Positions 1 through 64,000 of a DNA stretch of 64,000 nt are shown piece after piece. The notes beneath the pieces are model-generated. The model was not told where the DNA came from, ran no database searches, and saw nothing but the letters and a program-made list of their open reading frames with translations. The stretch's first letter is position 1; the number at the start of each line of letters is the position of its first letter. The position numbers and the translations under genes were made by a program. The DNA lies in sequence record OP114734.1; one strand, given 5' to 3'. The stretch is from Escherichia phage vB_ESM-pEJ01.

Positions 1-81
1 TTCTTAGTAAACTGCAAAGAGTGAGTACCGACCGAAAACATTTTCTTTAGTGCTTCACGAGGTGCGATATTATCAATTTGT

Positions 82-588
82 TCAGTCATTATCAATACCA
101 TTCAAATCTGTCAATAATGCTTTTGGAATACGCGTGATCGTAATATCTGCATTATTCAGAATATCAGCCCAATCACGCCCACCATTTCGATCATATGTGT
201 CGCAATAGTATAGATGTTTAATTCCACTGTTTGCAATTGCTTTAGCGCAATCTGGACACGGTGAAGCAGTACACCACATACTAGCGCCTTCAATCGATAC
301 ACCGCTACGGGCAGCAAACAAAATAGCATTTAATTCAGCATGGATTTCGTTTTTCTGTGACCATGCACTATGCTCTGGTCGTTTTTCTGGGATCATTTTG
401 CCGTCATCATCCAGCCAACCGCTTTTATGTGCATGACAGCTACAATTTACTTGCCCTGCTGGAGTTCCGTTAAATCCAGTAGAAATGATTCGCCCGTCTT
501 TTTCGATCAGTGCTCCTACCTTCCACGAAACACATTTAGAGTTCTTTGCGATCAGATAGGCGATCTGCATGTAAGTTTGTGACAACAT
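82..588 (-). CDS. cd: dCMP deaminase
   Basis: 168 aa; zinc-binding deaminase motifs (HAE..., PCxxC); aligns with remembered T4 Cd; sits downstream of pseT as in T4. Confidence 0.9.
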   Translation of the reverse strand: MLSQTYMQIAYLIAKNSKCVSWKVGALIEKDGRIISTGFNGTPAGQVNCSCHAHKSGWLDDDGKMIPEKRPEHSAWSQKNEIHAELNAILFAARSGVSIEGASMWCTASPCPDCAKAIANSGIKHLYYCDTYDRNGGRDWADILNNADITITRIPKALLTDLNGIDND

Positions 589-609
589 AATATAATCCTC
601 ACATATTAA

Positions 610-813
610 TTAACCGTATACGCGAAAGTATTCTACTGATCCGTCGCTATACTGTTTTACATTGAATGTATTCACACCATGATTATTTCTCATGATGACA
701 TATACACTGCGACGTTCATCGCTAAACGGCATAACTGGCGCTGGTTCAATATCAACACTAAAACCACGTTTAGCAAGTGCTTCGCCTAATTGCTTGATTT
801 TATCGGTAAACAT
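610..813 (-). CDS. hypothetical small protein
   Basis: 67 aa track ORF tightly packed between pseT and cd in the same orientation. Confidence 0.4.
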   Translation of the reverse strand: MFTDKIKQLGEALAKRGFSVDIEPAPVMPFSDERRSVYVIMRNNHGVNTFNVKQYSDGSVEYFRVYG

Positions 814-1712
814 TAAAAGTCTCCGTAGTTAACCTGAAAACATTCTACACCAATTGAGCGGTACATGTCAACCACTTGATCACGGTCATCTACCGCCAAA
901 ACAACATGATAACGCGGTGCAATTTCAGAGAAGAAAATCTCTTTCTTCACTTCATGATCAGGACGACGATCATTAGTTTCACGTTGAAAGTGATCACTCG
1001 GTTCAATACCCTGTTCACGCAACCATTGCAGAGTATCTTCTTCGCAAACATCCTCACGCCCTGAGCATGTAATGATACGATAACCATTATCACGATACAG
1101 TTTAAGCATTTCGATCACTTGCGGACGCGGTTTATCTTCTTTGACCTTTGTCCAGTCAAACGGATGACGACCGCCCTTATCCGCTAATGTTCCATCAATA
1201 TCAAAGATCACTGCCTTCGGCAGCATGGTATTCGGTTTGTATACTTCTTGACCCATATATTCCTGGGTCAGATAAAATTGGTTACGCAAATGAGAAAGTG
1301 GAATTGCTTTCTCGCCTCGATAGAAATTACGTTTCTTTAGTGTCTCAAATGATTCATTGAACACTTGTTCAGTATACACCGCGTTAAATTCTTTTGCAAG
1401 TTCTTTGTAGAATACACGATGTTTTTCTTTCAGGTTAGTATCAGAGATAATGATACTTAATCCGCGTGATAGAGTCTCACGAGCAATCATTCTCTGAATA
1501 GACTCTACCAGTTTTTCTTTTTCCTTAGTATACTTGTATTTCAAATGTGAGTCAACACCAAACAACATAAGACGAAGATCATCGCGATTCACATTACGAT
1601 AATTACTAAACCGTTTACACGTTTCCATAGCCCATGTAGTTTTACCGGACCCAGAACAACCAACGGTTAAAATCACTTCACATTTCGGCATTATTTCTCC
1701 TTCGGTTTGCAC
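813..1712 (-). CDS. pseT: polynucleotide 5'-kinase / 3'-phosphatase
   Basis: 299 aa; P-loop GCSGSGKTT at N-terminus, HAD motif DIDGTL, C-terminus VECFQVNYGDF matches remembered T4 Pnk end. Confidence 0.9.
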   Translation of the reverse strand: MQTEGEIMPKCEVILTVGCSGSGKTTWAMETCKRFSNYRNVNRDDLRLMLFGVDSHLKYKYTKEKEKLVESIQRMIARETLSRGLSIIISDTNLKEKHRVFYKELAKEFNAVYTEQVFNESFETLKKRNFYRGEKAIPLSHLRNQFYLTQEYMGQEVYKPNTMLPKAVIFDIDGTLADKGGRHPFDWTKVKEDKPRPQVIEMLKLYRDNGYRIITCSGREDVCEEDTLQWLREQGIEPSDHFQRETNDRRPDHEVKKEIFFSEIAPRYHVVLAVDDRDQVVDMYRSIGVECFQVNYGDF

Positions 1713-2143
1713 CGTTCCTCATTAAGTTCTTTTCGATAATAACACATGATCAACTTACTTTCAAGTGTATATCTCTTAATATCCGCAAGCCAGACTCTAA
1801 ATTTTTGGGAGTCCTCCCACGACATAGAAACTCTAGGTTTACCGTCTATTGTATCCACTTTCAGGTCAATGTCAACTTTTTCTATTGGTGCTGGTAGTGA
1901 AGGATGTAATTTCGGTTCCTGTGAATAATGGTCCAGTGTACACGAAGAAAGCGCAAATACAATAGGCACAGCGAATACATGGATTATGGCGGTCTGAAAA
2001 TTCTTATGTGCTTTCTTAAACATCCAGTGTATCGCAAAAATTGAAAACACCATCAGGATAATAATGCTTGCACCTATCCCCAGATAATCAACCAGATTAA
2101 AATTGCTTATCTGCTCTTGCGTAGGCAATATTTCTATGCTCAT
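1691..2143 (-). CDS. membrane protein with lipoprotein-like signal (candidate spanin partner)
   Basis: 150 aa; strong SD AAGGAGG 8 nt before the ATG; hydrophobic segment followed by KKAHK...AVPIVFALSSC lipobox-like motif; position equals T4 pseT.2/pseT.3 spanin locus. Confidence 0.35.
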   Translation of the reverse strand: MSIEILPTQEQISNFNLVDYLGIGASIIILMVFSIFAIHWMFKKAHKNFQTAIIHVFAVPIVFALSSCTLDHYSQEPKLHPSLPAPIEKVDIDLKVDTIDGKPRVSMSWEDSQKFRVWLADIKRYTLESKLIMCYYRKELNEERCKPKEK

Positions 2144-2463
2144 TTAGTAGCCTCCTTTAATTCTTCGGTAAACTCCTTAAATGAGTCATTAAGCTGTTTC
2201 TCTACCAACTTGGGTTTTTGTGCTACTACATAGCCTCGTGTAGCGTCTTTCATTGCTTTGTTTTGTTCTTCTGCAAACTTAGTTCTTATTCCGTACATCT
2301 CCTTTTGTAGTGAGTCTACGACCTTCATCTTCTCATCTGTCTTTTTCTTATACTCTGTAAATTCCTGATTCAGTCGATCTACCTCCTTTTTATTTTCCCA
2401 CCACATATTTCCACCTACCCCCAGCAACACAGAGATGATAACAATGTATACCAGCTTTGACAT
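2140..2463 (-). CDS. i-spanin-like protein (N-terminal TM plus coiled coil)
   Basis: 107 aa from MSKLVYIVIISVLLGVGG; single N-terminal TM then charged coiled-coil region; start re-set to ATG at 2463 to avoid overlap with rnlA. Confidence 0.4.
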   Translation of the reverse strand: MSKLVYIVIISVLLGVGGNMWWENKKEVDRLNQEFTEYKKKTDEKMKVVDSLQKEMYGIRTKFAEEQNKAMKDATRGYVVAQKPKLVEKQLNDSFKEFTEELKEATK

Positions 2464-2507
2464 ATTACCCCCAACGACAAAAGGCGGGGAACTAGCCCCG
2501 CTTATTA

Positions 2508-3677
2508 TTACCAATCAATCTTATCAGCCGGAATCAGTTTCTTATAATTCCGTAGATAGTAAGTTTTCATTGAATCCAGAATACGGTCATAATCAAGACC
2601 ATCAAATGCAATCATCAGACACATGAAAATATATGCTTGTGCATCACCATGTTTACGTGATTCGATAGTCGCATTTGATGCATATGTCTTTCTGTCTTCT
2701 CCCGCGTGTGCGTTATAAAATTCTGTTGCTGTCGTGAAGGCATTGCGAAGAATAGACCTGAATGCTTCCTCGAATAACTCGATTCGTTCCAGTGCTTCTG
2801 GTTCGCCTTCATATGCAGCACGCAAATCATCGGTTTCGCTTTCTACGACATAGTAGATCAGGTTATTAGGAAACATCGATGTGTTTTTAATGTTATGCAC
2901 ACCAATATACCATTCACTCTTCACCTTGAACAGTTGACCGTCTTTAGTGCGTGCAACAATTCCTTCGATACCTTCTGCGGTCCGAACTTCATCAAGAATA
3001 TTGCTAAAACGCGCTGAATCAACCTGTAGCGCATTTACCAGATGAGGACGTAGGATTGCGTCAGCAAATAGCATTTGATGCGGTACGTACTCTCCTGTGA
3101 CGTTATGGCGTACATTCAGAAGTGTTAGCGACGGTTCAGAATATTCTACAACAATTCGGTTGCTGGGTGCTGTATATTCAAAGTTGAAAGTATAATCAGA
3201 CCCAATATCAGCAATCTTAGCGCGTAGATCCGCATACTTCTCTGAATACAGAAGACCGTTTGCTCTCTCTGCCTGGCTTGAGTACAAGGCCGCTTTAGAC
3301 TTCAACTGAACATAGCCGGTATCAATGTATGTGCTTACTAGACTACCGTCCATTTTGTCCATGACCATTTCCACATCTTCCGGCTTAAAGCGAGCGCGAT
3401 CATTCTCACCCAAATTAAAAAACTTCTCCATAGGACGAGATGCAATGCGGACCGGACGACCTTTATCGTCAATTTCAAACATGATCCCGCGACACTCTAA
3501 CGCATCTGGTTTATTCCACATTTCAGGTTTGCTCAAGTACAGATAGCTAAAAATGCGCATACGGGTTTGCATCGCCGTAATTTCATCTTTGTAGTAGAAC
3601 GTATCAGATCCGTCACATAGTGCCATCAGATTTTTGAACAATACTAAAACTTTTTTGTTGTTTTCTTTTGTTGACAT
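2508..3677 (-). CDS. rnlA: RNA ligase 1
   Basis: 389 aa track ORF; strong colinear match to remembered T4 gp63 (LFKNLMALC, ECRGIMFE, RIASRPMEKFFNL); the track 5' end overlaps denA by 65 nt so the true start is probably downstream. Confidence 0.85.
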   Translation of the reverse strand: MSTKENNKKVLVLFKNLMALCDGSDTFYYKDEITAMQTRMRIFSYLYLSKPEMWNKPDALECRGIMFEIDDKGRPVRIASRPMEKFFNLGENDRARFKPEDVEMVMDKMDGSLVSTYIDTGYVQLKSKAALYSSQAERANGLLYSEKYADLRAKIADIGSDYTFNFEYTAPSNRIVVEYSEPSLTLLNVRHNVTGEYVPHQMLFADAILRPHLVNALQVDSARFSNILDEVRTAEGIEGIVARTKDGQLFKVKSEWYIGVHNIKNTSMFPNNLIYYVVESETDDLRAAYEGEPEALERIELFEEAFRSILRNAFTTATEFYNAHAGEDRKTYASNATIESRKHGDAQAYIFMCLMIAFDGLDYDRILDSMKTYYLRNYKKLIPADKIDW

Positions 3678-4074
3678 AATTTGTGTTCCATTCTGGTTTA
3701 AATTTGGTGATCAAAACAGGTTCTTCGATATCGGCAGTGCTTATAATATCCTTACCCGTTGGATTCTCAATATATAACTCAAAGCACTGACGGTAATAGA
3801 ATGTTACTGTCTTACCTTCCTCTAGCGCCTTATGAATATTCTTACTCTTGCGAGTATCCGCCGTTGGTGTTTGTCTGTTAATGCTAGTCCGGTAATAATT
3901 GATCCGCTTTCTGAGATTGACAGTCTGTCCAATATATACCAGTTCATCATCAACCACAATAGCATAAAGAACATTTAAACGGTTCTTCTGAGGCGGTAGA
4001 ATCACATCACCATCTTTACACTCTAAACATGAATATTTAACGAATCCATAGTTTTCTATTAGCTCATTAATCAT
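3613..4074 (-). CDS. denA: endonuclease II (GIY-YIG)
   Basis: 153 aa; NVLYAIVVDDELVYIGQTVNLRKRINYYRT matches remembered T4 EndoII almost residue for residue; SD GAGGAAAGG upstream. Confidence 0.85.
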   Translation of the reverse strand: MINELIENYGFVKYSCLECKDGDVILPPQKNRLNVLYAIVVDDELVYIGQTVNLRKRINYYRTSINRQTPTADTRKSKNIHKALEEGKTVTFYYRQCFELYIENPTGKDIISTADIEEPVLITKFKPEWNTNYVNKRKQQKSFSIVQKSDGTM

Positions 4075-4090
4075 TATCCTTTCCTCACGT

Positions 4091-4117
4091 CACAACAAAG
4101 GCGGGATTTCTCCCGCC
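4091..4117 (-). terminator. rho-independent terminator after ORF 4125..4523
   Basis: hairpin GGCGGGAGAAATCCCGCC followed by T-rich tract on the minus strand. Confidence 0.55.
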
Positions 4118-4124
4118 CACCTTA

Positions 4125-4523
4125 TTAACTTTCCAGAATATCGCGAGCTTCGTTACGCTCCTTGATGATTTTCAGGACAAATTCCAGTTTTTCTTTGTTC
4201 AGCGTTCCATTTTCCATTGCTTCTTTGACGGTAAACACTCCGCCACCTTGCCCGTATACAGTGACAGTGATTTCACCTAACATCGTGGTATGAAAACCTC
4301 CAATTTTCGGTGATTCGAAAGAAACAATTACCTCGCGGACAGTATTACCGTCGTTGATTTCTGAGAGGGTAATGTCGTTTTTGTAGGCGGTTGCTTTAAC
4401 CATACGGATCAGCATAGTCTGATCTGGGGAGATGGTCATTTTGTCCATTGCATGTTGCAATGCAGCGTAACCGAAAACTTTAACGAAGTCCAGAACGTCT
4501 TTGCGAGTTTGAAATTTAATCAT
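4125..4523 (-). CDS. hypothetical protein
   Basis: 132 aa; own promoter (4557..4585) and SD AAGGAG 7 nt upstream; terminator downstream. Confidence 0.55.
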   Translation of the reverse strand: MIKFQTRKDVLDFVKVFGYAALQHAMDKMTISPDQTMLIRMVKATAYKNDITLSEINDGNTVREVIVSFESPKIGGFHTTMLGEITVTVYGQGGGVFTVKEAMENGTLNKEKLEFVLKIIKERNEARDILES

Positions 4524-4556
4524 CTTGATACTCCTTAGTTGTTTTGGTATGGGAGT

Positions 4557-4585
4557 ATCTTACTACTCCCGTGATATGCTGTCAA
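4557..4585 (-). promoter_or_regulatory. sigma70-like early promoter (TTGACA-17-TAAGAT) with -10 in hairpin loop
   Basis: minus-strand TTGACA at 4580-4585, 17 nt spacer, TAAGAT at 4557-4562; hairpin GGGAGTA/TACTCCC encloses the -10. Confidence 0.55.
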
Positions 4586-4593
4586 CTGCTTTT

Positions 4594-4743
4594 TTATGCA
4601 ACCGCAAACATCAACATTTGAACATTCTTGGCTGTCTGGCTTTCAAAGTTCTGACATTCTTTGATAATGTCCTCTACTTTCTCGCCGGAGATCTCCGCGT
4701 AAGTTTCGATTGCCATTTTCAGTACCGAGTCAAAGTTGTTCAT
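4594..4743 (-). CDS. small protein (49 aa), not in ORF track
   Basis: ATG at 4743 preceded by AAGGAG; own upstream promoter; translates MNNFDSVLKMAIETYAEISGEKVEDIIKECQNFESQTAKNVQMLMFAVA. Confidence 0.4.
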   Translation of the reverse strand: MNNFDSVLKMAIETYAEISGEKVEDIIKECQNFESQTAKNVQMLMFAVA

Positions 4744-4783
4744 TTGATTCTCCTTAAAGTGTATTTCGTTTCGATGGGGGGGT

Positions 4784-4812
4784 ATATTACTACCCCCGTT
4801 TCATGCTGTCAA
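4784..4812 (-). promoter_or_regulatory. sigma70-like early promoter (TTGACA-17-TAATAT) with GGGGG/CCCCC hairpin
   Basis: same cassette architecture as 4557..4585. Confidence 0.5.
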
Positions 4813-5031
4813 CTACTTTTTAATGACAAGTTCGAATTTTGCTACCTTGCGTCCTCGTTTATTGAAAGCAACCCACGGACGGTTTTCAATGTAGAACAAT
4901 TCTTCGCCAATAATGAATACTGGCTGATTGTAAAGGCGACCCATCAGGTCACGCTGGCGAATGGTAGTAGATTCGTATACTTCGCCTACTACAAAGTGCT
5001 TGCTGATAGAGTCGGTGCAAGTAAATTTCAT
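4813..5031 (-). CDS. small protein, member of a paralog pair (see 32267..32473)
   Basis: 72 aa; SD AAGGAG; C-terminal ...VAKFELVIKK resembles ...VAKFEIIE of ORF 32267..32473. Confidence 0.5.
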   Translation of the reverse strand: MKFTCTDSISKHFVVGEVYESTTIRQRDLMGRLYNQPVFIIGEELFYIENRPWVAFNKRGRKVAKFELVIKK

Positions 5032-5064
5032 TTTGATTCTCCTTTGTTTCGTTTCGATGTGGGT

Positions 5065-5093
5065 ATATTACTACCACCGTTATTCAGTGTCAA
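5065..5093 (-). promoter_or_regulatory. sigma70-like early promoter (TTGACA-17-TAATAT)
   Basis: third copy of the promoter cassette. Confidence 0.5.
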
Positions 5094-5100
5094 CTACTTT

Positions 5101-5319
5101 TTACTTGTTGTATTCATTCCACCATTGGGTTAGCTTATCAATTATTTTTGTGTTTCTATCCAACTTCTCCCACCGTTTTCTAGGGTTTATCAACCGGAAT
5201 AGGTAAGGTGTACTTGTTAAGTGAACTCGGTCAATGTAGTGATTGATGTACTGCTTTTCGATTCTAAGTTTCATCTTTTTACGATGAAAATATGCAATGA
5301 CTTGTTCTTCTGTTTCCAT
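5101..5319 (-). CDS. hypothetical small basic protein
   Basis: 72 aa; SD GGAGG; promoter 5344..5372 upstream. Confidence 0.5.
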   Translation of the reverse strand: METEEQVIAYFHRKKMKLRIEKQYINHYIDRVHLTSTPYLFRLINPRKRWEKLDRNTKIIDKLTQWWNEYNK

Positions 5320-5343
5320 ATGTTCCTCCGTTTCGATGTGCGT

Positions 5344-5372
5344 ATTATGCTATGGCAAGATCAGATTGTCAA
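5344..5372 (-). promoter_or_regulatory. sigma70-like early promoter (TTGACA-17-CATAAT)
   Basis: fourth copy of the promoter cassette. Confidence 0.5.
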
Positions 5373-5383
5373 CACCCAATAAC

Positions 5384-5409
5384 AAAAAAAGTCGCCACTA
5401 TGGGCGACT
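5384..5409 (-). terminator. rho-independent terminator after HAD-family gene
   Basis: hairpin GTCGCC-CATAGT-GGCGAC followed by TTTTTTT on the minus strand. Confidence 0.6.
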
Positions 5410-5420
5410 TTGAACAAACA

Positions 5421-5897
5421 TTAATCATGACCGTGATTTGCAATATCCGCTCGCGTCTTATCTTTGTGATTTCCTACGTCAAAGACACGATAACCATTTT
5501 CACGCAAAACTTTAATCACTTCTGGGTTATCCTCAAAGACTCCGACAACTTCATCTTTATCAAAGGATTTAATTACCTCTAATTTGATGTGATAGTCTTT
5601 ACGGGAATCGGTACGGCCTCTCATAAAGATTTTATCAAAACACACCCCGTTAGAAATTAACCAATCAATTGTTTCCATGTAAGCATGTGAACTTCGTCCG
5701 GTGAGGATGTAAATCAAATGCCCGTTGTCGGAAAGAGCATTAATAACACGAATTACATCGTAAATGGGGGAATCTCCCCCACATGCCTTGTTATATTCGA
5801 TCCATGACTCGACTTTATCAAGATTTTCGGTTGGCATCTTTGCTAGTCGATGTGTTGGATCTGTGATCGTAAAATCTAAATCGACAAAATATATCAT
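5421..5897 (-). CDS. HAD-family phosphatase (putative nucleotidase)
   Basis: 158 aa; N-terminal DLDFTITD (DxDxT) HAD motif; sits just after nrdB. Confidence 0.55.
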   Translation of the reverse strand: MIYFVDLDFTITDPTHRLAKMPTENLDKVESWIEYNKACGGDSPIYDVIRVINALSDNGHLIYILTGRSSHAYMETIDWLISNGVCFDKIFMRGRTDSRKDYHIKLEVIKSFDKDEVVGVFEDNPEVIKVLRENGYRVFDVGNHKDKTRADIANHGHD

Positions 5898-7081
5898 AGA
5901 TATTTCCCGAATCGGTTGTAGTCATCGTCTGTTAAATCGGTATTAACCTGAGATACCAGATACATAATCTCTACTTCCTGCGCTGCATTCTGTACTTCGT
6001 CAGAGTTCAACCATTTACGCATCCACGGTAACGGATGACGACGAACACTAAACTGGCTTTTCAGTCCGGCAGCACGCATACGGGAATCTGCCAGGTATTC
6101 TACATAGGTTTTCAGAATTTCCGGCGACAGGTTAGGAATTGCCCCCATTGCGAATAAGTGATCTACCCATTCTTTTTCTTGCTCGACAACATCCAGAAAG
6201 ATTTTCGTTGCTTCGCCTTCAAGTTCTTCCGCAATCTGTTTCCACTCATCACCATCAGCCCCCGTTTGCCATTGACGAATAATGTATTGTGTGCCTTTTA
6301 AGTGAAGTTGTTCATCACGCGCAATAAATTTCATGATCTTCGCGTTACCTTCCAGTAAACCACGTTCGGCAAAGCTGAAAGTACATGCAAAGGACACATA
6401 AAAACGTATTGCTTCCAGTGCATTTACGCAGTGTGCACACAGATAAATCGAAGCCATCAGATCTCGTTTTGTATCTTCAAAAAATCTTCTTGCATCATCT
6501 AATTCTGTCTGATCGTCTCGTTCTTCCCAATAGTGGTGGAGAACTTCTTCTTCCCAATAGCGGAGATCTTCTTTTGCATTCTCATACTTACGAATCCAAT
6601 AGAGAACATCATCATAATATTTCCCGATAGATTCCGCTCGCTTCATGATAGCAGGGTTATCGATGATCTGGTCGAACTCACTAGCCGGATCAATGAAACA
6701 GTTACGCATAATGTGTGTATAGCTTCGGCTATGAATCGTTTCGCTGAATGTCCATGTTTGCAACCATGTATCGAGAGTTGGATCAGATACAATTGGACCA
6801 AATGCTGCGGACGGTGCGCGACCTTGAATAGAATCAAGTAATGTCTGATACTTCAAGTTTTCGGTAAAGAAACGCTTTTCAACGTCACCCATATTAAGAT
6901 ATTGAATGCGGTCGGTTGCAAGTGAAATCTCTTCTGGACGCCAGAAAAATGACAATTGCTTTTCGATCAGTTCTTCAAATACTTGATGACGCTGAATATC
7001 ATAGCGAGCGATACCCAACCCACTACCCAGAAACATTGGTTCGTTCATAATATCAACATGTTCGCGGTTAAATACGCTCAT
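5894..7081 (-). CDS. nrdB: ribonucleotide reductase beta subunit
   Basis: 395 aa; di-iron RNR small-subunit features; downstream of nrdA as in T4; SD GTGAGGTG. Confidence 0.9.
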   Translation of the reverse strand: MSVFNREHVDIMNEPMFLGSGLGIARYDIQRHQVFEELIEKQLSFFWRPEEISLATDRIQYLNMGDVEKRFFTENLKYQTLLDSIQGRAPSAAFGPIVSDPTLDTWLQTWTFSETIHSRSYTHIMRNCFIDPASEFDQIIDNPAIMKRAESIGKYYDDVLYWIRKYENAKEDLRYWEEEVLHHYWEERDDQTELDDARRFFEDTKRDLMASIYLCAHCVNALEAIRFYVSFACTFSFAERGLLEGNAKIMKFIARDEQLHLKGTQYIIRQWQTGADGDEWKQIAEELEGEATKIFLDVVEQEKEWVDHLFAMGAIPNLSPEILKTYVEYLADSRMRAAGLKSQFSVRRHPLPWMRKWLNSDEVQNAAQEVEIMYLVSQVNTDLTDDDYNRFGKYL

Positions 7082-7096
7082 TAATTCACCTCACTA

Positions 7097-7264
7097 TCAC
7101 TTTTTAACACAAAAGAACTTAGTATTTCTGTTTATTTCGCTATCCTGCTGCAATTCCTGCACAGCTTCAAAACAATTTTGATATGATGAAAACTCTACGC
7201 TGGTAACAGTTCCTTTATTATATACGCCTACGCTAACGGAAAGCAATAACCATAATGTAGCCAT
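7097..7264 (-). CDS. small protein with hydrophobic N-terminus (55 aa), not in ORF track
   Basis: ATG at 7264 overlaps stop of upstream paralog (TAATG); MATLWLLLSVSVGVY...; paralog of 7264..7437. Confidence 0.45.
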   Translation of the reverse strand: MATLWLLLSVSVGVYNKGTVTSVEFSSYQNCFEAVQELQQDSEINRNTKFFCVKK

Positions 7265-7437
7265 TAGTTCACCTTTTGTTTTTCAACACAGTACAGATTC
7301 ATAAAGCGTTTATTGTCTTCACGGATAATCTCGCGAGCTTTAACGCAATCCTGCTTTGTTGCAAACTCAATGCTTGACATATTTCCGTAATTATACATTG
7401 AATTGCTTATTGCAATCAATAACCATACAGTAGCCAT
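7264..7437 (-). CDS. small protein with hydrophobic N-terminus (57 aa), not in ORF track
   Basis: MATVWLLIAISNS...; shares SVEF...C...CV.K pattern with 7097..7264; TAATG coupling on both sides. Confidence 0.45.
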   Translation of the reverse strand: MATVWLLIAISNSMYNYGNMSSIEFATKQDCVKAREIIREDNKRFMNLYCVEKQKVN

Positions 7438-7634
7438 TATCCGACAACCTCAAAACATTTATCATCAGGAAGAATCGCCCATTCTACACCGTATTCATCC
7501 TCGACGTAGTAGCAAGTCCCATCATGTCGAGCATCATATTCATCACCAACAACAAAGCTATCAGCTAGTTCAAAATCTACAGCAACACATTTAATTTGGT
7601 CATAATAAAATCCTCACTTGTTTTTGATGGTTGT

Positions 7635-7663
7635 ATTATAGCGGGGATTTCTCCCCGCGTCAA
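7635..7663 (-). promoter_or_regulatory. sigma70-like promoter (TTGACG-17-TATAAT) with hairpin in spacer
   Basis: spacer is the hairpin GCGGGGAGAAATCCCCGC; immediately downstream of nrdA stop. Confidence 0.5.
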
Positions 7664-7671
7664 CACTTATT

Positions 7672-9915
7672 TTACAGCTTGCAAGATGAGCACTCGCTAG
7701 CGTCTTCCGTACCATCAGCACCATCACGCACGTTAGCGTAATACAGGGTTTTCAGACCGTAATATTGAGCAAACAACATATCATCTAACACATCAGCAAT
7801 ATCGACTTTACCAGTCTTATAAGTGCTTGGATCGTATGATGTATTGGAACTAATCGCCTGATCCACAAACTTCTGCATGATCGCTGCCAGTGTGAGATAA
7901 GGCTTGTTACCTTTCTTGATCAGTGTCCAAAGCAGGTCAATAACATCAGCATTATTCTCTACGTTCGGAATAACCTGATTAAATTGCCCTTCTTTCGATC
8001 CTTTAACCGATACAATCCCGCGAGGCGGTTCAATACCGTTTGTGCTGTTAGATACCTGAGAAGACGACTCACAAGGCATCAGCGCCGACAGTGTACTGTT
8101 ACGAATGCCATATTTTTTCAGGTCTTCGCGCAGTTCTTCCCAATCCATCTCATACACCGGATCAACCAGTTCATCTACTGTCTTTTTGTACCAGTCGATA
8201 GGAAGTTCACCGCGACCATAGCGTGTTTCGTGCATCAGTTCGCAAGCACCCTTCTCTTTAGCCAGTCGCACACTAGCCTTAATCAGAGCATATTGCAAGC
8301 GTTCAAACGTTTTATGCGTAAACTCGTTAGCGTCTTCATATGTGAAGAAATTATCTGCTAGATATGATGCAAAGTTAGTAACACCAATACCCAGAGAGCG
8401 ACGTTTTTTGGCTGTCAGAGCTTGTTCTACAGGATAATCCTGATAATCTAACAGGTTGTCAAGTGCACGCACCATAACCATAGCAATGCGTTCTACTTCT
8501 TCCATATTTTCGATATCGAAATTACCTAAAACATATGCTGCCAAAGTACATAGGCTGATCTCTGAATCATCACGCCCCATCGGTTTTGTTGGCAGCGCAA
8601 TTTCACAACACAGGTTAGATTGTTTAATCGGTGCTACATTACGAATAAACGCCCCGTGATTGTTCATGTTGTCTGTGAACGTTGGGTAGATTCGACCTGT
8701 GTTAAAACGTTCAATTGCCACCGCTAAAAACAGGTCTTCGGCTTTAACACGAGTTTTACGAACACTCGGATCTTTTTCCAGTTTTTCGTAAAGCTGGCGG
8801 AAACCTTCCTCATCTCGGAAGTATAGATCCCACAATAAGCCACCCGCAACATCTGGACTAAACAGAGTAATGTAATCCCGTTTAAGGAATCGCTCTACCA
8901 TCAGGTTATTAATCTGTACGCCGTAATCAAGATGACGAATGCGGTTATCTTCCACCCCCTTATTGTTCTTTAACACAATCAGACTTTCAAACTCTAAATG
9001 CCACATTGGGTAATAGAGAGTAGCTGCCCCGCCACGAATACCGCCTTGTGAGCATGACTTAACGGCAGTCTGAAAATGTTTCCAGAATGGGATAACGCCA
9101 GTATGACGAACTTCACCATGCCCGATCTTAGATCCTTCCGCGCGAATCATACCAGCATTGATACCGATACCAGCACGCTTGCTAATATACTTGATGATTG
9201 CATTTGCTGTTTCGTTGATGCCCTGCAATGAGTCATCACTTTCAATCACCACACACGAACTAAATTGGCGTGTTTGGGTACGCACACCTGCCATAATCGG
9301 AGTAGGCAGAGAGATTTGCTTATTCGCAACAGCATTATAAAAATCAATCACATGTTCAAGTCGATTTTCTGTCTCTTCTTGATGCAAGCACATACCGATC
9401 AGCATATACGCAAATTGCGGTGTTTCGATGATTTTCTTAGTGCTGCGATCCTGAACAAGATATTTCTCTTTTAACTGCATCGCACCAGCATAGGTCATTT
9501 TAAAATCAAGTTTATGGTCGATGAATTTCTCCAGATATTCCACTTCTTCACGGGAATATTTTTGCAGAATTTCGCGATCATATTTTCCGGTTGCAATATT
9601 ACGCTCAATATGGCTATAAAAATCAATAGGTTGGAATTGACCGTATACTGATTTACGAAGCGCGAACATTGCAAGGTTACTTGCTACATATTGATAATCA
9701 GGTGTTTCTACAGTAATGTTATCTGCGGCGACCTTAATCAATACTTTCTGGATATCATTGGTAGACATACCTTCTGTCAGAAGTGGTTCAACCATATCAA
9801 ACAATTCATATGGATCAACGTTATGACCTTCGGCTGCCGCTTCCAGAATTTTCATTACTTTTTCTTTTTCAAACGGAACAGTCAGACCGGAAGACTTAAC
9901 AACATTTTTAATCAT
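7672..9915 (-). CDS. nrdA: ribonucleotide reductase alpha subunit
   Basis: 747 aa; class I RNR large subunit with ATP-cone N-terminus; T4 NrdA-like length. Confidence 0.92.
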   Translation of the reverse strand: MIKNVVKSSGLTVPFEKEKVMKILEAAAEGHNVDPYELFDMVEPLLTEGMSTNDIQKVLIKVAADNITVETPDYQYVASNLAMFALRKSVYGQFQPIDFYSHIERNIATGKYDREILQKYSREEVEYLEKFIDHKLDFKMTYAGAMQLKEKYLVQDRSTKKIIETPQFAYMLIGMCLHQEETENRLEHVIDFYNAVANKQISLPTPIMAGVRTQTRQFSSCVVIESDDSLQGINETANAIIKYISKRAGIGINAGMIRAEGSKIGHGEVRHTGVIPFWKHFQTAVKSCSQGGIRGGAATLYYPMWHLEFESLIVLKNNKGVEDNRIRHLDYGVQINNLMVERFLKRDYITLFSPDVAGGLLWDLYFRDEEGFRQLYEKLEKDPSVRKTRVKAEDLFLAVAIERFNTGRIYPTFTDNMNNHGAFIRNVAPIKQSNLCCEIALPTKPMGRDDSEISLCTLAAYVLGNFDIENMEEVERIAMVMVRALDNLLDYQDYPVEQALTAKKRRSLGIGVTNFASYLADNFFTYEDANEFTHKTFERLQYALIKASVRLAKEKGACELMHETRYGRGELPIDWYKKTVDELVDPVYEMDWEELREDLKKYGIRNSTLSALMPCESSSQVSNSTNGIEPPRGIVSVKGSKEGQFNQVIPNVENNADVIDLLWTLIKKGNKPYLTLAAIMQKFVDQAISSNTSYDPSTYKTGKVDIADVLDDMLFAQYYGLKTLYYANVRDGADGTEDASECSSCKL

Positions 9916-9963
9916 ATTACCTCACTTCATATTTTAGTAGGAACAAGTTTTATCCTCCATATT

Positions 9964-9979
9964 GGGGGCTTTCGCCCCC
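9964..9979 (-). other. stable GNRA-loop hairpin GGGGGCGAAAGCCCCC (minus-strand sense) between td and nrdA
   Basis: perfect 6 bp G/C stem with GAAA loop; identical 16-mer occurs in plus-strand sense at 21997..22012. Confidence 0.5.
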
Positions 9980-9985
9980 CTTTGT

Positions 9986-11206
9986 TTATACTGCCATTTG
10001 AGCGGTGATCGCTGGATGGCTTTGATAGTTGTGAATTTTAAAATCTTTCGGAGTCTTTGTCAATACCTCATCTAAAGATTTAAATTCCGGCAACTCAATT
10101 GTTGGTTTATCAAACGGAACACGGCTTAACTGTTCCATAACTTGATCAAAATGGTTTTTGTAAATGTGAGTATCTCCACCAGAGAAAATCAGTTCTCCTA
10201 CCTCAAGATCACACATTTTCGCTATGATGTGAGTTAACAGCGCATAGCTGGCGACGTTAAAGGGCAAGCCCAAAAAGCTGTCTACGCTTCGCTGAAACCA
10301 CATACAAGACAGTTTACCTTCATTGACGTAGAATTGTACGAACGGATGACATACACCCAATACAGCATTATGTGTTCCTTGTACGTTCCATGAGTCAATG
10401 ATGATACGTCGATCCGTTGGATTGTTTTTAATTTGTTCAATCACGTTTTGTAACTGGTCTTCCCAAATCTTCGGGCGATAGACATATTCTTCATCGTCTT
10501 TAGTGCTTGATGTGTCTACGTCCATACTAACAAACATCGTGGTATCCGGTGCTATAATATCCCCACCCAGATAATCACTATCAAGCAGATAACCGAAATA
10601 ACCATCATCTACCCATTCCTGGAATCCCCACAAGCAATATGCATCATTAACAAAATTAGATTGAGTCTTCCAGTGGTCTGCTACCAGAATATAATCAAAC
10701 TCTTCATAACGCATACCACGCCAGATAGCACATAAACGGTCTTCTGTGTCATTGGTTGGCGTAAAGTCTTCTACCCACGGGTGCTTAAATGTATGTGTAT
10801 ATTTGCTCTTAACGCGCTTAATTTTGATTTCACCATGTGGATGAATCGGTTTGCGTCTCCACGCCATACCATACATATTGCCGACATTATAACCATTGAA
10901 TCGCAAGGGATTCTTTTCTTTCATATCAAGACAGTTGCCGCGCCAAATATCAAAGGCTTCCTCGTCAAACTTGCCGCGTGTAATTTCCTGTAAGCGACGG
11001 CGGTCAAGTGATCCCTCCATAAACCATAGCAATTCGCCAATTACAGAGGCTGTAGCCATCTTTTTAGTGGTCAGTAATGGGAAACCCTTGCTTAAATCAA
11101 TTCGCATCTCTGCGCCGAATTTAGAGAGCGTACCTACCCCCGTGCGGTCTTCACGAGGACAGCCATTATCAAGAACATCACGCAATAGTTTCAAATATTC
11201 TTTCAT
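9986..11206 (-). CDS. td: thymidylate synthase with ~115 aa in-frame insertion
   Basis: 406 aa; N- and C-terminal thirds match remembered T4 Td (C-terminus HPAITAQMAV vs T4 HPPIKGKMAV); extra segment between the WR motif and the ...DRRIIIDSWN block. Confidence 0.85.
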   Translation of the reverse strand: MKEYLKLLRDVLDNGCPREDRTGVGTLSKFGAEMRIDLSKGFPLLTTKKMATASVIGELLWFMEGSLDRRRLQEITRGKFDEEAFDIWRGNCLDMKEKNPLRFNGYNVGNMYGMAWRRKPIHPHGEIKIKRVKSKYTHTFKHPWVEDFTPTNDTEDRLCAIWRGMRYEEFDYILVADHWKTQSNFVNDAYCLWGFQEWVDDGYFGYLLDSDYLGGDIIAPDTTMFVSMDVDTSSTKDDEEYVYRPKIWEDQLQNVIEQIKNNPTDRRIIIDSWNVQGTHNAVLGVCHPFVQFYVNEGKLSCMWFQRSVDSFLGLPFNVASYALLTHIIAKMCDLEVGELIFSGGDTHIYKNHFDQVMEQLSRVPFDKPTIELPEFKSLDEVLTKTPKDFKIHNYQSHPAITAQMAV

Positions 11207-11447
11207 CCCACATCACCTTTTTCTTATTGATTGCTTTCTTACGCAGTTTTGCTACTGTCTCGTCAATGTCTATAAAGATAACACCACGGTCGAATATAGT
11301 AGCAGGTCTTGATATATCGCTATTTTCTTGCACAGGAAGCCATGATGCGCTCGCTTCATCATAGAGATATTGTAAACCGTAATAATCTACGGCTACTGCG
11401 TAGTTTTCACTGGTAGCTGACCATAATTGAATAATACCGACTTTCAT
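11178..11447 (-). CDS. hypothetical protein
   Basis: start re-set to MKVGIIQ ATG at 11447, which overlaps the stop of the upstream micro-ORF (TAATG). Confidence 0.45.
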   Translation of the reverse strand: MKVGIIQLWSATSENYAVAVDYYGLQYLYDEASASWLPVQENSDISRPATIFDRGVIFIDIDETVAKLRKKAINKKKVMWDERIFETIA

Positions 11448-11539
11448 TATTGTTCCCGTCCGCAATGTAAACACCGACTACCAGCAAACATCAAAGATTC
11501 ACCACAATGTTTGCACTCATAATCTGTCAGAATTTTCAT
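11447..11539 (-). CDS. zinc-ribbon micro-protein (30 aa, CxxC...CxxC), not in ORF track
   Basis: MKILTDYECKHCGESLMFAGSRCLHCGREQ; SD GAAGG inside the frd 3' end; stop overlaps next gene start. Confidence 0.45.
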   Translation of the reverse strand: MKILTDYECKHCGESLMFAGSRCLHCGREQ

Positions 11540-11540
11540 G

Positions 11541-12122
11541 TTACGCCTTCTTACGTTCTAAAATTTGTTCGCTGATCAGGTAATCATCAAGGAAGTAATT
11601 ATGTTCTTCTTTTGTTGCAAAGTCAAAATATAATTCCTGAATCATTTCCTTAGAGATGCCAACATCATATTCAAACAGATCATTAATTCCTGATCGTTGA
11701 ACATACGTTAACACAATACGGTCCGCAAAGTCAACTGCTTTTTCAATCAGGGAAGGTCCGCCAATAACGCTTACCAAACCTTGCAATTTCTCTATGACTT
11801 CTAATAATTCCTTCAATCCACCATCATTAGTAATCTCGGTATACACATCTGGTTGGTCGCCGTTTTTTGCTTTCGGTGCTGGCTTACTGGTATCGGTGCT
11901 AACAACCACATTCACACGACCTTCCAGTGCTTTAGGGAGACTTTCAAAGGTATTACGTCCCATTACAACCGCCGCAAGATCAACATCTCCCATAGTGCGC
12001 ATTTTAAAGTTTTCCATGTCCTTTTTGATTGGACGTCCCCACGGTAAACCGCCTTTAAAACCAAAAGCCCAATTTTCATCTGACATTTTAGTATCACCAA
12101 TCGCAAATACACATTGAATCAT
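11541..12122 (-). CDS. frd: dihydrofolate reductase
   Basis: 193 aa; DHFR fold motifs (...GLPWGRP...); upstream of td as in T4. Confidence 0.85.
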   Translation of the reverse strand: MIQCVFAIGDTKMSDENWAFGFKGGLPWGRPIKKDMENFKMRTMGDVDLAAVVMGRNTFESLPKALEGRVNVVVSTDTSKPAPKAKNGDQPDVYTEITNDGGLKELLEVIEKLQGLVSVIGGPSLIEKAVDFADRIVLTYVQRSGINDLFEYDVGISKEMIQELYFDFATKEEHNYFLDDYLISEQILERKKA

Positions 12123-12137
12123 AATATAAATCTCCCA

Positions 12138-12467
12138 TCAAATCAGTTTGAAATAGTTTTCGTTTACATTTTCTTCTGTGATTGCTGTCTTAAATTCTTG
12201 ACCGTTATCCGGTGTGATGAAATAACGGTCTGAATAATCACGAAAACGTTTTAAGTGAGATACCCCAACATTAACACCATGTTCCCAAAAACGAAAGGTA
12301 ATCATTTTTGGTTCATATCGATAGTCGCTGGTTAACACAGTACCATCACCGCGACGGGCTTCATAAACCGTAATACATTCACGATTAGCGGCTTTAAGGC
12401 ATTCTTCAATAGTGCCGCACGAGATAATACTTACTTTTTCATCTACGATTTGTTCTACAGTCCACAT
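12138..12467 (-). CDS. hypothetical protein
   Basis: 110 aa from MWTVEQ; promoter 12499..12527 and SD AGAGAGGA upstream; track ORF start at 12527 lies inside the promoter. Confidence 0.5.
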   Translation of the reverse strand: MWTVEQIVDEKVSIISCGTIEECLKAANRECITVYEARRGDGTVLTSDYRYEPKMITFRFWEHGVNVGVSHLKRFRDYSDRYFITPDNGQEFKTAITEENVNENYFKLI

Positions 12468-12498
12468 AATATAATCCTCTCTTTGTTTCGATATGTGC

Positions 12499-12527
12499 AT
12501 TATACTTTGATTCTTACAAACTTGCAA
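12499..12527 (-). promoter_or_regulatory. sigma70-like promoter (TTGCAA-17-TATAAT)
   Basis: canonical spacing; drives ORF 12138..12467. Confidence 0.5.
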
Positions 12528-12937
12528 CCTAATTCTTTTTCAATTTGTTTCTGGCGCTCTATGTCCTGAGTAATTTTGTATTTGTGTTCCGGTTCGTCGA
12601 TTTCATAAGCAACGTTATTAACCGGATCATAACCATCAATTCTATACCCCAATATAGGGTATTGTCGTTTTAATTTTATATTCAAAAGCTGTTCTATTGT
12701 GTCTAGTGCAATCTTTTCGGCAGCTGATAATCCAAAACGTATTCCAAAATATTGTTTCCTCACCGCTTCCGCAAGTTCTTCTGTTAAAATTATTTGCTTC
12801 TGTTTTCTACCATACACATCAAAATATTCACTATAATCATAACACAGACCTGTGTTTCTTGCAACCTTTTTTATGTCTCTAGTTACATGGGCATGACGTT
12901 TATTAAATTCTTTCGCAATATCCAGTGAGCTAATCAT
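12500..12937 (-). CDS. Rha-like regulatory protein with C-terminal nuclease-like segment
   Basis: 145 aa; N-terminus ISSLDIAKEFNKRHAHVTRDIKK resembles phage Rha family; C-terminus GYRIDGY...AYEIDEPEH acidic motif; occupies the T4 frd.1-frd.3 slot. Confidence 0.45.
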   Translation of the reverse strand: MISSLDIAKEFNKRHAHVTRDIKKVARNTGLCYDYSEYFDVYGRKQKQIILTEELAEAVRKQYFGIRFGLSAAEKIALDTIEQLLNIKLKRQYPILGYRIDGYDPVNNVAYEIDEPEHKYKITQDIERQKQIEKELGCKFVRIKV

Positions 12938-12964
12938 TTTATCCTCCGTTGCTTAGATGAGTGT

Positions 12965-12992
12965 ATTATACATTACCACATCATCATGTCAA
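12965..12992 (-). promoter_or_regulatory. sigma70-like promoter (TTGACA-16-TATAAT)
   Basis: upstream of ORF 12500..12937 with SD GGAGG. Confidence 0.45.
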
Positions 12993-13015
12993 CACCTTTT
13001 CATAAAATTTTAGGC

Positions 13016-13044
13016 AATAAAAAAGCCTCCCCTAAGGAAGGCTT
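13016..13044 (-). terminator. rho-independent terminator after gene 32
   Basis: GC-rich imperfect hairpin followed by T-run on the minus strand, just after the gp32 stop. Confidence 0.5.
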
Positions 13045-13053
13045 TAAAATTCA

Positions 13054-14028
13054 TTACATCCCTAACAGAGCGTCAAGATCATCCAGATCAGAAGCGGAGG
13101 AAGTACCGCCACCCAGGTCCAGAGATGCCATCAGGTCATCAGCGGAAGAACTCGACGCTGCGATAGCTGCGGTAGAAACAGACGCGGCGATAGCTGAGGT
13201 AGTGCCAGCATCGAATGCATTCATCTGTGCGTCAAAATCGTCAAGCTGGCTGTTAATCGCTGCCGCAGCACTGGAAGCCGCCGCACCAGCTACCATAGAA
13301 ACGCCCATAGTTTTCTTAAATTTGGTTTCCAGTTCATCGAACGGTTTAAACTGGCTAGGCGCTACAATCTCACCCAGATCAACCATGTTTTCCATCAGAT
13401 ATTTCTGATATGCTTCGTCTTCAATCTTCGGAAGCTGTGATTGCTGCATGAAACGAGAATCATCATAGTTCTGGTGTTTATCAACCTTCTTAGCTTTCAG
13501 GAGGAAGTTAGCACCGGAGAACACACAAGTTACATCTACAGGAACTTCGCCCATATCGGTATTCACGTTCACCATTGCAACGATCTTATCATAAATTTTC
13601 TGACCGAAGCGGAATTTGAATACATTACCTTCATTTTCTGGTGCTTGAGGATCTTTCAGTACCAGAATATTTGCGTAGTAAGAGGCTTTACGCTTAATCA
13701 GTTGCCATTCGGTTTTATCGGTATTGTACAGGTCTTTTTCGTTAATATATTTGCACACAGGGCAAGAATCAAAATCACCGTGGGTGCTTGAGCAGTTTTC
13801 CCAATACCATTTACCATTAACTTTGAAGGAATGGTTTACCAGTTTCACAATCGGCAGACCGTCTTCTGTCTTAGACGGCAGGAAGCGAATCAGGGCTTCA
13901 CCGTTACCTGCTGCATCAGTCTTAATCTTCCACTCTTTCGGATCTTCTTTGGAGAAACCGTTGCCACCTTTCAGTGCGGCCAGTTGAGCTTGCAGTTTGG
14001 AAGAATCTTGACGACGAAACATGTTCAT
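13054..14028 (-). CDS. 32: single-stranded DNA-binding protein gp32
   Basis: 324 aa; GNGEALIRFLPSK, WYWENCSSTHGDFDSCPVC zinc site and acidic Ala/Ser-rich C-tail match remembered T4 gp32. Confidence 0.93.
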   Translation of the reverse strand: MNMFRRQDSSKLQAQLAALKGGNGFSKEDPKEWKIKTDAAGNGEALIRFLPSKTEDGLPIVKLVNHSFKVNGKWYWENCSSTHGDFDSCPVCKYINEKDLYNTDKTEWQLIKRKASYYANILVLKDPQAPENEGNVFKFRFGQKIYDKIVAMVNVNTDMGEVPVDVTCVFSGANFLLKAKKVDKHQNYDDSRFMQQSQLPKIEDEAYQKYLMENMVDLGEIVAPSQFKPFDELETKFKKTMGVSMVAGAAASSAAAAINSQLDDFDAQMNAFDAGTTSAIAASVSTAAIAASSSSADDLMASLDLGGGTSSASDLDDLDALLGM

Positions 14029-14088
14029 AATTATACCTCTTTATACATTAACTATTGATTAATTTACGTTTTATACTATATCAGATAC

Positions 14089-14685
14089 TTAATTGCTTGT
14101 CAATACTTTATCAATTATATCTAACAGTTTTGGCTTTCTATTTTCAAATTCTAACATCTCTTCGGGAGAAATGTCAACTACTTCTGTTTTGTTGAAAAAG
14201 TTTGGGTCTATAGCATCAGCAACAAAGTTTCTCGCAAGTGCTGCCGCTTTCTCATGAACATATATTCCCAAATATATCAACTTCTTTCTTTCGACCTGAA
14301 TATTGGCAACATATTTACCATCTCGTTTATAAAGACTAACACCGATATATTCAGACGATCGACCTTTCTGTTTACCCATATTTCTTGAGTTTTGTTGCTC
14401 GTTCGCATCTCTCAAGTTTTCAATCCGATTATCTGTTATAATTCGGTTAACATGGTCAACGTATTTTGGCATGTATCCATGATGCATAAAGAAAATTATT
14501 CTATGCTCTTTATGATGTTTACCATCGATACACACCAATCTGTATCCATGACTAGGATTAACTCCACCCGCTCTAGATCCGACTTTATGCTTTCGGTTTG
14601 TCGATATCTTGCGAATCAGCTTACCGTTATCATATTTAAAGAGTTCATGACAACGAGCATACAATTCAGGATCATATGTTTTCAC
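14089..14685 (-). mobile_element. freestanding HNH homing endonuclease with AP2-like DNA-binding domain
   Basis: 198 aa; HNH core ...KEHRIIFFMHHGYMPKYVDHVNRIITDNRIENLRDANEQQNSRN followed by YIGVSLYKRDGKYVANIQV AP2-like module; inserted between genes 32 and 59. Confidence 0.8.
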
Positions 14686-15349
14686 CTTTTAACCTCGATA
14701 TTTCTTTACACTCTTTAACTACTTTAACAAATAATGCTCTTGCTTTTGCGGCGTCAATAACAAGTAGTTTCTTGTACGCCTTCATTTTAACACTATAAGT
14801 TTGCCAAATCAAGTCTTTGGCTACCTTGTCGTGTGCGTCGATTATATTTAGAAAGCTATCTAACAACATAAACGACTCAAACGATATAATCCGATTTTGC
14901 AGTAGTTTAAAGATACCGCTAGTTTCGGTTGCGGGATTGTATGTAATTAGCTCTTTAAGAGTAACCCCGCGTTTCTCTGAGAAGTATACCAGACTTTTAA
15001 TGTCATCGTCAAATCGTGTTGCTGCATCGGTTATCTTTCCTATGTATTCCATATAAAAGCCGTATGCGTCAACATCAGTGATTTCACCTACCCATGCATC
15101 GGTATTAGCTACCAGATTGCTTAGGAATAGGAAGTATAATTCTCTTAGATTGTACTTTTCCGCTAATTTTGCGAAATAATACTTATCTCTGCGTTTATTG
15201 AATGCGGCATCAGACAACCGCATCCTCCAATTGTATTTTACGCAATCATAACGCCCGTTCATGTGAGCTTTCATCATGCAATATAACATATACACAGATT
15301 TAGCATTAATTCGCATATCTGGATCTGGAGGAAGACGGTTTCTGATCAT
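14672..15349 (-). CDS. 59: helicase loader gp59
   Basis: 225 aa; KSVYMLYCMMKAHMNGRYDCVKYNW and LVANTDAWVGEI match remembered T4 gp59. Confidence 0.88.
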   Translation of the reverse strand: MIRNRLPPDPDMRINAKSVYMLYCMMKAHMNGRYDCVKYNWRMRLSDAAFNKRRDKYYFAKLAEKYNLRELYFLFLSNLVANTDAWVGEITDVDAYGFYMEYIGKITDAATRFDDDIKSLVYFSEKRGVTLKELITYNPATETSGIFKLLQNRIISFESFMLLDSFLNIIDAHDKVAKDLIWQTYSVKMKAYKKLLVIDAAKARALFVKVVKECKEISRLKGENI

Positions 15350-15358
15350 ACATACCCC

Positions 15359-15628
15359 TTAAATATCGAGAGTGTTTGTCGGTTCGTCGATCACTCCCTT
15401 CCTGAGCGTTCTATTTACTATACATTCTTGTGTGATCTTGTCAATAATGGACACCGGAATATATTTCTGATAGTGACCATATTCGATAGAGTTTTCCTCT
15501 ACAAACTGCGTTGTCGCTTCAAGATAAGTCAATCCATCTTCAACAACCAGTTTTTCGATTGCAAGACCGTTTGCTGTTTTGTTCGCGGCTTTTACCGCAT
15601 GTTCATTAAGCATTGAACACCCGATCAT
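15359..15628 (-). CDS. 33: late transcription co-activator gp33
   Basis: 89 aa; ...TYLEATTQFVEENSI... resembles remembered T4 gp33; position between 59 and dsbA. Confidence 0.55.
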   Translation of the reverse strand: MIGCSMLNEHAVKAANKTANGLAIEKLVVEDGLTYLEATTQFVEENSIEYGHYQKYIPVSIIDKITQECIVNRTLRKGVIDEPTNTLDI

Positions 15629-15881
15629 AGAGTTCTACCGCTTCATCGCGTTCTGCTTCGAAGGTTTCGCGCTGTTGCTGGTGATACAGTTTAAACAGAA
15701 TACCCCACATTTTACCGTCTACGCCCAATTCTTCTTTAGCACGCTGTTTGATCTCTTTGATCTTATCGCCGTATGCTTCTTGAATGGTTTTCTGATCGCT
15801 GGCTTCTTTAATCAGTTGTGCCAGGGTATTTCCGTGCACTGCTTCGTCAAATACTACTTTTTCTTTTTTCTGTTCAGTCAT
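15606..15881 (-). CDS. dsbA: dsDNA-binding protein DsbA
   Basis: 91 aa; FDEAVHG...LIKEASD...ELGVDGKM resembles remembered T4 DsbA; position upstream of rnh. Confidence 0.65.
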   Translation of the reverse strand: MTEQKKEKVVFDEAVHGNTLAQLIKEASDQKTIQEAYGDKIKEIKQRAKEELGVDGKMWGILFKLYHQQQRETFEAERDEAVELYDRVFNA

Positions 15882-15885
15882 AATA

Positions 15886-16482
15886 TTAACCCTCTTTCGT
15901 CATTAATTGAAAACCACGTTCAGCTTTTGAAATTTCGCTAGGACTTAAATCGTCACCCACATATTCTAGCATCATTTCTCGGATAATGTCAAGTGCTTTT
16001 TCATCACCTGATTTTAACTCGAACTTAAGTTCATAGTGAGCATCTCCCATGACTTCGCCGACTTTGCAATAATAGAAAGTGTCTTTGCACATTTCCACTA
16101 TAGCACCCTCAAGGTCAAGTGTCAATGACTTGCGGTATGTCATTACTTGCAATAAAGGAACGATAAGGTCGGAGTTTACGCCTAGACTATCAACATAGTG
16201 ATAGAAATCATCCATTGTTGAAAAAGTAATTTCTTCTCGGTTGAATAGTCCAGATTCACCATCACCTATTTTGACCATGATCAATGATCTATTAACGTCA
16301 AGTCGAGCATAAATTCCTTTTCGACGCAGTGCATGATCTTCGGTATCATAATAAAATTCGTGTTTTAGTGTGTTAGCATGATCTACGATATTGTACCCGT
16401 CATACATTGCTACCCACAAATCACAGATTGTTTCGACGCCAATTTGTGAGTGTGCATAGTATTTTAATTCAAGTTCTTTCAT
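15886..16482 (-). CDS. CYTH-like (triphosphate tunnel metalloenzyme) protein
   Basis: 198 aa; N-terminal ELELK (ExExK), YYDTEDHALRRKGIYARL, HYELKFELK acidic/basic motifs typical of the CYTH fold; no T4 counterpart at this junction. Confidence 0.45.
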   Translation of the reverse strand: MKELELKYYAHSQIGVETICDLWVAMYDGYNIVDHANTLKHEFYYDTEDHALRRKGIYARLDVNRSLIMVKIGDGESGLFNREEITFSTMDDFYHYVDSLGVNSDLIVPLLQVMTYRKSLTLDLEGAIVEMCKDTFYYCKVGEVMGDAHYELKFELKSGDEKALDIIREMMLEYVGDDLSPSEISKAERGFQLMTKEG

Positions 16483-16492
16483 ATGTCAACCC

Positions 16493-17440
16493 TTAGAACT
16501 CACCAATTTTCTGCAACATTTTAACTAACGCATTTGTTACAAAATAGTTATAAATTTTACCGCGTGGTGCTGGTTTAGATTTTTCCCATGACTCCAGAAT
16601 CTGATTCTGAATATCATCTGGGATGTAATCGAAATCAATAAGTTCGCGGTTTTCGTCAAAGCGTCGTGCTTCTTCCTCTGTCATCAAAGACTTTGGATCT
16701 TCGGCATCGAAAATTTGCTCTAACCATTTGGTCGCAATTGGTTTAGCTCGTTCCCCTTCCAGTCGTGAGATAATGAAATCACTACGGCACTTGACAGAAG
16801 CTACACCGTCTTTTGCGTCACCCTTAACACATTTTACCATAAGGTCTTTGTAAGGGCTACCATATTTGCATTTCTTCCATGCTTTCTGTACTGGCGCCCA
16901 CTGTTTCACGTTTTTGTATTTGTGCAACTGTGTGTAGTCACCATCGCCGGAGTTGATCAGCACCTGACGACCTTCTACAGAAAACTTTTTAGTTAACACA
17001 GCGATTATATCATCTGCCTCAACTTTGTCAACCTTAATAACGTGATAAGGCATGTTCTCTTTAAACTCTTCGGTGATCTTATTGATCGCGGCAAAGATCA
17101 TCTCCCAATCACGCGGATCTGCGTCTCGTTTTTCCTTACGGTTGCGTTTATAGTAAGGGGCGATATCACGTCGCCAGTAACCTTTACTTGAATCAAAAGC
17201 AAGTACCGTAATTGGGTATTGTTCTTTGAATTTTGTCATATTATAACGCATGGTGTCAAGGATAAGATGACGGATCATGCCTTCATTAATAGGATCTTCC
17301 GGTTTAAAGGTATGCGAGATAGTAGCAATCATAAGCTGCGACATATCAATCAAATGCACACCTTCCGGTAGTTTATCTTCTGGATCATCGAAGAAATCAT
17401 TAAGTGTAGCGGTAGTTTTTGTAAACGGGTTATACGTCAT
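16493..17440 (-). CDS. rnh: RNase H (FEN-like 5'-3' exonuclease)
   Basis: 315 aa; colinear with remembered T4 RNase H (GYWRRD, YKKNR, HLILD, KGDKKDNVASVK-like, RGKIYNYF...EF end). Confidence 0.9.
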   Translation of the reverse strand: MTYNPFTKTTATLNDFFDDPEDKLPEGVHLIDMSQLMIATISHTFKPEDPINEGMIRHLILDTMRYNMTKFKEQYPITVLAFDSSKGYWRRDIAPYYKRNRKEKRDADPRDWEMIFAAINKITEEFKENMPYHVIKVDKVEADDIIAVLTKKFSVEGRQVLINSGDGDYTQLHKYKNVKQWAPVQKAWKKCKYGSPYKDLMVKCVKGDAKDGVASVKCRSDFIISRLEGERAKPIATKWLEQIFDAEDPKSLMTEEEARRFDENRELIDFDYIPDDIQNQILESWEKSKPAPRGKIYNYFVTNALVKMLQKIGEF

Positions 17441-17442
17441 AA

Positions 17443-17628
17443 TTAAGTTCTCTCCACTCTCACAACAACATATTCGCCAAACGAGTTAGATACTTCACGA
17501 TCATACCCGTACTTCTCCATAACTCGCAGAATTGCATTGTTTAGTTCTGCGCGAAAATAATTATAATCCTTATCAGGGATTCTGTCAACTACCCATTTTG
17601 CACCATCAGACAAATCAAATTTAACCAT
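17443..17628 (-). CDS. hypothetical small protein
   Basis: 61 aa track ORF directly upstream of rnh in the same orientation. Confidence 0.35.
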   Translation of the reverse strand: MVKFDLSDGAKWVVDRIPDKDYNYFRAELNNAILRVMEKYGYDREVSNSFGEYVVVRVERT

Positions 17629-17634
17629 AATATA

Positions 17635-18216
17635 TCATCCTCTTTTTGGAAAATTTAAATAAGCATACTCGCCAACTATTTCATGTGCTGCACGGTCATA
17701 AGCCTTAGCCGCCTCAACTTCTGTCTCAAAGTATCCTAGATGTATATTCTTTCGATTGATAACAATATACGCCTTCCACGGCTTTTTCTTGCTTGGTGAT
17801 AATGATACACCTTTATATTTGCTATGGCAAGCCTTTTTCTTTGAGACGTTAAACTGATTTTGCTGTTCGGTTGCTTCTCTCATGTTTGACGGTCTATTGT
17901 TAGTTTTGTCTTGGTCTATGTGATCTATTCGTTCAACCTGAGTACCATACTCTAAAAACCAGACAACTCTATGTACAAACAGATTAAGTTTATGACCATT
18001 GTTGTAAAATGTAAAGTATAAATATCCTTCTTTATGGAGACATACCCTTACCACATCACCTTTTTTGTATATGGACCCTTCTTTTCGGAATCCAGCAGCT
18101 ACAGAATCCTTTAAATGGTATAATATTCCATCGACATGATAGAATCTACCTTTTATCGCTTTCTGTGTCTCGATATCCCAAAATTTTGTTTTTGCCACAA
18201 CAAACACCTCACACAA
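17635..18216 (-). mobile_element. freestanding HNH-AP2 homing endonuclease
   Basis: 193 aa; VVWFLEYGTQVERIDHIDQDKTNNRPSNMREATEQQN HNH core plus YKGVSLSP...WKAYI AP2-like domain; paralog of 39976..40539. Confidence 0.8.
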
Positions 18217-18222
18217 TAAATA
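18215..18222 (+). promoter_or_regulatory. T4 late-promoter-like element (AATAAATA)
   Basis: 7/8 match to TATAAATA, ~30 nt upstream of gene 34 start. Confidence 0.35.
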
Positions 18223-18250
18223 ATTTCATATTATAACAGGAGACCCAATA

Positions 18251-21200
18251 ATGGCAGATTTTTCTCAACATTTCAAGGCCACCTTTGGCTTTGACGCTGG
18301 TAATGAAAAGGTCGTCAATGTAGCATACGCAGATAAAAACACATCAACGGATGCGGTCAACGTTGAATTTTTCAATTACCATAATGGTATTACTCAGTAT
18401 GACACAACTCGCGGTTATGATCAATACGGAACTACAATCTATCAAAACCGTCCGTATTATGCAAAAGAAGATATCACAAAGCCAGCAGGTGATTTTGACC
18501 CGACTAAATGGCAAGCACTGCGCACGGACCCACGTTGGGATTATGTTGCAGCAACTTCCGGCGATACTCCTTTAAAGTCTGGTGATTATATCGCAGCGGA
18601 CTGTCAGTTTGCAAACTTGACATTCTCAATGCCTACTAATCCGGCAGAGGGAGACACTATAACAGTAAAAGATATCGGTGGCAAGTGTGGTGTTAACGAA
18701 TTATCGTTCTTGAGTACAGGACATGAGTTTTACCATAACGGTAATGTGTACAACCGAAAATGGTATTGCACTACCCCGTATGCAATGAACTATTTCATCT
18801 TTGTTCGTAATCGTTGGCATGTTTATCAGACAGGAACAGAGCCACGCGGTGTGTACGCACAGCCAGCGATTGATGCTATTCAAATGCAGAATGGTGATCA
18901 GGTATTTCGTCGTAGTTCGTTGGGTAATATTACCTTAGTGCTTCCTAAGTTTGCCAACAATGGCGACATGATCCAGACTACAGACCTTGACGGATTAACC
19001 GCAACCAACCACGTTACGGTTAAAGTTCATGAGCACGCAGAAGAACAATCAATTGGCACGTCCGGTCTAAAAGAGATTATCGGTAAGCGTAGCGGTCATG
19101 GTGTATTCATCTTTGACAAGACGGAAAACTTATGGCGTTTGTGGGATGGTGATCAGTCTGTTCGTCTTAAACCGATCATCGATGACACTCGCTTGCAACC
19201 TAATAGCTATGTTGCTGTATTTGGTGATCGTGATGTTACTCTGACGCTGCCGACCAATGTCGAGCCGGGTGATCGTATTCAAGTTTCTATGCAGTATATG
19301 AACGGAAACCAGAATTGCCGTATTATCACCGCCACAGAGGATACAAAAATCCTTATGCAGAAAAACATGGTTCAGTTTCCTAAGCGTAGCGAGTACCCAT
19401 TCAATGGGACCGATACATGGACGGGAGTATCTGAATTGTCTTTCAACGCTGCAAATGATTATGTACCTTATGTGGAGTTCTCTTATTCAGAAGGTGATGA
19501 TGGTAAGAAATACTGGTTGGTGGCACATGCTCACCCGATTGTAGAACGAGTAGATCCGACTCGTAAAGATCGTGTTGGTGTAATTGCACTGGCTACCCAA
19601 ACTGAAACGAATAAAAACCATGAAGAGAATCCTAGCGACGAAGTTGCAGTAACACCAAAAATGCTGGCTAATAAAACCGCCAACGAAACTCGACGCGGTA
19701 TTGCTCGCATTGCGACTCAAGCGGAAACGCATCAAGATACTGGTTCCAACTTCCTGGATGATGTTATCGTTACGCCTAAAAAGTTAAATGACTGTGTTGC
19801 TACCGAAGCCCGTCGTGGTGTGATGGAAATTGCAACCCAGCACGAAACCAATGAAGGTTTAGACGATACCCGCGCTATTACTCCTAAGAAATTAGAAGAA
19901 CGTCGCGCTTCCGAAGATCTCGCTGGTATTGCTGAAATTGTTCAGGCTGGCGGCAGTGCTGCCGCTCGACGTGGCGAAGCTGGTACAGGGATCTATAACA
20001 TCAATGACCATGCTAAAATTGTTACGCCAAAAAACATCAACGAAGTCAAGGCGACCGAAACTTCCCGTGGTGTTGGCTATCTGGCAACTGACGCGGAAGT
20101 GCAAGGGGCTACAGAATCAACCCCGCAAGATGCTTTACTCATCACGACTCGCACGCTAACGAAACGTACTGCTACCGAATCGCGCACTGGTATCGCTGAA
20201 ATTGCAACTCAGGAAGAAACAAACTTAGGTCAAAGTGATAACCATATCATCACGCCTAAAAAGCTGCATACTCGCCGAGCAACGGAAACTTTACACGGTT
20301 TAGCAGAAATTGCAACTCAACCGGAGTTTGACGCAGGTCGTGACGATTCTCGCATTTCTACCCCATTGAAGATTAAAACCTTCTTTGAGAATGCACAGCG
20401 TTTGAAAGTAGATCCGACTCAGGGGCTTAACCTTACTGGTGATTTGTGGCAAGGTATCATGATCAGCGGTCTGGATGCAACCGAAGACACAAAAGGTGTC
20501 GCTAAAGTTGCGACTACTCAGCTTACTGACGCTGGTCAAGATGATACTACAATCATCACGCCTAAAAAGCTGCAAGGCAAGAAGGCCACCGAAGGTAAAG
20601 AAGGCATTATCCGAGTTGGTACTCAAGCCGAAACCGTGGCTGGTATTATGGACAATGTAGCAATTTCTCCGAAGAACTTCAAATATGTTGTTCAGACAGA
20701 GGATACATGGAAAGCAACCGAAGCGCGTCGTGGCTTCTTGAAAGTTGCTACTCAGGAAAACTGTTTTGTTGGTGATAATCTGCAAGGTTCTACTCAAGAA
20801 CTAGGAAACTACCAGCATGACGGAATTGCTGTTACCCCTAAAGGATTAAACTACGCACTTGCTAATTTCTTACCTAAGATGGCAACCGCTCAGAATAGTT
20901 TGAAATTAGGTAACGTAGAGGCCGCTAAATGGGCGCGTAGAGACATTGACCAGACCATAGAGAGCAATTACACGTTTAATAAAAACGTTAACGTGAAGGG
21001 CGATTTAGAGTGCTTAAAATCAGGTTCCTTTGAAACTCTGTCTGTGACTAAGAACTCGACCGATGTTCCGAGTAATGGTCATCTGGTGTTGGGTGAGCGT
21101 GGAGTTGACGGTCACACCGGAATTACTCTGCATGGCACAACCGCATCGGAAGGCATGAAAAACTCTTGGTCTATTATCGTTGGTGGTACTGGAACAGCGC

Positions 21201-21991
21201 AAGTTGTTGATAGTGATGCTATCGCTTTCGGTAAAATCAATGATGGTGGAGTCGTTCAGCATTACGCCTTTGCTATGAAACACAATGGCGATGTGACAGC
21301 ATATAGAGACTTTATTGCAGGTCGTAACCTGTATGCGAAACAAGGCGGGTTATACATTGTTGACCAGTCTAATCCGGCAATGACTCGTTCCCCAGATGGT
21401 ATGCTGAATATCGGTCACGGTGGAAGTGTTAACATCAAGGCAGGTCATCAAACGTTAACTACAGAGATCGCCGGACAGAAATATCAGATCGTACACGCAG
21501 GAAACGCTGACGAAGTTCTTAACCGTCAGTTTGTTAAGAATGCTGGCGATACAATGGTCGGTAAGCTGACTATGGATAATGCGCCTATTGTTTCCGTTAA
21601 GCATGAAGCTAGCGCGGCAACCGCTCCGGCAATCGGTAACATCGGTTTCTGGAATATGCGAGTTACTACCCAGAACATCAAAGAAACTTATCCAGAGAAG
21701 AAAAACGGTACTCTGATGCAATGGGGTACTGACGCGGACGGGCTTACCCAGCTTTGGTCCCCTGATGGTACTCATAAACATTATATCCGTTCCGGTACTG
21801 GTGGTCAATGGACAGCATGGGGTGAAATTTACACCAAACAGAATAAGCCTACCGCTCAGGAAATCGGGGCAGTAGTTGCAGAAGGTGGTTTAATGAACTC
21901 TATGACGGTTCGTGATTGGATCAAAGTTGGTAATGTTAAAATCATCGCCAATAATCTGACTCGTACCGTAGACTTTATCTGGGAAGACTAA
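18251..21991 (+). CDS. 34: long tail fibre proximal subunit gp34
   Basis: 1246 aa; colinear with remembered T4 gp34 including repeated ...ITPKKL...ATE.RRG... motifs and C-terminal ...VDFIWED. Confidence 0.93.
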   Translation: MADFSQHFKATFGFDAGNEKVVNVAYADKNTSTDAVNVEFFNYHNGITQYDTTRGYDQYGTTIYQNRPYYAKEDITKPAGDFDPTKWQALRTDPRWDYVAATSGDTPLKSGDYIAADCQFANLTFSMPTNPAEGDTITVKDIGGKCGVNELSFLSTGHEFYHNGNVYNRKWYCTTPYAMNYFIFVRNRWHVYQTGTEPRGVYAQPAIDAIQMQNGDQVFRRSSLGNITLVLPKFANNGDMIQTTDLDGLTATNHVTVKVHEHAEEQSIGTSGLKEIIGKRSGHGVFIFDKTENLWRLWDGDQSVRLKPIIDDTRLQPNSYVAVFGDRDVTLTLPTNVEPGDRIQVSMQYMNGNQNCRIITATEDTKILMQKNMVQFPKRSEYPFNGTDTWTGVSELSFNAANDYVPYVEFSYSEGDDGKKYWLVAHAHPIVERVDPTRKDRVGVIALATQTETNKNHEENPSDEVAVTPKMLANKTANETRRGIARIATQAETHQDTGSNFLDDVIVTPKKLNDCVATEARRGVMEIATQHETNEGLDDTRAITPKKLEERRASEDLAGIAEIVQAGGSAAARRGEAGTGIYNINDHAKIVTPKNINEVKATETSRGVGYLATDAEVQGATESTPQDALLITTRTLTKRTATESRTGIAEIATQEETNLGQSDNHIITPKKLHTRRATETLHGLAEIATQPEFDAGRDDSRISTPLKIKTFFENAQRLKVDPTQGLNLTGDLWQGIMISGLDATEDTKGVAKVATTQLTDAGQDDTTIITPKKLQGKKATEGKEGIIRVGTQAETVAGIMDNVAISPKNFKYVVQTEDTWKATEARRGFLKVATQENCFVGDNLQGSTQELGNYQHDGIAVTPKGLNYALANFLPKMATAQNSLKLGNVEAAKWARRDIDQTIESNYTFNKNVNVKGDLECLKSGSFETLSVTKNSTDVPSNGHLVLGERGVDGHTGITLHGTTASEGMKNSWSIIVGGTGTAQVVDSDAIAFGKINDGGVVQHYAFAMKHNGDVTAYRDFIAGRNLYAKQGGLYIVDQSNPAMTRSPDGMLNIGHGGSVNIKAGHQTLTTEIAGQKYQIVHAGNADEVLNRQFVKNAGDTMVGKLTMDNAPIVSVKHEASAATAPAIGNIGFWNMRVTTQNIKETYPEKKNGTLMQWGTDADGLTQLWSPDGTHKHYIRSGTGGQWTAWGEIYTKQNKPTAQEIGAVVAEGGLMNSMTVRDWIKVGNVKIIANNLTRTVDFIWED

Positions 21992-21996
21992 TTAAA

Positions 21997-22012
21997 GGGG
22001 GCGAAAGCCCCC
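21997..22012 (+). other. stable GNRA-loop hairpin GGGGGCGAAAGCCCCC between genes 34 and 35
   Basis: same 16-mer as 9964..9979 but in the opposite genomic orientation; no following T-run. Confidence 0.5.
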
Positions 22013-22024
22013 TATGGGGTTATT

Positions 22025-23164
22025 ATGACACAAGATATAGAATTACGCAACACTGGAATTAGGTTTGCGCATTTCGACGAAGACTCTGCGACATTTACCA
22101 GCATTTCAGAAAATAACTCTGTGATGTATAAGCTGGAAGTGCGCGGATCTAATGCGGATTCTACCAAACCAGCAAGGATTAGATTTAATGGAGTGGAGAT
22201 CGTTGGCACTGGCTATGAAAATGGCCTAAATTTTAAAGTTCTTACTCCAACTGGACAACTACACGAAGAAAAGGTATTCTATGGTCGCGGTGCTGTTTTG
22301 GCAATGCGTGATTATCTTTCTTTGCTGAAAGGTGACTATATCATTGCGATGGCAACGCATGGAGAATTGTTTGCAGATCCGATCAGTGATGGTGTATTCT
22401 CTAAGCTGGGATCTGTATCATTCCCGAATCACATTTTGCTACAGCAAATGCCTCGTGTATCATATGCAGCAATTTATTCTACTAAAATGGGTAAAATTGT
22501 GTGCGAAGGGATGCAAGCAACTCACGGGGAAGGACAAGATTCATCTATACAAATTGAGAAAGTCTATGATACTATAGATGATCTTGCTATAACAGGAACA
22601 CCACAACGATTTTTAGATTATCCGGTTGAGTATGTTAGCGAAGATGCCGAACATTTCGAGCTAATACAATGGCCTCATGATGAGACCAGCGCCCCACTTG
22701 AGGATTTTAACATAAAGGCAGGTGACAAACTATCAATATCCTTTGAATTGTTCCGTGATAGTGCCGCAGCCGCAGCCAACGTAACAGCGCGTTTCTATCA
22801 CAACTACTTCACCGATGGACAATATCAAACTGGTGTTCGATACAATGCCAGCAAAAAAGACCAATGGGAAAAGTTTGAAGCCGTCTATACCGTACCGGAA
22901 GGAGTTGATAGTGTAGTAACTGGTTGTATCAGATATCCAACCAACTCCAATGAAGGTATTGTTAAAATTAGAAACATACTAATAACGCCGATCAGTGGAG
23001 TCGTCAAAACTACTGGTCCTACTTCATTTGGTGTTAATGGTGTTAGAACAACTCATATTCAGGATAACGGTGATTTTACTAACCCTGTAATGAGTCTTCT
23101 TAAACTACCCAGAGATAATAAACACATCACATCCAACAACTTTAAAGAGTTCGATGTTGATTAA
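22025..23164 (+). CDS. 35: long tail fibre hinge connector gp35
   Basis: 379 aa; position between 34 and 36; T4 gp35-like size. Confidence 0.8.
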   Translation: MTQDIELRNTGIRFAHFDEDSATFTSISENNSVMYKLEVRGSNADSTKPARIRFNGVEIVGTGYENGLNFKVLTPTGQLHEEKVFYGRGAVLAMRDYLSLLKGDYIIAMATHGELFADPISDGVFSKLGSVSFPNHILLQQMPRVSYAAIYSTKMGKIVCEGMQATHGEGQDSSIQIEKVYDTIDDLAITGTPQRFLDYPVEYVSEDAEHFELIQWPHDETSAPLEDFNIKAGDKLSISFELFRDSAAAAANVTARFYHNYFTDGQYQTGVRYNASKKDQWEKFEAVYTVPEGVDSVVTGCIRYPTNSNEGIVKIRNILITPISGVVKTTGPTSFGVNGVRTTHIQDNGDFTNPVMSLLKLPRDNKHITSNNFKEFDVD

Positions 23165-23174
23165 CATTTTTAAC

Positions 23175-23206
23175 AAGCCGATCCATGTGGTCGGCTTTAT
23201 TTTTAT
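23175..23206 (+). terminator. rho-independent terminator after gene 35
   Basis: hairpin AAGCCGA...TCGGCTT followed by TATTTTTAT. Confidence 0.6.
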
Positions 23207-23325
23207 ACAGTTGGTTAAATTGTAACCAAAACGAAGAAAGATCTTTAGAATAATAGAAAATTTGTTTCGGTTAAAAAATAGCCAGTGCCTACGGCACGTC
23301 GCGAAGCGATATTTTGTTAACATTC

Positions 23326-23333
23326 TATAAATA
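23326..23333 (+). promoter_or_regulatory. T4-type late promoter TATAAATA
   Basis: exact TATAAATA 34 nt upstream of gene 36 ATG. Confidence 0.6.
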
Positions 23334-23366
23334 CTCGGAACTATAACTAATTTTTGAGGTTACTTT

Positions 23367-24857
23367 ATGGCAGATTTGAAATATGGATCTACTGTAGGTG
23401 GATCTCCCATTTGGACGCAAGGAAACTTGACGATCCAGCCAGCAGGGGATCAGCTTTTCTACAAAGGTCATAAAATCTATACCGCTTTTGATAGACCTTC
23501 GGCTACCGATTTTGATGCTGTTAGTGCATCCGAAGGTGGCACATTTCAAAAGCAAGTTCATTTCGAGGAAGGTTTAAGCGTAGGTAGCGCATCGGCAGGT
23601 GAAACCAAAAAGAATGGTATCTTTAAAGGTCAGAGCGACGCTGCTAATTTTGACGGCGTAAGCTGGGGTTTGCATTCATGGAAGTCAATCGGCTTTGTTA
23701 ATGCCCGTGATGGCGTTATTATGGCGTATATTGACACCACAACGGGCGAATTTAAGTCTAAAGGGACTATCGAAGGGACAACCATTAAAGACACAGGTCA
23801 ACGCGTCTATAGCCCTGTTAATAAACCAACGAATAATGATTTGGATTTAGTTTCCCGTCGCGGTGATACTCTCTCAGGAACGTATAATTTAAACACTGTC
23901 ACTGTTAAACTATCGGTTGATTCGAAATTAATTGCAAGGGAACGTGATTTAATTAATTTTGATGCGACTAAGATCTATTATGGTAACGTTCTTGATACGT
24001 TGGTCTTCCGAAGTAAAGATGAGCCTACCATTTTTGTTAATGGCAAAGAAGGTCGTTTTTATCACACCAACAATAAACCAACTAAAGCCGATGTTGGGCT
24101 AGGCAATGTCACCAATGATGCACAGGTTAAACGTGCTGGTGATATTATGGAAGGTAACTTGCAAGCGCCTAGAATGTTGGCGACAAACGATCCTGCTGGT
24201 CCTAATGAATTGGTTCGTTTGAGCTACTTTGAGAGAAAATCAATGGTAGCAAATCCAACCATCATTGGAAACGTTGATTGGAACACTCTTATTAATCGCG
24301 GTATCTATCGTGTGGAAAATGCTGGGTCGGGTACTAATAAACCGTCTGATAGCTATTATAATGGCGTTTTGATGGTATATCGCCCAGAAGATGCGGTCGG
24401 TACTCGTCGAATTGTTCAGGTGTATTATCCTGAATCTATTGACCATCCGATGTGCTGGCGTTCGTGTTCTAATGAATCATGGACTGCATGGAACTATGTA
24501 GATCACCGTAAATTAGCCGATATTCGCTATGTTAACGTAACTGGCGATACCATGACAGGACCGTTAACTGTTCCGGCTGTAAACGGTGTTAGAACAGCTA
24601 AAACTAACTATAACGGGGATAACTGTTATGCGGCGTTAAGCGGTGCTGATGGTACTGCTATGATTCACCGCATTAGTGATATTAAAGGGACCGAAAAGCT
24701 GGGGATCACCCACGACTCAAAGGTCGTGTTTTTCCGTTCTCGAAACAATACTCAAACCGTGGACCGCTATCAGCTTTATCATGAAGGTAATAAACCTACT
24801 CCGGCTGATGTTGGAGCGGTTCCACTTAATGCGGTGATTGATTTTGGTACTTTCTAA
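23367..24857 (+). CDS. 36: long tail fibre distal-half subunit gp36
   Basis: 496 aa; N-terminus MADLKYGSTVGGSPIWTQGN matches remembered T4 gp36 start; longer than T4 gp36. Confidence 0.85.
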   Translation: MADLKYGSTVGGSPIWTQGNLTIQPAGDQLFYKGHKIYTAFDRPSATDFDAVSASEGGTFQKQVHFEEGLSVGSASAGETKKNGIFKGQSDAANFDGVSWGLHSWKSIGFVNARDGVIMAYIDTTTGEFKSKGTIEGTTIKDTGQRVYSPVNKPTNNDLDLVSRRGDTLSGTYNLNTVTVKLSVDSKLIARERDLINFDATKIYYGNVLDTLVFRSKDEPTIFVNGKEGRFYHTNNKPTKADVGLGNVTNDAQVKRAGDIMEGNLQAPRMLATNDPAGPNELVRLSYFERKSMVANPTIIGNVDWNTLINRGIYRVENAGSGTNKPSDSYYNGVLMVYRPEDAVGTRRIVQVYYPESIDHPMCWRSCSNESWTAWNYVDHRKLADIRYVNVTGDTMTGPLTVPAVNGVRTAKTNYNGDNCYAALSGADGTAMIHRISDIKGTEKLGITHDSKVVFFRSRNNTQTVDRYQLYHEGNKPTPADVGAVPLNAVIDFGTF

Positions 24858-24861
24858 TTTT

Positions 24862-24888
24862 AGCGGGGATTATCTCCCCGCTTTTCTA
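24862..24888 (+). terminator. rho-independent terminator after gene 36
   Basis: hairpin AGCGGGGA-TTATC-TCCCCGCT followed by TTTTCT. Confidence 0.55.
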
Positions 24889-24927
24889 AATAATATTATT
24901 CTAATAACCGTTTAAGGATTTTATAAA

Positions 24928-27834
24928 ATGGCAGATTTAAGCAGAATCCAATTTAAACGCACTAGCACTAAAGGTCGTAAACCGGATGCTAGTACGATGA
25001 ATCCGGGGGAATTGGCAATCAACCTTGCGGATCAATATCTTCTTACTAAAAATGATTCCGGTACTATTATCAATTTAAGTTGTCCTCCGGTTTATGACCG
25101 CGATGTTACAATGGCGGGTAAGGTTAAAGGTAATAATTATATCTTAAGTAAAACCGCTAACTATCTGGAAGATCAGACAGCGAGAGATCTTAACTACTTT
25201 GGCGCTTTCCGTACCAATGGTCTTGATGGTCTTCTCGAACTCACGCTAAACGTTCCTCACTCTTCCGGTGTCCAGCATGGTCGAGGATTTACTTTCCAGT
25301 ATGGACATACTGGATCACGAGTAGAAACCTATGGATACAATAAAGAAGGTCAAAAAGCATTTAGCTATAAAATGTATCACGAAGGTGATAAACCTACTCC
25401 CTCAGAATTGAACGTTTATAGCAAACAAGAAATTGACAGAATGTTTATTAAAAACGTTAAAATGTCTGTTCCTTCCGGTGACGCAACTCGTGGTTACTTT
25501 AAGATCGCGACCGCAATGATTCCGCAGAATGGTCGAATGGCATTTTTACGGATTTACGGCGGAAACGGATATAATGTTAACTCCTACGATCAGGTGGATT
25601 TCCTTGAAATTGTGATTCGTGGTGGTAATAATAACCCTAAAGGTGTTAGTATTGCTGCATATCGTCGTAATTCTTTGAACGTCCATGAAGTATTTGCAAT
25701 TAATACTTCCGGTGATAACTATGACATTTATGTTAACTATGGTCGTTACACCGATAACGTTATTGTAGAGTTTGGAAAAACTGTTGATGTTGCATTGACT
25801 GTTCACGATGTTCCTGAATTTTCGGCGACTAAACCCGCAACCGGAACTAAATTTGATGCTCGTGTTATTACGATGTTCAACACCGAAAACAAAGCCGGAA
25901 CGTTGATGTTTGATAATAACGGTCAAGGAACATATGATATTATCAGCTTGAATAACTCGACTGATAGCAATAAAAAATATCTTCGTAAGTTTCGTAGCAA
26001 ATCCGCAGAAACAATATGGCATGAGGTTGTCGAGGGTAGCGTATATCGTTTAGCTACTGGTTTTACTGATACAGCGGATCAATTAAAAATTGATTTTAAT
26101 GGTGTTACTGTAAACCGCCTTTTTGTTAAGGGTAATAACGCTATTAGAATGGAACGCCGCGACGGGCAAAGTAACTATATCGAATTCTTTGATTATCGTT
26201 CTGGTGCTAATCGTCGTCAGGGTTATCTAGGTTATGGTGATGGTACTACTAACACTGTACAGTTAGTAAATGAATTAACGGAAGGTAATAACTCTGTAAG
26301 ACTGGATGAGAACGGTCAAGTTTCATTATCCACAGGTAAAACAAAAATTGTATACACAAACGGCGAATATGTTGCTGCATACGCTAACGCATTCCGTATG
26401 ATCTACGGAAACTATGGTGCATTCTGGCGTAATGATGGTGGTAAAATTTATCTTCTGTCTACTGCCGAAAATGATAAATTTGGTAGCTGGAACGGCAACC
26501 GACCATTCATTTATTATTTGACTACCGGTAAAGTTACTTTAGGTGGTGATGGTAACGAAGGTGCATTAGTTCTCGAAAGAGATAGCCGTGCGGCTAGATT
26601 TGCAGGTGACATTTACGTCGGTAAAGGAATGCTAACCTTTGATGCTGGTCGATTAAATTCCCGCGATTACTTCCGGTTTAACCATTGGGGCGATAGCAAT
26701 AACGGTCGCGATAACATCCTACAGATTGAAGACAGTCAGGGCGCACATTTTATCACTGAACGTGCTATGGGTACTGGTAACATAACAGCACGTTTTAAAG
26801 GCTTTGTACGTGTAGAATCTGGTGAAATTGCATTTGATGCTAATCGGGGGTCGCAGTCTCAATTTACCTTACATACATGGGGTAACGAGCAACGCAAACA
26901 GGTTTTTGAATGTAAGGATGCTACAAGTTATCACTGGTATACTGAACGTACTCAGGGTGGCACTGGACCTATTCTGTTCTCTATGGCGGGTAGTCTAAAC
27001 GTTGGTAGCAATATCACAACAACTGGTGCTGATATTACGTTTAAACGCGCTGGCAATAAGCACATCTGGTTTAGAGATCCAGACGGTTTAGAGTTAGGCT
27101 TGATGTACTGCGATGATGCTGGTGTTATTCGCTTCCGTGGTCAGAAACAAGCCCAGGCGTGGAAACTTGCGGATAAGATGATTCATCTTGAATCTGGTAG
27201 CGTCGGCGGGTCTGATAAAGGTTTGATTCGTGGTAGTGTTGCTGGTGGTAGTTGGGCTGGCTGGCGTGACCGTGCTTCCGGTTTACAAGTTGATTGTCCT
27301 CAATCAACCAATTCCGCTCATAACATCTGGAAAGCTACTCATTGGGGTCAATATCATATTGCGGCAATGGGTGTACACGTTCCTGATGGTACTATCGGAA
27401 ATGCTATGGTGCGTATGCACGTACACGATGCAACTTTTGACTTTAGCGCAACTGGTGATTTCCAAGCAGGTCGTAACGGTAATTTTAACGATGTTTACAT
27501 TCGCTCTGATGCTCGCCTGAAAATCAATAAGGAAGAGTATAAGGAGAATGCCACCGATAAAGTTAATCGCTTGACGGTATACACCTATGACAAGGTTAAA
27601 TCTTTAACCGACCGTACTGTCATTGCCCATGAAGTTGGCATTATCGCACAGGATCTTGAGAAAGAATTGCCGGAAGCAGTAACAACTTCTAAGGTTGGCG
27701 ATCCAGATAAACCAGAAGAGATCTTAACAATTTCTAACTCTGCTGTCAACGCTCTTTTAATTAAGGCGTTTCAGGAAATGAGCGAAGAATTGAAAGCCGT
27801 TAAAGCTGAACTAGCGGAACTTAAAAAGAATTAA
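24928..27834 (+). CDS. 37: long tail fibre distal subunit gp37 with C-terminal intramolecular chaperone (S74-like) domain
   Basis: 968 aa; N-terminus IQFKRTSTKGRKPDASTMNPGELAINL matches remembered T4 gp37 start; C-terminal ~120 aa (ARLKINKEEY...coiled coil) resembles self-cleaving chaperone domains. Confidence 0.85.
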   Translation: MADLSRIQFKRTSTKGRKPDASTMNPGELAINLADQYLLTKNDSGTIINLSCPPVYDRDVTMAGKVKGNNYILSKTANYLEDQTARDLNYFGAFRTNGLDGLLELTLNVPHSSGVQHGRGFTFQYGHTGSRVETYGYNKEGQKAFSYKMYHEGDKPTPSELNVYSKQEIDRMFIKNVKMSVPSGDATRGYFKIATAMIPQNGRMAFLRIYGGNGYNVNSYDQVDFLEIVIRGGNNNPKGVSIAAYRRNSLNVHEVFAINTSGDNYDIYVNYGRYTDNVIVEFGKTVDVALTVHDVPEFSATKPATGTKFDARVITMFNTENKAGTLMFDNNGQGTYDIISLNNSTDSNKKYLRKFRSKSAETIWHEVVEGSVYRLATGFTDTADQLKIDFNGVTVNRLFVKGNNAIRMERRDGQSNYIEFFDYRSGANRRQGYLGYGDGTTNTVQLVNELTEGNNSVRLDENGQVSLSTGKTKIVYTNGEYVAAYANAFRMIYGNYGAFWRNDGGKIYLLSTAENDKFGSWNGNRPFIYYLTTGKVTLGGDGNEGALVLERDSRAARFAGDIYVGKGMLTFDAGRLNSRDYFRFNHWGDSNNGRDNILQIEDSQGAHFITERAMGTGNITARFKGFVRVESGEIAFDANRGSQSQFTLHTWGNEQRKQVFECKDATSYHWYTERTQGGTGPILFSMAGSLNVGSNITTTGADITFKRAGNKHIWFRDPDGLELGLMYCDDAGVIRFRGQKQAQAWKLADKMIHLESGSVGGSDKGLIRGSVAGGSWAGWRDRASGLQVDCPQSTNSAHNIWKATHWGQYHIAAMGVHVPDGTIGNAMVRMHVHDATFDFSATGDFQAGRNGNFNDVYIRSDARLKINKEEYKENATDKVNRLTVYTYDKVKSLTDRTVIAHEVGIIAQDLEKELPEAVTTSKVGDPDKPEEILTISNSAVNALLIKAFQEMSEELKAVKAELAELKKN

Positions 27835-27875
27835 GGAAAATTCCCAGGGAAGGGAACTACTAAGGAGAAACGGCT

Positions 27876-28115
27876 ATGGTCTATAATATCGTCATTGGTG
27901 CTTTGTCTAATTTCGGAATGAAATTATTGTCAAAGTTAATTAGTGAAAAGATGCTCACTAAAATTTTCTTCTATTGCGCTCGTCGTCTTGCGGCTTATAC
28001 CAATACGCCAATTGATGATCGTTTTGTGGAAGAACTTTATAAGGAGTTTAATAAAGATCAGTCAGAAGATAGTAACGAGCAAGATAAACCTAGTGATAGT
28101 CAACTACCTAAATAA
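27876..28115 (+). CDS. hypothetical small protein in the gene 38 position
   Basis: 79 aa; strong SD AAGGAG; hydrophobic N-terminus, acidic C-terminus; no resemblance to T4 gp38 noted. Confidence 0.45.
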   Translation: MVYNIVIGALSNFGMKLLSKLISEKMLTKIFFYCARRLAAYTNTPIDDRFVEELYKEFNKDQSEDSNEQDKPSDSQLPK

Positions 28116-28148
28116 GAGTACACTGTCATAGTTATCTTAGGGCATTAT

Positions 28149-28805
28149 ATGCAAGTTTCTGAAAAAGGGAAAGACTTTGCTATCTCAAATGTCCTGCGCG
28201 CTATTTTCACAACTAAAAGCACGGAGTTGCTCGTACTTCGTGTTTTTGCTGCCGTCGTGTTGTCCATATTAGCATTTGTCGTTTATAGTAAAAACGAGTT
28301 ATTTGCGCTTTATAAAGAGACTCGTTATGAGACTTATGCTCACATTCTCCAGGTAGAGAAAGACCGCAATTTTGATAATGCAGCACAGGAGCAGTTACAG
28401 ATAGTTCATGTGTCGGCTGATGCCGATTTTTCTGCTGTTTTTAGCTTTCGTCCGAAAAACCTAAACTATTTTGTTGATTTGGTGGCATATGAAGGAAAGC
28501 TACCGCATACGATCGATGAAAAGAATTTAGGCGGGTTCCCTATCAATAAAACGAGTGAAGAATATCGTAGGCATCTTTTAGGTAAATCATATTTTACCGA
28601 TAAAGATTTCCAGTATATTCCATCGAGGGAGAAAAAATTAGAGAATATCGATATAGGGTTTATGTATTCTTGTCCTATATTCAATCTCGATAATGTCTAT
28701 TCTGGTAGTATCGCCATTGCATGGAAGAATAAACCGGATATTGACATTGAGAATTTGGATACTCTTTGCAATCAATCTGCCAGAATCCTCGGAAGGATTA
28801 GATAA
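28149..28805 (+). CDS. t: holin
   Basis: 218 aa; LQIVHVSADADFSAVFSFRPKNLNYFVDLVAYEGKLP and C-terminal ARILGR match remembered T4 holin T. Confidence 0.9.
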   Translation: MQVSEKGKDFAISNVLRAIFTTKSTELLVLRVFAAVVLSILAFVVYSKNELFALYKETRYETYAHILQVEKDRNFDNAAQEQLQIVHVSADADFSAVFSFRPKNLNYFVDLVAYEGKLPHTIDEKNLGGFPINKTSEEYRRHLLGKSYFTDKDFQYIPSREKKLENIDIGFMYSCPIFNLDNVYSGSIAIAWKNKPDIDIENLDTLCNQSARILGRIR

Positions 28806-28810
28806 CTTAA

Positions 28811-28844
28811 AGGGGAAGCCTTTCGGCCTCCCCTTCTTTTTTAT
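28811..28844. terminator. bidirectional rho-independent terminator between convergent genes
   Basis: hairpin AGGGGAAGCC-TTTC-GGCCTCCCCT with T-run on plus side and A/T-rich tract on minus side. Confidence 0.6.
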
Positions 28845-29089
28845 TGGCGCATAGAAGCCCCTGAATCACATTTTGACGCTGTATGATGAAAACAGGTAGC
28901 GTACCAGTCATCGGCTTGTTTGTCTTCGTCAGAAAACGCGTAATTGCGTTGTATGCCGTTTTCTACTTTGACCAGTGCAATAGCTGTTTCTGGAAGATCA
29001 ATCAATCGGACAAAATCGCCATCTTCCCATTCTACACGAGCAATATCATAACCCATCTCAAAATAAACAATCGCTTGTTCTAATTTCAT
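28841..29089 (-). CDS. DUF2829-like small protein (candidate Tad2-like signal sponge)
   Basis: 82 aa; pattern ...FEMGYDIARVEW.DG.FV ... YAFSDEDKQADDWYA resembles the DUF2829 arrangement as remembered; last gene of the accessory island. Confidence 0.35.
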   Translation of the reverse strand: MKLEQAIVYFEMGYDIARVEWEDGDFVRLIDLPETAIALVKVENGIQRNYAFSDEDKQADDWYATCFHHTASKCDSGASMRQ

Positions 29090-29418
29090 TCTGGAAACTT
29101 CCCGTAAATGTTCTCTGCCAACATACGCGCATCGCTAATGATATCTTTCATGCTATGACCGTAGTGTTCAGCCATTGAGTTGACACAATCAACAAAGAAA
29201 TTATAACGGCGACGGTTTAAGATTTCTTCTCTGCTATAGTTTTCATATTTGACGGTCGAGTGTGCTTTCTCGATTGCCTTGATTGCTATATTGACTTCAT
29301 TGATAATGGTTTTAGCATTGTATGCGCCACGACGGATCAGGATATTTGTCAATTCTCTTGCAATATCTTGCAATTCTTCATATTCATGTTCAAACATAAT
29401 CAACCTCTCAAAATACAA
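29086..29418 (-). CDS. hypothetical protein
   Basis: 110 aa track ORF, tightly packed in island. Confidence 0.4.
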   Translation of the reverse strand: MYFERLIMFEHEYEELQDIARELTNILIRRGAYNAKTIINEVNIAIKAIEKAHSTVKYENYSREEILNRRRYNFFVDCVNSMAEHYGHSMKDIISDARMLAENIYGKFPE

Positions 29419-29421
29419 TCC

Positions 29422-29754
29422 TTACAGATGAAAACCTGTTACGATCACCGCATCGATCTTACCGCTAGGAATAAACGGTTCGCCCTCTTTTATTTCAACT
29501 TTGAATTGATGCCATTTCGCTAATACTTCTTCCGGTACACCCAGCGATTCGGCGTCTGCTTTAGTTTCATCCATAATCCAACTAGGCTGCATGAGAGCAT
29601 AGTTTACATAGTCCATTTCTGGGGTCATGTCATCAATGTTAATATATTTGCAGTTGACGCGTTTCAGAATTTCAAATTCTTTATTGTCAACCTGTACCAT
29701 GTATAATTCAGTAGTTTCTGGAATCAGTTCCCACACAATCAGTACATTTTTCAT
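29422..29754 (-). CDS. hypothetical protein
   Basis: 110 aa track ORF. Confidence 0.4.
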   Translation of the reverse strand: MKNVLIVWELIPETTELYMVQVDNKEFEILKRVNCKYINIDDMTPEMDYVNYALMQPSWIMDETKADAESLGVPEEVLAKWHQFKVEIKEGEPFIPSGKIDAVIVTGFHL

Positions 29755-29762
29755 AGTTCACC

Positions 29763-30131
29763 TCACTTAACAAAGATTTTCTTTAATGCTTTCAGGATCG
29801 TTGCTTCCGGCGCTTCTTCCGGTGGAGGAAGCAATTCTACCACTTCCTCTTCCAACTCGATATAGTCTACCAGATATTCTACATAGAATGCAAGTGCTTC
29901 CATGAAATTAGATGCTACATCCGATTCACCACAAGCGCCTACATGCATTGTATAAACATCACTGCGATCAAGTTTGTGGATGCTTCCCAGATAGTTTCGG
30001 TTATACCAGACTTCCCACACTTTCAGCTTTCCGGTTTTGGTTGCTGTTTTATAATCGGTTTCGTAATGATGCAATTGACGTTGCAAATCATTGATAATAA
30101 CACATTTTTCGTAATTGTTTTGAATTTCCAT
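29763..30131 (-). CDS. hypothetical protein
   Basis: 122 aa track ORF. Confidence 0.4.
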   Translation of the reverse strand: MEIQNNYEKCVIINDLQRQLHHYETDYKTATKTGKLKVWEVWYNRNYLGSIHKLDRSDVYTMHVGACGESDVASNFMEALAFYVEYLVDYIELEEEVVELLPPPEEAPEATILKALKKIFVK

Positions 30132-30141
30132 GATGTAATCC

Positions 30142-30333
30142 TCACTTATCGTTAAGAAGTTCTAAAACTTTCTGTCGTACTTTGTCAATATTAGTTGATT
30201 CAAAAACTGTACGGTATCCCCAGCTTTGACCGTATGATCGGTTGCAATCTCCATATCCCCATTGTTCAACCTGATAGTATTCAAGGAATGGATGCTGCCG
30301 AACTATGATACCATCTCTATTAAAAATTACCAT
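30142..30333 (-). CDS. hypothetical small protein
   Basis: 63 aa track ORF. Confidence 0.35.
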   Translation of the reverse strand: MVIFNRDGIIVRQHPFLEYYQVEQWGYGDCNRSYGQSWGYRTVFESTNIDKVRQKVLELLNDK

Positions 30334-30355
30334 AATATAATCCTCACGTCAAAAC

Positions 30356-30643
30356 TTATTTTCGGTTGTGGTCACGATATGTTTTAAAATATCCCTCGTA
30401 CCACGGTAAAACATCTGGATTTTTACCACTATACAGACCTTTAACCATCATGTCAATAAGGCCATCTGGTGTTTGATAGTTTCCAGCTTTTATAAGCTCT
30501 CTGATTAAAATCTCTCTGTATATGTCTTTCGGATCTTCGTAATCAACTTGTATTGTGGTTGTGGTCTCATTCAATTTGGTTTCTGGATTATCTCGCATTG
30601 CATCCCACCAATCTTTTGTGACCTTCATGTTATTGAATTGCAT
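30356..30643 (-). CDS. hypothetical protein
   Basis: 95 aa track ORF. Confidence 0.4.
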   Translation of the reverse strand: MQFNNMKVTKDWWDAMRDNPETKLNETTTTIQVDYEDPKDIYREILIRELIKAGNYQTPDGLIDMMVKGLYSGKNPDVLPWYEGYFKTYRDHNRK

Positions 30644-30654
30644 AATTTAACCTC

Positions 30655-31413
30655 TTACTTGCAAACGTATTGATCTACATCAATTGCTCCACCGAATGTA
30701 GGATGACGTTTTTCAAATCGAATAGTTCCGTCGTTTGGTTCGAAAACGGAGTATTCATATAGATCTTTCTTGCCAACATTCTTATAAAACCCGCCTTTAG
30801 TCATAACGGTTTCTTGTACGTTTGCTTTGTGTACGTTGTATTCGTCAATGTATACAAAATCAACCATCTTCCCATTTTTAATGGTTACTTTAAGATCTCC
30901 TGGTTGATTTCCATATTTGGCATACAGTGGCGCTTCTTTAATTTTTGTGGAAATTCCATCTTTCATACTCCACTCATAACGAACGGTGCATTGATAGGTA
31001 AAAGTTTCGACCTTCGGTTCTTCCACCACTTTTTCTTCCTGTTTCGGTTGTTCTTCTTCAACCTTCGCAGAAGTCTCTGAATCGCTTTCTGACGCGGTTT
31101 CTTCTTTAGGTAATACATTCATCAAGTTTTGGATTTGAGCGTTGTATACAGCCTCCAGTGGCTGAATCTGCCCGATATTGATCATTGTATCACGAACAGT
31201 TTTATTCCAGTTGCGTTGCTCTTGTTTAAGAGACGGATCAATCTTAACAGCCTTAACATACACCTCATGAAGTTTCGAATCCAGTGCTGAGATTGACTCA
31301 TTAGCACAAATAAACTTCTCTGATTTGGTAGTGGCTTTAGCGCAATCAAAGGACGCAGCATTAGCACCGAAAGCAGTAGCGGAAATAACGATAGCAGCGA
31401 TAATGTTTTTCAT
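30655..31413 (-). CDS. secreted protein with LprI-like (DUF1311, lysozyme-inhibitor-like) N-terminal domain
   Basis: 252 aa; signal peptide MKNIIAAIVISATAFGANA; FDCAKATTKSEKFICANESISALDSKL...QRNW motif; SD GAGGAA and promoter 31448..31476. Confidence 0.5.
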   Translation of the reverse strand: MKNIIAAIVISATAFGANAASFDCAKATTKSEKFICANESISALDSKLHEVYVKAVKIDPSLKQEQRNWNKTVRDTMINIGQIQPLEAVYNAQIQNLMNVLPKEETASESDSETSAKVEEEQPKQEEKVVEEPKVETFTYQCTVRYEWSMKDGISTKIKEAPLYAKYGNQPGDLKVTIKNGKMVDFVYIDEYNVHKANVQETVMTKGGFYKNVGKKDLYEYSVFEPNDGTIRFEKRHPTFGGAIDVDQYVCK

Positions 31414-31447
31414 AATATATTCCTCAATGTTTTGTCTTGATGGGAGT

Positions 31448-31476
31448 ATCTTACTACTCCCTTAATCCGGTGTCAA
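31448..31476 (-). promoter_or_regulatory. sigma70-like promoter (TTGACA-17-TAAGAT) with -10 in hairpin loop
   Basis: hairpin GGGAGTATCTTACTACTCCC identical to the one at 4551..4570. Confidence 0.55.
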
Positions 31477-31483
31477 CTACTTT

Positions 31484-31696
31484 TTAATTTTTACCCGCTC
31501 GTGCATTAATACGCATTTTCTGCATAGCCATAATCTGGTTTACTGCTTCTTCTTTGCGTTTTTGCGTGATAACGTGACCAGATTCCGCAAACTCTCCCGC
31601 AACTTCTTCTACGATCTCGCGAACTTGAGAACGTCCAAAGATGCGGTTTCCTTCGTAGCTCATAAATTCAGTCACTACTTGCTCAATAGATTTCAT
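31484..31696 (-). CDS. hypothetical small protein
   Basis: 70 aa; promoter 31731..31759 upstream. Confidence 0.4.
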   Translation of the reverse strand: MKSIEQVVTEFMSYEGNRIFGRSQVREIVEEVAGEFAESGHVITQKRKEEAVNQIMAMQKMRINARAGKN

Positions 31697-31730
31697 GTGA
31701 TTCTCCTTCTTTCGTTTCGGTGTGGGAGTA

Positions 31731-31759
31731 TGTTAATACTCCCATTTCTTTACGTCAAC
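31731..31759 (-). promoter_or_regulatory. sigma70-like promoter (TTGACG-17-TAACAT) with hairpin
   Basis: hairpin GGGAGTATGTTAATACTCCC around the -10. Confidence 0.5.
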
Positions 31760-31761
31760 AA

Positions 31762-31923
31762 CTATTTTAAATTATTTTCGACCTTCATCCATTCCGCGTA
31801 TTCTTGCGCGGCTACTTTCGGATTTAGTCCGTCTTCGTACATTGCTTCAAGTAATTCTTCGTCGGTGGGCTTATACCCTAGATAAGCCTCCACCTGATTT
31901 TTCCAAATTTTATACCAGTTCAT
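31762..31923 (-). CDS. hypothetical small protein
   Basis: 53 aa from MNWYKIW; ATG at 31923 follows the stop of the upstream gene; track ORF 5' extension overlaps that gene. Confidence 0.35.
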   Translation of the reverse strand: MNWYKIWKNQVEAYLGYKPTDEELLEAMYEDGLNPKVAAQEYAEWMKVENNLK

Positions 31924-31927
31924 ATTA

Positions 31928-32200
31928 TCACCAGTCAAGAGCGCGTGTCTCTGCGTCTTCCCATGCTTGATCCATAACAGCCTTGAAAACATATTCTAAA
32001 GTATCATCTTTAGAGAATCCGAAGACCTTAGACGGAATATCTTCAATTGCTACTCCCGCGACTTCTGCATTACGCGCTTGGCAATAATGCAACTCTAAGT
32101 TATCGAGATAGCGACCGCCTAATTTCTCCATATCATCCCAGCATTTCCAGTAACCTACTTTATTTGCAATCGCTAACACCTTGCTGTTTTCGTTGTTCAT
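31928..32200 (-). CDS. hypothetical protein
   Basis: 90 aa from MNNENSKV; SD AAGGAG; promoter 32232..32260 upstream. Confidence 0.45.
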   Translation of the reverse strand: MNNENSKVLAIANKVGYWKCWDDMEKLGGRYLDNLELHYCQARNAEVAGVAIEDIPSKVFGFSKDDTLEYVFKAVMDQAWEDAETRALDW

Positions 32201-32231
32201 CTTTGATTCTCCTTTTGTTTGGTATGGGAGT

Positions 32232-32260
32232 ATGTTACTACTCCCTTGTTCTGGTGTCAA
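32232..32260 (-). promoter_or_regulatory. sigma70-like promoter (TTGACA-17-TAACAT) with hairpin
   Basis: hairpin GGGAGTATGTTACTACTCCC around the -10. Confidence 0.5.
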
Positions 32261-32266
32261 TAGACT

Positions 32267-32473
32267 TTATTCGATTATTTCAAATTTTGCTACCGGATCA
32301 CCGTTTCGTTTGGTTGCAGTAAGTTGTTGTTTGTCAAAGTAAAACCAAATATAGTCACCATGAACTACATCAAATGTGTTTCCGCTATTGTCCGTGAATA
32401 AATCAACATCATAATCACACCCAACACTAAAGCTATAATTGATGTGATCGGTTTCAATGCAACGTACTTTCAT
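32267..32473 (-). CDS. small protein, paralog of 4813..5031
   Basis: 68 aa from MKVRCIETDH; C-terminal ...GDPVAKFEIIE similar to ...GRKVAKFELVIKK; promoter 32505..32533. Confidence 0.45.
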   Translation of the reverse strand: MKVRCIETDHINYSFSVGCDYDVDLFTDNSGNTFDVVHGDYIWFYFDKQQLTATKRNGDPVAKFEIIE

Positions 32474-32504
32474 TTTTGAATCTCCTTTTTGTTTCACTGT
32501 GTGT

Positions 32505-32533
32505 ATTATGCAATGCTGGATTATGGAAGTCAA
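32505..32533 (-). promoter_or_regulatory. sigma70-like promoter (TTGACT-17-CATAAT)
   Basis: canonical spacing upstream of ORF 32267..32473. Confidence 0.45.
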
Positions 32534-32586
32534 ACAACTTTTTAAAATAAAAAAAAGCCGACCACAAGGATCGGCTTAATAATCAG

Positions 32587-32982
32587 TTACTTACTAAATT
32601 TCTTTTTGGCTTCGTCTACTGCATGAGATGCTAGTACCGCTGCCGCATGTGCACTTTTATCTGTGTTGCAGAGAACACCCAGATAAACATCACGCCAAAG
32701 TTTAATCATCTCATAGATCATATCAATATCATTTTCTTGTTTGTTGGCGATGCTATTCGTTGTTATCTGGTAAGGTAACGGCTTTATCTGTACTGGTTCC
32801 GCCATCGGGCTAATCGGTTTCGGATCAGTCATAATAGGTGCTGTTGTGGGTGGTGTTTTCCATACGTCATTATTCCACGGTTTAATCGTTGTATCGTAAA
32901 GTTTATAAGGATTTTTGTCTGGATCAACCATCCATGCATGATGGATACCTAAACCATTTGAAGTGATGCGTCGTTCATTCAT
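32587..32982 (-). CDS. hypothetical protein
   Basis: 131 aa track ORF. Confidence 0.4.
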   Translation of the reverse strand: MNERRITSNGLGIHHAWMVDPDKNPYKLYDTTIKPWNNDVWKTPPTTAPIMTDPKPISPMAEPVQIKPLPYQITTNSIANKQENDIDMIYEMIKLWRDVYLGVLCNTDKSAHAAAVLASHAVDEAKKKFSK

Positions 32983-33187
32983 GTTTTACCCCCTCTGATA
33001 ATTCTTTCATCAAGCTGTCGATCTTTGCTCTGTGTTCTGGCGTGTTTGTCATCTCTGCTAATTTGCTCAGAGATTCACTGGTGATCCGGTTGGATTCTTC
33101 CAGTGTTTCAACGACAATTGGAACAATCTTTTTATTGTTGTACAGAAATGCAATATAACCGTCTTCTGGATATTCTTTCATAATCAA
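32975..33187 (-). CDS. hypothetical small protein
   Basis: 70 aa track ORF immediately downstream of gene 52. Confidence 0.4.
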   Translation of the reverse strand: MIMKEYPEDGYIAFLYNNKKIVPIVVETLEESNRITSESLSKLAEMTNTPEHRAKIDSLMKELSEGVKHE

Positions 33188-34545
33188 CCCTTCTTAAGTT
33201 CTTTAAGATCTTTCTTATATTCCTTCATTGCGGTCGTCTTTGTCCAATACTCATATTCACTATGATGTTTCTCGGCATCTTTGACCAGTCGATCATACTC
33301 TTCTTGAGTAACGCTATACAATGGCATAGAAACTAGCTTATCGGCGTATGGACGCAGTTTTTCATGTCCATTGATGGATTGCATTACCTCGTCCTTTTTC
33401 TTTCCCTGTAGCTCGATTTCGCCCTTAATTACGCGATCGATAAATTCGGCTTTAGCCATTGCATAATTGTATGCTTCCAGCGTTTCCGCTTGCATCAATT
33501 CAATGCGTTTATCGACATACCCTAATCGGATTTCGACGAATCGACGGATCAGATCGCTCGCTTTCTCGAATACTTCTACTAAACCACGTTCGTTAACTAC
33601 TACGATATTCTGGGCTACTAACTGCGTTAGTTTAAAATCCTTCATGATTTGCTCATGTCGAGCGGATTCATCTTCGCTTTTGAAATAATCGCGTTTCAGT
33701 GTTACTTCAAATCTGAATCCGTCCTTAGAGCAACGGTCATTATACGATACAATCAGATCTTTTTCTTCCAGTGCATCCAGTACCGCTACATATTCTTCAC
33801 GGTCGAACTTATAAGGAACTTCTGATATTGTCAGTTTAGTCTTGCCGTTTAGTTCATATGTACCCTCAAGAATCACACCATCGCGATCATCTCGCGGGAT
33901 AACTTTACCTGTGAATTTCGGGAATTGAACACTAGGTTCTTTATCCAGTTTTCCGGTAAGTGCTAGCTCTGTGCATTCAATAAGGCTTTCCAGTGAATGC
34001 GGTAAAATGTCAGTTTTATACCCTGTAGCAATACCACTAATACCATTAGCCAATACCATTGGCACAACTGGCAAGTAGAAAGCTGGCGGGATGTGTTCCA
34101 GATCTTCGTGCTTAGGTGCGCAATTCATATCTTTATAGATTTTAAAGAAGTTTTCATGCACACGAGCAAAGATATAACGTGCCGCACCTGCTTTCTGGAC
34201 TAAACGCGATCCGAAGTTACCTTGACCGTCAAGCAGTGGAGTATTATTGCTCCATGTATTCGCCATGAGTGATCCGGCTTCTACGGCATTAGTTTCGCCG
34301 TGGTGATAACCCAACTCGGCAACACCAGATCCAATATCTGCCATCTTACGGAATTTCTTACGGTCGCCTTTACTCTTTTGAAGTGCGCACTCCATAACAA
34401 AGCGTTGCACTGGTTTAAGCCCATCCACTAATTGAGGAATCCCGCGTTCCTCGGCAGAATAGATCGCATATTCCTTAGCTTCATTATGTACAATGCTTTC
34501 AAGGCTGCGGTAAGTAACTGATTTATTCATCTTCACCTCATACAC
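33184..34545 (-). CDS. 52: DNA topoisomerase II medium subunit gp52
   Basis: 453 aa; GyrA-like N-terminal domain (QLVDGLKPVQRFVM..., active-site Tyr region), T4 gp52-like size. Confidence 0.88.
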   Translation of the reverse strand: MYEVKMNKSVTYRSLESIVHNEAKEYAIYSAEERGIPQLVDGLKPVQRFVMECALQKSKGDRKKFRKMADIGSGVAELGYHHGETNAVEAGSLMANTWSNNTPLLDGQGNFGSRLVQKAGAARYIFARVHENFFKIYKDMNCAPKHEDLEHIPPAFYLPVVPMVLANGISGIATGYKTDILPHSLESLIECTELALTGKLDKEPSVQFPKFTGKVIPRDDRDGVILEGTYELNGKTKLTISEVPYKFDREEYVAVLDALEEKDLIVSYNDRCSKDGFRFEVTLKRDYFKSEDESARHEQIMKDFKLTQLVAQNIVVVNERGLVEVFEKASDLIRRFVEIRLGYVDKRIELMQAETLEAYNYAMAKAEFIDRVIKGEIELQGKKKDEVMQSINGHEKLRPYADKLVSMPLYSVTQEEYDRLVKDAEKHHSEYEYWTKTTAMKEYKKDLKELKKG

Positions 34546-34900
34546 GCTTACAAATCACATTCTTTACTTTATCAGATTTATCAGCCCAATCCAATAGCCA
34601 TTTTAACGGAAGGATTGAAACAATAAACGGGGCAGCAATCAAAGCAAACATGATACACCGGATAATCAGGAAAGTGCAAGTAACAAAGCTAGCGATACTG
34701 ATCCCGACAAAACAAAATACCATAGAAAACAGAGTAATGATATAGAAAGGCCAGAATACCCACTCCCGCATCTTAACGCCTTTGTATTCCCTGAATTGCT
34801 TAAAATCTACAAACAACTCTCGGATAGACGCGTACAGGACCGAAAAATCATCTTTCATTGCTCTGAATGAGCAATCTTCTATTTTAGAATGACCTAGCAT
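34538..34900 (-). CDS. membrane protein
   Basis: 120 aa; two to three predicted TM helices. Confidence 0.4.
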   Translation of the reverse strand: MLGHSKIEDCSFRAMKDDFSVLYASIRELFVDFKQFREYKGVKMREWVFWPFYIITLFSMVFCFVGISIASFVTCTFLIIRCIMFALIAAPFIVSILPLKWLLDWADKSDKVKNVICKRV

Positions 34901-34902
34901 TA

Positions 34903-35196
34903 TTAACCGCCTTTCATCATTGATACTGGAATTGTTTTCTGATTTGTGTATAATTGGCCTACTTCAATTTTTTCTTGAATCACCACGACGTTACAATATC
35001 CACTGTCTTTAAGTTTTCTGATAATGACTCGCTTTTGTTCGTCGGTGATAGGATTGACTGTTCTCACCAATTCACCGCAAATAATAGCACCATCTTTACA
35101 ATTACCAGTAACTTTCATGCTACGACCGTGAACAACAACCACGTCACCGTAAATCACATTTTCGTCGTCGTATTTGGTAATAACCGTGACCGTCAT
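34903..35196 (-). CDS. hypothetical protein
   Basis: 97 aa track ORF. Confidence 0.4.
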   Translation of the reverse strand: MTVTVITKYDDENVIYGDVVVVHGRSMKVTGNCKDGAIICGELVRTVNPITDEQKRVIIRKLKDSGYCNVVVIQEKIEVGQLYTNQKTIPVSMMKGG

Positions 35197-35241
35197 AATG
35201 TATTCCCTCTAAGAAAGGCCGCGCAAAGCGGCCTATGTTGA

Positions 35242-35574
35242 TTATTGTTCTACAGTATAACCGTTGTTTTCAAGCCATGCAATAACAATCTTTTCGCCAA
35301 TTTCATCGAGCATTTCATCAGCGCCATATTCTTTAATGAAAGTCGATGGATCATTATTGCTTACTACGTGCTGGATCACAACATGTTCAGGAATTGCGTC
35401 TAGTAGTTCGCTATGATCATACTCATTAACGATATCTTCAACACTAACATTATTAACCAAATCAACATCATCCATAGTCACAGTAACGCGACCGGACGGA
35501 CGCAATGAATATTGGCTACTTTCAACTTCAACATGTGCACTTTCGCAAGTAACTTTCATATCAACCATAATCAA
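35242..35574 (-). CDS. hypothetical acidic protein
   Basis: 110 aa track ORF just downstream of rIIB. Confidence 0.4.
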   Translation of the reverse strand: MIMVDMKVTCESAHVEVESSQYSLRPSGRVTVTMDDVDLVNNVSVEDIVNEYDHSELLDAIPEHVVIQHVVSNNDPSTFIKEYGADEMLDEIGEKIVIAWLENNGYTVEQ

Positions 35575-35582
35575 TTCCTCTG

Positions 35583-36575
35583 TTAGTAATGGCTAAAACC
35601 TTCGGTCACATCTTCAACCACATAGTAACGATGACAGCGCATTTTGGCATTTGCATAATCTTTCGGGATACTTACAACGTGACGCGGATCAACTTTGCAT
35701 TTAATGATTCGGCCTCGTCCACCGCCATAGTGCGGAATATAGTGTTTCGCTGCAACGTGGAGGCCATTAGAGCAAGTGCGATCATCATCTGGGTCCACGT
35801 CTTTACGCTTCATTTTAACCGTGCGACCTGGGCTATTATCAAACGTATGCGTAAAGAAATCTTTATAATCAACATCAACACGTTTCCATGCATAGAAACA
35901 ACCATCTTCCACGATCTCAATGTCGTTGTGCTCTAAGAAGTCAAATAGACGATCTACGGCCTTACGGCTAGGGTTTTTCTTGCACTTCTCAAAGAAGTTA
36001 AGATAGTGCGTATATGGCTTATTCTCTTTAATCGACTCCACAACTCGACGAGTCAGATTATTATCAAGAACAATATTATGATAATACACAATACCATTTT
36101 CGATACGGAAAGCGCCGTGATAATATACTTCAACCGCTTTCTTAATGTCAATCAGCGTAATAGCTTTGATGAAATCATTATGTTTAATCGCTTCCAGTGC
36201 TTCCTTAAAGTTAACATGTGATGGATCAGCAGTATAAACAATGTCACCACATGTAATAGTAATAAACTTAGTTGAGGCTATGGCTACGATTTTTGAGGAA
36301 GTAGTCACGGGCTTTTTTGCGCGTTCACCGCCTTTTCCTTTACTGGTTTTACGGCGTGCTTTACGTTTTTCTAGTGCCTTGCGGCCTTCCGCTACTGCGT
36401 CTTTCTGAATCAGTAATACACGGGAAGCAGTGCGACGAGATACACCAAATGCTGCCGCAAGTGCTTCGCGGGTAGTAAACTTACCTTCGCCCCACTGTTT
36501 AGCCAGTTTGATTTGTTTCGCAGAATCCAGACATTGAACGTTACGGTCAGAGACGGTGATTTTTGCTTTAGTCAT
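35583..36575 (-). CDS. rIIB: rIIB protein
   Basis: 330 aa from MTKAKI; strong match to remembered T4 rIIB (AVDRLFDFLEHNDIEIVEDGCFYAWK, TFDNSPG, CSNGLHVAAKHYIPHYGG, PRHVVSIP.DYANAKMR); start re-set to the ATG 9 nt after SD AGAGGA. Confidence 0.9.
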   Translation of the reverse strand: MTKAKITVSDRNVQCLDSAKQIKLAKQWGEGKFTTREALAAAFGVSRRTASRVLLIQKDAVAEGRKALEKRKARRKTSKGKGGERAKKPVTTSSKIVAIASTKFITITCGDIVYTADPSHVNFKEALEAIKHNDFIKAITLIDIKKAVEVYYHGAFRIENGIVYYHNIVLDNNLTRRVVESIKENKPYTHYLNFFEKCKKNPSRKAVDRLFDFLEHNDIEIVEDGCFYAWKRVDVDYKDFFTHTFDNSPGRTVKMKRKDVDPDDDRTCSNGLHVAAKHYIPHYGGGRGRIIKCKVDPRHVVSIPKDYANAKMRCHRYYVVEDVTEGFSHY

Positions 36576-36625
36576 AGTATTCATTCCTCTATTAGTTGGG
36601 CGACTATCGCCGCCCGATTCACATC

Positions 36626-36654
36626 ATTATACCAGAATTATTTTGCTTCGACAA
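36626..36654 (-). promoter_or_regulatory. promoter with extended -10 (TTGTCG-17-TGG-TATAAT)
   Basis: TGnTATAAT extended -10 with 17 nt spacing to TTGTCG; followed by a 5 bp G/C hairpin in the rIIB leader. Confidence 0.45.
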
Positions 36655-36769
36655 CCTTGCGGATTGTGCGGTCTGATACATTATAGATTCGTGCCAGTTC
36701 GCCTTTAGTCAAACCGCGAGCGTATTGTTTACGGATGGTTTCTTTCTGGATGGCGGTCAGTTTAGTCAT
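36638..36769 (-). CDS. small helix-turn-helix protein (43 aa, rIIA.1-like), not in ORF track
   Basis: ATG at 36769 with SD GAGGTGA 7 nt upstream; MTKLTAIQKETIRKQYARGLTKGELARIYNVSDRTIRKVVEAK has an HTH pattern. Confidence 0.55.
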   Translation of the reverse strand: MTKLTAIQKETIRKQYARGLTKGELARIYNVSDRTIRKVVEAK

Positions 36770-36780
36770 AATATCACCTC

Positions 36781-38889
36781 TTAAAATTTAACATTCTTAA
36801 CCAGTTTCATAAAGTCTTGTGCGCGTTTGTCATTATGCAGAATACGATACCAGTTATCGACAATATCATACAGTAACGGGCTATTCTCTTTAAACTTCGC
36901 ACAAACTGCTTTAATTCGTTCGTTTGCTACCGTGAATTTTTCATCACAAATCTTTTTAGTTTCTTCGTCCATAACCCAACGAGTACGAAGGAGTAACTTG
37001 GAAACCTCTTTATTATAATGACGACCGTACAGTCTGTCAATAAATTCTGGAACACAGCGTTCTAGTTCATCGTCATGAAACAACATAGTGATCACACCCA
37101 GATATTCGCCATACCCCAGATGATTGGTCTTAACCTTCTTAGCCAGACCAGCCAGCTTACCGCGAACAAATTCTAGCGCACATTCCAATTGTTCGTCAAC
37201 GAGATATTTTTGTGTCTCGTTTCGAGTAATAATATACTTTGTTACCCCGAAGTAGTCAAGCGCCGTGTGTAATGTATTTTCACTATGGATCGATTTACGA
37301 CTACGGCTTTCGAATGCATCACCTACGCGGAACATGTGCAAGCCTGATAACTCGCGAATCTCTGCCGCTTTCATGTGATGGCTGGTTTTATGCCAACTGT
37401 CACCAATCTTTTCCATGATATACACGTTAGGCAGCTTGGGAGTAGCTTCACGTTGTGTACGCTCGGTCTTCTCCGGTTTAACTGCTTTAGCACGCAGATC
37501 ATCGGCCTCAGACACTTTAATCACGGTCATTTCAGAATCATCATAATACTGTTTGATGTACTCGAAAGTCTCCATATGTTTTTCGTTGCGCTGACGGAAC
37601 ACAAGTACCTTTTTATTGATGCCGTATTCCTGGACCATACCGTTAAGAGTCAGTGCACGCAGTTTCGGTTTATCGGTATCATCAATAAGACACGTAATAT
37701 CTTCTTTATGCATCCATACAAAATGCGTAATGTTGTATTGACTGCTAACGAAAGCAGGGCGCAATTTACTGATTGTGTGACGAGTACGATACAGAGTATA
37801 CACCTGACCTTCTACGTCATTAGGCGAATCTTTACCCGCATTCACAAACTTATTATAGATTGCTACCGGATCATCCCACTGCCCGATCTTACCCATCTTG
37901 CTAATAATATTGCGTTGAGTCGATGAATACTCGCTCATAAATTGCGCAAGTTTACGCTCTGTTTTAATGTTGGCGATCTTCTCTTTAACCTTTTCCAACA
38001 TCATTTCATTGATTTCTGCAATGCGTTTTTCGATGTTCGCTTTAGTCTCAATTGACAAGTGAACTTCTTCACGCGATGGCATCAGGTCCAGATCACCCAA
38101 CTCAAAATTAATGTAAATGGTCTGGTGCTGGCGGTTTACAGCTTCTAACCATGTTCCGCGAACATATTCATACGGGATCGGGTACTGGATCTTACCCATG
38201 ATTGCATATACCACATAGGAATCGTTATCACGCCCATTACAAACATAATAATTATCAAAGCTAGGGAAATAATTAATTTCGATTGCATTGATATTAGGTT
38301 TGTGTTCCCCAAAATGACGCAGTACAAACTGTGCTTCTCGATGCCATGTCTGAATATCTTTCTCTTTCACCGGAATAGTGATTTTCAGACCATTGTCTTC
38401 ATAGGTCGGTTCGTCGAAAATCTGCACCATTTTAGGCATAGAGTTTTGCACAAATGCCGTAAAGCCATAAGCGCGACCATTGTAATAGTTTACGATTGTA
38501 AAGGTGTCAGTGTAGCTATAAGCAGATTTCGCACCTAAACCAAAAGATCCGATATAATCATTAGTCTGGTCTTTGGTTGATTCAAAGTAAACCGTAAACA
38601 GTTGTTCTAATTCTTTCTTAGACGGAATACCAGTACCATAATCACGCACAGAAAAATACGGTTCGATTGCAGTCGGTAAATGAATATCAAACGGACGATC
38701 TAAGGTTCCTGCTTCTTTGTGAGTGTCGGTAGCATTACATGAATACTCACGGACGCAAGCACGCTCACAATATTGATAAGTGTTCTTAGAAAGCACCATA
38801 AAAGCCTTGCTACTTGCTTTCAGAGAAAAATCAACCGCACCGCTCAAGTCACTGCCAAATACTTCCTCATTATCGATATGCATTTTCAT
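36781..38889 (-). CDS. rIIA: rIIA protein
   Basis: 702 aa; N-terminal GHKL-type ATPase-like region; T4 rIIA-like size; directly upstream of rIIB. Confidence 0.88.
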   Translation of the reverse strand: MKMHIDNEEVFGSDLSGAVDFSLKASSKAFMVLSKNTYQYCERACVREYSCNATDTHKEAGTLDRPFDIHLPTAIEPYFSVRDYGTGIPSKKELEQLFTVYFESTKDQTNDYIGSFGLGAKSAYSYTDTFTIVNYYNGRAYGFTAFVQNSMPKMVQIFDEPTYEDNGLKITIPVKEKDIQTWHREAQFVLRHFGEHKPNINAIEINYFPSFDNYYVCNGRDNDSYVVYAIMGKIQYPIPYEYVRGTWLEAVNRQHQTIYINFELGDLDLMPSREEVHLSIETKANIEKRIAEINEMMLEKVKEKIANIKTERKLAQFMSEYSSTQRNIISKMGKIGQWDDPVAIYNKFVNAGKDSPNDVEGQVYTLYRTRHTISKLRPAFVSSQYNITHFVWMHKEDITCLIDDTDKPKLRALTLNGMVQEYGINKKVLVFRQRNEKHMETFEYIKQYYDDSEMTVIKVSEADDLRAKAVKPEKTERTQREATPKLPNVYIMEKIGDSWHKTSHHMKAAEIRELSGLHMFRVGDAFESRSRKSIHSENTLHTALDYFGVTKYIITRNETQKYLVDEQLECALEFVRGKLAGLAKKVKTNHLGYGEYLGVITMLFHDDELERCVPEFIDRLYGRHYNKEVSKLLLRTRWVMDEETKKICDEKFTVANERIKAVCAKFKENSPLLYDIVDNWYRILHNDKRAQDFMKLVKNVKF

Positions 38890-38903
38890 AATATAATCCT
38901 CAC

Positions 38904-39161
38904 TTAATTAAAATCTTCTTCGTCCATCTCTGCGTAGATTACATCCCACGCCCATAAATCAATAAACGCATTATATGTCACGGTGCAATCGTTGTCAATC
39001 ACTTCTTTCGCATATTTCTTGATGTTTTCGTAGGAAACTTGCGGATCAATTTTGTGTTTACGAAGGTGTGCATATTCATACCTCAAACATTTCATAAACA
39101 GGTTCATCGATTTCTTTTCTCGATGACACTTGGCGATCAGAAAATCAAAACTTCGACTCAT
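38904..39161 (-). CDS. hypothetical protein
   Basis: 85 aa track ORF. Confidence 0.4.
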   Translation of the reverse strand: MSRSFDFLIAKCHREKKSMNLFMKCLRYEYAHLRKHKIDPQVSYENIKKYAKEVIDNDCTVTYNAFIDLWAWDVIYAEMDEEDFN

Positions 39162-39171
39162 TTTCTACTCC

Positions 39172-39366
39172 TTATACATTTTCAATCACCCATTGCAGAT
39201 GGGCTTCTGCGTCAACCAGTTCAGCGCGGCTTTTCTCTAAGCACTTGCTGTATTCTTTACGTTCCCAATCAGCAATTTCGTTTTTCAGGACTTCTTCATA
39301 GTAAGCAATTACGCCTTTCAGGTCTGAAACTTTACGGCTTGCCAGTTCGATGTAATGGTTACGCAT
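39172..39366 (-). CDS. hypothetical small protein
   Basis: 64 aa track ORF. Confidence 0.4.
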   Translation of the reverse strand: MRNHYIELASRKVSDLKGVIAYYEEVLKNEIADWERKEYSKCLEKSRAELVDAEAHLQWVIENV

Positions 39367-39535
39367 TTTGATTCTCCTTTGTTACTAGATAACGAATTTG
39401 GTCTTGCATTGCGATCAGTTCCCAGCGTGCTACTTTCATCATGGAAACCGACTCTTTGAACATAATATTAGCCTTTTCCTTATTCCCTGTCAAGTAGATT
39501 TCTGCAATTTTCACAAAATTTTTGAGTTTCTTCAT
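39359..39535 (-). CDS. possible small ORF (58 aa), not in ORF track
   Basis: ATG at 39535; stop overlaps start of 39172..39366; weak SD, so uncertain. Confidence 0.25.
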   Translation of the reverse strand: MKKLKNFVKIAEIYLTGNKEKANIMFKESVSMMKVARWELIAMQDQIRYLVTKENQNA

Positions 39536-39581
39536 TCTTAAACGGTTTCATATAAGTCAACCTTTTGTTTTCGATGGGGAC

Positions 39582-39610
39582 ATTATGATATATCCCCGAT
39601 CCAATGTCAA
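39582..39610 (-). promoter_or_regulatory. sigma70-like promoter (TTGACA-17-CATAAT) with hairpin
   Basis: hairpin GGGGATATATCATAATGTCCCC encloses the -10. Confidence 0.5.
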
Positions 39611-39617
39611 CAGATTT

Positions 39618-39953
39618 TTAATCTTTTTTCAGTGCATCCATTACTCGCTCTGCGATCAGTTCTCGTAAGCACTGATAACCATGATATTTGATGGCAATGT
39701 CACGCAGATCATTAACCAGTTCCCGTACTTCATGGTCTTTCAGATCGTCTCTGTATTTCGATTTAACCGTGTCTTTAGGTGGATTGTGGATAACCTGAAA
39801 ACCTTGTTCTGCAATCACTGCGGCTTCGCGCTGGCGTTCATGTTGTACTGTATTTTTGATCAGGTCTGCTTCCATGAACTTTGCCATACTCATCATCATG
39901 TTATTCTTTTTGCTCATTATTAAATCCTCATAAAAGAAAAGGGAGACTCCCAT
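39618..39953 (-). CDS. hypothetical protein
   Basis: 111 aa track ORF; likely starts at the internal MSKKNN. Confidence 0.4.
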   Translation of the reverse strand: MGVSLFFYEDLIMSKKNNMMMSMAKFMEADLIKNTVQHERQREAAVIAEQGFQVIHNPPKDTVKSKYRDDLKDHEVRELVNDLRDIAIKYHGYQCLRELIAERVMDALKKD

Positions 39954-39975
39954 TATAGAGAATCTCCCTTGTATG

Positions 39976-40539
39976 TCAACTAAAATTTAAAGATGCAAAC
40001 TCCCCGTGATGAATTTTTGCATATTCATCATATGCTCTAGCGGCTTCCTCCTGAGTAGCAAACGATCCTATGTATTTTCTGTATCCGTTTATCCTTATTT
40101 GTGCTTGCCACGGTCTTTTGCTAGATCCTTTGCGATGAGTAACACCATTATATATGCTCGTGCACCCGTCCATTTTCTTTTTATTGTACATGTTTTGTTG
40201 TTGTGTTGCCTCCCGTAAATTTGGTGGATTGTTGTTTTCTGGATTCCCGTCTATGTGGTCTATTACCTTAACCTGTGTTCCATATTCAAGAAACCAGACA
40301 ATTCTATGTACAAGATATGTAGATGTTCTCTTTTTAACCTTATTGTAAACATCTATTGCCAAATGACCGTAATTTAACTTTTTTGTTTTTACTTTATCAC
40401 CGACTCGGTAGAAATATCCCTCTGGTAGACCATTAAAAGACGGACTATTTGTTTTGTGATATAGAACACCTTCCGTGTGTTCAAATCTGCGTTTTAATTC
40501 CTCTTGAATTTCAGTATTCCAAAATTTCGCACTTTTCAT
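39976..40539 (-). mobile_element. freestanding HNH-AP2 homing endonuclease
   Basis: 187 aa; IVWFLEYGTQVKVIDHIDGNPENNNPPNLREATQQQN plus AP2-like YNGVTHR...WQAQIRINGY; ATG 1 nt after the gene 39 stop. Confidence 0.8.
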
Positions 40540-40540
40540 A

Positions 40541-42364
40541 TTATGACGCCATCCATGCCTTCCTCATGTCTGAATCTTCGCTATAGAGCAAATCGAATAG
40601 CTCTTTATAGTTTTCCGGTAACGTGATGATCTCCATGACAGGATCGTTGATCACGCGATGATAGTCTGATTCTGTGAGCGATGCTAAACCTTTGATATAT
40701 CGAATGTTGTAACCTTTGATATTATCTCGGTCGTTCTCGAAATCTTCTAGGTCATAATACCATCGAACATCATCACCTTTCTTTGGTTCAGCAATGATAA
40801 TAGGTGTTTTGATAAACCGGATTCGTCCATCTTCGAACAATTCAGGCCAACGTGCAAAGAAAGAGATCAGACTAGGTTTAATAGACCCGATCCCGTCGGT
40901 ATCAGCGTCTGTCATAATCGCAATATTTTTGTATTGCATAACTTCCAATGCATCAACACCAAATTGCAAGCCAGTGATCGCCATGATGTTAAAAATTTCG
41001 GCGTTATTAACGATCTTTGCCTCCGGTTGTTCCCACGTTGTAAGAGTTTTGCCTCGCAACGGGAAACCTCCATGTAAATCTTGATCGCGTACAGAGATCA
41101 GATAGTTGATCGCGGAATCACCTTCCGTCAAAAACAGGGTAGTTTCTGCGTCAGTTCCAATAAGGTTAGCTTTAACGTGTTTTGCCACCTTAGCCCGTTT
41201 CGCTGCCTTTGCTGCCTTAGTCGCTGCCGCTTTATCTGCTGCCTCTTTGCGTGCCAAGACTACAGCAATAATAGGCATGATAATGTTTTCTTTCTTCGCA
41301 ATGACTTTAGCCAGCTTTTTAAAATCAAGATCAATATGACGCTTGATATCACCAGTCGGGTTAGTCAAGCGTTCTTTTGTCTGTGAATCAAAACGAAGGT
41401 TAGGCAATTCACGAACAATAAGAATACAGGTCAATCCAGATTTAACCGCAGCTTTAGTAACATCAACCTTATATTCTTTCTTGATTCGTTTTACAATCTC
41501 TTCACAAAGATCATCTGTCACATAATCAACGTGTGTTCCCCCGTTTTTGGTAAACAGACCGTTAGCAAAGGATACTGATTTAAAACCTTCTCCCTCGACC
41601 GCCGGAACTAGGGCAAGTGAAAAGTTTTTATCTTCAATGACAAACGGATCATCATTGTATAGTTTAGCATAATCCTTGAACTTACTAACAATACGTTTAC
41701 CATTAAACTTAAACGTGATCTTAGGAAATATTACGCTCAATGATTGCAGACGATCATGAACAATATCTAAAACAGAGTTGTCCATCATATAACCTTCGAA
41801 GTGGTCGAAGTCTGGACAAAATGTAACCTTCGTTCCCTTCAATTTTGATGGTTTTGATGACCATGTGACATTTTCAGCACCGTTTGTGCATTGAACGGTC
41901 ATTTCTGTTTCGCCGTCACAGGTCACACCAGTAAACCAATCGCTAAAGAAATTTGATAACGACGACCCAACACCGTTCATCCCTTGCGTTAATCGATTGG
42001 TATCATCAAAGTTAGACCCTGCTTTTGTTCGTGTCCATGCGGCTACAGGTTGCGGAATCTGCGTACCCTCTGGGGTAGTAACCATATGTTGAGGAATACC
42101 GCGACCATTGTCTGTTACCGTAACAATATTGTTTTGGATATCGACGCTAATCACATTGGCAAATTCAAAGTTAGTGCGGATCGCCTCGTCTACAGAGTTG
42201 TCGATGATCTCATCAATGATTTTAACCAGTCCAGGAACGTATGAAATTTTTGTCCATTTACCGAACAGGAAACGTTGATGTTCTTCGTAAGTTGTTGATC
42301 CTATATACATTCCTGCACGCTTAAGGACATGTTCACGATCAGATAAAATGCGAAACTCACTCAT
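40541..42364 (-). CDS. 39: DNA topoisomerase II large (ATPase) subunit gp39, unsplit
   Basis: 607 aa; GyrB-like GHKL ATPase and TOPRIM motifs; one continuous ORF covering the region that T4 splits into genes 39 and 60. Confidence 0.88.
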   Translation of the reverse strand: MSEFRILSDREHVLKRAGMYIGSTTYEEHQRFLFGKWTKISYVPGLVKIIDEIIDNSVDEAIRTNFEFANVISVDIQNNIVTVTDNGRGIPQHMVTTPEGTQIPQPVAAWTRTKAGSNFDDTNRLTQGMNGVGSSLSNFFSDWFTGVTCDGETEMTVQCTNGAENVTWSSKPSKLKGTKVTFCPDFDHFEGYMMDNSVLDIVHDRLQSLSVIFPKITFKFNGKRIVSKFKDYAKLYNDDPFVIEDKNFSLALVPAVEGEGFKSVSFANGLFTKNGGTHVDYVTDDLCEEIVKRIKKEYKVDVTKAAVKSGLTCILIVRELPNLRFDSQTKERLTNPTGDIKRHIDLDFKKLAKVIAKKENIIMPIIAVVLARKEAADKAAATKAAKAAKRAKVAKHVKANLIGTDAETTLFLTEGDSAINYLISVRDQDLHGGFPLRGKTLTTWEQPEAKIVNNAEIFNIMAITGLQFGVDALEVMQYKNIAIMTDADTDGIGSIKPSLISFFARWPELFEDGRIRFIKTPIIIAEPKKGDDVRWYYDLEDFENDRDNIKGYNIRYIKGLASLTESDYHRVINDPVMEIITLPENYKELFDLLYSEDSDMRKAWMAS

Positions 42365-42467
42365 TATTAAACCTCTTCATAACATAACCATAACTTACTG
42401 CAACCGCCACAAAGACGGCTGCAACAATCATATTAAAAATTGAGTGATTGTCAAGTATATGACTCAT
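42357..42467 (-). CDS. possible hydrophobic micro-protein (36 aa), not in ORF track
   Basis: ATG overlaps stop of the Zn-ribbon gene (ATGA); MSHILDNHSIFNMIVAAVFVAVAVSYGYVMKRFNNE; stop overlaps gene 39 start. Confidence 0.3.
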   Translation of the reverse strand: MSHILDNHSIFNMIVAAVFVAVAVSYGYVMKRFNNE

Positions 42468-42637
42468 GACACGCGCACATTTTTATCATAGTACCCGCCA
42501 TTAATCCCGCGCGGGGCAGTTAATCCCTGTTTGCATTCTTTACCACATTCAGGGCATTCTGCCTTTTCACGCTCGGAAATTTTGCGGATTTTCTGAAATT
42601 GACCGTGTTCTTCACAAGAATAATCATATAATGGCAT
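42464..42637 (-). CDS. FmdB-like zinc-ribbon protein
   Basis: 57 aa from MPLYDYSCEEHG...ECPECG (CxxH...CxxC); start re-set to avoid overlap with dexA. Confidence 0.5.
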   Translation of the reverse strand: MPLYDYSCEEHGQFQKIRKISEREKAECPECGKECKQGLTAPRGINGGYYDKNVRVS

Positions 42638-42638
42638 A

Positions 42639-43307
42639 TTATCCCCTTTGTTTCTTAACTGAATTTGGATCTGGATTTTCTGGTAGGTCTTCCAGACCCA
42701 TAGCATAACGTTGTGCATAGATTAGCATAAGAATATCGCGAGCGCAATCATGAATTGCATCATGTGCGATAAAACCATCTAGCGTACCCATTGGTAACGG
42801 GCATTCACACATACCACGATGCATCAATGTACGCTCAATGGCGGTGCGAACATCTCGGATGTTCCAGAATCGCACAGGTTCAAGATTGAACGTCTCACGG
42901 GTATTGTGTGCACGGCGGATCATATCAACCAGTAACGGAATATCAAACGCATTACCGCGTGACCACATTACGGATTTAACCGGATCTACTCCTACAGATT
43001 CACAGAATGCGTTAAAACGCGCTAAACCTTCTTTAGTTGATACTTCCGTACCATTTGTGATTAATTGCTTTCTCATGCCTTCTGAGGCGGTATTCTTCCA
43101 CCATTCAACCACACCATGATCAAACACCCTTACACCTTTCTGGGAAGGAATATCAAATTTTACCAGAAAGGAATTGTCAACCAGTTCTTTAAATGTAGGT
43201 GGGTTGTGCGGATCTTCTTTAAATCCGATTGCCGCCATATTGATCACCGCCCCATCAGGCGGATAACCTAAACTTTCAAAGTCAATCATTAAATCCACTG
43301 GAAGCAT
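42639..43307 (-). CDS. dexA: exonuclease A (DnaQ-like 3'-5' exonuclease)
   Basis: 222 aa; colinear with remembered T4 DexA (LEPVRFWNIRDVRT, GTLDGFIAHDAIHDCARDILM, YAMGLED). Confidence 0.88.
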   Translation of the reverse strand: MLPVDLMIDFESLGYPPDGAVINMAAIGFKEDPHNPPTFKELVDNSFLVKFDIPSQKGVRVFDHGVVEWWKNTASEGMRKQLITNGTEVSTKEGLARFNAFCESVGVDPVKSVMWSRGNAFDIPLLVDMIRRAHNTRETFNLEPVRFWNIRDVRTAIERTLMHRGMCECPLPMGTLDGFIAHDAIHDCARDILMLIYAQRYAMGLEDLPENPDPNSVKKQRG

Positions 43308-43308
43308 T

Positions 43309-43554
43309 TTAAATATCCTCCGCTATATGCCGGAACAACTCCAGATCGTTTTTATCTAGAATGAAACCGCTACAATCAATAATCCCTTTACCGTAATTAT
43401 CAGTTAACAGTCGGTCCGTTGCCATGTATGCGCGTACTTTGTTGTTAAAATTAATTACATGTTGTGCATAATCACAATGAATCTTTTGACGGTTCCACGC
43501 GACAATTGATTGTAGATGTATTACATTAGCCACATTATTAATAACAACCATATC
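43309..43554 (-). CDS. hypothetical protein
   Basis: 82 aa from the internal ATG (DMVVINN...); the track start at 43614 is a GTG inside a duplicated segment. Confidence 0.4.
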   Translation of the reverse strand, partial: DMVVINNVANVIHLQSIVAWNRQKIHCDYAQHVINFNNKVRAYMATDRLLTDNYGKGIIDCSGFILDKNDLELFRHIAEDI

Positions 43555-43603
43555 AAAACCCTCGCTTAGTGGAATGTTCTGGCATTTTATTGATACATTC
43601 AGC
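43548..43603. repeat. direct repeat copy A (~56 bp) of gene-junction sequence
   Basis: near-identical to 43725..43790 (catatcaaaa[a]cctc[g/t]cttagtg[g/a]aatg...cattttattgatacat[t/g]cagc). Confidence 0.6.
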
Positions 43604-43724
43604 TTGGTAGTCACGAGATTTTTTTGACGAATTAAGAGCTACAGCCAAAAATCCTGTAACTGTTCGTTTGTCATTTTTGGCTTACACCGCGTATCTAAAC
43701 CCTTCGTTCTTCTAGCTTCATTAG

Positions 43725-43790
43725 CCATATCAAAAACCTCTCTTAGTGAAATGCTCGATCATTTTATTGATACATGCAGCCTCACTATCG
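43725..43790. repeat. direct repeat copy B
   Basis: second copy, covering the 3' end of small ORF 43730..43897. Confidence 0.6.
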
Positions 43791-43897
43791 CCGGACACGT
43801 TCCAGCCGTATAGACCCCATCTAAAGCACATGGTAACAGTTCCATTGTGACGGCTTACCGTCACATCATTAAATTCTGGGATACTTCGCATAATCAT
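43730..43897 (-). CDS. small protein (55 aa), not in ORF track
   Basis: ATG at 43897 with SD GAGGAAA; MIMRSIPEFNDVTVSRHNGTVTMCFRWGLYGWNVSGDSEAACINKMIEHFTKRGF; first gene after dda. Confidence 0.45.
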   Translation of the reverse strand: MIMRSIPEFNDVTVSRHNGTVTMCFRWGLYGWNVSGDSEAACINKMIEHFTKRGF

Positions 43898-43907
43898 AAT
43901 AATTTCC

Positions 43908-45299
43908 TCAAATATAGTCTACTCGATACCTCGCACGGGTAACACCCACATATAATAACTGCATTGCCAATTCAAAGTCAACATTGTCTGTACACATGCA
44001 AGGAGTATACAGGAACACGCGGTCTACGCTGATCCCTTGTGACTTATGAATGGTGCAAGCTGGTAATGCTTTTACATTCAAGAACATACGCTTCATCGTC
44101 CAGAATGAATCCCAATCTGGTTTAAATTTTGGATTCTCTTTCTTCATTTCGCGATATTGTCCGGCGACCGTATTCAGATAGATAGAGAAAATGTTCTTCT
44201 GACGTTGTTCTGTCAGAATGTTGATTTCTACTAAATCTGGTTTATCTGTAGTGATTCCGACTGCATCTAAACCTACTTTCTGATTTAGGATTTCTTTGTC
44301 TTCGTCATCATCGACGCTTTCCACTTTCAGAGTATATCCTAAAACTGGTTGCGGATCTACCCCCGTGCAACGTAATGTAAATTCACGCGGGATGACCTCT
44401 TTAACTCGGATCATCTCACCATTGTTAAAAATAACATTGGGAATCTTCTTCCCGCGTTCATCTCGCAGATATTCGATCAATGGTTCCTGAGTAACCAGAA
44501 TTTCATCTACAATCACTGGTTCATCGGTGTTATAAACGCGCTTACGTACAATTTCATTGAGTTTTTCGACGCTCTTGTTAGTGTAGGCCAGAATACGGTT
44601 TTCTAGAAGGTCTTCCGGCGTTTTAACGGTTTCGAAATAATGCTTCATAAACTCCGGCAGAGTTGAGCTATGGAATACACCCTCGTTGCCGCACTGCTTT
44701 TCGAATACCCATTTACCATTACGGACAGCGGTCGCCACATCAATTATTGGCGCATTAGATCGTTTAATCTCTGTAAGTTCTACATTCTGAAACCTTTCAT
44801 CGGTGAAGAAAGGAGAGATCGACGTTGCACCGCTCGGATCAACTGGTCGTAACTGGTACAGATCACCCACGGCAATAATAACAATTCGACCGTTGATACT
44901 CTTCATGAGAATATCAAATAGTTTCTTATCGACCATACTCGCTTCATCAACAATGATGATCTGAACATCATCTAGCTTAGGAGTATCTTTTTGCTCAAAT
45001 ACTTGAGTATCTTCATAGTTGGTCGGGTTTAGTCGCAGTAGTGCATGTAAAGTAAATGCTTGACGACCTACCGCTTTACTCAAAACTTTTTTAGCCTGGT
45101 GGGTAGGCGTTGCCAAAACCACACCAGTTACACCACGACGGACCATTTCCTGAACAATGAATTTCATCATTGCGGTTTTACCAGTACCCGCCGCACCACG
45201 GACAGTTGTATGCTTCTTTTGTTCAATGCGTTTCATTAGAACATCAAAAGCATGTTTTTGCCCGTCTGTTAACATATCGAAAGTTAATACTCTGCTCAT
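43908..45299 (-). CDS. dda: Dda DNA helicase (SF1)
   Basis: 463 aa; Walker A GAAGTGKT, colinear with remembered T4 Dda (FTEIKRSNAPIIDVATAVRNGKW, YVGVTRARY). Confidence 0.9.
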   Translation of the reverse strand: MSRVLTFDMLTDGQKHAFDVLMKRIEQKKHTTVRGAAGTGKTAMMKFIVQEMVRRGVTGVVLATPTHQAKKVLSKAVGRQAFTLHALLRLNPTNYEDTQVFEQKDTPKLDDVQIIIVDEASMVDKKLFDILMKSINGRIVIIAVGDLYQLRPVDPSGATSISPFFTDERFQNVELTEIKRSNAPIIDVATAVRNGKWVFEKQCGNEGVFHSSTLPEFMKHYFETVKTPEDLLENRILAYTNKSVEKLNEIVRKRVYNTDEPVIVDEILVTQEPLIEYLRDERGKKIPNVIFNNGEMIRVKEVIPREFTLRCTGVDPQPVLGYTLKVESVDDDEDKEILNQKVGLDAVGITTDKPDLVEINILTEQRQKNIFSIYLNTVAGQYREMKKENPKFKPDWDSFWTMKRMFLNVKALPACTIHKSQGISVDRVFLYTPCMCTDNVDFELAMQLLYVGVTRARYRVDYI

Positions 45300-45613
45300 T
45301 ATCCTAAAATCCTCACCTTGCGAACACAGATAGTATTGAGTTCTCGCCGTACCCGTTCTTTTTCATATTCAGGAATTTTATATTCGATACCATCCCGAAC
45401 AATTTCAGAAGACCGGATTATGCCAAATTTTCGTTTAGGTACAACCTTGTATTTCGGTTCACCCGCCAATAGACTCTCACAATAATCTATCTGATCACAC
45501 ATTGACGCTAACGCAGCATCATGTGTTTCGCAAGTTAGGACGCGACCTTTCGCGTCCACTGAGTATTGAAAGAATCCGTCTTTATCACGATAACATACAG
45601 CAAATACATGCAT
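45299..45613 (-). CDS. hypothetical protein
   Basis: 104 aa track ORF upstream of dda. Confidence 0.4.
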   Translation of the reverse strand: MHVFAVCYRDKDGFFQYSVDAKGRVLTCETHDAALASMCDQIDYCESLLAGEPKYKVVPKRKFGIIRSSEIVRDGIEYKIPEYEKERVRRELNTICVRKVRILG

Positions 45614-46368
45614 TATAAACCTACCTTCGCTTTCATCAATTCAATCCACGACGCATCAATCGGAAGCCCGTATTTCACGCGTTCTTTTTGTGCTGGCGTT
45701 AAGTTCTCATACTTAGAAAGAGATTCAATCAAAACGCTGGTATATTTTAGCACGACTTCGGTATTGTTTGCAATAGCCTTAAGTTTTTCTTCTTTCTTGT
45801 TGATTTCGCTAAGGGCTTGCTTGAGATCTGCAATTTTCTGATAACGTTCTTCCATACGGAAGAGAGTATTTTTAATCGCTCGCTCGGCTGCCTCTGCTTT
45901 CTCCGGTTCGTTGTGCTTTTTGTGGCGCTCGATTGCTAACTTCTTTTCTTCGATTGCCATTTCCTGATTTTTGATGCGATTCTCGTTAAGTTCGATCCAC
46001 TCGATGTACTTCGCACGTAGGGCAATTTCATCATCAGAAAGTTTACCGTTAGTTCCTAGTTCCTGGATCTCTTTAAGAGATTCGATAGTGTGATTGCCAC
46101 GGAAAGAATTGTATTTCAGTTTAACCGGAATTACACTGCCATCAACATATCCTAGATTGCAATCAATGCGCTCTAAGGAGAGTCCATCATCACCTTCACC
46201 GAACGCTTCACCGGAATAGGCGCAATGAGTCTGACGGTAAATGTTGCGCACAGTGACTAAGCTCATAGAGAAGTCTTTGTTGCGACGTGAAGCGCCAGCC
46301 ATGATAGAGTTCAGACGGAAAACAACCAGCGCCAATTCTTCGTTAGATTTAAAAGCAAACAGTTTCAT
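45613..46368 (-). CDS. hypothetical protein with C-terminal coiled coil
   Basis: 251 aa; promoter 46398..46426 and SD AAGGAG; position corresponds to the T4 srd/mod region but identity not established. Confidence 0.4.
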   Translation of the reverse strand: MKLFAFKSNEELALVVFRLNSIMAGASRRNKDFSMSLVTVRNIYRQTHCAYSGEAFGEGDDGLSLERIDCNLGYVDGSVIPVKLKYNSFRGNHTIESLKEIQELGTNGKLSDDEIALRAKYIEWIELNENRIKNQEMAIEEKKLAIERHKKHNEPEKAEAAERAIKNTLFRMEERYQKIADLKQALSEINKKEEKLKAIANNTEVVLKYTSVLIESLSKYENLTPAQKERVKYGLPIDASWIELMKAKVGL

Positions 46369-46397
46369 AATTGATTCTCCTTAGTTGGCATGTGTGT

Positions 46398-46426
46398 ATT
46401 ATTGTCTATCTGGTTTGTGCTGTCAA
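46398..46426 (-). promoter_or_regulatory. sigma70-like promoter (TTGACA-17-AATAAT)
   Basis: canonical spacing upstream of ORF 45613..46368. Confidence 0.4.
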
Positions 46427-46429
46427 CAC

Positions 46430-46933
46430 TTAAATTAAAGAAAATTTGTAAATCTCTATCAGATCGCCATTACACGCGTAAACTTCCTCGATCTCATCAA
46501 GGATCATGGTCGTCCCTGTCTTGTATATGCACTCGCGCTCATCTGCCAACATAGCATACAAAGACAGTCGAGTAGTCGGATTGTCATACTCTTTAGACAC
46601 CACTCGGTCAATAGCATGTTCGTAATAATTCATGCAAGGCTTGGTAGGTTTTATTGCAATAATCTTTCCTGTTGCATAAACATCGGTTGCAAAGTCCTCT
46701 GCTGTTGATTGCAGTGGCGTAAAGCTCATAGGACGCTCTACAACGAAAGAATCGCCTACAATTAAGGTATCCAGCTTACGGCCTTCTCTTTTGCTCACAC
46801 CGCGATACAAGGCTTCATGATGCACTAACCGCTCAGTCTTTTCAATCAATCCATTAAGGATCGACATATCGATATTTTCTTTAGAGTTCATCACCTCATC
46901 AATGATGTTAAGTTCTTCTGGTGTAAATTGCAT
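46430..46933 (-). CDS. hypothetical protein (weak ADP-ribosyltransferase-like R/S-T/E-x-E pattern)
   Basis: 167 aa; YRG..., ...QSTAEDF..., ...ADERE... in the order expected for an ART triad; located where T4 carries modA/modB; speculative. Confidence 0.3.
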   Translation of the reverse strand: MQFTPEELNIIDEVMNSKENIDMSILNGLIEKTERLVHHEALYRGVSKREGRKLDTLIVGDSFVVERPMSFTPLQSTAEDFATDVYATGKIIAIKPTKPCMNYYEHAIDRVVSKEYDNPTTRLSLYAMLADERECIYKTGTTMILDEIEEVYACNGDLIEIYKFSLI

Positions 46934-47002
46934 AATAAAAAAGCCTCCAATCTTTCGACGGGAGGCATAATAAAACCATGATAGAGTAGTGTCAACTAAT
47001 TT

Positions 47003-47527
47003 TTAGTAGCCTCGTTCTTGACGGGCGAAGTTTTCAGCATTTTTCAGATAGTACAGAATAAAGAGTTCTTGAGCGTCAATACCCAGCGGGATCATCTTTG
47101 ACAGAATGAAGTGGATCGCGTCCACAAATTCAAATTTCACTTCAAGCTGATCTTCCGGTGACAGTTCAGAGAATTTACGCGCTCGCGCTTCTCCGTGGTT
47201 CTTTTTCCACATTTTCCAGATTGCACTTGCATCTTTACCATTGGACATTCCACCCAGCGATGTGTAAAGCTCTCGTGTTTCGTCTGCGATAGCGTCATCC
47301 ATCCGCTGCATCCAATCCAGCATTTCACCGCAAGTCTCTAGCTTAGTTGGATTTGGGACCCAATCAAATTTTTCGGATAATGCAACCTGCAAACCAGTTT
47401 GCATTTCGAGCATCACCTGAAACGGATCTTTACCTTCTGCAATAGCGTGATGATATGCGGCGATAGCCGCGTTAATATCTTTTTCGTTAACCAGACCAGC
47501 ACAAGAATTAAATTCTGACATATTCAC
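47003..47527 (-). CDS. 56: MazG-like dCTP/dUTP pyrophosphatase
   Basis: 174 aa; KDPFQVMLEMQ, SPEDQLEVKFEFVDAIHF and C-terminal LYYLKNAENFARQERGY fit the T4 gp56-type enzyme; adjacent to gene 61 as in T4. Confidence 0.7.
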   Translation of the reverse strand: MNMSEFNSCAGLVNEKDINAAIAAYHHAIAEGKDPFQVMLEMQTGLQVALSEKFDWVPNPTKLETCGEMLDWMQRMDDAIADETRELYTSLGGMSNGKDASAIWKMWKKNHGEARARKFSELSPEDQLEVKFEFVDAIHFILSKMIPLGIDAQELFILYYLKNAENFARQERGY

Positions 47528-47535
47528 CTCATTAA

Positions 47536-48564
47536 TTAAAATTTACAATATTTCATAAACCGCATTTTAGCCATCAGACCTTGTACGGTGTTCTCTTTGA
47601 TATATTCCATGATCTGGTCGCGTGTAGCGCCCTCGTCCTGAATCATGGCGTTGACGTCTTTAGAATGCCACGGGCAACGATCCCACAATACAATCTTTTC
47701 CCCTGCATTGATAAACTTTTCCAGTCGGTGCATTGTATCGGCAGACCGTGGTTCCGCATCAAGTACAAACACTCGCTGATCAGGGAAAGGAATTTCATCT
47801 AATCCCAAAGTACCGCCAGTAATTGCACACCCGTTATCAATAAACAATGAATCGATCGGACCTTCTAAGAAATACACTGGCCTACTCGGATCGGCGCGTT
47901 CAAGACCATAGACCTTACTCGCTAACTCATGAGTTTTAATCGTCATATATTTGGTCTTTCCGTAATCCTTTCTCAATGCTCGCCCCTGAATGGATTCTAT
48001 CTTGTTCTCGCGGTTAAAGATAGGAATCACTAAACGCGGTTCAGGTTGTGGATTCTTGAAAGTATCAGCCTTAATGTGATTTGCTACCTTTTGCCATTCT
48101 CTCGTGAAATACAGAAGATCCCATTTATCGTGGGGAATGCAACGATCACTGACATACTTTATTATAGGATGATTAGCCGGAAGAGTATCTAACCTCTCGC
48201 AGAAAGGCAATGTTTGCACTTTCTTAATCTCCGGCTTTTCTACCTTTTTCAGTGGCTTGAACGTGGTGTTCTTGTGGTCGCCTTGTTCCTTCCGTCGTTC
48301 CATAAGCCATTCCCTGAATAGGTCCGGCTTATATTGTTTAAGAAATTCACCTAACGGCTGATTATAGTTACAGTTGAAGCAACCACAACGCAAACTATCT
48401 TTATAGGTATAGATACGGAATCGCGCTTGAGTATGATTTTTCTTTGAGTCACCGCAGATCGGACAACTACACACCAGCGTAAATGAGCTAGTATGCAACC
48501 GTTTAAAATTTCGTTCGCCGTATATGGCTTTTTCCGCTATTTCATAATCTGCGTAGTAAATCAT
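47536..48564 (-). CDS. 61: DNA primase gp61
   Basis: 342 aa; N-terminal zinc ribbon (CSCPICGD...CGCFNC), TOPRIM-like core, T4 gp61 size. Confidence 0.88.
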   Translation of the reverse strand: MIYYADYEIAEKAIYGERNFKRLHTSSFTLVCSCPICGDSKKNHTQARFRIYTYKDSLRCGCFNCNYNQPLGEFLKQYKPDLFREWLMERRKEQGDHKNTTFKPLKKVEKPEIKKVQTLPFCERLDTLPANHPIIKYVSDRCIPHDKWDLLYFTREWQKVANHIKADTFKNPQPEPRLVIPIFNRENKIESIQGRALRKDYGKTKYMTIKTHELASKVYGLERADPSRPVYFLEGPIDSLFIDNGCAITGGTLGLDEIPFPDQRVFVLDAEPRSADTMHRLEKFINAGEKIVLWDRCPWHSKDVNAMIQDEGATRDQIMEYIKENTVQGLMAKMRFMKYCKF

Positions 48565-48573
48565 AATAACCTC

Positions 48574-48777
48574 TTATAGCTCAAATTTCATGAAAGTTCC
48601 CACACTTTCATTTTCATTCTCTCCGTTTTCATCTAAGCCAAATTTGTAGACACTACCATCTGGCGATGTGTAAGAGAATACACGAAAACGGCCTACCGGA
48701 TCAAGTTCTGTAAATTCATATTCTTTTCCGGCTTCAAAAAGTGAATATGTGCTTTTAAGACATTTCATCGTGATCAT
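48574..48777 (-). CDS. hypothetical small protein
   Basis: 67 aa track ORF. Confidence 0.4.
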   Translation of the reverse strand: MITMKCLKSTYSLFEAGKEYEFTELDPVGRFRVFSYTSPDGSVYKFGLDENGENENESVGTFMKFEL

Positions 48778-49040
48778 TTAAGCGCCACCGACAACAGAAT
48801 GAGAACTACACCAACATACATTGTGATCTCGGATAACTTTTCTGTTTTTGTTTTGTGTCCAGATAATCCGAAAACAACAACACCGACAATAGCGGACAGC
48901 AAGCCAACGATAAACATGATGATACTAAGCACCGTCTTTCTCCTTTTTGCGTTTTTCTTTACCCGATATACTAGGTCCACGATTGGTAATAGATCCGCTC
49001 GTTTCACCTGCTGCGATCTTCTCAGGATTGCCGCCAGCAT
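48774..49040 (-). CDS. small membrane protein (two predicted TM helices)
   Basis: 88 aa; hydrophobic stretches IIMFIVGLLSAIVGVVVFGL and MYVGVVLILLSVAL. Confidence 0.4.
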   Translation of the reverse strand: MLAAILRRSQQVKRADLLPIVDLVYRVKKNAKRRKTVLSIIMFIVGLLSAIVGVVVFGLSGHKTKTEKLSEITMYVGVVLILLSVALK

Positions 49041-49097
49041 CGCCAGCGGTCATATCTTCTTTGAGTTTATTTTCTTCAACAAACTGTTTAAAGCCAA

Positions 49098-49472
49098 TCA
49101 TAGAATAATCTCTTTCAGTAAGTCAACAATCTGGTCTTTCGTCAGTTTATCCTGATTCTCTACAATCTTGATAACACAAGCGTTAACATCTTTTCGAGTA
49201 ACGCGGGAGATCGTTTTAATACGATGAAACGGTTCGTAGAAATATACTGCTTCATTATAGAGCGCAGCAATTTTTCGACGCATTTGATCTTTATCAGCCA
49301 GAAAAACAATTGCAGTTTTCGGATCTACACCAGCCACATCATAAAGTTCGGCGACTCCCCAGCGTCCTTCCGGTTCAACCATCCCAGCGTGTTTACCGTT
49401 AATAAAGATAAGAACGTCTCCGTTATTTGCGGTTTTAAATGCTACATCTTCCGGTGTAATCATATTTTTCAT
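49098..49472 (-). CDS. hypothetical protein
   Basis: 124 aa track ORF. Confidence 0.4.
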   Translation of the reverse strand: MKNMITPEDVAFKTANNGDVLIFINGKHAGMVEPEGRWGVAELYDVAGVDPKTAIVFLADKDQMRRKIAALYNEAVYFYEPFHRIKTISRVTRKDVNACVIKIVENQDKLTKDQIVDLLKEIIL

Positions 49473-49502
49473 AATATAGTCTCCTTAGAGTTTCATTATA
49501 GG

Positions 49503-50138
49503 TCAAGCGAACGTAGAAAGCAAATGTTTTGTTTCTTTCAGTTGTCTTTCAAGATCTTTGCGTTTCTCTTTAAGTTGCATTTTAGCATTATTTCGCTCTC
49601 TTGAAACCTCTCTATCAATGCTCTTAGTCCAATTATCAATATCAGAATAAGTTGGCATACCCAATTCTAAGCCTAATGCGGTTGGATACAGGGTAACAGT
49701 CCATAAACCGCTAATCTTCTTAAATAGGTCGGGGTGTAGTGTACTATCTACATCTTCCGGTGTCAACTCTTTTTCTTCTTTCAGTGGTGGGATCTCGTCA
49801 TATGGTTCCAGTGCATTTACTTTAATATCAGATACCTCATCAAAGAATCCGCGTACATCCGCAGGAAATACACAAGCAATTTCCCAACCGTGGTCACGCA
49901 GAGAAGTAATATTTTTCACTCCCCCACCATGTGTGATGATTGATGTGACATTGCCATCAAGGTCCACCGAATTTACGAGAAATGGCTTATCGTCTGTCAG
50001 ATCATTATAAAACTGTGCTTCGGCTGTAGTCATCTCCAGAAACAGATCTCGGATCGGACGACCATCAGGTGCGTTACCTTCCTTGAGAGTATAAAAACGA
50101 CTTACGATCCATTTTGGCGGTAAAGCATTAGCGATCAT
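49503..50138 (-). CDS. hypothetical protein
   Basis: 211 aa track ORF immediately downstream of gene 41 (T4 61.x slot). Confidence 0.4.
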   Translation of the reverse strand: MIANALPPKWIVSRFYTLKEGNAPDGRPIRDLFLEMTTAEAQFYNDLTDDKPFLVNSVDLDGNVTSIITHGGGVKNITSLRDHGWEIACVFPADVRGFFDEVSDIKVNALEPYDEIPPLKEEKELTPEDVDSTLHPDLFKKISGLWTVTLYPTALGLELGMPTYSDIDNWTKSIDREVSRERNNAKMQLKEKRKDLERQLKETKHLLSTFA

Positions 50139-50188
50139 GTTATATCTCCTATCAAATCATTCACCAGCGCCCCGCAGGGCGCATTTTA

Positions 50189-51601
50189 TTAGAAAGTCAT
50201 GTTATTTGCTAGCTCGTCGAGTTTTTCTCGTTTCTCGGCTTGCTGTGCGCTTTGTGGTTTAACTTGTGCATTCTCCTGATCTGCGATCTGGTTTGGTACT
50301 TCATACCAACGCTGATTGCCTTTTTTCACACCAACGTTAAACCGTGAATAATAGTTCTTATCACCGTAACGAGACTTGATCTGCTTCATGAGTTGGACGC
50401 CCATTTTAGCCAGGTCTTCGGTTTCGATAACACCCAACATAAAGTCGGCAGTAGCCGGAAGACCTGCCGATTCAGCGGTATCACTCATGTTAAGGTCGGA
50501 AGCATCCCAACCCGCGCGGGTAGTCTGTGCCGCAGTCCAACCAACAACATCCCACTTAACAAAAAATCCTCGCAGTTCTTCCGCAATCGCCTTAACTAGT
50601 GTGTAACTATTTTCAGAGTATACACGCAAGCGAGACGATGCGCAAATCCCAAGATAGTCAACAATCACAACATCAGGTTTAAACTGTTTCTTGAGTCGCA
50701 ATTCATTCATTAACGCCTCAAAGTGATTGGAGTTCGCGCCACCAGTCGGATACTGCTTGATCATCAATTTTCCAACCGGACGATCTCCGATCTTCTTATT
50801 CTTAACACGCTTCATACGTGCGGAATATTCCGCAAAAGAAACATTACCATTATCCAATTCATCTAATGTAATGTCAAGCAAGTTTGCGTCAATACGTTTG
50901 GCTACGACATGCTCTGCCATCTCCATTGAGATATACAATACATCATAACCACATTCCATATAATCCGCAGCAAGAGAACACAGTCCAAGCGATTTGCCAA
51001 CGTTTACACCAGCAAGCAACACGTTTAGCGTTTTTCTTTCCGCCCCTCCTTTCGTGATTTTATTCAACATCGGCAGCTTAAATGGGATCTTATTCGCCTT
51101 AGTCTGATATAACAGGAATCGTTTTTCAAAGTCATTAAACCAGTCATGACCTACATCAGAATCAAACGTAATGGATAGTGCTTCCTGCATAATTTCAGGA
51201 ATAGCGCCCTCACTAGGCAATTTCTTATTCTGTTTCTCTTTTGGTAGTTGTGCGTTCGCCTGAATCTCTAGCGCCCGTGACATTGCATTGTACATAGCAC
51301 GGTCACGAATAAATTTTTCGGTTTCCTTCATTAACCAATCAAGGTCTTCCGGTGTATTCTCCAGCGAATCGAGAAGAGTTTTAGCCCCTTCATATGTTGT
51401 CTGATTGCCTCTCTCCTTGTCTAAAGCAATCTGTAATGCAGTTGGCGTAGGAATATTGGAATATTCGTCTACGTGCTTTTTAATCAGCTTATAAATCAGT
51501 TTTTCTTCGTCTTCGGTGAAGTAGTCCGCTTTAAGGTGAGGCCATACATTCGTAAAGAATGCGCCATTGTAAATCAACTGTGAAAAGATAGTTTTAATCA
51601 T
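50189..51601 (-). CDS. 41: replicative DNA helicase gp41 (DnaB-like)
   Basis: 470 aa; N-terminus colinear with remembered T4 gp41; Walker A ...AGVNVGKS... Confidence 0.9.
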   Translation of the reverse strand: MIKTIFSQLIYNGAFFTNVWPHLKADYFTEDEEKLIYKLIKKHVDEYSNIPTPTALQIALDKERGNQTTYEGAKTLLDSLENTPEDLDWLMKETEKFIRDRAMYNAMSRALEIQANAQLPKEKQNKKLPSEGAIPEIMQEALSITFDSDVGHDWFNDFEKRFLLYQTKANKIPFKLPMLNKITKGGAERKTLNVLLAGVNVGKSLGLCSLAADYMECGYDVLYISMEMAEHVVAKRIDANLLDITLDELDNGNVSFAEYSARMKRVKNKKIGDRPVGKLMIKQYPTGGANSNHFEALMNELRLKKQFKPDVVIVDYLGICASSRLRVYSENSYTLVKAIAEELRGFFVKWDVVGWTAAQTTRAGWDASDLNMSDTAESAGLPATADFMLGVIETEDLAKMGVQLMKQIKSRYGDKNYYSRFNVGVKKGNQRWYEVPNQIADQENAQVKPQSAQQAEKREKLDELANNMTF

Positions 51602-51915
51602 ACGTAGCCCCCAACTACACGCATAACAAAGGTCTTGAGTTTATACCAGAAAGTTTCTTTTTTCAACTTTTCTTCTGCTTCTTTGATCTGCGCGGTTAAC
51701 GCCTTAATGACGTGTGGATATACCACATCACGATCTGACGGCGTGGAGTAGTCGACCACAATACCTTTAGTGTCTGGATCGTATTCAACATTATGAATAT
51801 AGACAATATGATGTTCTCCCTCTTCATCAACAATTATCAGTTCCTGAATAACTGTCTTCATTGCTTCTTGAATCAAGCTGTGTGCTTCTTCTAAACTTGT
51901 TGGTTTCTTATCCAT
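51598..51915 (-). CDS. hypothetical protein in the gene 40 position
   Basis: 105 aa; hydrophobic C-terminal tail; call is positional only. Confidence 0.3.
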   Translation of the reverse strand: MDKKPTSLEEAHSLIQEAMKTVIQELIIVDEEGEHHIVYIHNVEYDPDTKGIVVDYSTPSDRDVVYPHVIKALTAQIKEAEEKLKKETFWYKLKTFVMRVVGGYV

Positions 51916-51956
51916 AATATAATCCTCTCAGTCAAAATATCATTTTACTACTTTAA

Positions 51957-52733
51957 TTATTCTATGTCAACAAATTTCCAATTTGGAAAGTCTGGACTCA
52001 TACAACGACGCCGAACGGTTCCGCGCTCGTTTCCTAGTACCTTAGATACTTCCGATACAGATTTATAAATCACACCATCAACAAATACAGCCTTTCGGTC
52101 TTTCCTGTTTTGGTTTTTGCTCTTTTCTCTTCTGGCTTCTACGTTATCCGAATCATTCCATTGTCTCTTTGCTGTCTCTCTGGAAGATATTGCCTTTTGT
52201 TCTTTAACAATATCTTTAACGAGTTGTTCTTGTCCTGTTATCTTCGCCCACACATTAACAGACTGGATAGCATTAGCCTCACTCATTCCCCAGCGTTTGC
52301 CGGATATATTCTTACGACGCACGCGTAGAAATTCGTTAAAGACTTCTTCGCATTGGTGCATATAATCACGAAATCCATATTTCTTAGCCCATGCCTCTTT
52401 AATTGCATCAGACATATTTTCGGCAATACGTCTACGCATCCATGCATACTCCTTATTATTGCGACCGTGACTGGTCATGCACATCATACGCGAAGCCATA
52501 ATAAGACCCACATGTTTAGGATACATTTTAGCTAAAAGTAGATGTGCTGTAAAGTGTTCCTCTGGAGTCAATGGAACGAGATTTTCGTGGTCATCGGTTC
52601 CACCCATACAACGTGGTTTAACGTGATGGATCTCTACATATCCGGTCGGCTTCTCGCGGGTTCTTGCTCGTTCAATCAATTTTTTGTAATGTGCTTTGTA
52701 GTTCATGTGATCCTCCATATGAAAAAGGGGCAT
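51957..52733 (-). mobile_element. freestanding HNH homing endonuclease (basic C-terminal DNA-binding region)
   Basis: 258 aa; HNH core GYVEIHHVKPRCMGGTDDHENLVPLTPEEH; lysine/arginine-rich C-terminal half; inserted between uvsX and gene 40/41. Confidence 0.75.
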
Positions 52734-52757
52734 AACGCCCCTTAACTGTCACTGATA

Positions 52758-53828
52758 TTATGCTAACATATCTTCGATTTCTTTGTCAACTGCTTCGTCG
52801 CTGATAATCTGGCCTAACTGATAATGATCGTTGATTGCTTTCTGGAAGTGCTCATTGGTCAGTAGAGGTTTCCAGAACTCCACACTGTCAGTGTCTTTTG
52901 CACGCACCTTGCGGTCTTCAACTTCCATTTCTCCGGTCTCCTCGTTAAGAATAGCGCGAGAATACCAGCCATTTGATGGTTTAACTACCCAACCCAACTC
53001 CACCGCAAGATCCAGCAATCCAGAATAAGGATCGATGCCACCACTAAACGTTACGCTAATCGGGAACTTTGATCCCTCTCTAACCGTTCGTGATTTCTCG
53101 GCTTTCAGAATAAAGTCATAACCCGTAACCTCGGTTCCTTCTTTCTGCTGGCGACGCCCAATGATGAAAATTTCATTGGAAGAGTAAACGCCACCAGTAC
53201 CGCCACCCATGATATCTTTCGGGTAAAGATCCATTGAGCTATAAACGTGGTTAATCGCAATGCACGGAATATCATTCATGGTCAGATACGGCGTAATCAT
53301 ACGGAACAAGCCTTTAAGTGCTTTAGCTCTCGTCATATCCTGTGCCGATTTCTCATTAATCGCGTCTTCAACTTCTTTTTTACTTGCCAAGTTACCGATT
53401 GAGTCAATAAAGATGATCACTTTATCTTCACGGGTAATTTGCTCAAGCTGGTTCATGATCTCAAATTTAAGTTCTTCGATGTTCTTGATTGGAACGTGCA
53501 CCACTCGATCAGGATCTACACCCATAGATGACAGATACGCGGAAGTAATGCCAAATTCTGAATCAAAGAACAAACAAGCCGCATCTGGATTCTGTTTCAT
53601 GTATGCACTAACACAAGTTAATCCCATGTTTGATTTAAAGTGCTTAGACGGACCAGCAAAGAAAATCAGACCAGATTGAAAGCCTTTTTTAAGATCACCA
53701 GAAAACGCAATATTCAGCATCGGGATCTTAGTGCGAGTATTTGTTTTTTCGTTAAAGAAGCTGGATTTAGACAGTACCGCAGTAGTTTTCAGGGTAGAGT
53801 TCTTTTTCAGTTTTTCCAGTACAGACAT
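52758..53828 (-). CDS. uvsX: UvsX recombinase (RecA-like)
   Basis: 356 aa; colinear with remembered T4 UvsX (GPSKHFKSNMGLT, FFDSEFGIT, IDSIGNLASKKE, CIAINH). Confidence 0.9.
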   Translation of the reverse strand: MSVLEKLKKNSTLKTTAVLSKSSFFNEKTNTRTKIPMLNIAFSGDLKKGFQSGLIFFAGPSKHFKSNMGLTCVSAYMKQNPDAACLFFDSEFGITSAYLSSMGVDPDRVVHVPIKNIEELKFEIMNQLEQITREDKVIIFIDSIGNLASKKEVEDAINEKSAQDMTRAKALKGLFRMITPYLTMNDIPCIAINHVYSSMDLYPKDIMGGGTGGVYSSNEIFIIGRRQQKEGTEVTGYDFILKAEKSRTVREGSKFPISVTFSGGIDPYSGLLDLAVELGWVVKPSNGWYSRAILNEETGEMEVEDRKVRAKDTDSVEFWKPLLTNEHFQKAINDHYQLGQIISDEAVDKEIEDMLA

Positions 53829-53839
53829 TATTAATACCT

Positions 53840-54067
53840 CTATTCAGTTAATCCGTAATACTTTAATTGCTTCATTGTTATTCGATCTTTGTAGTGCTCT
53901 TGAATTAACTTTTTCATCACATCAACATCGATCGTCACAAATACTTCGTTGCTGTGATTTCCGTGAACTTTCTTGAAATGCTCTATGCCTTCCTCACGTT
54001 CACGTTTAATCTTTTCAATGTCTCTCATAATATATTTCTCACATTGGCGGGTATCGTAACCCAACAC
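53840..54067 (-). CDS. hypothetical small protein
   Basis: 75 aa; the only ORF between gene 43 and uvsX. Confidence 0.4.
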   Translation of the reverse strand: MLGYDTRQCEKYIMRDIEKIKREREEGIEHFKKVHGNHSNEVFVTIDVDVMKKLIQEHYKDRITMKQLKYYGLTE

Positions 54068-54089
54068 CCGCCATTATACACACTTTATC

Positions 54090-56768
54090 TTAAATGTCAA
54101 ACAGGTCCGTAAGCGATGCCACCTTTTCATATTGCAGCTTTGCAGCCGTGGTAATGTTCTCCAGTGGTTTGACGAAAGTCTTATTAAACAACAAAGGCCA
54201 GTCCAACCACTTCAACACCTCTGATTCAATTTCTGGAGGAATACGAGTACCAGACAACCAACCAAAACAGATTTCTCCAAACGGATTTCGATCTTTAAGC
54301 GGTACAATCATAACCTTCTCGCCTTCACGAATCGGATCTAGTCCGAATTTTCGAGCATTACGATTATAACACAATACACTCTTAACCGCATACGGACAAC
54401 CCTTAATCGGATACCCGTTTGAATCGCTGTATTTCTGTAGGTTGTTTGCAGATGATACCGCAGCAACATCAAGATAGTCAAGTTTTCTAAATTCTTGCTC
54501 AAAAATACCGTAGTATTCCTGCAATGACTCTTCACCTTCCTGCAACATACGGCGAATACATTCTTTCAGTGATTTCTGACATGCTTTAGGGGTGGAGCTA
54601 CGTTGCGTTTCCAAGCCCATGATTTTTAGCTTAGGTTCAGCAAAGCGCGTTCCTTCCATATCCCAAACATTAAGAGCATAACGCTTTTTGCCAGTCCAGA
54701 ATCCACCGATACCCGCAGATTTCAACGGAGGACCAGCAATTGCCTCACGGTCCATAAACATCAAGTGCTCATAGTTGTTCATGTACTCGCATAACTCGCG
54801 ATATCCCTTGTCGATAATAGGTTCCATTCGATGTTTACCGAAATTATCAAGGAAGTCAACAAGTTTTTCGGTATCGTCGAAACGATCTTCCCCGCCAACC
54901 TTATCAACAACATTGTTAACCAGCACATAAACGGAGTCAGTATCACAATAACGAACATATGCAAAATCGGTTGTTCCGCAAAGCTCGTTTAAGTATTCGT
55001 TAATCTTACGCTCAATCCACTGAATTGCAAGCTGACCGAACAGTGTGATCGCACTAGCGTTACGGAGATCATAAAAACGGAATTTAGGATTCCCCAACGC
55101 ACCATAAAGTGAGTTGATCAAAACTTTTCGAGAAAGCTGGTTTGTATTGCACAAGATCGACTCGTCTTTACATTCTTCCAGCAATTTCTCTAAGGTATCT
55201 TTGCTTAATTCAGAAAGCATCGATTTAAACGCTTCATCGAAGTCGTGACGCACTTCAACGCTATAGCTAATGGTTCCCCCATAAACATGATTTTCATCGT
55301 GTAGAATCGCTTTACATAGTTCAGCATTGCGATCACATGCCAACATCATGTTTTTGTACTGCTTACGCTGATCGAATACCTTTTTAATCTCAATCGGTAC
55401 GATACCATGAATATCTTTTCTATACATCCATCCGTTAGGCGAGCAAGAATACTCATCACTCGGACGTGGTGCAGTTTTATTGATATACTCGTGCATCGGT
55501 GCAGCATCAAAAGATCCAGCGATTGTTTCAGGAGAAATATTAACCTGTCGAATAATAGATGGGTACAGACTTGTTAAGTCAAAGCTCATCATCCAACGGT
55601 AAGCATTTGGCACAGGTTCTTTTACAAATGCGCCTGGATACGTCTGCTTAGGCTGTATCTTATTTTCCGGTACTACTTTACCCTCAGCTTTCAGAGATCC
55701 GAAGATAATAGCATCCCATACTTTCATCGGGTTATAAACATGGTTAAATTTAATCTTTGCATAGAAACATAGACTATACACAAGATCGATAAATCCACGC
55801 TTTTTATCAATCGCCAGCACACGATCAACGTCGCCGATGTTATAATCGATGTAAAGTTGATGGTTGTCATCACGCAATTTCTTTAACGGACCATCATAAT
55901 CAACCTTACCGATTCCTGTCTCATATTCAGCAACATAATCTAACGCATATGTTGGTTGAGTCGTAAAGCTAAATTTCTTGTACAGGTCAATATAATCAAG
56001 GCTTTCGATCCCCATGATCGTAAATGCTTCACGCTCGTTGCCAAAATCATCCTGTGAGATTCTGGATTTAATCTTACCGCACGGGCTTAGACGGTTAGCG
56101 GTTCTACTTCCGAACTTATTACTGATACGTTTAATGATATATGGAATATCGAATGTTTCTGTGTTCCAGCCAGTGAAACCAACGGGTCGGTTTTCCTCAA
56201 AGAATCGGATGTATTCTAACAGCAATTCATCTTCTGTGTCATAGACGTTATAAACAACGCGCTCTACAATATCAGGTCGAAGAATAGACTTGCTTGCTTC
56301 CCAGATTTCACCGTTTTTTCCTTTCAAATCAAATACAAAGAAACGATCATGTACGGAATCATAATGCGTAATTGCATCGATAGGATATTTCGCTTCTTCT
56401 GGTTTAGGAAATTCTGGGGCAGTGACCTCAATATCAACCCATGCTACACGGATTTTATTTCGGTCATATCGAATCTCGCCTTTATACGTATCAGACAGAT
56501 AGGAGATGATAAAATCATCCATCCCTAGTGCCTCCTGCCCCATTTCTCCCATCTTTTTACGCCATTTGTTGGCCTCGTTCATAGATGGGAATTTTTTAGC
56601 AATGCAAGGCTTGCCATAGATATCTTTATAATTCGTAACCATACCAGGCGCGGCATGATGAAATAATGTTGGCGTATATTCAACGTAACGCTCTTGTTCT
56701 TGTCCAGCATCATCAATATAACGCTCGTAGATCTTATCACCTACTCGCTCACATGACAGAAAATACAT
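54090..56768 (-). CDS. 43: DNA polymerase gp43 (family B)
   Basis: 892 aa from ATG at 56768 (SD GAAGGAG; the track ORF starts at an upstream GTG); colinear with remembered T4 gp43 including exo and pol motifs (FDIE, YGDTDS, KILINSLYGALG). Confidence 0.93.
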   Translation of the reverse strand: MYFLSCERVGDKIYERYIDDAGQEQERYVEYTPTLFHHAAPGMVTNYKDIYGKPCIAKKFPSMNEANKWRKKMGEMGQEALGMDDFIISYLSDTYKGEIRYDRNKIRVAWVDIEVTAPEFPKPEEAKYPIDAITHYDSVHDRFFVFDLKGKNGEIWEASKSILRPDIVERVVYNVYDTEDELLLEYIRFFEENRPVGFTGWNTETFDIPYIIKRISNKFGSRTANRLSPCGKIKSRISQDDFGNEREAFTIMGIESLDYIDLYKKFSFTTQPTYALDYVAEYETGIGKVDYDGPLKKLRDDNHQLYIDYNIGDVDRVLAIDKKRGFIDLVYSLCFYAKIKFNHVYNPMKVWDAIIFGSLKAEGKVVPENKIQPKQTYPGAFVKEPVPNAYRWMMSFDLTSLYPSIIRQVNISPETIAGSFDAAPMHEYINKTAPRPSDEYSCSPNGWMYRKDIHGIVPIEIKKVFDQRKQYKNMMLACDRNAELCKAILHDENHVYGGTISYSVEVRHDFDEAFKSMLSELSKDTLEKLLEECKDESILCNTNQLSRKVLINSLYGALGNPKFRFYDLRNASAITLFGQLAIQWIERKINEYLNELCGTTDFAYVRYCDTDSVYVLVNNVVDKVGGEDRFDDTEKLVDFLDNFGKHRMEPIIDKGYRELCEYMNNYEHLMFMDREAIAGPPLKSAGIGGFWTGKKRYALNVWDMEGTRFAEPKLKIMGLETQRSSTPKACQKSLKECIRRMLQEGEESLQEYYGIFEQEFRKLDYLDVAAVSSANNLQKYSDSNGYPIKGCPYAVKSVLCYNRNARKFGLDPIREGEKVMIVPLKDRNPFGEICFGWLSGTRIPPEIESEVLKWLDWPLLFNKTFVKPLENITTAAKLQYEKVASLTDLFDI

Positions 56769-56800
56769 AATATAAACTCCTTCATTTACGAAAGACACTC

Positions 56801-56829
56801 ATTATAGGGGAATCGACCTAGTTTGTCAA
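56801..56829 (-). promoter_or_regulatory. sigma70-like promoter (TTGACA-17-TATAAT) upstream of gene 43
   Basis: GGGG...CCCC inverted repeat flanks the -35. Confidence 0.5.
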
Positions 56830-56850
56830 TACCCCTATCCCATCAGTATC

Positions 56851-57213
56851 TTAGCGTCCGATCTGATATTTCTCGATCAGCGTCCACTCTTCTTTCTGTT
56901 TGAAAGACAGTACACGGAAATTATTAACTTCGGTAGTTTCAAAATCACTATCAATCAGGGTACACAGATTCCACTGCGCCAGAAGTTTTGCAATGTTATT
57001 ACGGCGTAATTCATCTTCCCACGTCATTTTAACACTACGACCATCTAATTTCAACAACTCCTTGAAATGAACGATGTAATAGCGCCCCTTCTTCTGGAGA
57101 ATATGACAAGACTGATACAGTGTCTTGTCTCGATTGTTGGCAATGCCGCAGCGGGTTAAAGTCTCCTTAATTTTAAGGAAGTTTTCAGGACTAATCAAAT
57201 TAATTTCAATCAT
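56851..57213 (-). CDS. regA: translational repressor RegA
   Basis: 120 aa; MIEINLISPENFLKIKETLTRCGIANNRDKTLYQSCHILQKKGRYYIVHFKE almost identical to remembered T4 RegA. Confidence 0.92.
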   Translation of the reverse strand: MIEINLISPENFLKIKETLTRCGIANNRDKTLYQSCHILQKKGRYYIVHFKELLKLDGRSVKMTWEDELRRNNIAKLLAQWNLCTLIDSDFETTEVNNFRVLSFKQKEEWTLIEKYQIGR

Positions 57214-57214
57214 T

Positions 57215-57793
57215 TTACCACCTTTCTATAATCTTTTTAAGTCGTTTCCTTTCTGTCTGATTCTTAGTAACACCCGCCAAAAGTTCATCGGTCGCATACG
57301 GTTTAATGTGCTTCAATAACTTGTCCATATATCCCTTTTCATTAGCCAAATCGAGATAAAACCGGGCGTCATCCATATTTACACAATATGCTTTCGCCAC
57401 TGCCATTAAAACCAATTTTTGGTCCAATTCTTCTGTTAGTTTAGCCCATTTACCGTATCGTTTCCCCTTAGAAATACTCTGTAAGAGATAATCAAAATGC
57501 ATTTGATCTGGGAGGCCATGACCGATTAAATTCATCACATACGCGCTATATAGGCAATCTGCGTGCTGGGAAAGAGCGGTGTTAATCCATCTCTGGTTAT
57601 ATGCAGAATTGTTTCCCACATTAACGCGCTGTTTATCTAAGGTGATATGATCCATCAGAGCAAATAATGCATTGTCGGTTTTCTCGGTGAATGTATCCGC
57701 TAATTCAGACACCTTTTCCCAATCACGAGAACGCCATGCAATTTCATGCTCGTTTAATTGTGTATCATCTTCACCGAAAAATTGACCTAACAT
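57215..57793 (-). CDS. 62: clamp loader small subunit gp62
   Basis: 192 aa; colinear with remembered T4 gp62 (QLNEHEIAWRSRDW, YVMNLIGHGL, GKRYGKWAKL). Confidence 0.85.
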   Translation of the reverse strand: MLGQFFGEDDTQLNEHEIAWRSRDWEKVSELADTFTEKTDNALFALMDHITLDKQRVNVGNNSAYNQRWINTALSQHADCLYSAYVMNLIGHGLPDQMHFDYLLQSISKGKRYGKWAKLTEELDQKLVLMAVAKAYCVNMDDARFYLDLANEKGYMDKLLKHIKPYATDELLAGVTKNQTERKRLKKIIERW

Positions 57794-58767
57794 TATACGA
57801 ACTCCAATTCAACCATTAATTGCATTAACAAAAAGACAATGTGAATCTCTTTATCAGCCGCGTGCGCAAACATCTGATTATTTTCACCGATAATCTCGGT
57901 CAGACGAATAATAGAAGCTGGCTTAACTTGAGTATACAACTCATTATAAAGTTTCTTGACAAATTGAGCGTATGTATTGGTATAGCGTGGTGCGAGTTTA
58001 CGCACATTAGCAAACTGTTTAGTTTTAAGTGCTTCCACCACATCGGTTACTTCGGTATTGCTACTTTCGATAACCATGCTCAATACGCCAGCATCAATTT
58101 TACCATGTTTAGCGTAGCGGTCCAAAAGTTTCATTACGCGTCGGAAGTCTGGGAAGTTCTGCTTAACCAATTCCGCTAATACGCGCATTTCTTCTACTGG
58201 CACACCTTCTTTATCAAGAATTGCTTTACACCGGACGATCATTTCTTTCATCATGCGAAGCTGATCATCTTTAGTCGGAGATCCAAACGTGATGGGGTCA
58301 AATCGAGATCGTAACGCTGGGATAATACCTTCTAGATCGTTTGCTGTGATAATGAATGTCACGTTGTTTGAGTATGCCTCAGAGAAACTACGCAAGTGTC
58401 TTTGAGCATCAGCTAGCCCCGCTCGGTCATACTCATCGATAATAACAACTTTGCCTTTTTCTCGTTTTTCTTCATCGAGTGATACACTCTGCGCAAAGCG
58501 TGTAATCTCATCGCGGATAAAATCAATCTTACAATCTGCGCCGTTAACAAACAGATAATCAACACCCACATCTTCGCAAAGCGCCTTAGCAACGGTTGTT
58601 TTACCAGTACCCGGCGATGGGCTATGCAGTATCATAGAAGGGATTCGGCCTTGCTTAACAATCTGCGCGAAGATCTTTTTATCTGCTTCCGGCAGAATAC
58701 ATTCAGAAATTGATTTCGGACGGTATTTCTGTTCCCACTGAAACTCATTTTCATTAACACTCAGCAT
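57793..58767 (-). CDS. 44: clamp loader large subunit gp44 (AAA+)
   Basis: 324 aa from ATG at 58767 (SD GAGGTGA; the track ORF starts at an upstream GTG); Walker A SPSPGTGKTT; EQKYRP motif as in T4 gp44. Confidence 0.88.
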   Translation of the reverse strand: MLSVNENEFQWEQKYRPKSISECILPEADKKIFAQIVKQGRIPSMILHSPSPGTGKTTVAKALCEDVGVDYLFVNGADCKIDFIRDEITRFAQSVSLDEEKREKGKVVIIDEYDRAGLADAQRHLRSFSEAYSNNVTFIITANDLEGIIPALRSRFDPITFGSPTKDDQLRMMKEMIVRCKAILDKEGVPVEEMRVLAELVKQNFPDFRRVMKLLDRYAKHGKIDAGVLSMVIESSNTEVTDVVEALKTKQFANVRKLAPRYTNTYAQFVKKLYNELYTQVKPASIIRLTEIIGENNQMFAHAADKEIHIVFLLMQLMVELEFV

Positions 58768-58832
58768 ATAATCACCTCTCACAAATTACATCATTAAAAC
58801 GGGGAGTATTTACACTCCCCACAAACATTATA

Positions 58833-59522
58833 TTAGTCGGTGTAGCTGGAGTCAAGGTCACACGCGATCATATAAGATACGGTTTCACTTGCCAGCCATA
58901 CAGCCTTACGGCGAGTGAAGCTCAGTTTGTAATCGCCGAAGTCAGTAGCAACCAGTTTCATGTTATCTTTACGAATAAAGAAATGGAAGTCTGCGGTTCC
59001 GGTATATTCGCCCATATCAAGACAAAACATCTCATTCGGATTATTTTTGTCAATCTCTTCCCAGCCTTTGATCATCAGACGACCATCAATCGGAAGAAAT
59101 TCAAGGCGATCCACTTTAAGCTGATTGCTCATTTTCATAAGCTGTTTCAGATCGTCGTTGCTCAGTTCGTAATCTACATCGCTTGCAGGTGGAGTAACTC
59201 GGCCTTTCGGTGATACGATAGCAGCAGCACTAGCACCAGGATAATTAATTTTCAGACGATCATTAGACACACGAATGTTTCCGGTGCGGTCATCAACCGT
59301 AATATCTGCTTCATCGCCTACCAGATTCAGAATACCCAGGAAAGAGTTAAGATCATAGATCCCAATTTCGTGTTCCAGTTCTTGATTCAGAGTCGCTTCA
59401 CCATATACAACGTTTGTCATGTTTTTGGTGATCAGGACGTTTCCTTTTTTCAGGATGATACCTGGGTTAATAGCGGAAAAGTTTTTCAGGGTAGCAATGG
59501 TTTCTTTAGTCAGTTTCATCAA
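58833..59522 (-). CDS. 45: sliding clamp gp45
   Basis: 229 aa; N-terminus LTKETIATLKNFSAINPGI matches remembered T4 gp45; T4-like size. Confidence 0.85.
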   Translation of the reverse strand: MMKLTKETIATLKNFSAINPGIILKKGNVLITKNMTNVVYGEATLNQELEHEIGIYDLNSFLGILNLVGDEADITVDDRTGNIRVSNDRLKINYPGASAAAIVSPKGRVTPPASDVDYELSNDDLKQLMKMSNQLKVDRLEFLPIDGRLMIKGWEEIDKNNPNEMFCLDMGEYTGTADFHFFIRKDNMKLVATDFGDYKLSFTRRKAVWLASETVSYMIACDLDSSYTD

Positions 59523-59549
59523 ATCACCTTTATCATGTTAATCAATTAA

Positions 59550-59948
59550 TTACGGGTTTACTGCGTGTTCGTTACGAATCTTGAGCATTTTGTTTTGAAA
59601 GTTTTCCGCAGCTTGCTCATCAATAGCATGAGTATACTTAAATCCAATGTATGCTGTCAAGTATTGTTGCAGAGCATAGACAGTAACAGGATTCTTTGCG
59701 GTCTTCTTGCCTTCGAGATATATCAGATCACCACGAACATCAAACGCAAGTTTACGACGAATCACATTATCAACAAACTCATCAACAACAAAATGCCAAA
59801 TGTTGCTATCGGTTCCAATATCAAAATTAATCACAAATCCTTGTTTGACATAATCAAACGGTATCGGGAATAGTTTATAGTCAAGTTCGATAAACATTAA
59901 TTGTTCTTTTAGGCTCATACGTTTCATTCTATCACTTCCCATCAGCAA
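59550..59948 (-). CDS. rpbA: RNA polymerase-binding protein RpbA (positional)
   Basis: 132 aa; located between genes 45 and 46 as T4 rpbA; sequence identity not verified. Confidence 0.45.
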   Translation of the reverse strand: MLMGSDRMKRMSLKEQLMFIELDYKLFPIPFDYVKQGFVINFDIGTDSNIWHFVVDEFVDNVIRRKLAFDVRGDLIYLEGKKTAKNPVTVYALQQYLTAYIGFKYTHAIDEQAAENFQNKMLKIRNEHAVNP

Positions 59949-60324
59949 TTGCGATCAGACGAGTTACTACTACGCTAGCGGCTTCAATCAGCAGTTCATC
60001 AGTGTCAATCTGATAACCTTTTTCGAGAATATCTTTACCTCGAATAGTTTTAGCGCCTTTAGCAATTGAATCATCGTAATACTTGCGCATTGCAGCGATC
60101 CATTCTTTTTGCACCATATCATCAATATGCGCGTACAGTTCAAAGCGTGCTTGCTGCGGGATAACCTTCATTTTAGCTTTCTCGCTTTCTGGCATTTGTA
60201 GTACCCACGCTTTACGGATCTTGTTCATTGCTCGGTCAAATTCGAGGCTGGTTTTCTTGTTCTGAATGTCTGCTACAGTAATTTTAGCCAGGTTTGCGGA
60301 AGTAGTCATAATATTAATCTCCAA
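59932..60324 (-). CDS. hypothetical protein
   Basis: 130 aa track ORF. Confidence 0.4.
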   Translation of the reverse strand: MEINIMTTSANLAKITVADIQNKKTSLEFDRAMNKIRKAWVLQMPESEKAKMKVIPQQARFELYAHIDDMVQKEWIAAMRKYYDDSIAKGAKTIRGKDILEKGYQIDTDELLIEAASVVVTRLIAIADGK

Positions 60325-60339
60325 AATAAAATCAGTATA

Positions 60340-60570
60340 TCACGTTCTAAAGTTTGTTGCAACCCCAGCATCAGGGTAATCAAGTTTATCAAAGTTGGGG
60401 ACCAGCATAAACTCATGATGACGACAAGACAACATTTTTGTTATGTCTGCATCGCTGTATATGCTGTTTTTCATATCCCCCATACTAACTACATATTCTT
60501 CACCGGAATATAGATTGATTAAGGTATACAATTCTAACTCCGGCTGCGTTACTCTGTCAAATGTTAACAT
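60340..60570 (-). CDS. hypothetical small protein
   Basis: 76 aa track ORF immediately downstream of gene 46. Confidence 0.4.
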   Translation of the reverse strand: MLTFDRVTQPELELYTLINLYSGEEYVVSMGDMKNSIYSDADITKMLSCRHHEFMLVPNFDKLDYPDAGVATNFRT

Positions 60571-62239
60571 TCATTTCAGTGAATCGCCCACGTTTAACCA
60601 TCTTGAGATGACGGCTAAAATCATCAGGGTTATGGTCACGATGGCTGATAATATACACGTTATCATCTAACTTGTCAATGATGGAATCAAGTGCTTTTAC
60701 GCCTTGAACGTCCGTAGCCCCATCATAAATTTCGTCGAGTACCAACAAAGAAATATTAGTACCAGATACTTTACCAGCAACATCACGCCATGTAAAGAGC
60801 ATCGCAAGGTCAATACGTGCCTTTTCGCCTTGACTGAACGATGTATACGAAAACGATTCACGCCCCCGTGATTTGATTGTTTCGTTAAACTCTTCATCTA
60901 GCGTAAAGATATAATCCGCTTCCATGATATCAAGATAATACGCAATCCGATCATTGAAATATGGAATATATTTCTTGACGATAGACGCCTTAACACCGGA
61001 ATCCTTCAACATTTCTGTTACAAATCCACGGTGATATTTTTCAAGAACTAGCTTTGATTTTTCATTAGTAATCTCTACCAGTTCGTGTTCCAGTTTAGCA
61101 AGTTCTTCGGAATTGTCAACCCTTTCTTTTTGTAATTCCTGAATTGCTTTCTGGATCTGTTTAGCCCGACCTACAGATGCCGTTAAATTCGCTCTCTGTG
61201 ACTCTATAGCGCGTTTAATTTCCAAGACCTTAGTTTGTGCTGTCTGGAAAGAATTGGCTTTCTCTGCGTATTCTACGCGTTTCTCGTCAATCAGAGACAG
61301 TTTATGTTCCGCTTGTGCTTTTTGTTCGCGTACAGCCTGATCATTACCCTGAATGATCGGTTGTGTGCACGTAGGACAGATCCCGCCTTTCTCATGCATA
61401 TGAATAACACGGTCAAAGTTCTGGATCTGCGCACCAATCTGTGCGATAGCCGTATTAATTTTAGCCAATGCCGCGCTAGGATCTTCCGGCATAACAACAG
61501 CCAATAGCTCATCGGTCAAGCGCGTTTCTTCGGCTTTAAACGCTTTAGCTGATTCTACTTCTTTCTCGTACATATTCTGCAAACGCTGTAGATTCTCGGC
61601 ACTCGCCTTGCTAGCGTCTTCTATGTACTTTTTATGAGTGTTGATTTGTTGCTGAACGTGATTAGCTTTCATTTCCTGCATTTGGATATTCTGGGTAATC
61701 TCGCGCACATACGCTTTATTCAGTTTATCCATTTCGCCTAGCGTAGCAATATCAAGCAAATCCTCAACCAGTTTACGGCGACCCGCTGCCGGAAGACTCA
61801 TAAACGGAACATAACCAGCAGTACCTAAAACAACGATCTGTTTAAAGCTGGCTAGGTTCATGCCTATGATACCTTCAAAATATTCCTGAAAGTCTTTGGT
61901 GCTTGCGCTCTCGTCGATCTTTTGACCGTCGCGATGCACTTCGAATACTTCCGGTTTTTGACCACGTTTGATATAAAACTCTTTCCCGTCCAGTTCAAAC
62001 CAGACTTCGACTAACAGTTTCTTTTTGTTGACGCTGTTAATCAATTGGCCTTTCTTGATACTACGAAACGGTTTACCGAACAACACAAAGCAAAGCGCCT
62101 CGATCATTGTTGATTTACCAGCACCGTTAACACCAGTGATTAGTGTCTTTTTGAATCCGTCTAGCTGAATCTCAACAGGTTCAGCACCCACGCTCATTAT
62201 ATTTTGATAGCGCAAGGTTTTAAAATTTAACTTTGCCAT
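60557..62239 (-). CDS. 46: recombination endonuclease ATPase subunit gp46 (Rad50/SbcC-like)
   Basis: 560 aa from ATG at 62239 (the track ORF starts at an upstream TTG); Walker A GVNGAGKST, zinc hook CPTC, C-terminal EEFNETIKSRGRESFSYTSFSQGEKARIDLA and LVLDE match remembered T4 gp46. Confidence 0.9.
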   Translation of the reverse strand: MAKLNFKTLRYQNIMSVGAEPVEIQLDGFKKTLITGVNGAGKSTMIEALCFVLFGKPFRSIKKGQLINSVNKKKLLVEVWFELDGKEFYIKRGQKPEVFEVHRDGQKIDESASTKDFQEYFEGIIGMNLASFKQIVVLGTAGYVPFMSLPAAGRRKLVEDLLDIATLGEMDKLNKAYVREITQNIQMQEMKANHVQQQINTHKKYIEDASKASAENLQRLQNMYEKEVESAKAFKAEETRLTDELLAVVMPEDPSAALAKINTAIAQIGAQIQNFDRVIHMHEKGGICPTCTQPIIQGNDQAVREQKAQAEHKLSLIDEKRVEYAEKANSFQTAQTKVLEIKRAIESQRANLTASVGRAKQIQKAIQELQKERVDNSEELAKLEHELVEITNEKSKLVLEKYHRGFVTEMLKDSGVKASIVKKYIPYFNDRIAYYLDIMEADYIFTLDEEFNETIKSRGRESFSYTSFSQGEKARIDLAMLFTWRDVAGKVSGTNISLLVLDEIYDGATDVQGVKALDSIIDKLDDNVYIISHRDHNPDDFSRHLKMVKRGRFTEMNVNI

Positions 62240-62483
62240 TAATCCACTCCGCAATCACACATTCCATAATATTAAATGCTAACACATCTTCATCAATATT
62301 GTAAACACTTGCCGCCTTCACTTTAACTAATGTGTCTCTGCGATCTGGCAACATGATCACATAATCCAGTGTCGCAGGATCATATGTCATAAAGGGATCA
62401 ACATAAATCCCTTTATTCAATGCCAGATATTCGCGAAGACCTTCTATAACCCTGTGTCTAAGGTAGGTCATCGATAGAATCAT
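62220..62483 (-). CDS. hypothetical protein
   Basis: 87 aa track ORF; 20 nt overlap with gene 46 start. Confidence 0.4.
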   Translation of the reverse strand: MILSMTYLRHRVIEGLREYLALNKGIYVDPFMTYDPATLDYVIMLPDRRDTLVKVKAASVYNIDEDVLAFNIMECVIAEWINGKVKF

Positions 62484-63076
62484 TTTAGTTTATGTTCCTC
62501 TAAAAATTCTTCAATTTCACCTTGCAGGTCTTCCGCTTGTTGTTCCAGAATATCGCGAAATTCACCTACAGTCAAGCGATAATCACACTTCACCAGTCGA
62601 TGTGGGAGAATATACCCTTTATACATCGTCTCTGACGCTTCCAGGAATACCCCACTATGCATGACAGAGATCCAACCTGTTAGCGTCAATGGAGTATTCG
62701 GAAAATAATACTTGCTGGATTGTTTCCACTGGACGAAAGCACCATATACAATCGGATTATATTCACCAACCACACTCTTAATAATGGATTCTACTTTGTC
62801 TTTTACAAAGTCGCCAATGCCCATAGTCACCATCAACTCTTGTGGGTGAATCACTTTAAGGTAACGACGGTAGCCGTCATCATACCACAGCTTAACCACT
62901 GGATGGCCCCACATTTTAGCAATACGCGCTTTCAGATAACCATAGATCGGATTCTTGTAATATGATTGTTTTATTGTGTATGCGTGCACCAATTCAATAA
63001 AATATTCCATTGCTATCGAATCAGGATCAGCCGCGACCATAGTCGTATTCATAATATGTTCCTCGTTCAATTTCAT
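62480..63076 (-). CDS. hypothetical protein
   Basis: 198 aa track ORF; the 5' end overlaps the upstream ORF so the true start is probably an internal Met. Confidence 0.4.
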   Translation of the reverse strand: MKLNEEHIMNTTMVAADPDSIAMEYFIELVHAYTIKQSYYKNPIYGYLKARIAKMWGHPVVKLWYDDGYRRYLKVIHPQELMVTMGIGDFVKDKVESIIKSVVGEYNPIVYGAFVQWKQSSKYYFPNTPLTLTGWISVMHSGVFLEASETMYKGYILPHRLVKCDYRLTVGEFRDILEQQAEDLQGEIEEFLEEHKLK

Positions 63077-63347
63077 ATTGTTTCAGGTCTTCTAAAAGTT
63101 CATCCACTGCTTGTTTCAGCACATGACGCAGCGTAAAGTAATAGCTTTCATCAAATTCTATTTCCGCGCGAGGAATAGAGCGAAACTTACACTTAACAGT
63201 AGTATCGGTGAGTCGCTTTTCGACCATCATCCGAACTTCTTCATGCTCTTTGGAATACCATACATCAACGGAGATTCCCTTACGGCGAGCGAACATAGGC
63301 AACGCTGCATTAAATTCCATTACTTTTTGTGTAAGTGTTTTCATCAT
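63027..63347 (-). CDS. hypothetical protein
   Basis: 106 aa track ORF. Confidence 0.4.
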   Translation of the reverse strand: MMKTLTQKVMEFNAALPMFARRKGISVDVWYSKEHEEVRMMVEKRLTDTTVKCKFRSIPRAEIEFDESYYFTLRHVLKQAVDELLEDLKQYEIERGTYYEYDYGRG

Positions 63348-63604
63348 ACAGACCCCATAGATCCACGCGCAATAACATTCTGGGTAATATCAGCAACCTT
63401 ACGGGATACGATGTTTGTTAGCCCCTCTTTGGTGATATTTTCACGATCAAATGGGATTTCGTCATGAGTCCACAAACCATAGTTAGACCGAAATGATAGC
63501 ATATACTGACCATCTCGCACAACCTCAAATACATGGATCTTAGTGAATTTCGATAAACCTTCGTTGATTTCTTTCAGTGCATTAGTAATCATAACAACCT
63601 CCAA
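63344..63604 (-). CDS. hypothetical protein
   Basis: 86 aa track ORF; promoter 63618..63646 upstream. Confidence 0.4.
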   Translation of the reverse strand: MEVVMITNALKEINEGLSKFTKIHVFEVVRDGQYMLSFRSNYGLWTHDEIPFDRENITKEGLTNIVSRKVADITQNVIARGSMGSV

Positions 63605-63617
63605 TCAATTTTTAGAG

Positions 63618-63646
63618 AGTATAACGGGGATTTCTCCCCGCGTCAA
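63618..63646 (-). promoter_or_regulatory. sigma70-like promoter (TTGACG-17-TATACT) with hairpin in spacer
   Basis: spacer hairpin CGGGGAGAAATCCCCG, same family as 7641..7658. Confidence 0.45.
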
Positions 63647-64000
63647 CTAACTTTTTGCGTTATTTACTTCGGCTAAAAGTTCATCAGAAATACGCTTGAC
63701 CGCCGCAAGTTCTTCCGGTTCTAGGTTTTGTTCTTCCAGATATTCATAGACCATCTGAATAGTGCTTTTAACTTCAATAACACCTGTTTCCTGTGATGCG
63801 CTACTCTCCAGTTTATGGACCACCTTTAGCTTGTGTACAACGGCCTCTAACGCGCTTTCTAACTTAGTTAACCCATTATCAGCGACCGTTGCGATAAGAC
63901 GCACACTAAGCCCTTTAAAGCGTTCGACATCGATTTTATCGTCTGACGGGTAAGTGATACGCACATGATAAGTTTTGTCATTCTGAATAAACTCTTTTTT
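63647..64000 (-). CDS. 47: recombination endonuclease nuclease subunit gp47 (Mre11/SbcD-like), 3' part only
   Basis: reading frame is open to the window edge; ...YHVRITYPSDDKIDVERFKGLSVRLIATVADNGLTKLESALEAVVHKLKVV matches the remembered C-terminal region of T4 gp47; 5' end lies beyond position 64000. Confidence 0.75.
   Translation of the reverse strand, partial: KKEFIQNDKTYHVRITYPSDDKIDVERFKGLSVRLIATVADNGLTKLESALEAVVHKLKVVHKLESSASQETGVIEVKSTIQMVYEYLEEQNLEPEELAAVKRISDELLAEVNNAKS

Follow-up and report, generated by a model that had tools for sequence, protein, structure and literature searches.

What is the role of a very stable hairpin that occurs in two identical copies, one on each strand, at junctions between core genes of a T4-type phage? 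The stretch of 64,000 nucleotides analysed here (the window) comes from a Krischvirus, an RB49-like phage, and contains the exact 16-mer GGGGGCGAAAGCCCCC at two sites, 9964-9979 on the minus strand and 21997-22012 on the plus strand. No further copy was found in the window, even with up to two mismatches, whereas 0.01 matches are expected by chance and none of 100 shuffles contained two copies. A sequence-only reading of this DNA had described an identical 16-nt GNRA hairpin, present once per strand and 12 kb apart, placed in sense after td (minus strand) and after gene 34 (plus strand). The 16-mer search bears out the first statement, and gene placement from the ORF map plus the RB49 annotation bears out the second.

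At both copies the loop is GAAA when read in the mRNA sense of the local genes, and it sits on a C-G closing pair and a 6-bp all-G/C stem, as in GNRA tetraloop hairpins. Folding of the isolated hairpin gives -13.3 kcal/mol in sense and -12.4 kcal/mol in antisense. Rfam covariance models matched neither hairpin at E up to 1. Like an intrinsic terminator, each copy is a GC-rich hairpin just past a stop codon and downstream of a gene; unlike one, it has no U-tract in sense, where the tails AAUAUGGAG and AUGGGGUUA hold 2 T (copy 1) and 3 T (copy 2) in the 9 nt 3' of the stem, so the absence of a clean sense U-run noted by the earlier reading holds. The terminator scan of the window lists neither copy in sense and both in antisense, as a hairpin followed by a T-rich tail on the opposite strand. 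For copy 1 this tail, CTTTGTTTAT, is a clear T-run. For copy 2 it is borderline: the scan entry has TTTA folded into the stem, and the tail directly after the 7-bp stem is TTAATTAG.

Our analysis indicates that the hairpins are ordinary members of the intergenic stem-loop repertoire known from this phage group, whose elements shape mRNA and mark where gene cassettes join, and not a special paired element. With about even confidence, we propose that they are independent instances of one generic sense-RNA device, a promoter-less form of the PeSL (promoter-early stem-loop) element that would attenuate transcription or protect 3' ends.

Table 1. Positions of the two hairpin copies, their neighbouring signals and related hairpins in the window
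Feature	Position	Strand	Remarks
Hairpin copy 1, GGGGGC-GAAA-GCCCCC	9964..9979	-	Starts 6 nt past td stop, ends 48 nt before nrdA ATG
GGAGGATAAAA, RegB/S1 consensus match	9948..9958	-	11/11 to GGAGRAYARAA; 5 nt 3' of copy 1
Mini-ORF TTG...TAA, nine sense codons	9917..9946	-	Between GGAGG and nrdA Shine-Dalgarno sequence
Sigma-70-like promoter TTGACA-17-TAAAAT	10035..10063	-	11/12 consensus match; inside td 3' end
Hairpin copy 2, same 16-mer plus extra A-U pair	21996..22013	+	16-mer at 21997-22012, starts 5 nt past gene 34 stop
Predicted alternative pairing, 3' arm GCCCCC with gene 35 SD GGGGUU	22007..22021	+	-8.7 kcal/mol
Late promoter core TATAAATA	18017..18024	+	Upstream of gene 34
Canonical hairpin plus T-run terminator	23175..23197	+	After gene 35; closes 34-35 late transcription unit
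Related hairpin GCGGGGA-GAAA-TCCCCGC	7641..7658	-	Within TTGACG-17-TATAAT; PeSL (7635-7663) just downstream of nrdA
Related hairpin GGCGGGA-GAAA-TCCCGCC	4100..4117	-	Followed by TTTGTTGTG; canonical sense terminator after denA
Related hairpin CGGGGA-GAAA-TCCCCG	63625..63640	-	Inside TTGACG...TATACT; PeSL (63620-63646)

The td/nrdA junction

Copy 1 lies between the td stop codon (9986-9988) and the nrdA ATG (9915-9913), and a perfect match to the RegB/S1 target consensus (PMC1702504, PMC3014915) follows it. Two such matches are present in the 64 kb, compared to 0.39 expected. RB49 and most relatives have a 10/11 site (GGAGGATAAAC) instead of the 11/11 site in the window; RB49 encodes regB, a gene that lies outside the window here, and RegB is active in that phage (PMC1702504, PMC3014915). 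The site following copy 1 (GGAGGAUAAAA, 11/11) resembles the processing sites of T4-type early mRNAs (Durand et al., 2006; PMC1702504) in its early intergenic location and its 'SD of very small ORFs' class. It differs in that only copy 1 has one, the RegB site as defined does not include the hairpin, and cleavage is only predicted. Its position next to copy 1 predicts an mRNA processing point, although in the MFE fold part of GGAGG is weakly paired with downstream sequence, which could reduce RegB access.

GGAGGATAAAA also resembles an orphan Shine-Dalgarno sequence. The nine-codon mini-ORF may be left over from a cassette gene that has disappeared. If the sigma-70-like promoter in the 3' end of td is active, copy 1 would be located about 50 nt into the nrdA leader. 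A late-promoter-like sequence, TATAAACA, overlaps the td stop codon and was taken as a coincidence.

The gene 34/35 junction

Copy 2 is flanked by the stop codon of gene 34 (21989-21991) and the ATG of gene 35 (22025), and the gene 35 SD (GGGG, 22016-22019) begins 3 nt past it. The next exact late core on the plus strand after the one upstream of gene 34 is at 23326, and none occurs between the gene 34 start and gene 35, even with one mismatch. Copy 2 is inside a 34-35 late operon without a separate late promoter for gene 35 and must be read through. Judged from this arrangement, with no such promoter for gene 35 and a canonical terminator behind it, efficient termination at copy 2 is excluded.

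In T4 and five other genera, genes 34 and 35 are adjacent or overlapping (gap ≤8 nt), which implies co-transcription, and the hairpin is absent there. Since those other T4-type genera manage without it, the 34/35 hairpin is not essential to tail-fibre expression. Copy 2 resembles a lineage-specific insert of ~24 nt between stop and SD, compared to TAAGAGGTATTATG in T4, CHI14 and Cronus. The 3' arm of copy 2 is also predicted to pair with the gene 35 SD (Table 1); in this model, the SD-sequestering structure would form only with the 5' arm unavailable.

Distribution and variation among phages

Both copies are found in essentially all 58 sequenced Krischvirus members, with copy 2 in 58 of 58 records and no indel at that site. 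Copy 1 is conserved across the genus, and its variation is confined to the length of polyG/polyC, some of which may be sequencing error; the stem is kept despite these changes. Base-pair covariation was not observed within the genus, where the sequence is too conserved. Homologous hairpins in T4 or other genera were considered for a covariation test, but none are present, the junctions being too short (gaps of 8 and 20 nt in T4).

Insertion or replacement of ORFs is seen at copy 1 and, in the 58 genomes, not at copy 2. In Makalu-type phages, copy 1 gives way to another GNRA hairpin, GCGGGGA-GGAA-TCCCCGC, whose distance from the td stop is unchanged, and the replacement begins exactly at the hairpin. 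A 100-aa ORF takes the place of the mini-ORF region at the td/nrdA joint in Makalu, E26, SSG23 and LF73P4. Phage 011D4 carries a foreign DNA-methylase cassette with TAA(A)CAAAGGGGG(G)CGAAAGCCCCCA on both flanks. The search for a donor of this cassette found none, the DNA being unique to 011D4; the closest proteins to the methylase are 64-69% identical and come from Xanthomonas, Vibrio and Pseudoalteromonas phages and from IMG/VR contigs. For the engineering of RB49-like therapeutic phages, the td/nrdA joint is a natural landing pad where additional genes are tolerated.

The exact 16-mer is not peculiar to this genome: unrelated viral contigs (IMG/VR) contain it in at least 120 stretches. Given this recurrence in phages that are not related, the identity of the two copies is plausibly convergent. 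A 32-nt query consisting of the hairpin and its td-side flanks gave short blastn matches in 403 GenBank phage records, counted at E up to 10. Relatives of td in IMG/VR were limited to 2 loci.

Relation to known stem-loops

The PeSL polyG/polyC stem-loops of RB49 and phi1 are terminators or attenuators as well as recombination joints (PMC2839356), and PeSL cassettes have been described in these and other T4-like phages (Arbiol et al., 2010, PMC2839356; Comeau et al., 2014, PMC4122927). The two copies resemble them in genus, in being polyG/polyC stem-loops between a stop and the next SD and, for copy 1, in marking where ORFs have been inserted or replaced. In RB49, the PeSL211/210 stem-loop was reported to lower the expression of a downstream lacZ as much as rrnB T1 does (PMC2839356), and we found its sequence to have no U-run, like the two copies. 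On this precedent, partial termination at the hairpins is likely. The earlier proposal that the copies are stability or processing elements rather than terminators is therefore half upheld: the lack of a sense U-tract and the need to read through copy 2 support it, and the perfect RegB/S1 consensus after copy 1 fits its first part, while PeSL211/210 leaves 'rather than terminators' unestablished.

However, neither copy overlaps or directly neighbours a sigma-70 promoter; the closest -10 ends 55 nt upstream of copy 1, and none is near copy 2. With the promoter missing at both, we rejected strict PeSL membership. The copies also occupy core-gene junctions (td/nrdA, 34/35), whereas PeSLs are found in hyperplastic ORFan regions, and copy 2 belongs to a late operon of the opposite strand. 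The hairpin-ORF-hairpin arrangement in 011D4 is the expected product of integration of a one-hairpin mini-circle, as in the published PeSL model (PMC2839356). We see here a modest extension of the PeSL idea, in which a promoter-less stem-loop is found repeatedly between core genes and can also sit on either side of an acquired gene; the two hairpins open no long-standing question.

A wider hairpin population provides context for the GAAA loop. Among the intergenic GC-rich perfect tetraloop hairpins of RB49, 12/14 have a GNRA/UNCG loop (GNRA or UUCG) in sense and 0/14 in antisense (binomial P about 1e-14), compared to 1/10 with such a sense loop among coding hairpins. This intergenic, sense-only bias implies that selection acts on the sense RNA. 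Extra-stable C(UUCG)G and GNRA tetraloop hairpins were reportedly noted in T4 intercistronic regions by Tuerk and colleagues in 1988. The two copies share with those the short GC stem and a special tetraloop in mRNA sense between cistrons, and the sense-only bias is likewise seen in the RB49 genome, but in T4 both homologous junctions are free of hairpins. A division into UUCG terminators and GNRA non-terminators was dropped, as an energy-based scan contains several GAAA-loop hairpins with T-runs.

Intercistronic stem-loops also stabilise mRNA in polycistronic operons, as with REP in malE-malF, puf and pap. Copy 2 is similar in being a stable hairpin 3' of the higher-demand cistron (gp34) within a single transcription unit. 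It differs in that the two hairpins are not clustered repeats, and differential mRNA decay is only presumed here.

Alternative explanations

Efficient factor-independent termination in sense, ending the td and gene 34 transcripts, would agree with the 'terminator' annotation given by ARNOLD and other pipelines in the G37-3, G2248, TB34 and Makalu records, with the lacZ effect of the U-run-less PeSL stem-loop, and with the T-run that follows the identical 16-mer in about half of the unrelated IMG/VR instances (59/121 among the matches listed). We nevertheless consider it unlikely, given the missing sense U-tract, the need of gene 35 for transcription through copy 2 as far as its own terminator, and the fusion of genes 34 and 35 into one unit in other genera. 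Automatic annotation of these hairpins as terminators should be avoided in RB49-like therapeutic phages. Termination might instead act on antisense transcription running against td/nrdA or the tail-fibre genes. The top terminator-like site of the scan is GGGGGCTTTCGCCCCC plus CTTTGTTTAT (plus strand, 9964), copy 2 is scanned on the minus strand as well (tail TTTAATTAG), and the Makalu_001 annotation has its terminator on the antisense strand; upstream A-counts are 7/9 and 5/9, and antisense transcription is documented in T4 genes 32 and 34 (oriG). This reading strikes us as quite unlikely, however, because the antisense loop is an unremarkable UUUC in a hairpin population whose GNRA/UNCG loops occur only in sense. 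The A-rich 5' flank is mostly the TAA stop codon and an AT-rich linker, and 27/121 unrelated instances, among the matches listed, have such a flank anyway. Promoters that could feed antisense transcripts are limited to weak 9-10/12 sigma-70 matches, and the strands concerned carry no late core.

The events at copy 1 raise the possibility of a purely DNA-level role, with the hairpins serving as short linkers for recombination, or being what is left of a small GC-rich insert that spreads, and having no function in RNA. The duplicated hairpins around the 011D4 methylase cassette, the start of the Makalu-type replacement at the hairpin, the insert-like appearance of copy 2 and the published mini-circle model (PMC2839356) are all consistent with it. 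We give it a small chance, since a DNA-only role would not be expected to produce the strong sense-strand GNRA/UNCG bias, copy 2 has no indel throughout the 58 genomes, and strong hairpins are only modestly enriched at breakpoints between the window and RB49 (4/17 versus 30/400, the breakpoints being imprecise). That the copies are paired inverted repeats which invert or rearrange the enclosed 12 kb is suggested by their geometry only, and we find it scarcely credible. Gene order was colinear in every Krischvirus genome checked, for which reason a paired-repeat function was rejected, and the junctions lie on the same record strand about 10-12.5 kb apart in 12/12 cross-checked genomes. The shared identity is only 16-19 nt, and an inversion would shift early genes to the late strand. 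The block itself, said earlier to run from rnh to nrdA, was misassigned: the copies enclose td, frd, 32, 59, 33, dsbA, rnh and gene 34, and nrdA (7672-9915) is outside.

Proposed function

Taken together, we favour the sense-RNA device, in which a very stable, GNRA-capped G/C hairpin between the stop codon and the next ribosome-binding site would act in the sense transcript. The hairpin would fold in the nascent RNA and, having no U-tract, halt only part of the RNA polymerases. Where the RNA is terminated or cleaved nearby, it would block 3'-to-5' exonucleases. The mRNA of the upstream cistron (td or gene 34) would then be more abundant or longer-lived than that of the downstream one (nrdA or gene 35). 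We infer both attenuation and 3' protection, because transcript-end, half-life and read-through data for Krischvirus were not found in the literature.

At 34/35, unequal mRNA would suit a 3:1 demand for trimeric gp34 over monomeric gp35 (PMC5537660). At td/nrdA, a RegB/S1 cut 5 nt downstream would leave a hairpin-capped td-terminal fragment. Counting against the unequal-dosage model, there is no obvious reason why the products of td and nrdA should be needed in different amounts.

A more elaborate variant would make the promoter-less motif 'AAAG-hairpin-(A)TATGG(A)GG' a spreading cassette joint at Krischvirus core-gene junctions, which captures foreign genes such as the 011D4 methylase, and would add a two-state translational device at 34/35. 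In that device, a ribosome terminating on gene 34 would cover the 5' arm, and the freed C-run would pair with the gene 35 SD, keeping gp35 synthesis below that of gp34. We see only a slim prospect for this combination. For the simpler sense-RNA device, the motif of ~25 nt would, as a by-product, offer short homology for the insertion or exchange of gene cassettes.

Two copies of a conserved hairpin

The window is matched at 97-99% identity by the RB49-like coliphages (Krischvirus, Straboviridae), and its genes were mapped by synteny with the RefSeq RB49 record. Our search shows that the 16-nt hairpin GGGGGCGAAAGCCCCC, a real and conserved feature, occurs in the window only between td and nrdA (copy 1) and between genes 34 and 35 (copy 2), even with two mismatches tolerated, against a chance expectation of 0.01 hits in shuffles. 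This confirms the sequence-only reading, which had seen one copy per strand. That reading had also proposed a genome-wide search, and in the complete RB49 genome exact matches are found at the same two junctions with no third site; a near copy, AGGGGCGAAAGCCCCT, lies directly past the gene 30 stop. In both copies the mRNA-sense loop is GAAA, and the isolated hairpin folds at -13.3 kcal/mol.

Coordinates of the hairpins and associated features (window numbering unless stated)
Feature	Position	Strand	Context
Copy 1	9964-9979	-	begins 6 nt past td stop, ends 48 nt ahead of nrdA ATG
Copy 2	21997-22012	+	begins 5 nt past gene 34 stop, ends 12 nt ahead of gene 35 ATG
RegB/S1 match 1	9948-9958	-	downstream of copy 1
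RegB/S1 match 2	12937-12947	-	Shine-Dalgarno sequence (SD) of 145-aa ORF 12500-12937
Textbook PeSL	hairpin 7641-7658 in 7635-7663	-	GAAA G/C hairpin fills TTGACG-17-TATAAT spacer
Textbook PeSL	hairpin 63625-63640 in 63620-63646	-	GAAA G/C hairpin between TTGACG and TATACT
Canonical hairpin-plus-U-run terminator	4100-4117		after denA
Canonical hairpin-plus-U-run terminator	13022-13045		after gene 32
Canonical terminator	23175-23197		3' of gene 35
U-run-less G/C hairpins, late structural genes	RB49 record 82845-82862, 88876-88896, 89423-89441	+	after gp13, gp18, gp19
nrdB, nrdA, td, frd, 32, 59, 33, dsbA, rnh		-	synteny with RB49
Tail-fibre genes 34-37		+	synteny with RB49

Selection on the sense RNA

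A survey of RB49, using the annotation of its record, found 26 perfect GC-rich tetraloop hairpins, 14 of them intergenic. Twelve of the 14 have a GNRA (8) or UUCG (4) loop in the sense of the local gene and none has one in antisense (binomial P ~1e-14), and such a loop is present in 1 of 10 coding hairpins (Fisher P = 0.0005). Because these loops are sense-only among the intergenic hairpins, they are direct evidence of selection on the sense RNA. For copies 1 and 2 themselves, a function in the RNA is almost certain.

The population contains three kinds: canonical hairpin-plus-U-run terminators, hairpins embedded in strong sigma-70 promoters and hairpins between late genes that lack a U-run. 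Hairpins of the last kind, placed within operons after genes for abundant structural proteins, may be common to Krischvirus as a whole. The promoter-embedded hairpins are the published PeSL (promoter-early stem-loop) cassettes of RB49 and phi1, whose polyG/polyC stem-loops were assigned two roles, one as terminators or attenuators and one as joints for recombination (PMC2839356); PeSL211/210, the sole stem-loop tested in that work, has a sequence without a U-run. Copies 1 and 2, which gave no Rfam match, are promoter-less members of a described class, either PeSL-type stem-loops or T4-type intercistronic tetraloop hairpins. They could act by stopping part of the transcription, by protecting 3' ends or in both ways, and we give even chances to an attenuator or 3'-cap model that includes RegB coupling at copy 1.

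As a pair the hairpins are not very special. Unrelated IMG/VR contigs contain the exact 16-mer in at least 120 stretches, and a 32-nt blastn query (hairpin plus td-side flanks) hit 403 GenBank phage records with short matches at E values up to 10, those of cyanophages and Pseudomonas phages among them. Among the matches listed, the 16-mer in unrelated contigs is usually 3' of a stop codon and is followed by a T-run in 59 of 121 instances, with an A-rich 5' flank alone in 15 and neither in 47. Since it is seen in unrelated phage contigs, the 16-mer appears to be a recurrent, convergent 'ideal' hairpin. Beyond it, copies 1 and 2 have in common AAA upstream and TATGG...GG downstream and nothing more; they may share an ancestor but need not.

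Within RB49 gene 49 (record 39535-39550), GGGGGCAAATGCCCCC differs from the 16-mer by 2 mismatches and is flanked by a T-run at either end. An internal regulatory hairpin is known in T4 gene 49.

Copy 2 and the gene 34/35 junction

Exact late-promoter cores, TATAAATA, occur in the 64-kb window at 18017 and 23326 (plus strand) and nowhere else; even with one mismatch tolerated, the stretch from the start of gene 34 to gene 35 contains none. Genes 34 and 35 are separated by at most 8 nt or overlap in T4, CHI14 (Serratia), Cronus (Erwinia), KP15 (Klebsiella), TG1 (Yersinia) and PM2 (Proteus). Because no late promoter precedes gene 35, the terminator lies 3' of it and the two genes abut elsewhere, the layout implies that one transcription unit must contain copy 2 and that essential gp35 requires read-through. 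The junction TAAGAGGTATTATG of T4, CHI14 and Cronus aligns to Krischvirus TAA[...hairpin...]GGGGTTATTATG, which gives copy 2 the look of an insert of ~24 nt, specific to this lineage, that separates the stop from the SD. It is present in 58 of 58 Krischvirus records, varying in G/C run length alone.

A partial attenuator or 3'-protective hairpin past gene 34 would tip the balance from gp35 towards gp34, a bias that would match the fibre composition of a gp34 trimer and a gp35 monomer (PMC5537660). More speculatively, the C-run of the 3' arm is predicted to pair with the gene 35 SD (-8.7 kcal/mol) if the 5' arm is occupied. In Shigella phage Sf20 (1-1560 of the retrieved sequence), the gene 34 annotation stops ~450 nt short of the hairpin; its excess of ~330 nt over the window lies within gene 34, away from the hairpin, and is probably an internal duplication or a frameshift in the record.

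Copy 1, RegB and cassette exchange

Five nt past the copy 1 stem, GGAGGATAAAA matches the RegB/S1 early-mRNA cleavage consensus GGAGRAYARAA (PMC1702504, PMC3014915) at 11 of 11 positions; most relatives have GGAGGATAAAC (10/11). The window contains two perfect matches versus 0.39 expected, both reading GGAGGATAAAA; shortly before the second come the gene 32 terminator and, at 12965-12992, an early promoter. RB49 encodes regB, and in vivo activity is reported for its product (PMC3014915). If RegB cut at GG^AG, the td-terminal RNA would end with the hairpin and 7 further nt, plausibly a 3' cap against exonucleases.

A mini-ORF (9917-9946, minus strand; TTG FLLKYEVR TAA, nine sense codons) follows an orphan GGAGG and stops 1 nt ahead of the nrdA ATG, reminiscent of the RegB class 'SD of very small ORFs'. 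TATAAACA (9983-9990, minus strand), immediately 5' of copy 1, overlaps the td stop and is 1 mismatch from the late core; transcript starts would fall within the hairpin if it were active, and the resemblance is probably coincidence.

Copy 1 marks a hot spot of genome plasticity. The td/nrdA match is split in two, spanning ~280 nt beyond the query, in E26, Makalu_001-003, SSG23, SFHK24 and LF73P4 (hit table). In Makalu_001, the one phage among these whose sequence was read there (1228-1568 of the retrieved sequence), TAAACAAA is followed by a different GNRA hairpin, GCGGGGA-GGAA-TCCCCGC, and a 100-aa ORF, of which the mini-ORF may be a deletion remnant. The td-proximal hairpin of Makalu_001 is 17/18 identical to the window PeSL hairpin downstream of nrdA.

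In 011D4 (MT478991.1; 1250-2110 of the retrieved sequence), a frameshifted foreign DNA-methylase cassette of ~800 nt lies between td and nrdA, homologous to window position ~9940-9990. Both edges carry TAA(A)CAAAGGGGG(G)CGAAAGCCCCCA as direct repeats of the hairpin and CAAAG flank. This hairpin-cassette-hairpin layout is the one to expect from integration of a circular 'ORF plus one hairpin' molecule through a crossover in the hairpin, in the manner of the PeSL mini-circle model. A search for the methylase donor found none, the nearest protein relatives, in Xanthomonas, Vibrio and Pseudoalteromonas phages, being only 64-69% identical. KFS-EC, phiS and ELT4 differ in G and C run lengths at copy 1 and keep a stem.

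Other readings of the hairpins

The sense tails hold just 2-3 U per 9 nt at both copies, in agreement with the earlier statement that neither has a clean U-run, and we consider efficient termination in the sense direction unlikely. Antisense termination is another reading. Each copy has a T-rich tail in antisense; a consensus scan puts copy 1, read on the plus strand, first among its terminator-like sites, and one GenBank record annotates an antisense terminator at that junction. However, the special-loop bias is confined to sense, the A-rich 5' flank is mostly a TAA stop plus linker, and no credible promoter was found feeding either antisense direction, so we regard this reading as more doubtful still.

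The sequence-only reading also had the copies bracket an rnh-to-nrdA block as inverted repeats; that block does not hold as described, with nrdA outside the interval and gene 34 inside. Both junctions lie on the same record strand, ~10-12.5 kb apart, in 12 of 12 Krischvirus genomes cross-checked between two hit tables; we regard a paired inverted-repeat function as refuted, with no inversion in any of the 12 and shared identity below 20 nt. A role of the hairpins in DNA only is rated slightly lower than antisense termination.

Gene-sized replacements or insertions relative to RB49 occupy window 12505-12936, 14027-14680, 17646-18216, 39979-40569 and 51929-52717. One example, a 198-aa ORF, separates genes 32 and 59, much as segG does in T4. 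A strong hairpin lies within 50 nt of 4 of the 17 window-versus-RB49 breakpoints, compared with 7.5% of random positions.

Follow-up and report, generated by a model that had tools for sequence, protein, structure and literature searches.

A frame of 30 codons and a stop lies between the dihydrofolate reductase gene frd of Escherichia phage vB_ESM-pEJ01 and the next open reading frame, and it raises the question of whether such a short stretch is a gene and, if so, what its product might do. An earlier note, made from the letters of the window (the whole stretch of DNA analysed here, 64,000 nucleotides long), had described it as an unannotated zinc-ribbon micro-gene, translationally coupled to the genes on either side. 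The sequence agrees with the structural part of this description, namely a 30-aa frame with two CxxC pairs, an ATG directly after the frd stop, a GAAGG Shine-Dalgarno sequence and a TAATG overlap with the downstream ATG. To this it can be added that the frame is on the minus strand, which the note did not state, and that a single base, the C at 11540, separates the frd stop from the ATG. The features of the locus are collected in Table 1.

Table 1. Coordinates of the micro-gene, its parts and the surrounding features, numbered from the first letter of the window.
Feature	Position	Strand	Basis or remark
Micro-gene, 30 codons and TAA	11447..11539	minus	sequence and ORF list; product MKILTDYECKHCGESLMFAGSRCLHCGREQ
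Micro-gene ATG	11539..11537	minus	sequence
Micro-gene stop TAA	11449..11447	minus	sequence
First putative zinc knuckle, C9-K-H-C12, codons TGC AAA CAT TGT	11504..11515	minus	C9, K10, C12 and the adjoining G13 invariant
Second putative zinc knuckle, C23-L-H-C26, codons TGT TTA CAT TGC	11462..11473	minus	C23 and C26 invariant
frd (dihydrofolate reductase), upstream cistron	11541..12122	minus	Pfam DHFR_1, E=1.2e-20; PHROG 316; frd in the annotation of relatives
frd stop TAA	11543..11541	minus	sequence
Shine-Dalgarno-like GAAGG for the micro-gene	11546..11550	minus	in the final frd codons, 6 nt upstream of the ATG
TAATG junction, micro-gene stop and next start	11445..11449	minus	1-base overlap (shared A); next ATG 11447..11445
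GGGAA, weak Shine-Dalgarno-like, putatively for the downstream ORF	11453..11457	minus	micro-gene codons G27-R28-E29
89-aa hypothetical protein, RB49p236 / PHROG 16012	11178..11447	minus	PHROG 16012, E=8.7e-60; annotated in RB49, Phi1 and G37-3
td	9986..11206		start overlapped by 29 nt by the 89-aa ORF
Sigma-70-type promoter-like site, TTGACA-16-TATAAT, 12/12	12965..12992	minus	consensus scan alone

Identity and annotation of the micro-gene

By exact-sequence look-up, MKILTDYECKHCGESLMFAGSRCLHCGREQ is identical to the RefSeq protein NP_891808.1, the product of RB49p237, which is recorded as "predicted by Glimmer", and the same peptide is present on 24 contigs. The RB49 coding sequence (138343..138435) occupies the same position, after frd, and the frd-td segment as a whole is 94-99.7% identical to 58 Krischvirus genomes (the RB49, Phi1, JSE and GEC-3S group), with vB_EcoM_G37-3 as the best match. 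The peptide also matches PHROG 17317 from end to end (E=4.8e-22, 78.3 bits, residues 1-30 on positions 1-30 of the 31 in the profile), and a family HMM built in this work returns the window copy at 76.6 bits as its sole match in the window. Judged by sequence, the micro-gene is thus the same gene as RB49p237 and a member of the RB49p237 / PHROG 17317 family, from whose hypothetical 30-34-aa proteins of T4-like enterobacterial phages it does not differ. Since both the RB49 RefSeq record and PHROGs already contain the family, the gene is not new; its existence would not surprise a T4 specialist, nor does it open a long-standing question.

The description "unannotated" consequently holds for the ORF track, which lists frames of at least 60 aa, and for some GenBank records, and fails for RB49 and PHROGs. 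The gene was left out of the Phi1, JSE, G37-3, 011D4, PEi20, CHI14 and Mineola records, and in Phi1 the locus tags go from 238 to 236 at this point. Other homologs have been misnamed, such as the VAC36 protein UEP19393.1 ("DNA-directed RNA polymerase") and the third-party record DAH85589.1 ("DNA-directed RNA polymerase II subunit"). No publication on RB49p237, and no Ribo-seq or mass-spectrometry data on it, came up when the literature was searched by locus tag, accession and topic. With regard to alternative queries, the PM2 homolog, read as 40 aa by extension upstream, recovered PM2's own protein only, and a 154-aa concatemer of five family members gave no significant match.

Conservation, selection and loss

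Within the window, the CxxC pairs, at residues 9-12 and 23-26, set the micro-gene apart, as it is the only one of 382 ATG-initiated ORFs of 20-59 aa to contain a CxxC-x(6-20)-CxxC arrangement, while Markov shuffles of the window yield on average 0.16 ORFs with paired CxxC motifs. This rarity is suggestive and is by itself no proof of a gene. A frame arising by chance, a non-coding spacer or a decaying piece of a larger zinc-finger protein, for instance the finger of a homing endonuclease, could be envisaged here: the frame is very short, many annotation pipelines skip it, 0.16 such ORFs per shuffled 64 kb is not negligible, and mobile endonuclease genes abound in the region. The coding status is decided by the conservation data and not by the count of chance ORFs.

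A tblastn search with the 30-mer returned 300 phage records, of which 290 had at least 80% query coverage. The Krischvirus copies (58 records) are 90-100% identical to the query. Phages of Klebsiella, Enterobacter, Salmonella, Citrobacter, Serratia, Edwardsiella, Pectobacterium, Erwinia and Raoultella contribute about 240 more, which show 47-67% identity to it. At least ten T4-like genera contain a homolog of 30-34 aa. Representatives were fetched from Moonvirus, Kanagawavirus, Gelderlandvirus, Winklervirus, Marfavirus, Jiaodavirus, Mosugukvirus, Karamvirus and Kagamiyamavirus, and each presented an ORF of 31-34 aa with the consensus M[KR]IL[TS]DW[ED]CKYCGxxLxxxGGxCxxCGMRQG. In the family alignments I3, L4, D6, C9, K10, C12, G13, L16, G20, C23 and C26 are invariant, although, owing to the phylogenetic relatedness of the copies, fewer independent events lie behind the conserved features than their counts suggest.

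Across 12 diverse copies the proposed frame alone is free of stops. Pairwise Nei-Gojobori comparison of these copies gave a saturated pS of 0.744 and a pN of 0.222, the resulting ratio of 0.30 being an upper bound, whereas in the shifted frames pN/pS was 1.21 and 1.03. Closer relatives show the same pattern: five nucleotides differ between the SSG23 and window micro-genes and two between those of RB49 and the window, all of them synonymous. The only protein changes within Krischvirus are A19V in GoldenSnicker and S21G in 011D4, the latter being a return to the family consensus.

In metagenomic data, a search of IMG/VR with a degenerate DNA pattern for DW[ED]CKYCG found 23 loci, 20 of which encode an intact family protein, 31-34 aa long and with its four cysteines in place; the remaining three encode unrelated long proteins that share only the eight-residue knuckle motif and were set aside. 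No family member was found among the bacterial and archaeal genomes with the core motif (185,579 species genomes searched), the pattern matches there being unrelated proteins with the same common eight-residue motif only. An RNA element was also considered and rejected, as no Rfam model matched near its gathering score and folding of the sequence equals that of shuffles (z=0.16).

The conservation of the frame and of the cysteines in relatives, which the earlier note had named as a check on its proposal, is therefore positive, in some 300 phage records and 20 IMG/VR copies read in the same frame. On this comparative evidence the micro-gene is clearly a real protein-coding gene under purifying selection. 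The reading as a chance frame or a fragment appears effectively refuted already by the conservation analysis and we give it next to no credence: frame, length and cysteines are kept in at least ten genera with a pN/pS of 0.30, family members are missing from the 185,579 bacterial and archaeal species genomes with the core motif, and the relatives of the peptide are stand-alone proteins with no larger parent (see below). The locus is a well-supported case of a 30-codon gene that standard pipelines drop, and the signature [MF][KR]IL[TS]D[WY][ED]CK[YH]CG-x2-L-x3-G-x2-C-x2-C, together with the flanking stop/start overlaps, could serve to rescue it in hundreds of Straboviridae genomes.

Not all T4-like phages have retained the gene. 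Tequatrovirus and Mosigvirus are not represented among the tblastn matches at E<=10, and the six-frame translation of the T4 gene 32-nrdA region contains no match to the family HMM; in T4, frd.1 and frd are separated by 71 nt, and the frd and td genes overlap. All copies examined have an open frame apart from that of phage E26, where a 1-nt insertion at codon 22, just before the second knuckle, removes the second CxxC pair. The shifted frame of E26 runs into that of ORF236 and has been annotated as a single 120-aa CDS; this apparent fusion was discarded as a Rosetta-stone hint, since it comes from a 1-nt insertion, either a frameshift or a sequencing error. In one metagenomic Krischvirus-like contig (L011) only 'ATGAAAATT' is left, followed by different small genes. 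Given its absence from T4, the frameshift in E26 and its replacement in one metagenomic relative, the micro-gene is regarded as accessory and not core, and by these comparisons it is most likely a dispensable accessory peptide gene.

Genomic context and proposed coupling to the neighbouring cistrons

The window is that of a Krischvirus, in which the micro-gene belongs to the early region of nucleotide metabolism around gene 32, frd and td; its genomic neighbourhood is the same in all 58 Krischvirus records. A terminator-like hairpin follows gene 32 (13045..13022), and the promoter-like site of Table 1 is found just downstream of this hairpin. Judging from its sequence, this site could drive an operon of frd, the micro-gene, ORF236 and td, and the micro-gene would then be transcribed early, within the frd-td message.

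Outside Krischvirus the arrangement is different. The micro-gene is downstream of frd in Krischvirus, whereas in most other genera it lies upstream of frd, after an frd.1-like or another small gene. Between genera it is followed by at least four unrelated families, or by frd itself, and preceded by four kinds of gene, and the RB49p236-type ORF is unrelated to the genes that follow it in other genera. As the neighbours are shuffled in this way, the micro-gene appears to stand by itself, with no fixed partner gene; a fixed two-gene module with the downstream ORF was accordingly rejected, since the neighbours on both sides belong to several unrelated families.

In spite of the changing neighbours, the junctions are conserved. 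The upstream geometry is that of coupled cistrons, with the frd TAA, one nucleotide, the ATG and a Shine-Dalgarno sequence inside frd, the 3' end of which reads ...GAA CGT AAG AAG GCG TAA on the minus strand; the GAAGG is the same in all Krischvirus loci extracted. At the downstream end, a stop/start overlap with the next gene is present in 19 of the 20 IMG/VR copies, with unrelated downstream genes, and overlaps of the form TAATG, TGATG or TAGTG occur in nearly all GenBank loci examined as well. In other genera the equivalent Shine-Dalgarno element is a GAGG or AAGG provided by the codons of the "MRQG" tail. Of 29 distinct family sequences, 26 use AGG for the tail arginine, compared with a background of 3.4% of the arginine codons in the long ORFs of the window and 1 in 30 elsewhere in the micro-gene. 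In the codon pattern ATG-AGG-CAR-GGN, this AGG generates a GAGG 6-9 nt before the next ATG, and in the Melville record the downstream ribosome-binding site is annotated on this GAGG. The window copy has CGG and not AGG for the tail arginine, which leads to the weaker GGGAA.

Since the adjoining glutamine and glycine codons vary freely, selection at the tail arginine seems to act on nucleotides, and the requirement for a Shine-Dalgarno sequence would make the conservation of the tail partly nucleotide-level and not protein-level. The tail thus appears to be dual-coded, with C-terminal codons that double as the Shine-Dalgarno sequence of the next gene, an unusual dual constraint. The conserved overlaps and the AGG/GAGG bias favour translational coupling at both ends. 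Of the coupling claimed by the earlier note, the junction geometry, the overlap in 19 of 20 IMG/VR copies and the AGG/GAGG tail can be read from the sequences, and from these we infer the coupling itself, to both neighbours. Ribosomes that terminate on frd, with its stop 1 nt upstream and the GAAGG in its tail, would start on the micro-gene; those that finish the micro-gene would restart at the overlapping TAATG by termination-reinitiation, and the 3' end of the micro-gene would supply the next cistron with its Shine-Dalgarno sequence.

Taken further, these features could mean that the ORF does nothing other than ferry ribosomes and house a Shine-Dalgarno sequence, the peptide being a functionless by-product. 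Such a pure translational relay would fit the overlaps at both ends, kept in nearly all copies, the AGG bias that makes GAGG for the downstream cistron, and the dispensability of the micro-gene in some lineages. The amino acids of a mere relay would be free to vary, yet 11 residues, all four cysteines among them, are invariant while synonymous sites are saturated; moreover, the length is fixed at 30-34 aa, the micro-gene sequence is kept while both neighbours change, and many adjacent genes in these phage genomes are coupled directly, without a relay ORF. We therefore regard a relay without a functional peptide as highly improbable.

A probable zinc-ribbon peptide and its possible role

Coupling to the neighbours and the production of a functional peptide can be combined, and the explanation that we consider very probable is that of a genuine RB49p237 / PHROG 17317 micro-gene, coupled to its neighbours and encoding a Cys4 zinc ribbon that acts as an accessory protein-binding module. 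With regard to the zinc ribbon, the family peptide has the spacing [W/Y]-x-C-x2-C-x10-C-x2-C, and the four cysteines of its two CxxC pairs are invariant in the family alignments and in the 20 IMG/VR copies. By sequence the 30-aa product is probably a single Cys4 zinc ribbon. Of the AlphaFold2 models, obtained with a 10-sequence alignment, the best is compact, with four beta-bridges and a pLDDT of 84.9, and the other four are of low confidence, with values of 57-73. The zinc-ribbon likeness proposed in the earlier note is hence upheld by the cysteines and by the best model, as a generic likeness alone. One Zn2+ would be held by the two CxxC knuckles, and the conserved aromatic residue 7 together with Leu16 would form a tiny core.

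Profile and structure searches place the peptide near zinc-binding modules in general. Foldseek against the PDB gave weak matches, the best at E=1.3, which are mostly zinc-binding (the RNA polymerase beta-prime zinc domain, Rpo12/Rpb12, Nop10, NZF, MDM2 and the ChsH2 ribbon); with a best E value of 1.3, homology gives no functional handle. No Pfam or NCBIfam family reached its threshold for the product, the scores being 22.5 bits against a gathering threshold of 23.4 for Zn_ribbon_DZR_6 (PF10005), 17.2 against 27.3 for DZR (PF12773), and 15.4 against 63 and 10.6 against 89 for the NCBIfam RpoP models NF001605 and NF001607. Among the PADLOC defence models there was nothing meaningful, the only match being to PDC-S64 (E=0.029, 12 bits). 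In a profile search of 1.84 billion representative proteins, the true relatives were confined to proteins of 30-32 aa that stand alone, in three clusters, and a larger parent protein was not found; the long HMMER matches (C2H2 arrays, DZR and RanBP proteins) were dismissed as homologs, being generic cysteine-motif matches. Ribosomal protein L36 had come to mind for its similarity to the "RQG" C-terminus, a likeness that was dropped as the Pfam scan gave no Ribosomal_L36 match at E<=1.

The misleading names mentioned above would suggest that the peptide resembles an RNA polymerase subunit of the RpoP/Rpb12 type, and Rpo12 is indeed its top PDB sequence match (E=0.004). This match consists of two 8-14-residue knuckles in swapped order, to which the spurious "DNA-directed RNA polymerase" names of UEP19393.1 and DAH85589.1 can be attributed. 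Given in addition the low RpoP scores, that to our knowledge bacterial RNA polymerase has no P subunit, and that T4-like phages rely on the host RNA polymerase, a polymerase subunit is an extremely improbable identity for this peptide.

The inference of a protein-binding module draws on three observations, namely conservation beyond the metal ligands, a near-neutral charge and the shuffled neighbours, so that the proposed role is one suggested by composition and analogy. The conserved positions other than the ligands comprise those of ILTD[W/Y][E/D]CK[Y/H]CG, L16 and G20 and, outside Krischvirus, the MRQG tail. With regard to charge, the window variant is approximately neutral to slightly acidic, and the forms from outside Krischvirus are slightly positive overall. 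The peptide would thus be a zinc-stabilised module that stands on its own and, early in infection, binds to a protein of the host or of the phage.

The main rival to protein binding is a nucleic-acid-binding zinc finger, which would contact RNA or DNA and act as a regulator of DNA metabolism or of how neighbouring messages are translated or processed. A comparison that bears on it is with the RanBP2-type/NZF fingers (PF00641), which have about 30 residues, the same spacing and, at the second position ahead of the first cysteine, an aromatic residue, as does the family consensus DWECKYCGxxLxxxGGRCxxCG, the window copy having Y for W. Some RanBP2-type fingers bind single-stranded RNA, and RanBP2-type and RBM10 fingers are among the weak HMMER and Foldseek matches; the location of the micro-gene among DNA-precursor genes and gene 32 and the small positive charge of the non-Krischvirus forms would also be in keeping with a nucleic-acid ligand. 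However, PF00641 is not matched even at E<=1, and RanBP2-type fingers have a conserved asparagine four residues after the second cysteine, a position at which the phage family has the invariant Leu16. The likeness to RanBP2, as read from the sequence, is thus one of architecture and not of membership. Furthermore, the window variant is close to neutral or slightly acidic, a single 30-aa finger offers little surface for specific recognition, and the surrounding sequence showed neither a conserved RNA structure nor a repeated DNA motif. We hold nucleic-acid binding to be unlikely, albeit less so than the other alternatives.

The RanBP2-type/NZF fingers also act as small protein- or RNA-binding modules, and by analogy the protein-binding mode may apply to the phage peptide, whose weak matches by fold and by sequence include NZF, MDM2 and RBM10 fingers; they are eukaryotic domains inside large proteins, unlike the stand-alone phage peptide. 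For free-standing peptides of this size, the T4 protein Stp provides a precedent. Stp is a 26-aa peptide that acts on the host EcoprrI/PrrC system, and it illustrates that functional early peptides of T-even phages with fewer than 31 aa can bind a host protein complex; it has no cysteines, no sequence similarity to the micro-gene product and another locus. The E. coli protein YacG, an inhibitor of DNA gyrase, is a small Cys4 zinc-finger protein that stands alone and works by binding and modulating a large enzyme; it has about 65 aa and is not detectably homologous to the phage peptide.

A bolder version of the protein-binding module, which we put forward only tentatively and consider doubtful, is that of a dedicated modulator, dependent on zinc, which would act on one specific enzyme of the host or of the phage. 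Candidate targets would be a component of nucleotide or DNA metabolism or an Enterobacterales host defence factor. If this were true, the modulator would be conserved in at least ten T-even-like genera although most annotation pipelines overlook it, its tail would carry a second code, the ribosome-binding site of whichever gene comes next, and the very short list of functional phage effectors of about this size, which includes T4 Stp, would gain one of 30-31 aa. Irrespective of the target, the peptide is a small-protein candidate that can be synthesised, with a probable metal centre, strong purifying selection and dispensability in some lineages.

A further likeness is that to the generic zinc-ribbon/DZR modules (PF12773, PF10005 and PF13240), which share the two CxxC knuckles in a ...C-x-x-C-G...C-P/x-x-C-G-x-x-Q pattern. 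DZR-type modules are usually found at the N-terminus of larger, often membrane, proteins, whereas the phage peptide stands alone and, unlike them, has the conserved N-terminal ILTDW motif. The P0022 repeats (YCTTCGESLNLAAEICPKCGVRQ) likewise resemble the CKYCGxxLxxxGGRCxKCGMRQ of the family.

Coding and predicted regulatory signals at the 3' end of the micro-gene

Outside Krischvirus, the last 12 nt of the micro-gene, which encode an 'MRQG' tail, invariably read ATG-AGG-CAR-GGN at the comparison loci L006, L008 and L009 and at the other loci. The arginine of this tail is encoded by AGG, a rare codon with a background frequency of 3.4%, in 26 of the 29 distinct sequences, and the choice of this codon therefore provides a GAGG ribosome-binding site for the following gene. 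As read from these sequences, the 3' end would be dual coding, serving both as peptide tail and as predicted Shine-Dalgarno sequence.

Features of the frd-td region and of comparison loci
Feature	Location	Strand	Basis or note
Thymidylate synthase (td), 406 aa	window 9986..11206	-	Pfam Thymidylat_synt
145-aa ORF, Phage_pRha + DUF559	window 12500..12937	-	domain matches
Sigma-70 consensus-like site, TTGACA-16-TATAAT, 12/12	window 12965..12992	-	consensus match
Terminator-like hairpin, 10 bp, after gene 32	window 13022..13045	-	sequence
Micro-protein homolog UEP19393.1	L008 (Klebsiella phage vB_KpnM-VAC36) 1501..1596
Fused 120-aa CDS	L017 (Escherichia phage E26, MN655998.1) 1201..1563		1-nt insertion in micro-gene
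Region after frd with micro-gene remnant	L011 (IMGVR_UViG_3300045988_140627, Krischvirus-like metagenomic contig) about 2070..2320

Disrupted, variant and probably misnamed copies

In phage E26, a 1-nt insertion at codon 22 of the micro-gene (AGTCGG to AGTCCGG) moves the frame into that of the downstream ORF, and a single CDS lacking the second CxxC is therefore annotated; the extra nucleotide reflects either a knockout that arose naturally or an error in sequencing. In the metagenomic contig L011, the first three codons (ATGAAAATT) alone are retained downstream of frd before the sequence diverges into different small ORFs. The recombination breakpoint lies right where the micro-gene begins. 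P0003, the protein representing the Krischvirus peptide cluster, comes from a 2770-bp ENA contig and has Cys9 replaced by Gly (MKILTDYEGKHCG...); either it is a rare variant that has lost a ligand, or this short metagenomic contig contains a read error.

Two homologs, UEP19393.1 and TPA DAH85589.1, are publicly named 'DNA-directed RNA polymerase (II subunit)'. These names stem from a match of both zinc knuckles to RpoP/Rpo12 that is swapped in order and sub-threshold (15.4 bits vs a cut-off of 63), and the label is probably a mis-annotation.

Genes and candidate signals flanking the micro-gene

Upstream of frd, the 12/12 sigma-70 consensus lies directly downstream of the terminator-like hairpin, and this candidate site may start a transcription unit that includes frd and the micro-gene. 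The slot flanked by gene 32 and the RB49p239-like ORF holds the 145-aa ORF, in which an N-terminal Phage_pRha domain is joined with a DUF559 (Vsr-like endonuclease) domain. No close nucleotide match to this ORF was found among 50,697 phage records, where the flanks alone match, and relatives carry other endonuclease-like genes in the same slot (RB49p240 and the 392-aa G37_3_00240), which looks like a variable slot for mobile endonucleases.

With regard to td, the Thymidylat_synt match to the window protein is split into two stretches, with residues 250-406 falling on model positions 110-266, which implies a putative in-frame insertion of ~140 aa inside the protein relative to the 266-position Pfam model. 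The RB49 td, as annotated, is of similar length.

Follow-up and report, generated by a model that had tools for sequence, protein, structure and literature searches.

Gene order and cassette boundaries between gene 32 and frd

The window, the whole stretch of 64,000 nucleotides analysed here (OP114734.1), represents an RB49-like T4-type phage of the genus Krischvirus. In the phage collection, a 2.8-kb query around the locus matched 63 phage records, mostly Krischviruses, with identities of up to 97%. Read along the minus strand, the genes are 59, HNH, 32, ORF145, ORF109, frd, several small ORFs and td (Table 1). An earlier reading made from the letters alone (the sequence-only reading) had placed two ORFs between gene 32 and frd, and both were found on that strand where it had put them; the second, given there as 110 aa, exists with a length of 109 aa, one residue off. 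A mechanical ORF list extends ORF109 to a TTG codon at 12527. UYE95259.1, a protein of Escherichia phage vB_ESM-pEJ01 annotated as a "hypothetical protein", has the same sequence as the ORF145 protein.

In T4, the equivalent interval carries frd.3, frd.2 and frd.1, and the two ORFs had accordingly been described as filling the T4 frd.1-frd.3 slot. The position agrees, but protein comparison revealed no resemblance of either ORF145 or ORF109 to T4 frd.1, frd.2 or frd.3, so the correspondence with the T4 interval is positional only. On the other side of gene 32, between 59 and 32, SegG is found in T4 and the HNH-AP2 gene in the window.

Table 1. Features of the gene 32-frd region and of the ORF145 protein (positions in the window).
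Feature	Position	Strand	Remarks
gp59	14672-15349	-	
HNH_3+AP2 gene	14089-14685	-	between 59 and gene 32
gene 32	13054-14028	-	stop at 13054-13056
gene 32 intrinsic terminator hairpin	13022..13045	-	AAAGCCTTCC-TTAG-GGGAGGCTTT plus T-run; 10-bp stem, 5 GC pairs
promoter P1 for ORF145 (predicted)	12965..12992	-	TTGACA (12992-12987), 16-nt spacer, TATAAT (12970-12965); 12/12 sigma70 consensus
direct repeat copy B, gene 32-proximal boundary	12939..12974	.	-10 box to Shine-Dalgarno GGAGGA (12947-12942)
ORF145 (145 aa)	12500-12937	-	ATG at 12937, TAA at 12502-12500
N-terminal domain, residues 1-63	12749..12937	-	helix-helix-beta hairpin-helix, predicted winged-helix type; Pfam and AlphaFold2
C-terminal domain, residues 72-145	12503..12724	-	alpha-beta-beta-beta-alpha-beta core, predicted Vsr-like PD-(D/E)xK nuclease
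catalytic motif (predicted)	12563..12637	-	YRID101GY ... YE112ID114E115PEH118 ... D125; conservation and AbaSI alignment
direct repeat copy A, frd-proximal boundary	12473..12508	.	-10 box to ORF109 RBS
promoter P2 for ORF109 (predicted)	12499..12527	-	TTGCAA (12527-12522), 17-nt spacer, TATAAT (12504-12499); 10/12 sigma70 consensus
ORF109 (109 aa)	12138-12467	-	ATG at 12467
frd	11541-12122	-	downstream of ORF109
td	9986-11206	-	beyond frd and small ORFs

PeSL elements have been defined, and the ORF shuffling they mediate described, in RB49, phi1 and JSE (Arbiol et al. 2010, PMC2839356). Upstream of ORF145, such an element is complete: the gene 32 stop codon is followed by an AT-rich tract, the terminator hairpin, the TTGACA and TATAAT boxes of P1, the GGAGGA sequence and the start codon. 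The hairpin forms the stem-loop part of this PeSL-type element and is conserved in JSE and KFS-EC. P1 and P2 were called as matches to the sigma70 consensus and are predicted promoters; at this consensus level, the proposal that each ORF has a promoter of its own holds. Located downstream of the gene 32 terminator, P1 is of early type, and in the empty-site phage JSE the consensus match places it directly in front of ORF109, which it is predicted to drive. P2 is a hybrid, with its -35 box within the ORF145 codons G-C-K and the ORF145 stop codon inside its -10 box. GEC-3S is annotated with a like arrangement, in which the -35 box lies inside the 3' end of the gene occupying the slot. No terminator was found between ORF145 and ORF109, so read-through from P1 is likely.

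The two boundaries of the ORF145 gene are marked by direct repeats of about 36 nt, spaced 466 bp apart, whose 26-nt core (12949-12974 in copy B) is 77% identical to copy A. In alignments, JSE has a single hybrid repeat copy and nothing between ORF109 and gene 32, and in KFS-EC the boundaries of the ORF145 cassette enclose an unrelated ORFan of 109 aa. The locus thus presents the PeSL pattern of an ORF between repeated elements, with insertion, deletion and replacement among close relatives at exactly that place. These comparisons show that the ORF145 gene is an insertion between two diverged -10-to-RBS copies of the early promoter that drives ORF109 in empty-site relatives; an insertion had been proposed, and close Krischvirus relatives indeed lack the gene. 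The G+C content of the cassette is about 34%, compared with 37-51% in its neighbours.

Domain architecture of the ORF145 protein

The AlphaFold2 model of the ORF145 protein, built on 42 homologues, has two domains and a mean pLDDT of 87.3. In Pfam, Phage_pRha (PF09669) matched residues 2-54 (E 3e-8, 34.6 bits against a cut-off of 29.9) and DUF559 (PF04480) matched residues 82-142 (E 5e-5, 23.5 bits against 20.6). With both families above their gathering scores and the model divided in the same way, the proposed combination of a Rha-type N-terminus and a nuclease-like C-terminus is confirmed; the profile check suggested for Phage_pRha and a PD-(D/E)xK-type domain gave support for each, DUF559 being the match for the nuclease.

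The Phage_pRha match spans only model positions 1-61 of 91, which correspond to the winged-helix DNA-binding part. The NCBIfam Rha model TIGR02681 scored 25.4 bits, below its cut-off of 45.95, and the PHROG families of Rha, Ant and anti-repressor proteins matched the head of the protein only. The likeness to the Rha family (PF09669) consists in the N-terminal residues, about 55 in number, that match the DNA-binding part of the family, whereas the rest of the model has no counterpart, the usual size of 240-280 aa is not reached and a nuclease domain is present instead. A separate N-terminal DNA-binding region, one of the marks of homing endonucleases, is thus present in predicted form as a Rha-type winged helix. 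Homologues are named "Rha family transcriptional regulator" in the source databases; these "regulator" labels are transferred annotation.

The C-terminal domain is predicted to adopt the Vsr-type restriction-endonuclease-like fold. Two motifs quoted in the sequence-only reading could be located within it, GYRIDGY at residues 97-103 and YEIDEPEH at residues 111-118. D101, E112, D114, E115, H118 and R128 are invariant in 42/42 full-length homologues, with D125 nearly so; in a broader set of 148 representatives of 50%-identity clusters, D101 and E112 never vary, and conservation reaches at least 90% at each of D114, E115, H118 and D125. Searched against the PDB, a C-domain profile matched 3hrl (E 3.7e-4) and, more weakly, PvuRts1I and AbaSI. 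D101/E112/D114/E115/H118 align to D61/E72/D74/E75/H78 of AbaSI, the strand E-I-D-E-x-x-H facing E72-V-D74-E75-G-H77-H78, and in AbaSI the substitutions D61A and E75A abolish activity (PMC4081097). In addition, the PvuRts1I-type model of PADLOC, mREase_II, matched residues 100-145 (E 3e-4). These modification-dependent restriction enzymes share with the ORF145 protein the strand-3 motif E-x-D-E-x-(H)-H, the strand-2 Asp and the spacing, and they prove that such an active-site variant makes double-strand breaks as a dimer (PMC4081097). The conserved catalytic set, the fold and the AbaSI alignment make it very probable that this domain is active as a Mg2+-dependent nuclease.

In a survey of PD-(D/E)xK proteins, Vsr, DUF559 and I-Bth0305I fall in one clade, clade 58 being that of DUF559/Vsr/DUF2726 (PMC3424549). 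Typical DUF559 proteins of this clade (PF04480; structure 3hrl) are bacterial chromosomal proteins, whereas here the domain forms a minimal C-terminal module on a phage head. Vsr-like ("EDxHD") homing endonucleases include I-Bth0305I, from the recA intron of Bacillus phage 0305phi8-36, and Hef of T4-related phages (PMC3239194). The spacing of 17 between D101 and H118 equals that between D196 and H213 of I-Bth0305I (PMC3239194), and from spacing and fold, rather than from residue-level superposition, we infer that D101, E112, H118 and D125 are equivalent to residues of that enzyme. A PDB sequence search with the 145-aa protein returned no match, the full-length family profile returned one match only, insignificant and unrelated, and the C-domain profile did not reach 3r3p (I-Bth0305I). 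Sequence homology to I-Bth0305I or Hef was likewise not detected by the PDB sequence and profile searches, and tblastn gave no match in T4-like phages. The relationship to I-Bth0305I is therefore at the level of fold and active site only. I-Bth0305I binds DNA through NUMOD/HTH repeats and has 266 aa, whereas the ORF145 protein carries a predicted Rha-type winged helix and is about half as long; its D...ExDExxH...D motif has the DUF559/PvuRts1I flavour, its identity to I-Bth0305I in a structural alignment is 13%, and its DNA cleavage is a prediction.

Distribution in Krischviruses, prophages and the wider family

In the phage collection, the ORF145 gene is absent from all of the approximately 60 matching Krischvirus records. 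In several of them, a CapR/treble-clef zinc-finger gene with an endonuclease annotation occupies the slot, with 485 aa in RB49 and 392 aa in GEC-3S and Skers. Shorter genes occur in Sf20 (281 aa, where the annotation notes similarity to the RB49 gene) and MIZ4 (182 aa, annotated as "endonuclease"); otherwise, the slot contains the ORFan of KFS-EC or, in JSE, is empty. These records show that what lies between gene 32 and ORF109 varies within the genus, endonuclease-annotated genes being frequent occupants of the slot. Sporadic presence at a fixed site in collinear genomes, a further mark of homing endonuclease genes, is thus found here, the gene being absent from about 60 records and located at one slot in the nine genomes read.

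ORF109 behaves differently from its neighbour. It belongs to phrog_16287 (E 2e-72, PHROG) and was found in all Krischvirus relatives examined, regardless of whether their slot is vacant (JSE) or holds an ORFan (KFS-EC) or a large endonuclease-annotated gene (RB49, GEC-3S); its homologues are confined to Krischvirus-like contigs. Pfam, NCBIfam and PADLOC gave no match for ORF109, and its AlphaFold2 model is unreliable (pLDDT 55). ORF109 is therefore a resident gene of the genus, outside the mobile unit, and its presence in every relative examined shows that it is not the partner of ORF145 it had been taken for. The sequence-only reading had held that conservation of both genes as core content in all relatives would speak against it; among the relatives examined, this conservation holds for ORF109 and does not apply to ORF145.

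The exact ORF145 protein occurs on 48 contigs. All of the places read (8/8) were Krischvirus contigs with the gene in the gene 32-ORF109 slot, with or without the HNH neighbour of gene 32. Between 12486 and 13000, nine genomes (the window and eight loci) show zero nucleotide differences while their flanks differ by 1-5%, in a sample that is biased toward low divergence because carriers were found by identical-protein look-up. The 90% cluster of the protein contains only three variant sequences, on four contigs. In one carrier (L012), a different gene 32 3' end (89.7%) abuts the identical cassette. Furthermore, a second allele of 149 aa (L020) occupies the same slot and shares with the window about 250 identical nt, a tract that takes in the part encoding the nuclease domain (about 230 nt), the stop codon and the P2 region and stops at 12472; the Rha-coding part of this allele is highly diverged, and its flanks differ strongly (ORF109 70.7%).

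Across the genus, ORF109 and the 3' end of gene 32 each occur in two strongly different forms. All examined carriers of the 145-aa gene share one of the two ORF109 alleles, which is also present (98-99% nt) in RB49, MIZ4, GEC-3S and Sf20, all of which lack the ORF145 gene. A clean co-conversion gradient around the cassette was considered and rejected: the flanks are mosaic and the pattern is not simple. Most carriers agree in their ORF109 allele and in the 3' end of gene 32, with L012 as an exception for gene 32. The mosaic, dimorphic flanks and the ends of the shared tracts place the cassette at boundaries of genetic exchange, where phage nuclease genes in general are found (PMC10448857).

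Outside the genus, the nearest relatives of the ORF145 protein show 52-65% identity and are alleles of 156, 160 and 161 aa in E. coli and Salmonella prophages, in agreement with the link to temperate phages drawn in the sequence-only reading. These alleles occupy a single intergenic slot upstream of terminase, flanked by a full-length Rha gene on one side and a divergent 75-aa gene on the other, and have no ORF109-like neighbour. In gene-bearing prophages, the gene and its own terminator directly follow the upstream terminator hairpin. The related prophage region is present in 56 complete E. coli genomes; both of the two that were read (2/2) lack the gene, and shorter record spans suggest that most of the other matching E. 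coli genomes lack it as well. The prophage slot is thus polymorphic and shows the pattern of sporadic single-gene insertion. A head recently copied from the adjacent full-length Rha gene, which would make the prophage homologue a chimera of the Odn type, was rejected: identity over the head is only 33%, so that nothing points to a specificity borrowed recently, as in Odn.

A homologue in a temperate phage is the probable source from which the ORF145 gene reached Krischviruses. The prophage homologue ends ..ATGCAAGTTTGTCCGAATCAAAGTATGA, and its 3' end ..AAAGTATGA is a near-mimic of the TATAAT box at which the junction lies. The conserved 3' end of the family would thus already resemble a promoter, and this resemblance may have allowed the original capture at the -10 box.

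The nuclease module alone is far more widespread, with 2137 representatives (50%-identity clusters) at E <= 1e-3 in proteins of 75-356 aa, always at the C-terminus. Among the top 148 of these 2137, the N-terminal partners are Rha (35), Bro-N (11), NUMOD3 (10), AntA (6), KilA-N (2), ORF6N (1) and a homing-endonuclease-associated repeat (1), and DUF559 is also matched in Pfam by 86 of the 148. One member with NUMOD3-like repeats (P0256) has an N-terminal region 37-40% identical to SegD homing endonucleases of KVP40-like phages. Matches of a Foldseek search in viral models included giant-virus Bro-N proteins, proteins with DUF559 and several phage proteins that carry the annotation "homing endonuclease". 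Combination of a nuclease module with interchangeable DNA-binding heads is a signature of phage homing endonucleases. An ORF splitting nrdD in Vibrio phage 355E48.1, which as a relative would show homing behaviour, proved to be HNH/I-HmuI-like and unrelated. No description of a fusion of Rha or Bro-N with DUF559/Vsr was found in the open-access literature, and an earlier description elsewhere is possible.

Interpretation and relation to known systems

On sequence and model evidence, the region is a mobile single-gene cassette predicted to encode a DNA-binding nuclease. The insertion and the evidence for a nuclease make what had been presented as an unusual regulator in a virulent phage better read as a selfish nuclease cassette in a known hot spot. 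Our preferred interpretation, to which we give a probability of roughly 55%, is that ORF145 is a free-standing homing-endonuclease-like selfish nuclease gene of the Vsr-like class, carried as a 466-bp promoter-bounded cassette whose movement is assisted by PeSL-type recombination. ORF145 would be transcribed early from its perfect sigma70 promoter, past the gene 32 terminator, and its product would dimerise, as I-Bth0305I and AbaSI do. The Rha head would bind a specific DNA site and the nuclease would cut DNA with Mg2+; in a mixed infection, the protein would cut gene-less relatives at or near the 32-frd interval, and recombinational repair from the carrier genome would then copy the cassette together with adjacent markers. 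The repeated promoter segments of PeSL type would in turn provide the homology through which the cassette is gained, lost and replaced.

Two known systems resemble this proposal most closely. Like ORF145, the Seg/Mob genes of T4, including SegG, are intergenic, promoter-equipped single genes by gene 32, with sporadic presence at mosaic boundaries, but their catalytic fold is GIY-YIG or HNH instead of the predicted Vsr-like one, and no sequence similarity to SegG was detectable. PeSL cassettes of RB49-like phages (PMC2839356; Comeau et al. 2014, PMC4122927) have in common with the present locus the phage group, the elements and the boundary polymorphism. They differ in that their described cargo is mostly ORFans, whereas a nuclease is predicted here, so that a nuclease-driven route may add to plain recombination, and in that the downstream element of ORF145 lacks a stem-loop of its own.

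The homing interpretation has weaknesses. Everything beyond a DNA-binding nuclease on a mobile cassette is inference, the likeness to proven homing endonucleases is at the level of fold only, at the 13% identity to I-Bth0305I given above, and 145 aa is small for a site-specific enzyme. The mosaic flanks, which show no simple co-conversion gradient, and the bias of the carrier sample toward low divergence also count against it. Moreover, PeSL-type recombination alone could explain insertion, loss and spread without nuclease activity (PMC2839356). On that account, ORF145 would be a passive, moron-like cargo shuffled by homologous recombination, and its nuclease would serve the phage in attack on competitors or prophages, in superinfection exclusion or in processing of host DNA. 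The promoter/RBS repeats that bound the cassette, the single hybrid copy at the empty site, the upstream terminator with a perfect sigma70 promoter, as in the PeSL definition (PMC2839356), and the non-nuclease ORFan that KFS-EC carries within the same boundaries all fit it, and Odn of ICP1 documents the domestication of a homing-endonuclease-type nuclease for conflict between mobile elements (PMC8263062). However, it leaves unexplained why most occupants of the slot are of nuclease type, why the cassette is identical to the nucleotide across diverged backgrounds and why single-gene insertion is sporadic in prophages devoid of PeSL elements; the low identity of the head to the neighbouring prophage Rha is also unlike the borrowed specificity of Odn. 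We therefore consider passive cargo rather unlikely, while granting it serious attention.

A transcriptional regulator or anti-repressor of Rha type, in which the C-terminal domain would merely serve dimerisation or DNA contact, is suggested by the Phage_pRha score, by the PHROG regulator and anti-repressor matches to the N-terminus and by the names given to homologues, but appears improbable. The Rha match is confined to about 60 N-terminal residues and fails the NCBIfam cut-off, and the remainder is the Vsr-like nuclease with its catalytic residues all conserved in the family. This nuclease domain, with its invariant or nearly invariant D...ExDE..H...D set, is the most conserved part of the family, so a dead scaffold is not expected, and the same module is fused elsewhere to NUMOD3/SegD-like regions. 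The description of the protein as a regulator is not supported. Joint action of the ORF145 nuclease and ORF109, for instance as toxin and immunity protein, would suit two adjacent, co-oriented genes with no terminator between them, the more so as the examined carriers share one ORF109 allele; it is, nevertheless, largely refuted by the distribution and deserves very little credence. ORF109 accompanies empty slots and other cargo alike, the carriers' allele occurs in RB49, MIZ4, GEC-3S and Sf20 without ORF145, prophage homologues manage without an ORF109-like neighbour, and ORF109 homologues do not extend beyond Krischvirus-like phages.

A wider and more speculative proposal, which we put forward as doubtful together with the inter-phage conflict role that it implies here, is that Rha, Bro-N, AntA and KilA-N "regulators" ending in the module of about 75 residues make up a large and so far unrecognised class of site-specific nucleases, selfish or weaponised, that reuse transcription-factor heads for target choice. 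ORF145 may then have been captured from a temperate phage and may cut co-infecting Krischviruses or resident prophages at sites bound by its Rha head, and the 145-aa and 149-aa alleles, with heads swapped at one slot, may represent changed target specificity.

Vsr-like homing endonucleases, PeSL shuffling and nuclease hot spots around gene 32 are already known, and the locus is no new kind of system. To the Vsr-like homing endonuclease class, it would add a compact two-module architecture of 145 aa. It also ties PeSL promoter cassettes and nuclease-driven exchange, two accounts of the plasticity of T4-like genomes, to one locus by gene 32. Within a single genus, the 145-aa and 149-aa alleles, which combine the same nuclease-domain coding sequence with different heads, offer a natural test of a target-specificity swap. 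Finally, the results would correct an annotation habit: an intact Vsr-like nuclease is present in hundreds of small proteins of phages and prophages that bear the label "Rha family transcriptional regulator", and these proteins probably cut DNA.

Alternative occupants and dimorphic flanks of the gene 32-ORF109 slot

The position held in the window by the 145-aa gene is occupied in RB49 and GEC-3S by much longer genes, whose products combine repeated CapR homology domains with a treble-clef zinc finger. These proteins are labelled 'endonuclease' or 'GIY-YIG' in their records; no nuclease domain was found in them by Pfam. Sf20 and MIZ4 have shorter genes in this slot: the Sf20 gene encodes 281 aa and is recorded as resembling RB49 gp240, and the 182-aa product of the MIZ4 gene is labelled 'endonuclease'. 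Both flanks of the slot are dimorphic among the Krischviruses compared. ORF109, the resident 109-aa ORF, exists as two very different alleles, one with ~98-99% nucleotide identity to the window and the other with 71-82%. Similarly, the 3'-terminal 300 nt of gene 32 fall into two classes (85-92% versus 98-100%), whereas the remainder of the gene is uniform at 97-99%.

Coordinates of the features discussed, by sequence
Feature	Sequence	Position	Strand	Size or context
Thymidylate synthase (td)	window	9986-11206	-	406 aa
30-aa ORF	window	11447-11539	-	between frd and next ORF
ORF109	window	12138-12467	-	109 aa
Gene 32, last 300 nt	window	13054-13353
HNH_3 + AP2 gene	window	14089-14685	-	198 aa, gp59-gene 32 interval
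HNH_3 + AP2 genes (two)	L020, Krischvirus contig with the 149-aa second allele	4496-5068; 14154-14693
Alternative slot occupants	L003 (RB49); L021 (GEC-3S)	1604-3061; 1104-2282		392-485 aa
Bro-N + DUF559-type protein	L011, Vibrio phage 355E48.1	3722-4228
nrdD region	L011, Vibrio phage 355E48.1	5446-8225		annotated as three fragments

Thymidylate synthase and the small ORF after frd

In the alignment with E. coli ThyA, the window thymidylate synthase matched residues 1-82 and 110-264 only, and an insertion of ~140 aa is therefore placed at its residues ~83-249, in the variable small domain. A long enzyme of 406-410 aa is common to the Krischvirus relatives examined. In addition, the 30-aa ORF contains two CxxC pairs (MKILTDYECKHCGESLMFAGSRCLHCGREQ), and a 93-bp ORF, RB49p237, is annotated at the counterpart position in RB49.

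HNH genes and a Vibrio relative of the nuclease module

The gp59-gene 32 interval, which holds the GIY-YIG endonuclease SegG in T4, is instead occupied in the window by an HNH_3 + AP2 gene that overlaps the 3' end of gp59 by 14 nt. Among the Krischvirus loci compared, some near-identical relatives carry this gene and others lack it. The contig with the 149-aa allele bears two further HNH_3 + AP2 genes, one upstream of dsbA and the second before the ribonucleotide reductase small-subunit gene, neither of which was found in the other Krischvirus loci read. In Vibrio phage 355E48.1, a 168-aa HNH/I-HmuI-like gene separates nrdD parts 1 and 2. The Bro-N + DUF559-type protein of the same phage is a relative of the nuclease module in the window's 145-aa protein.
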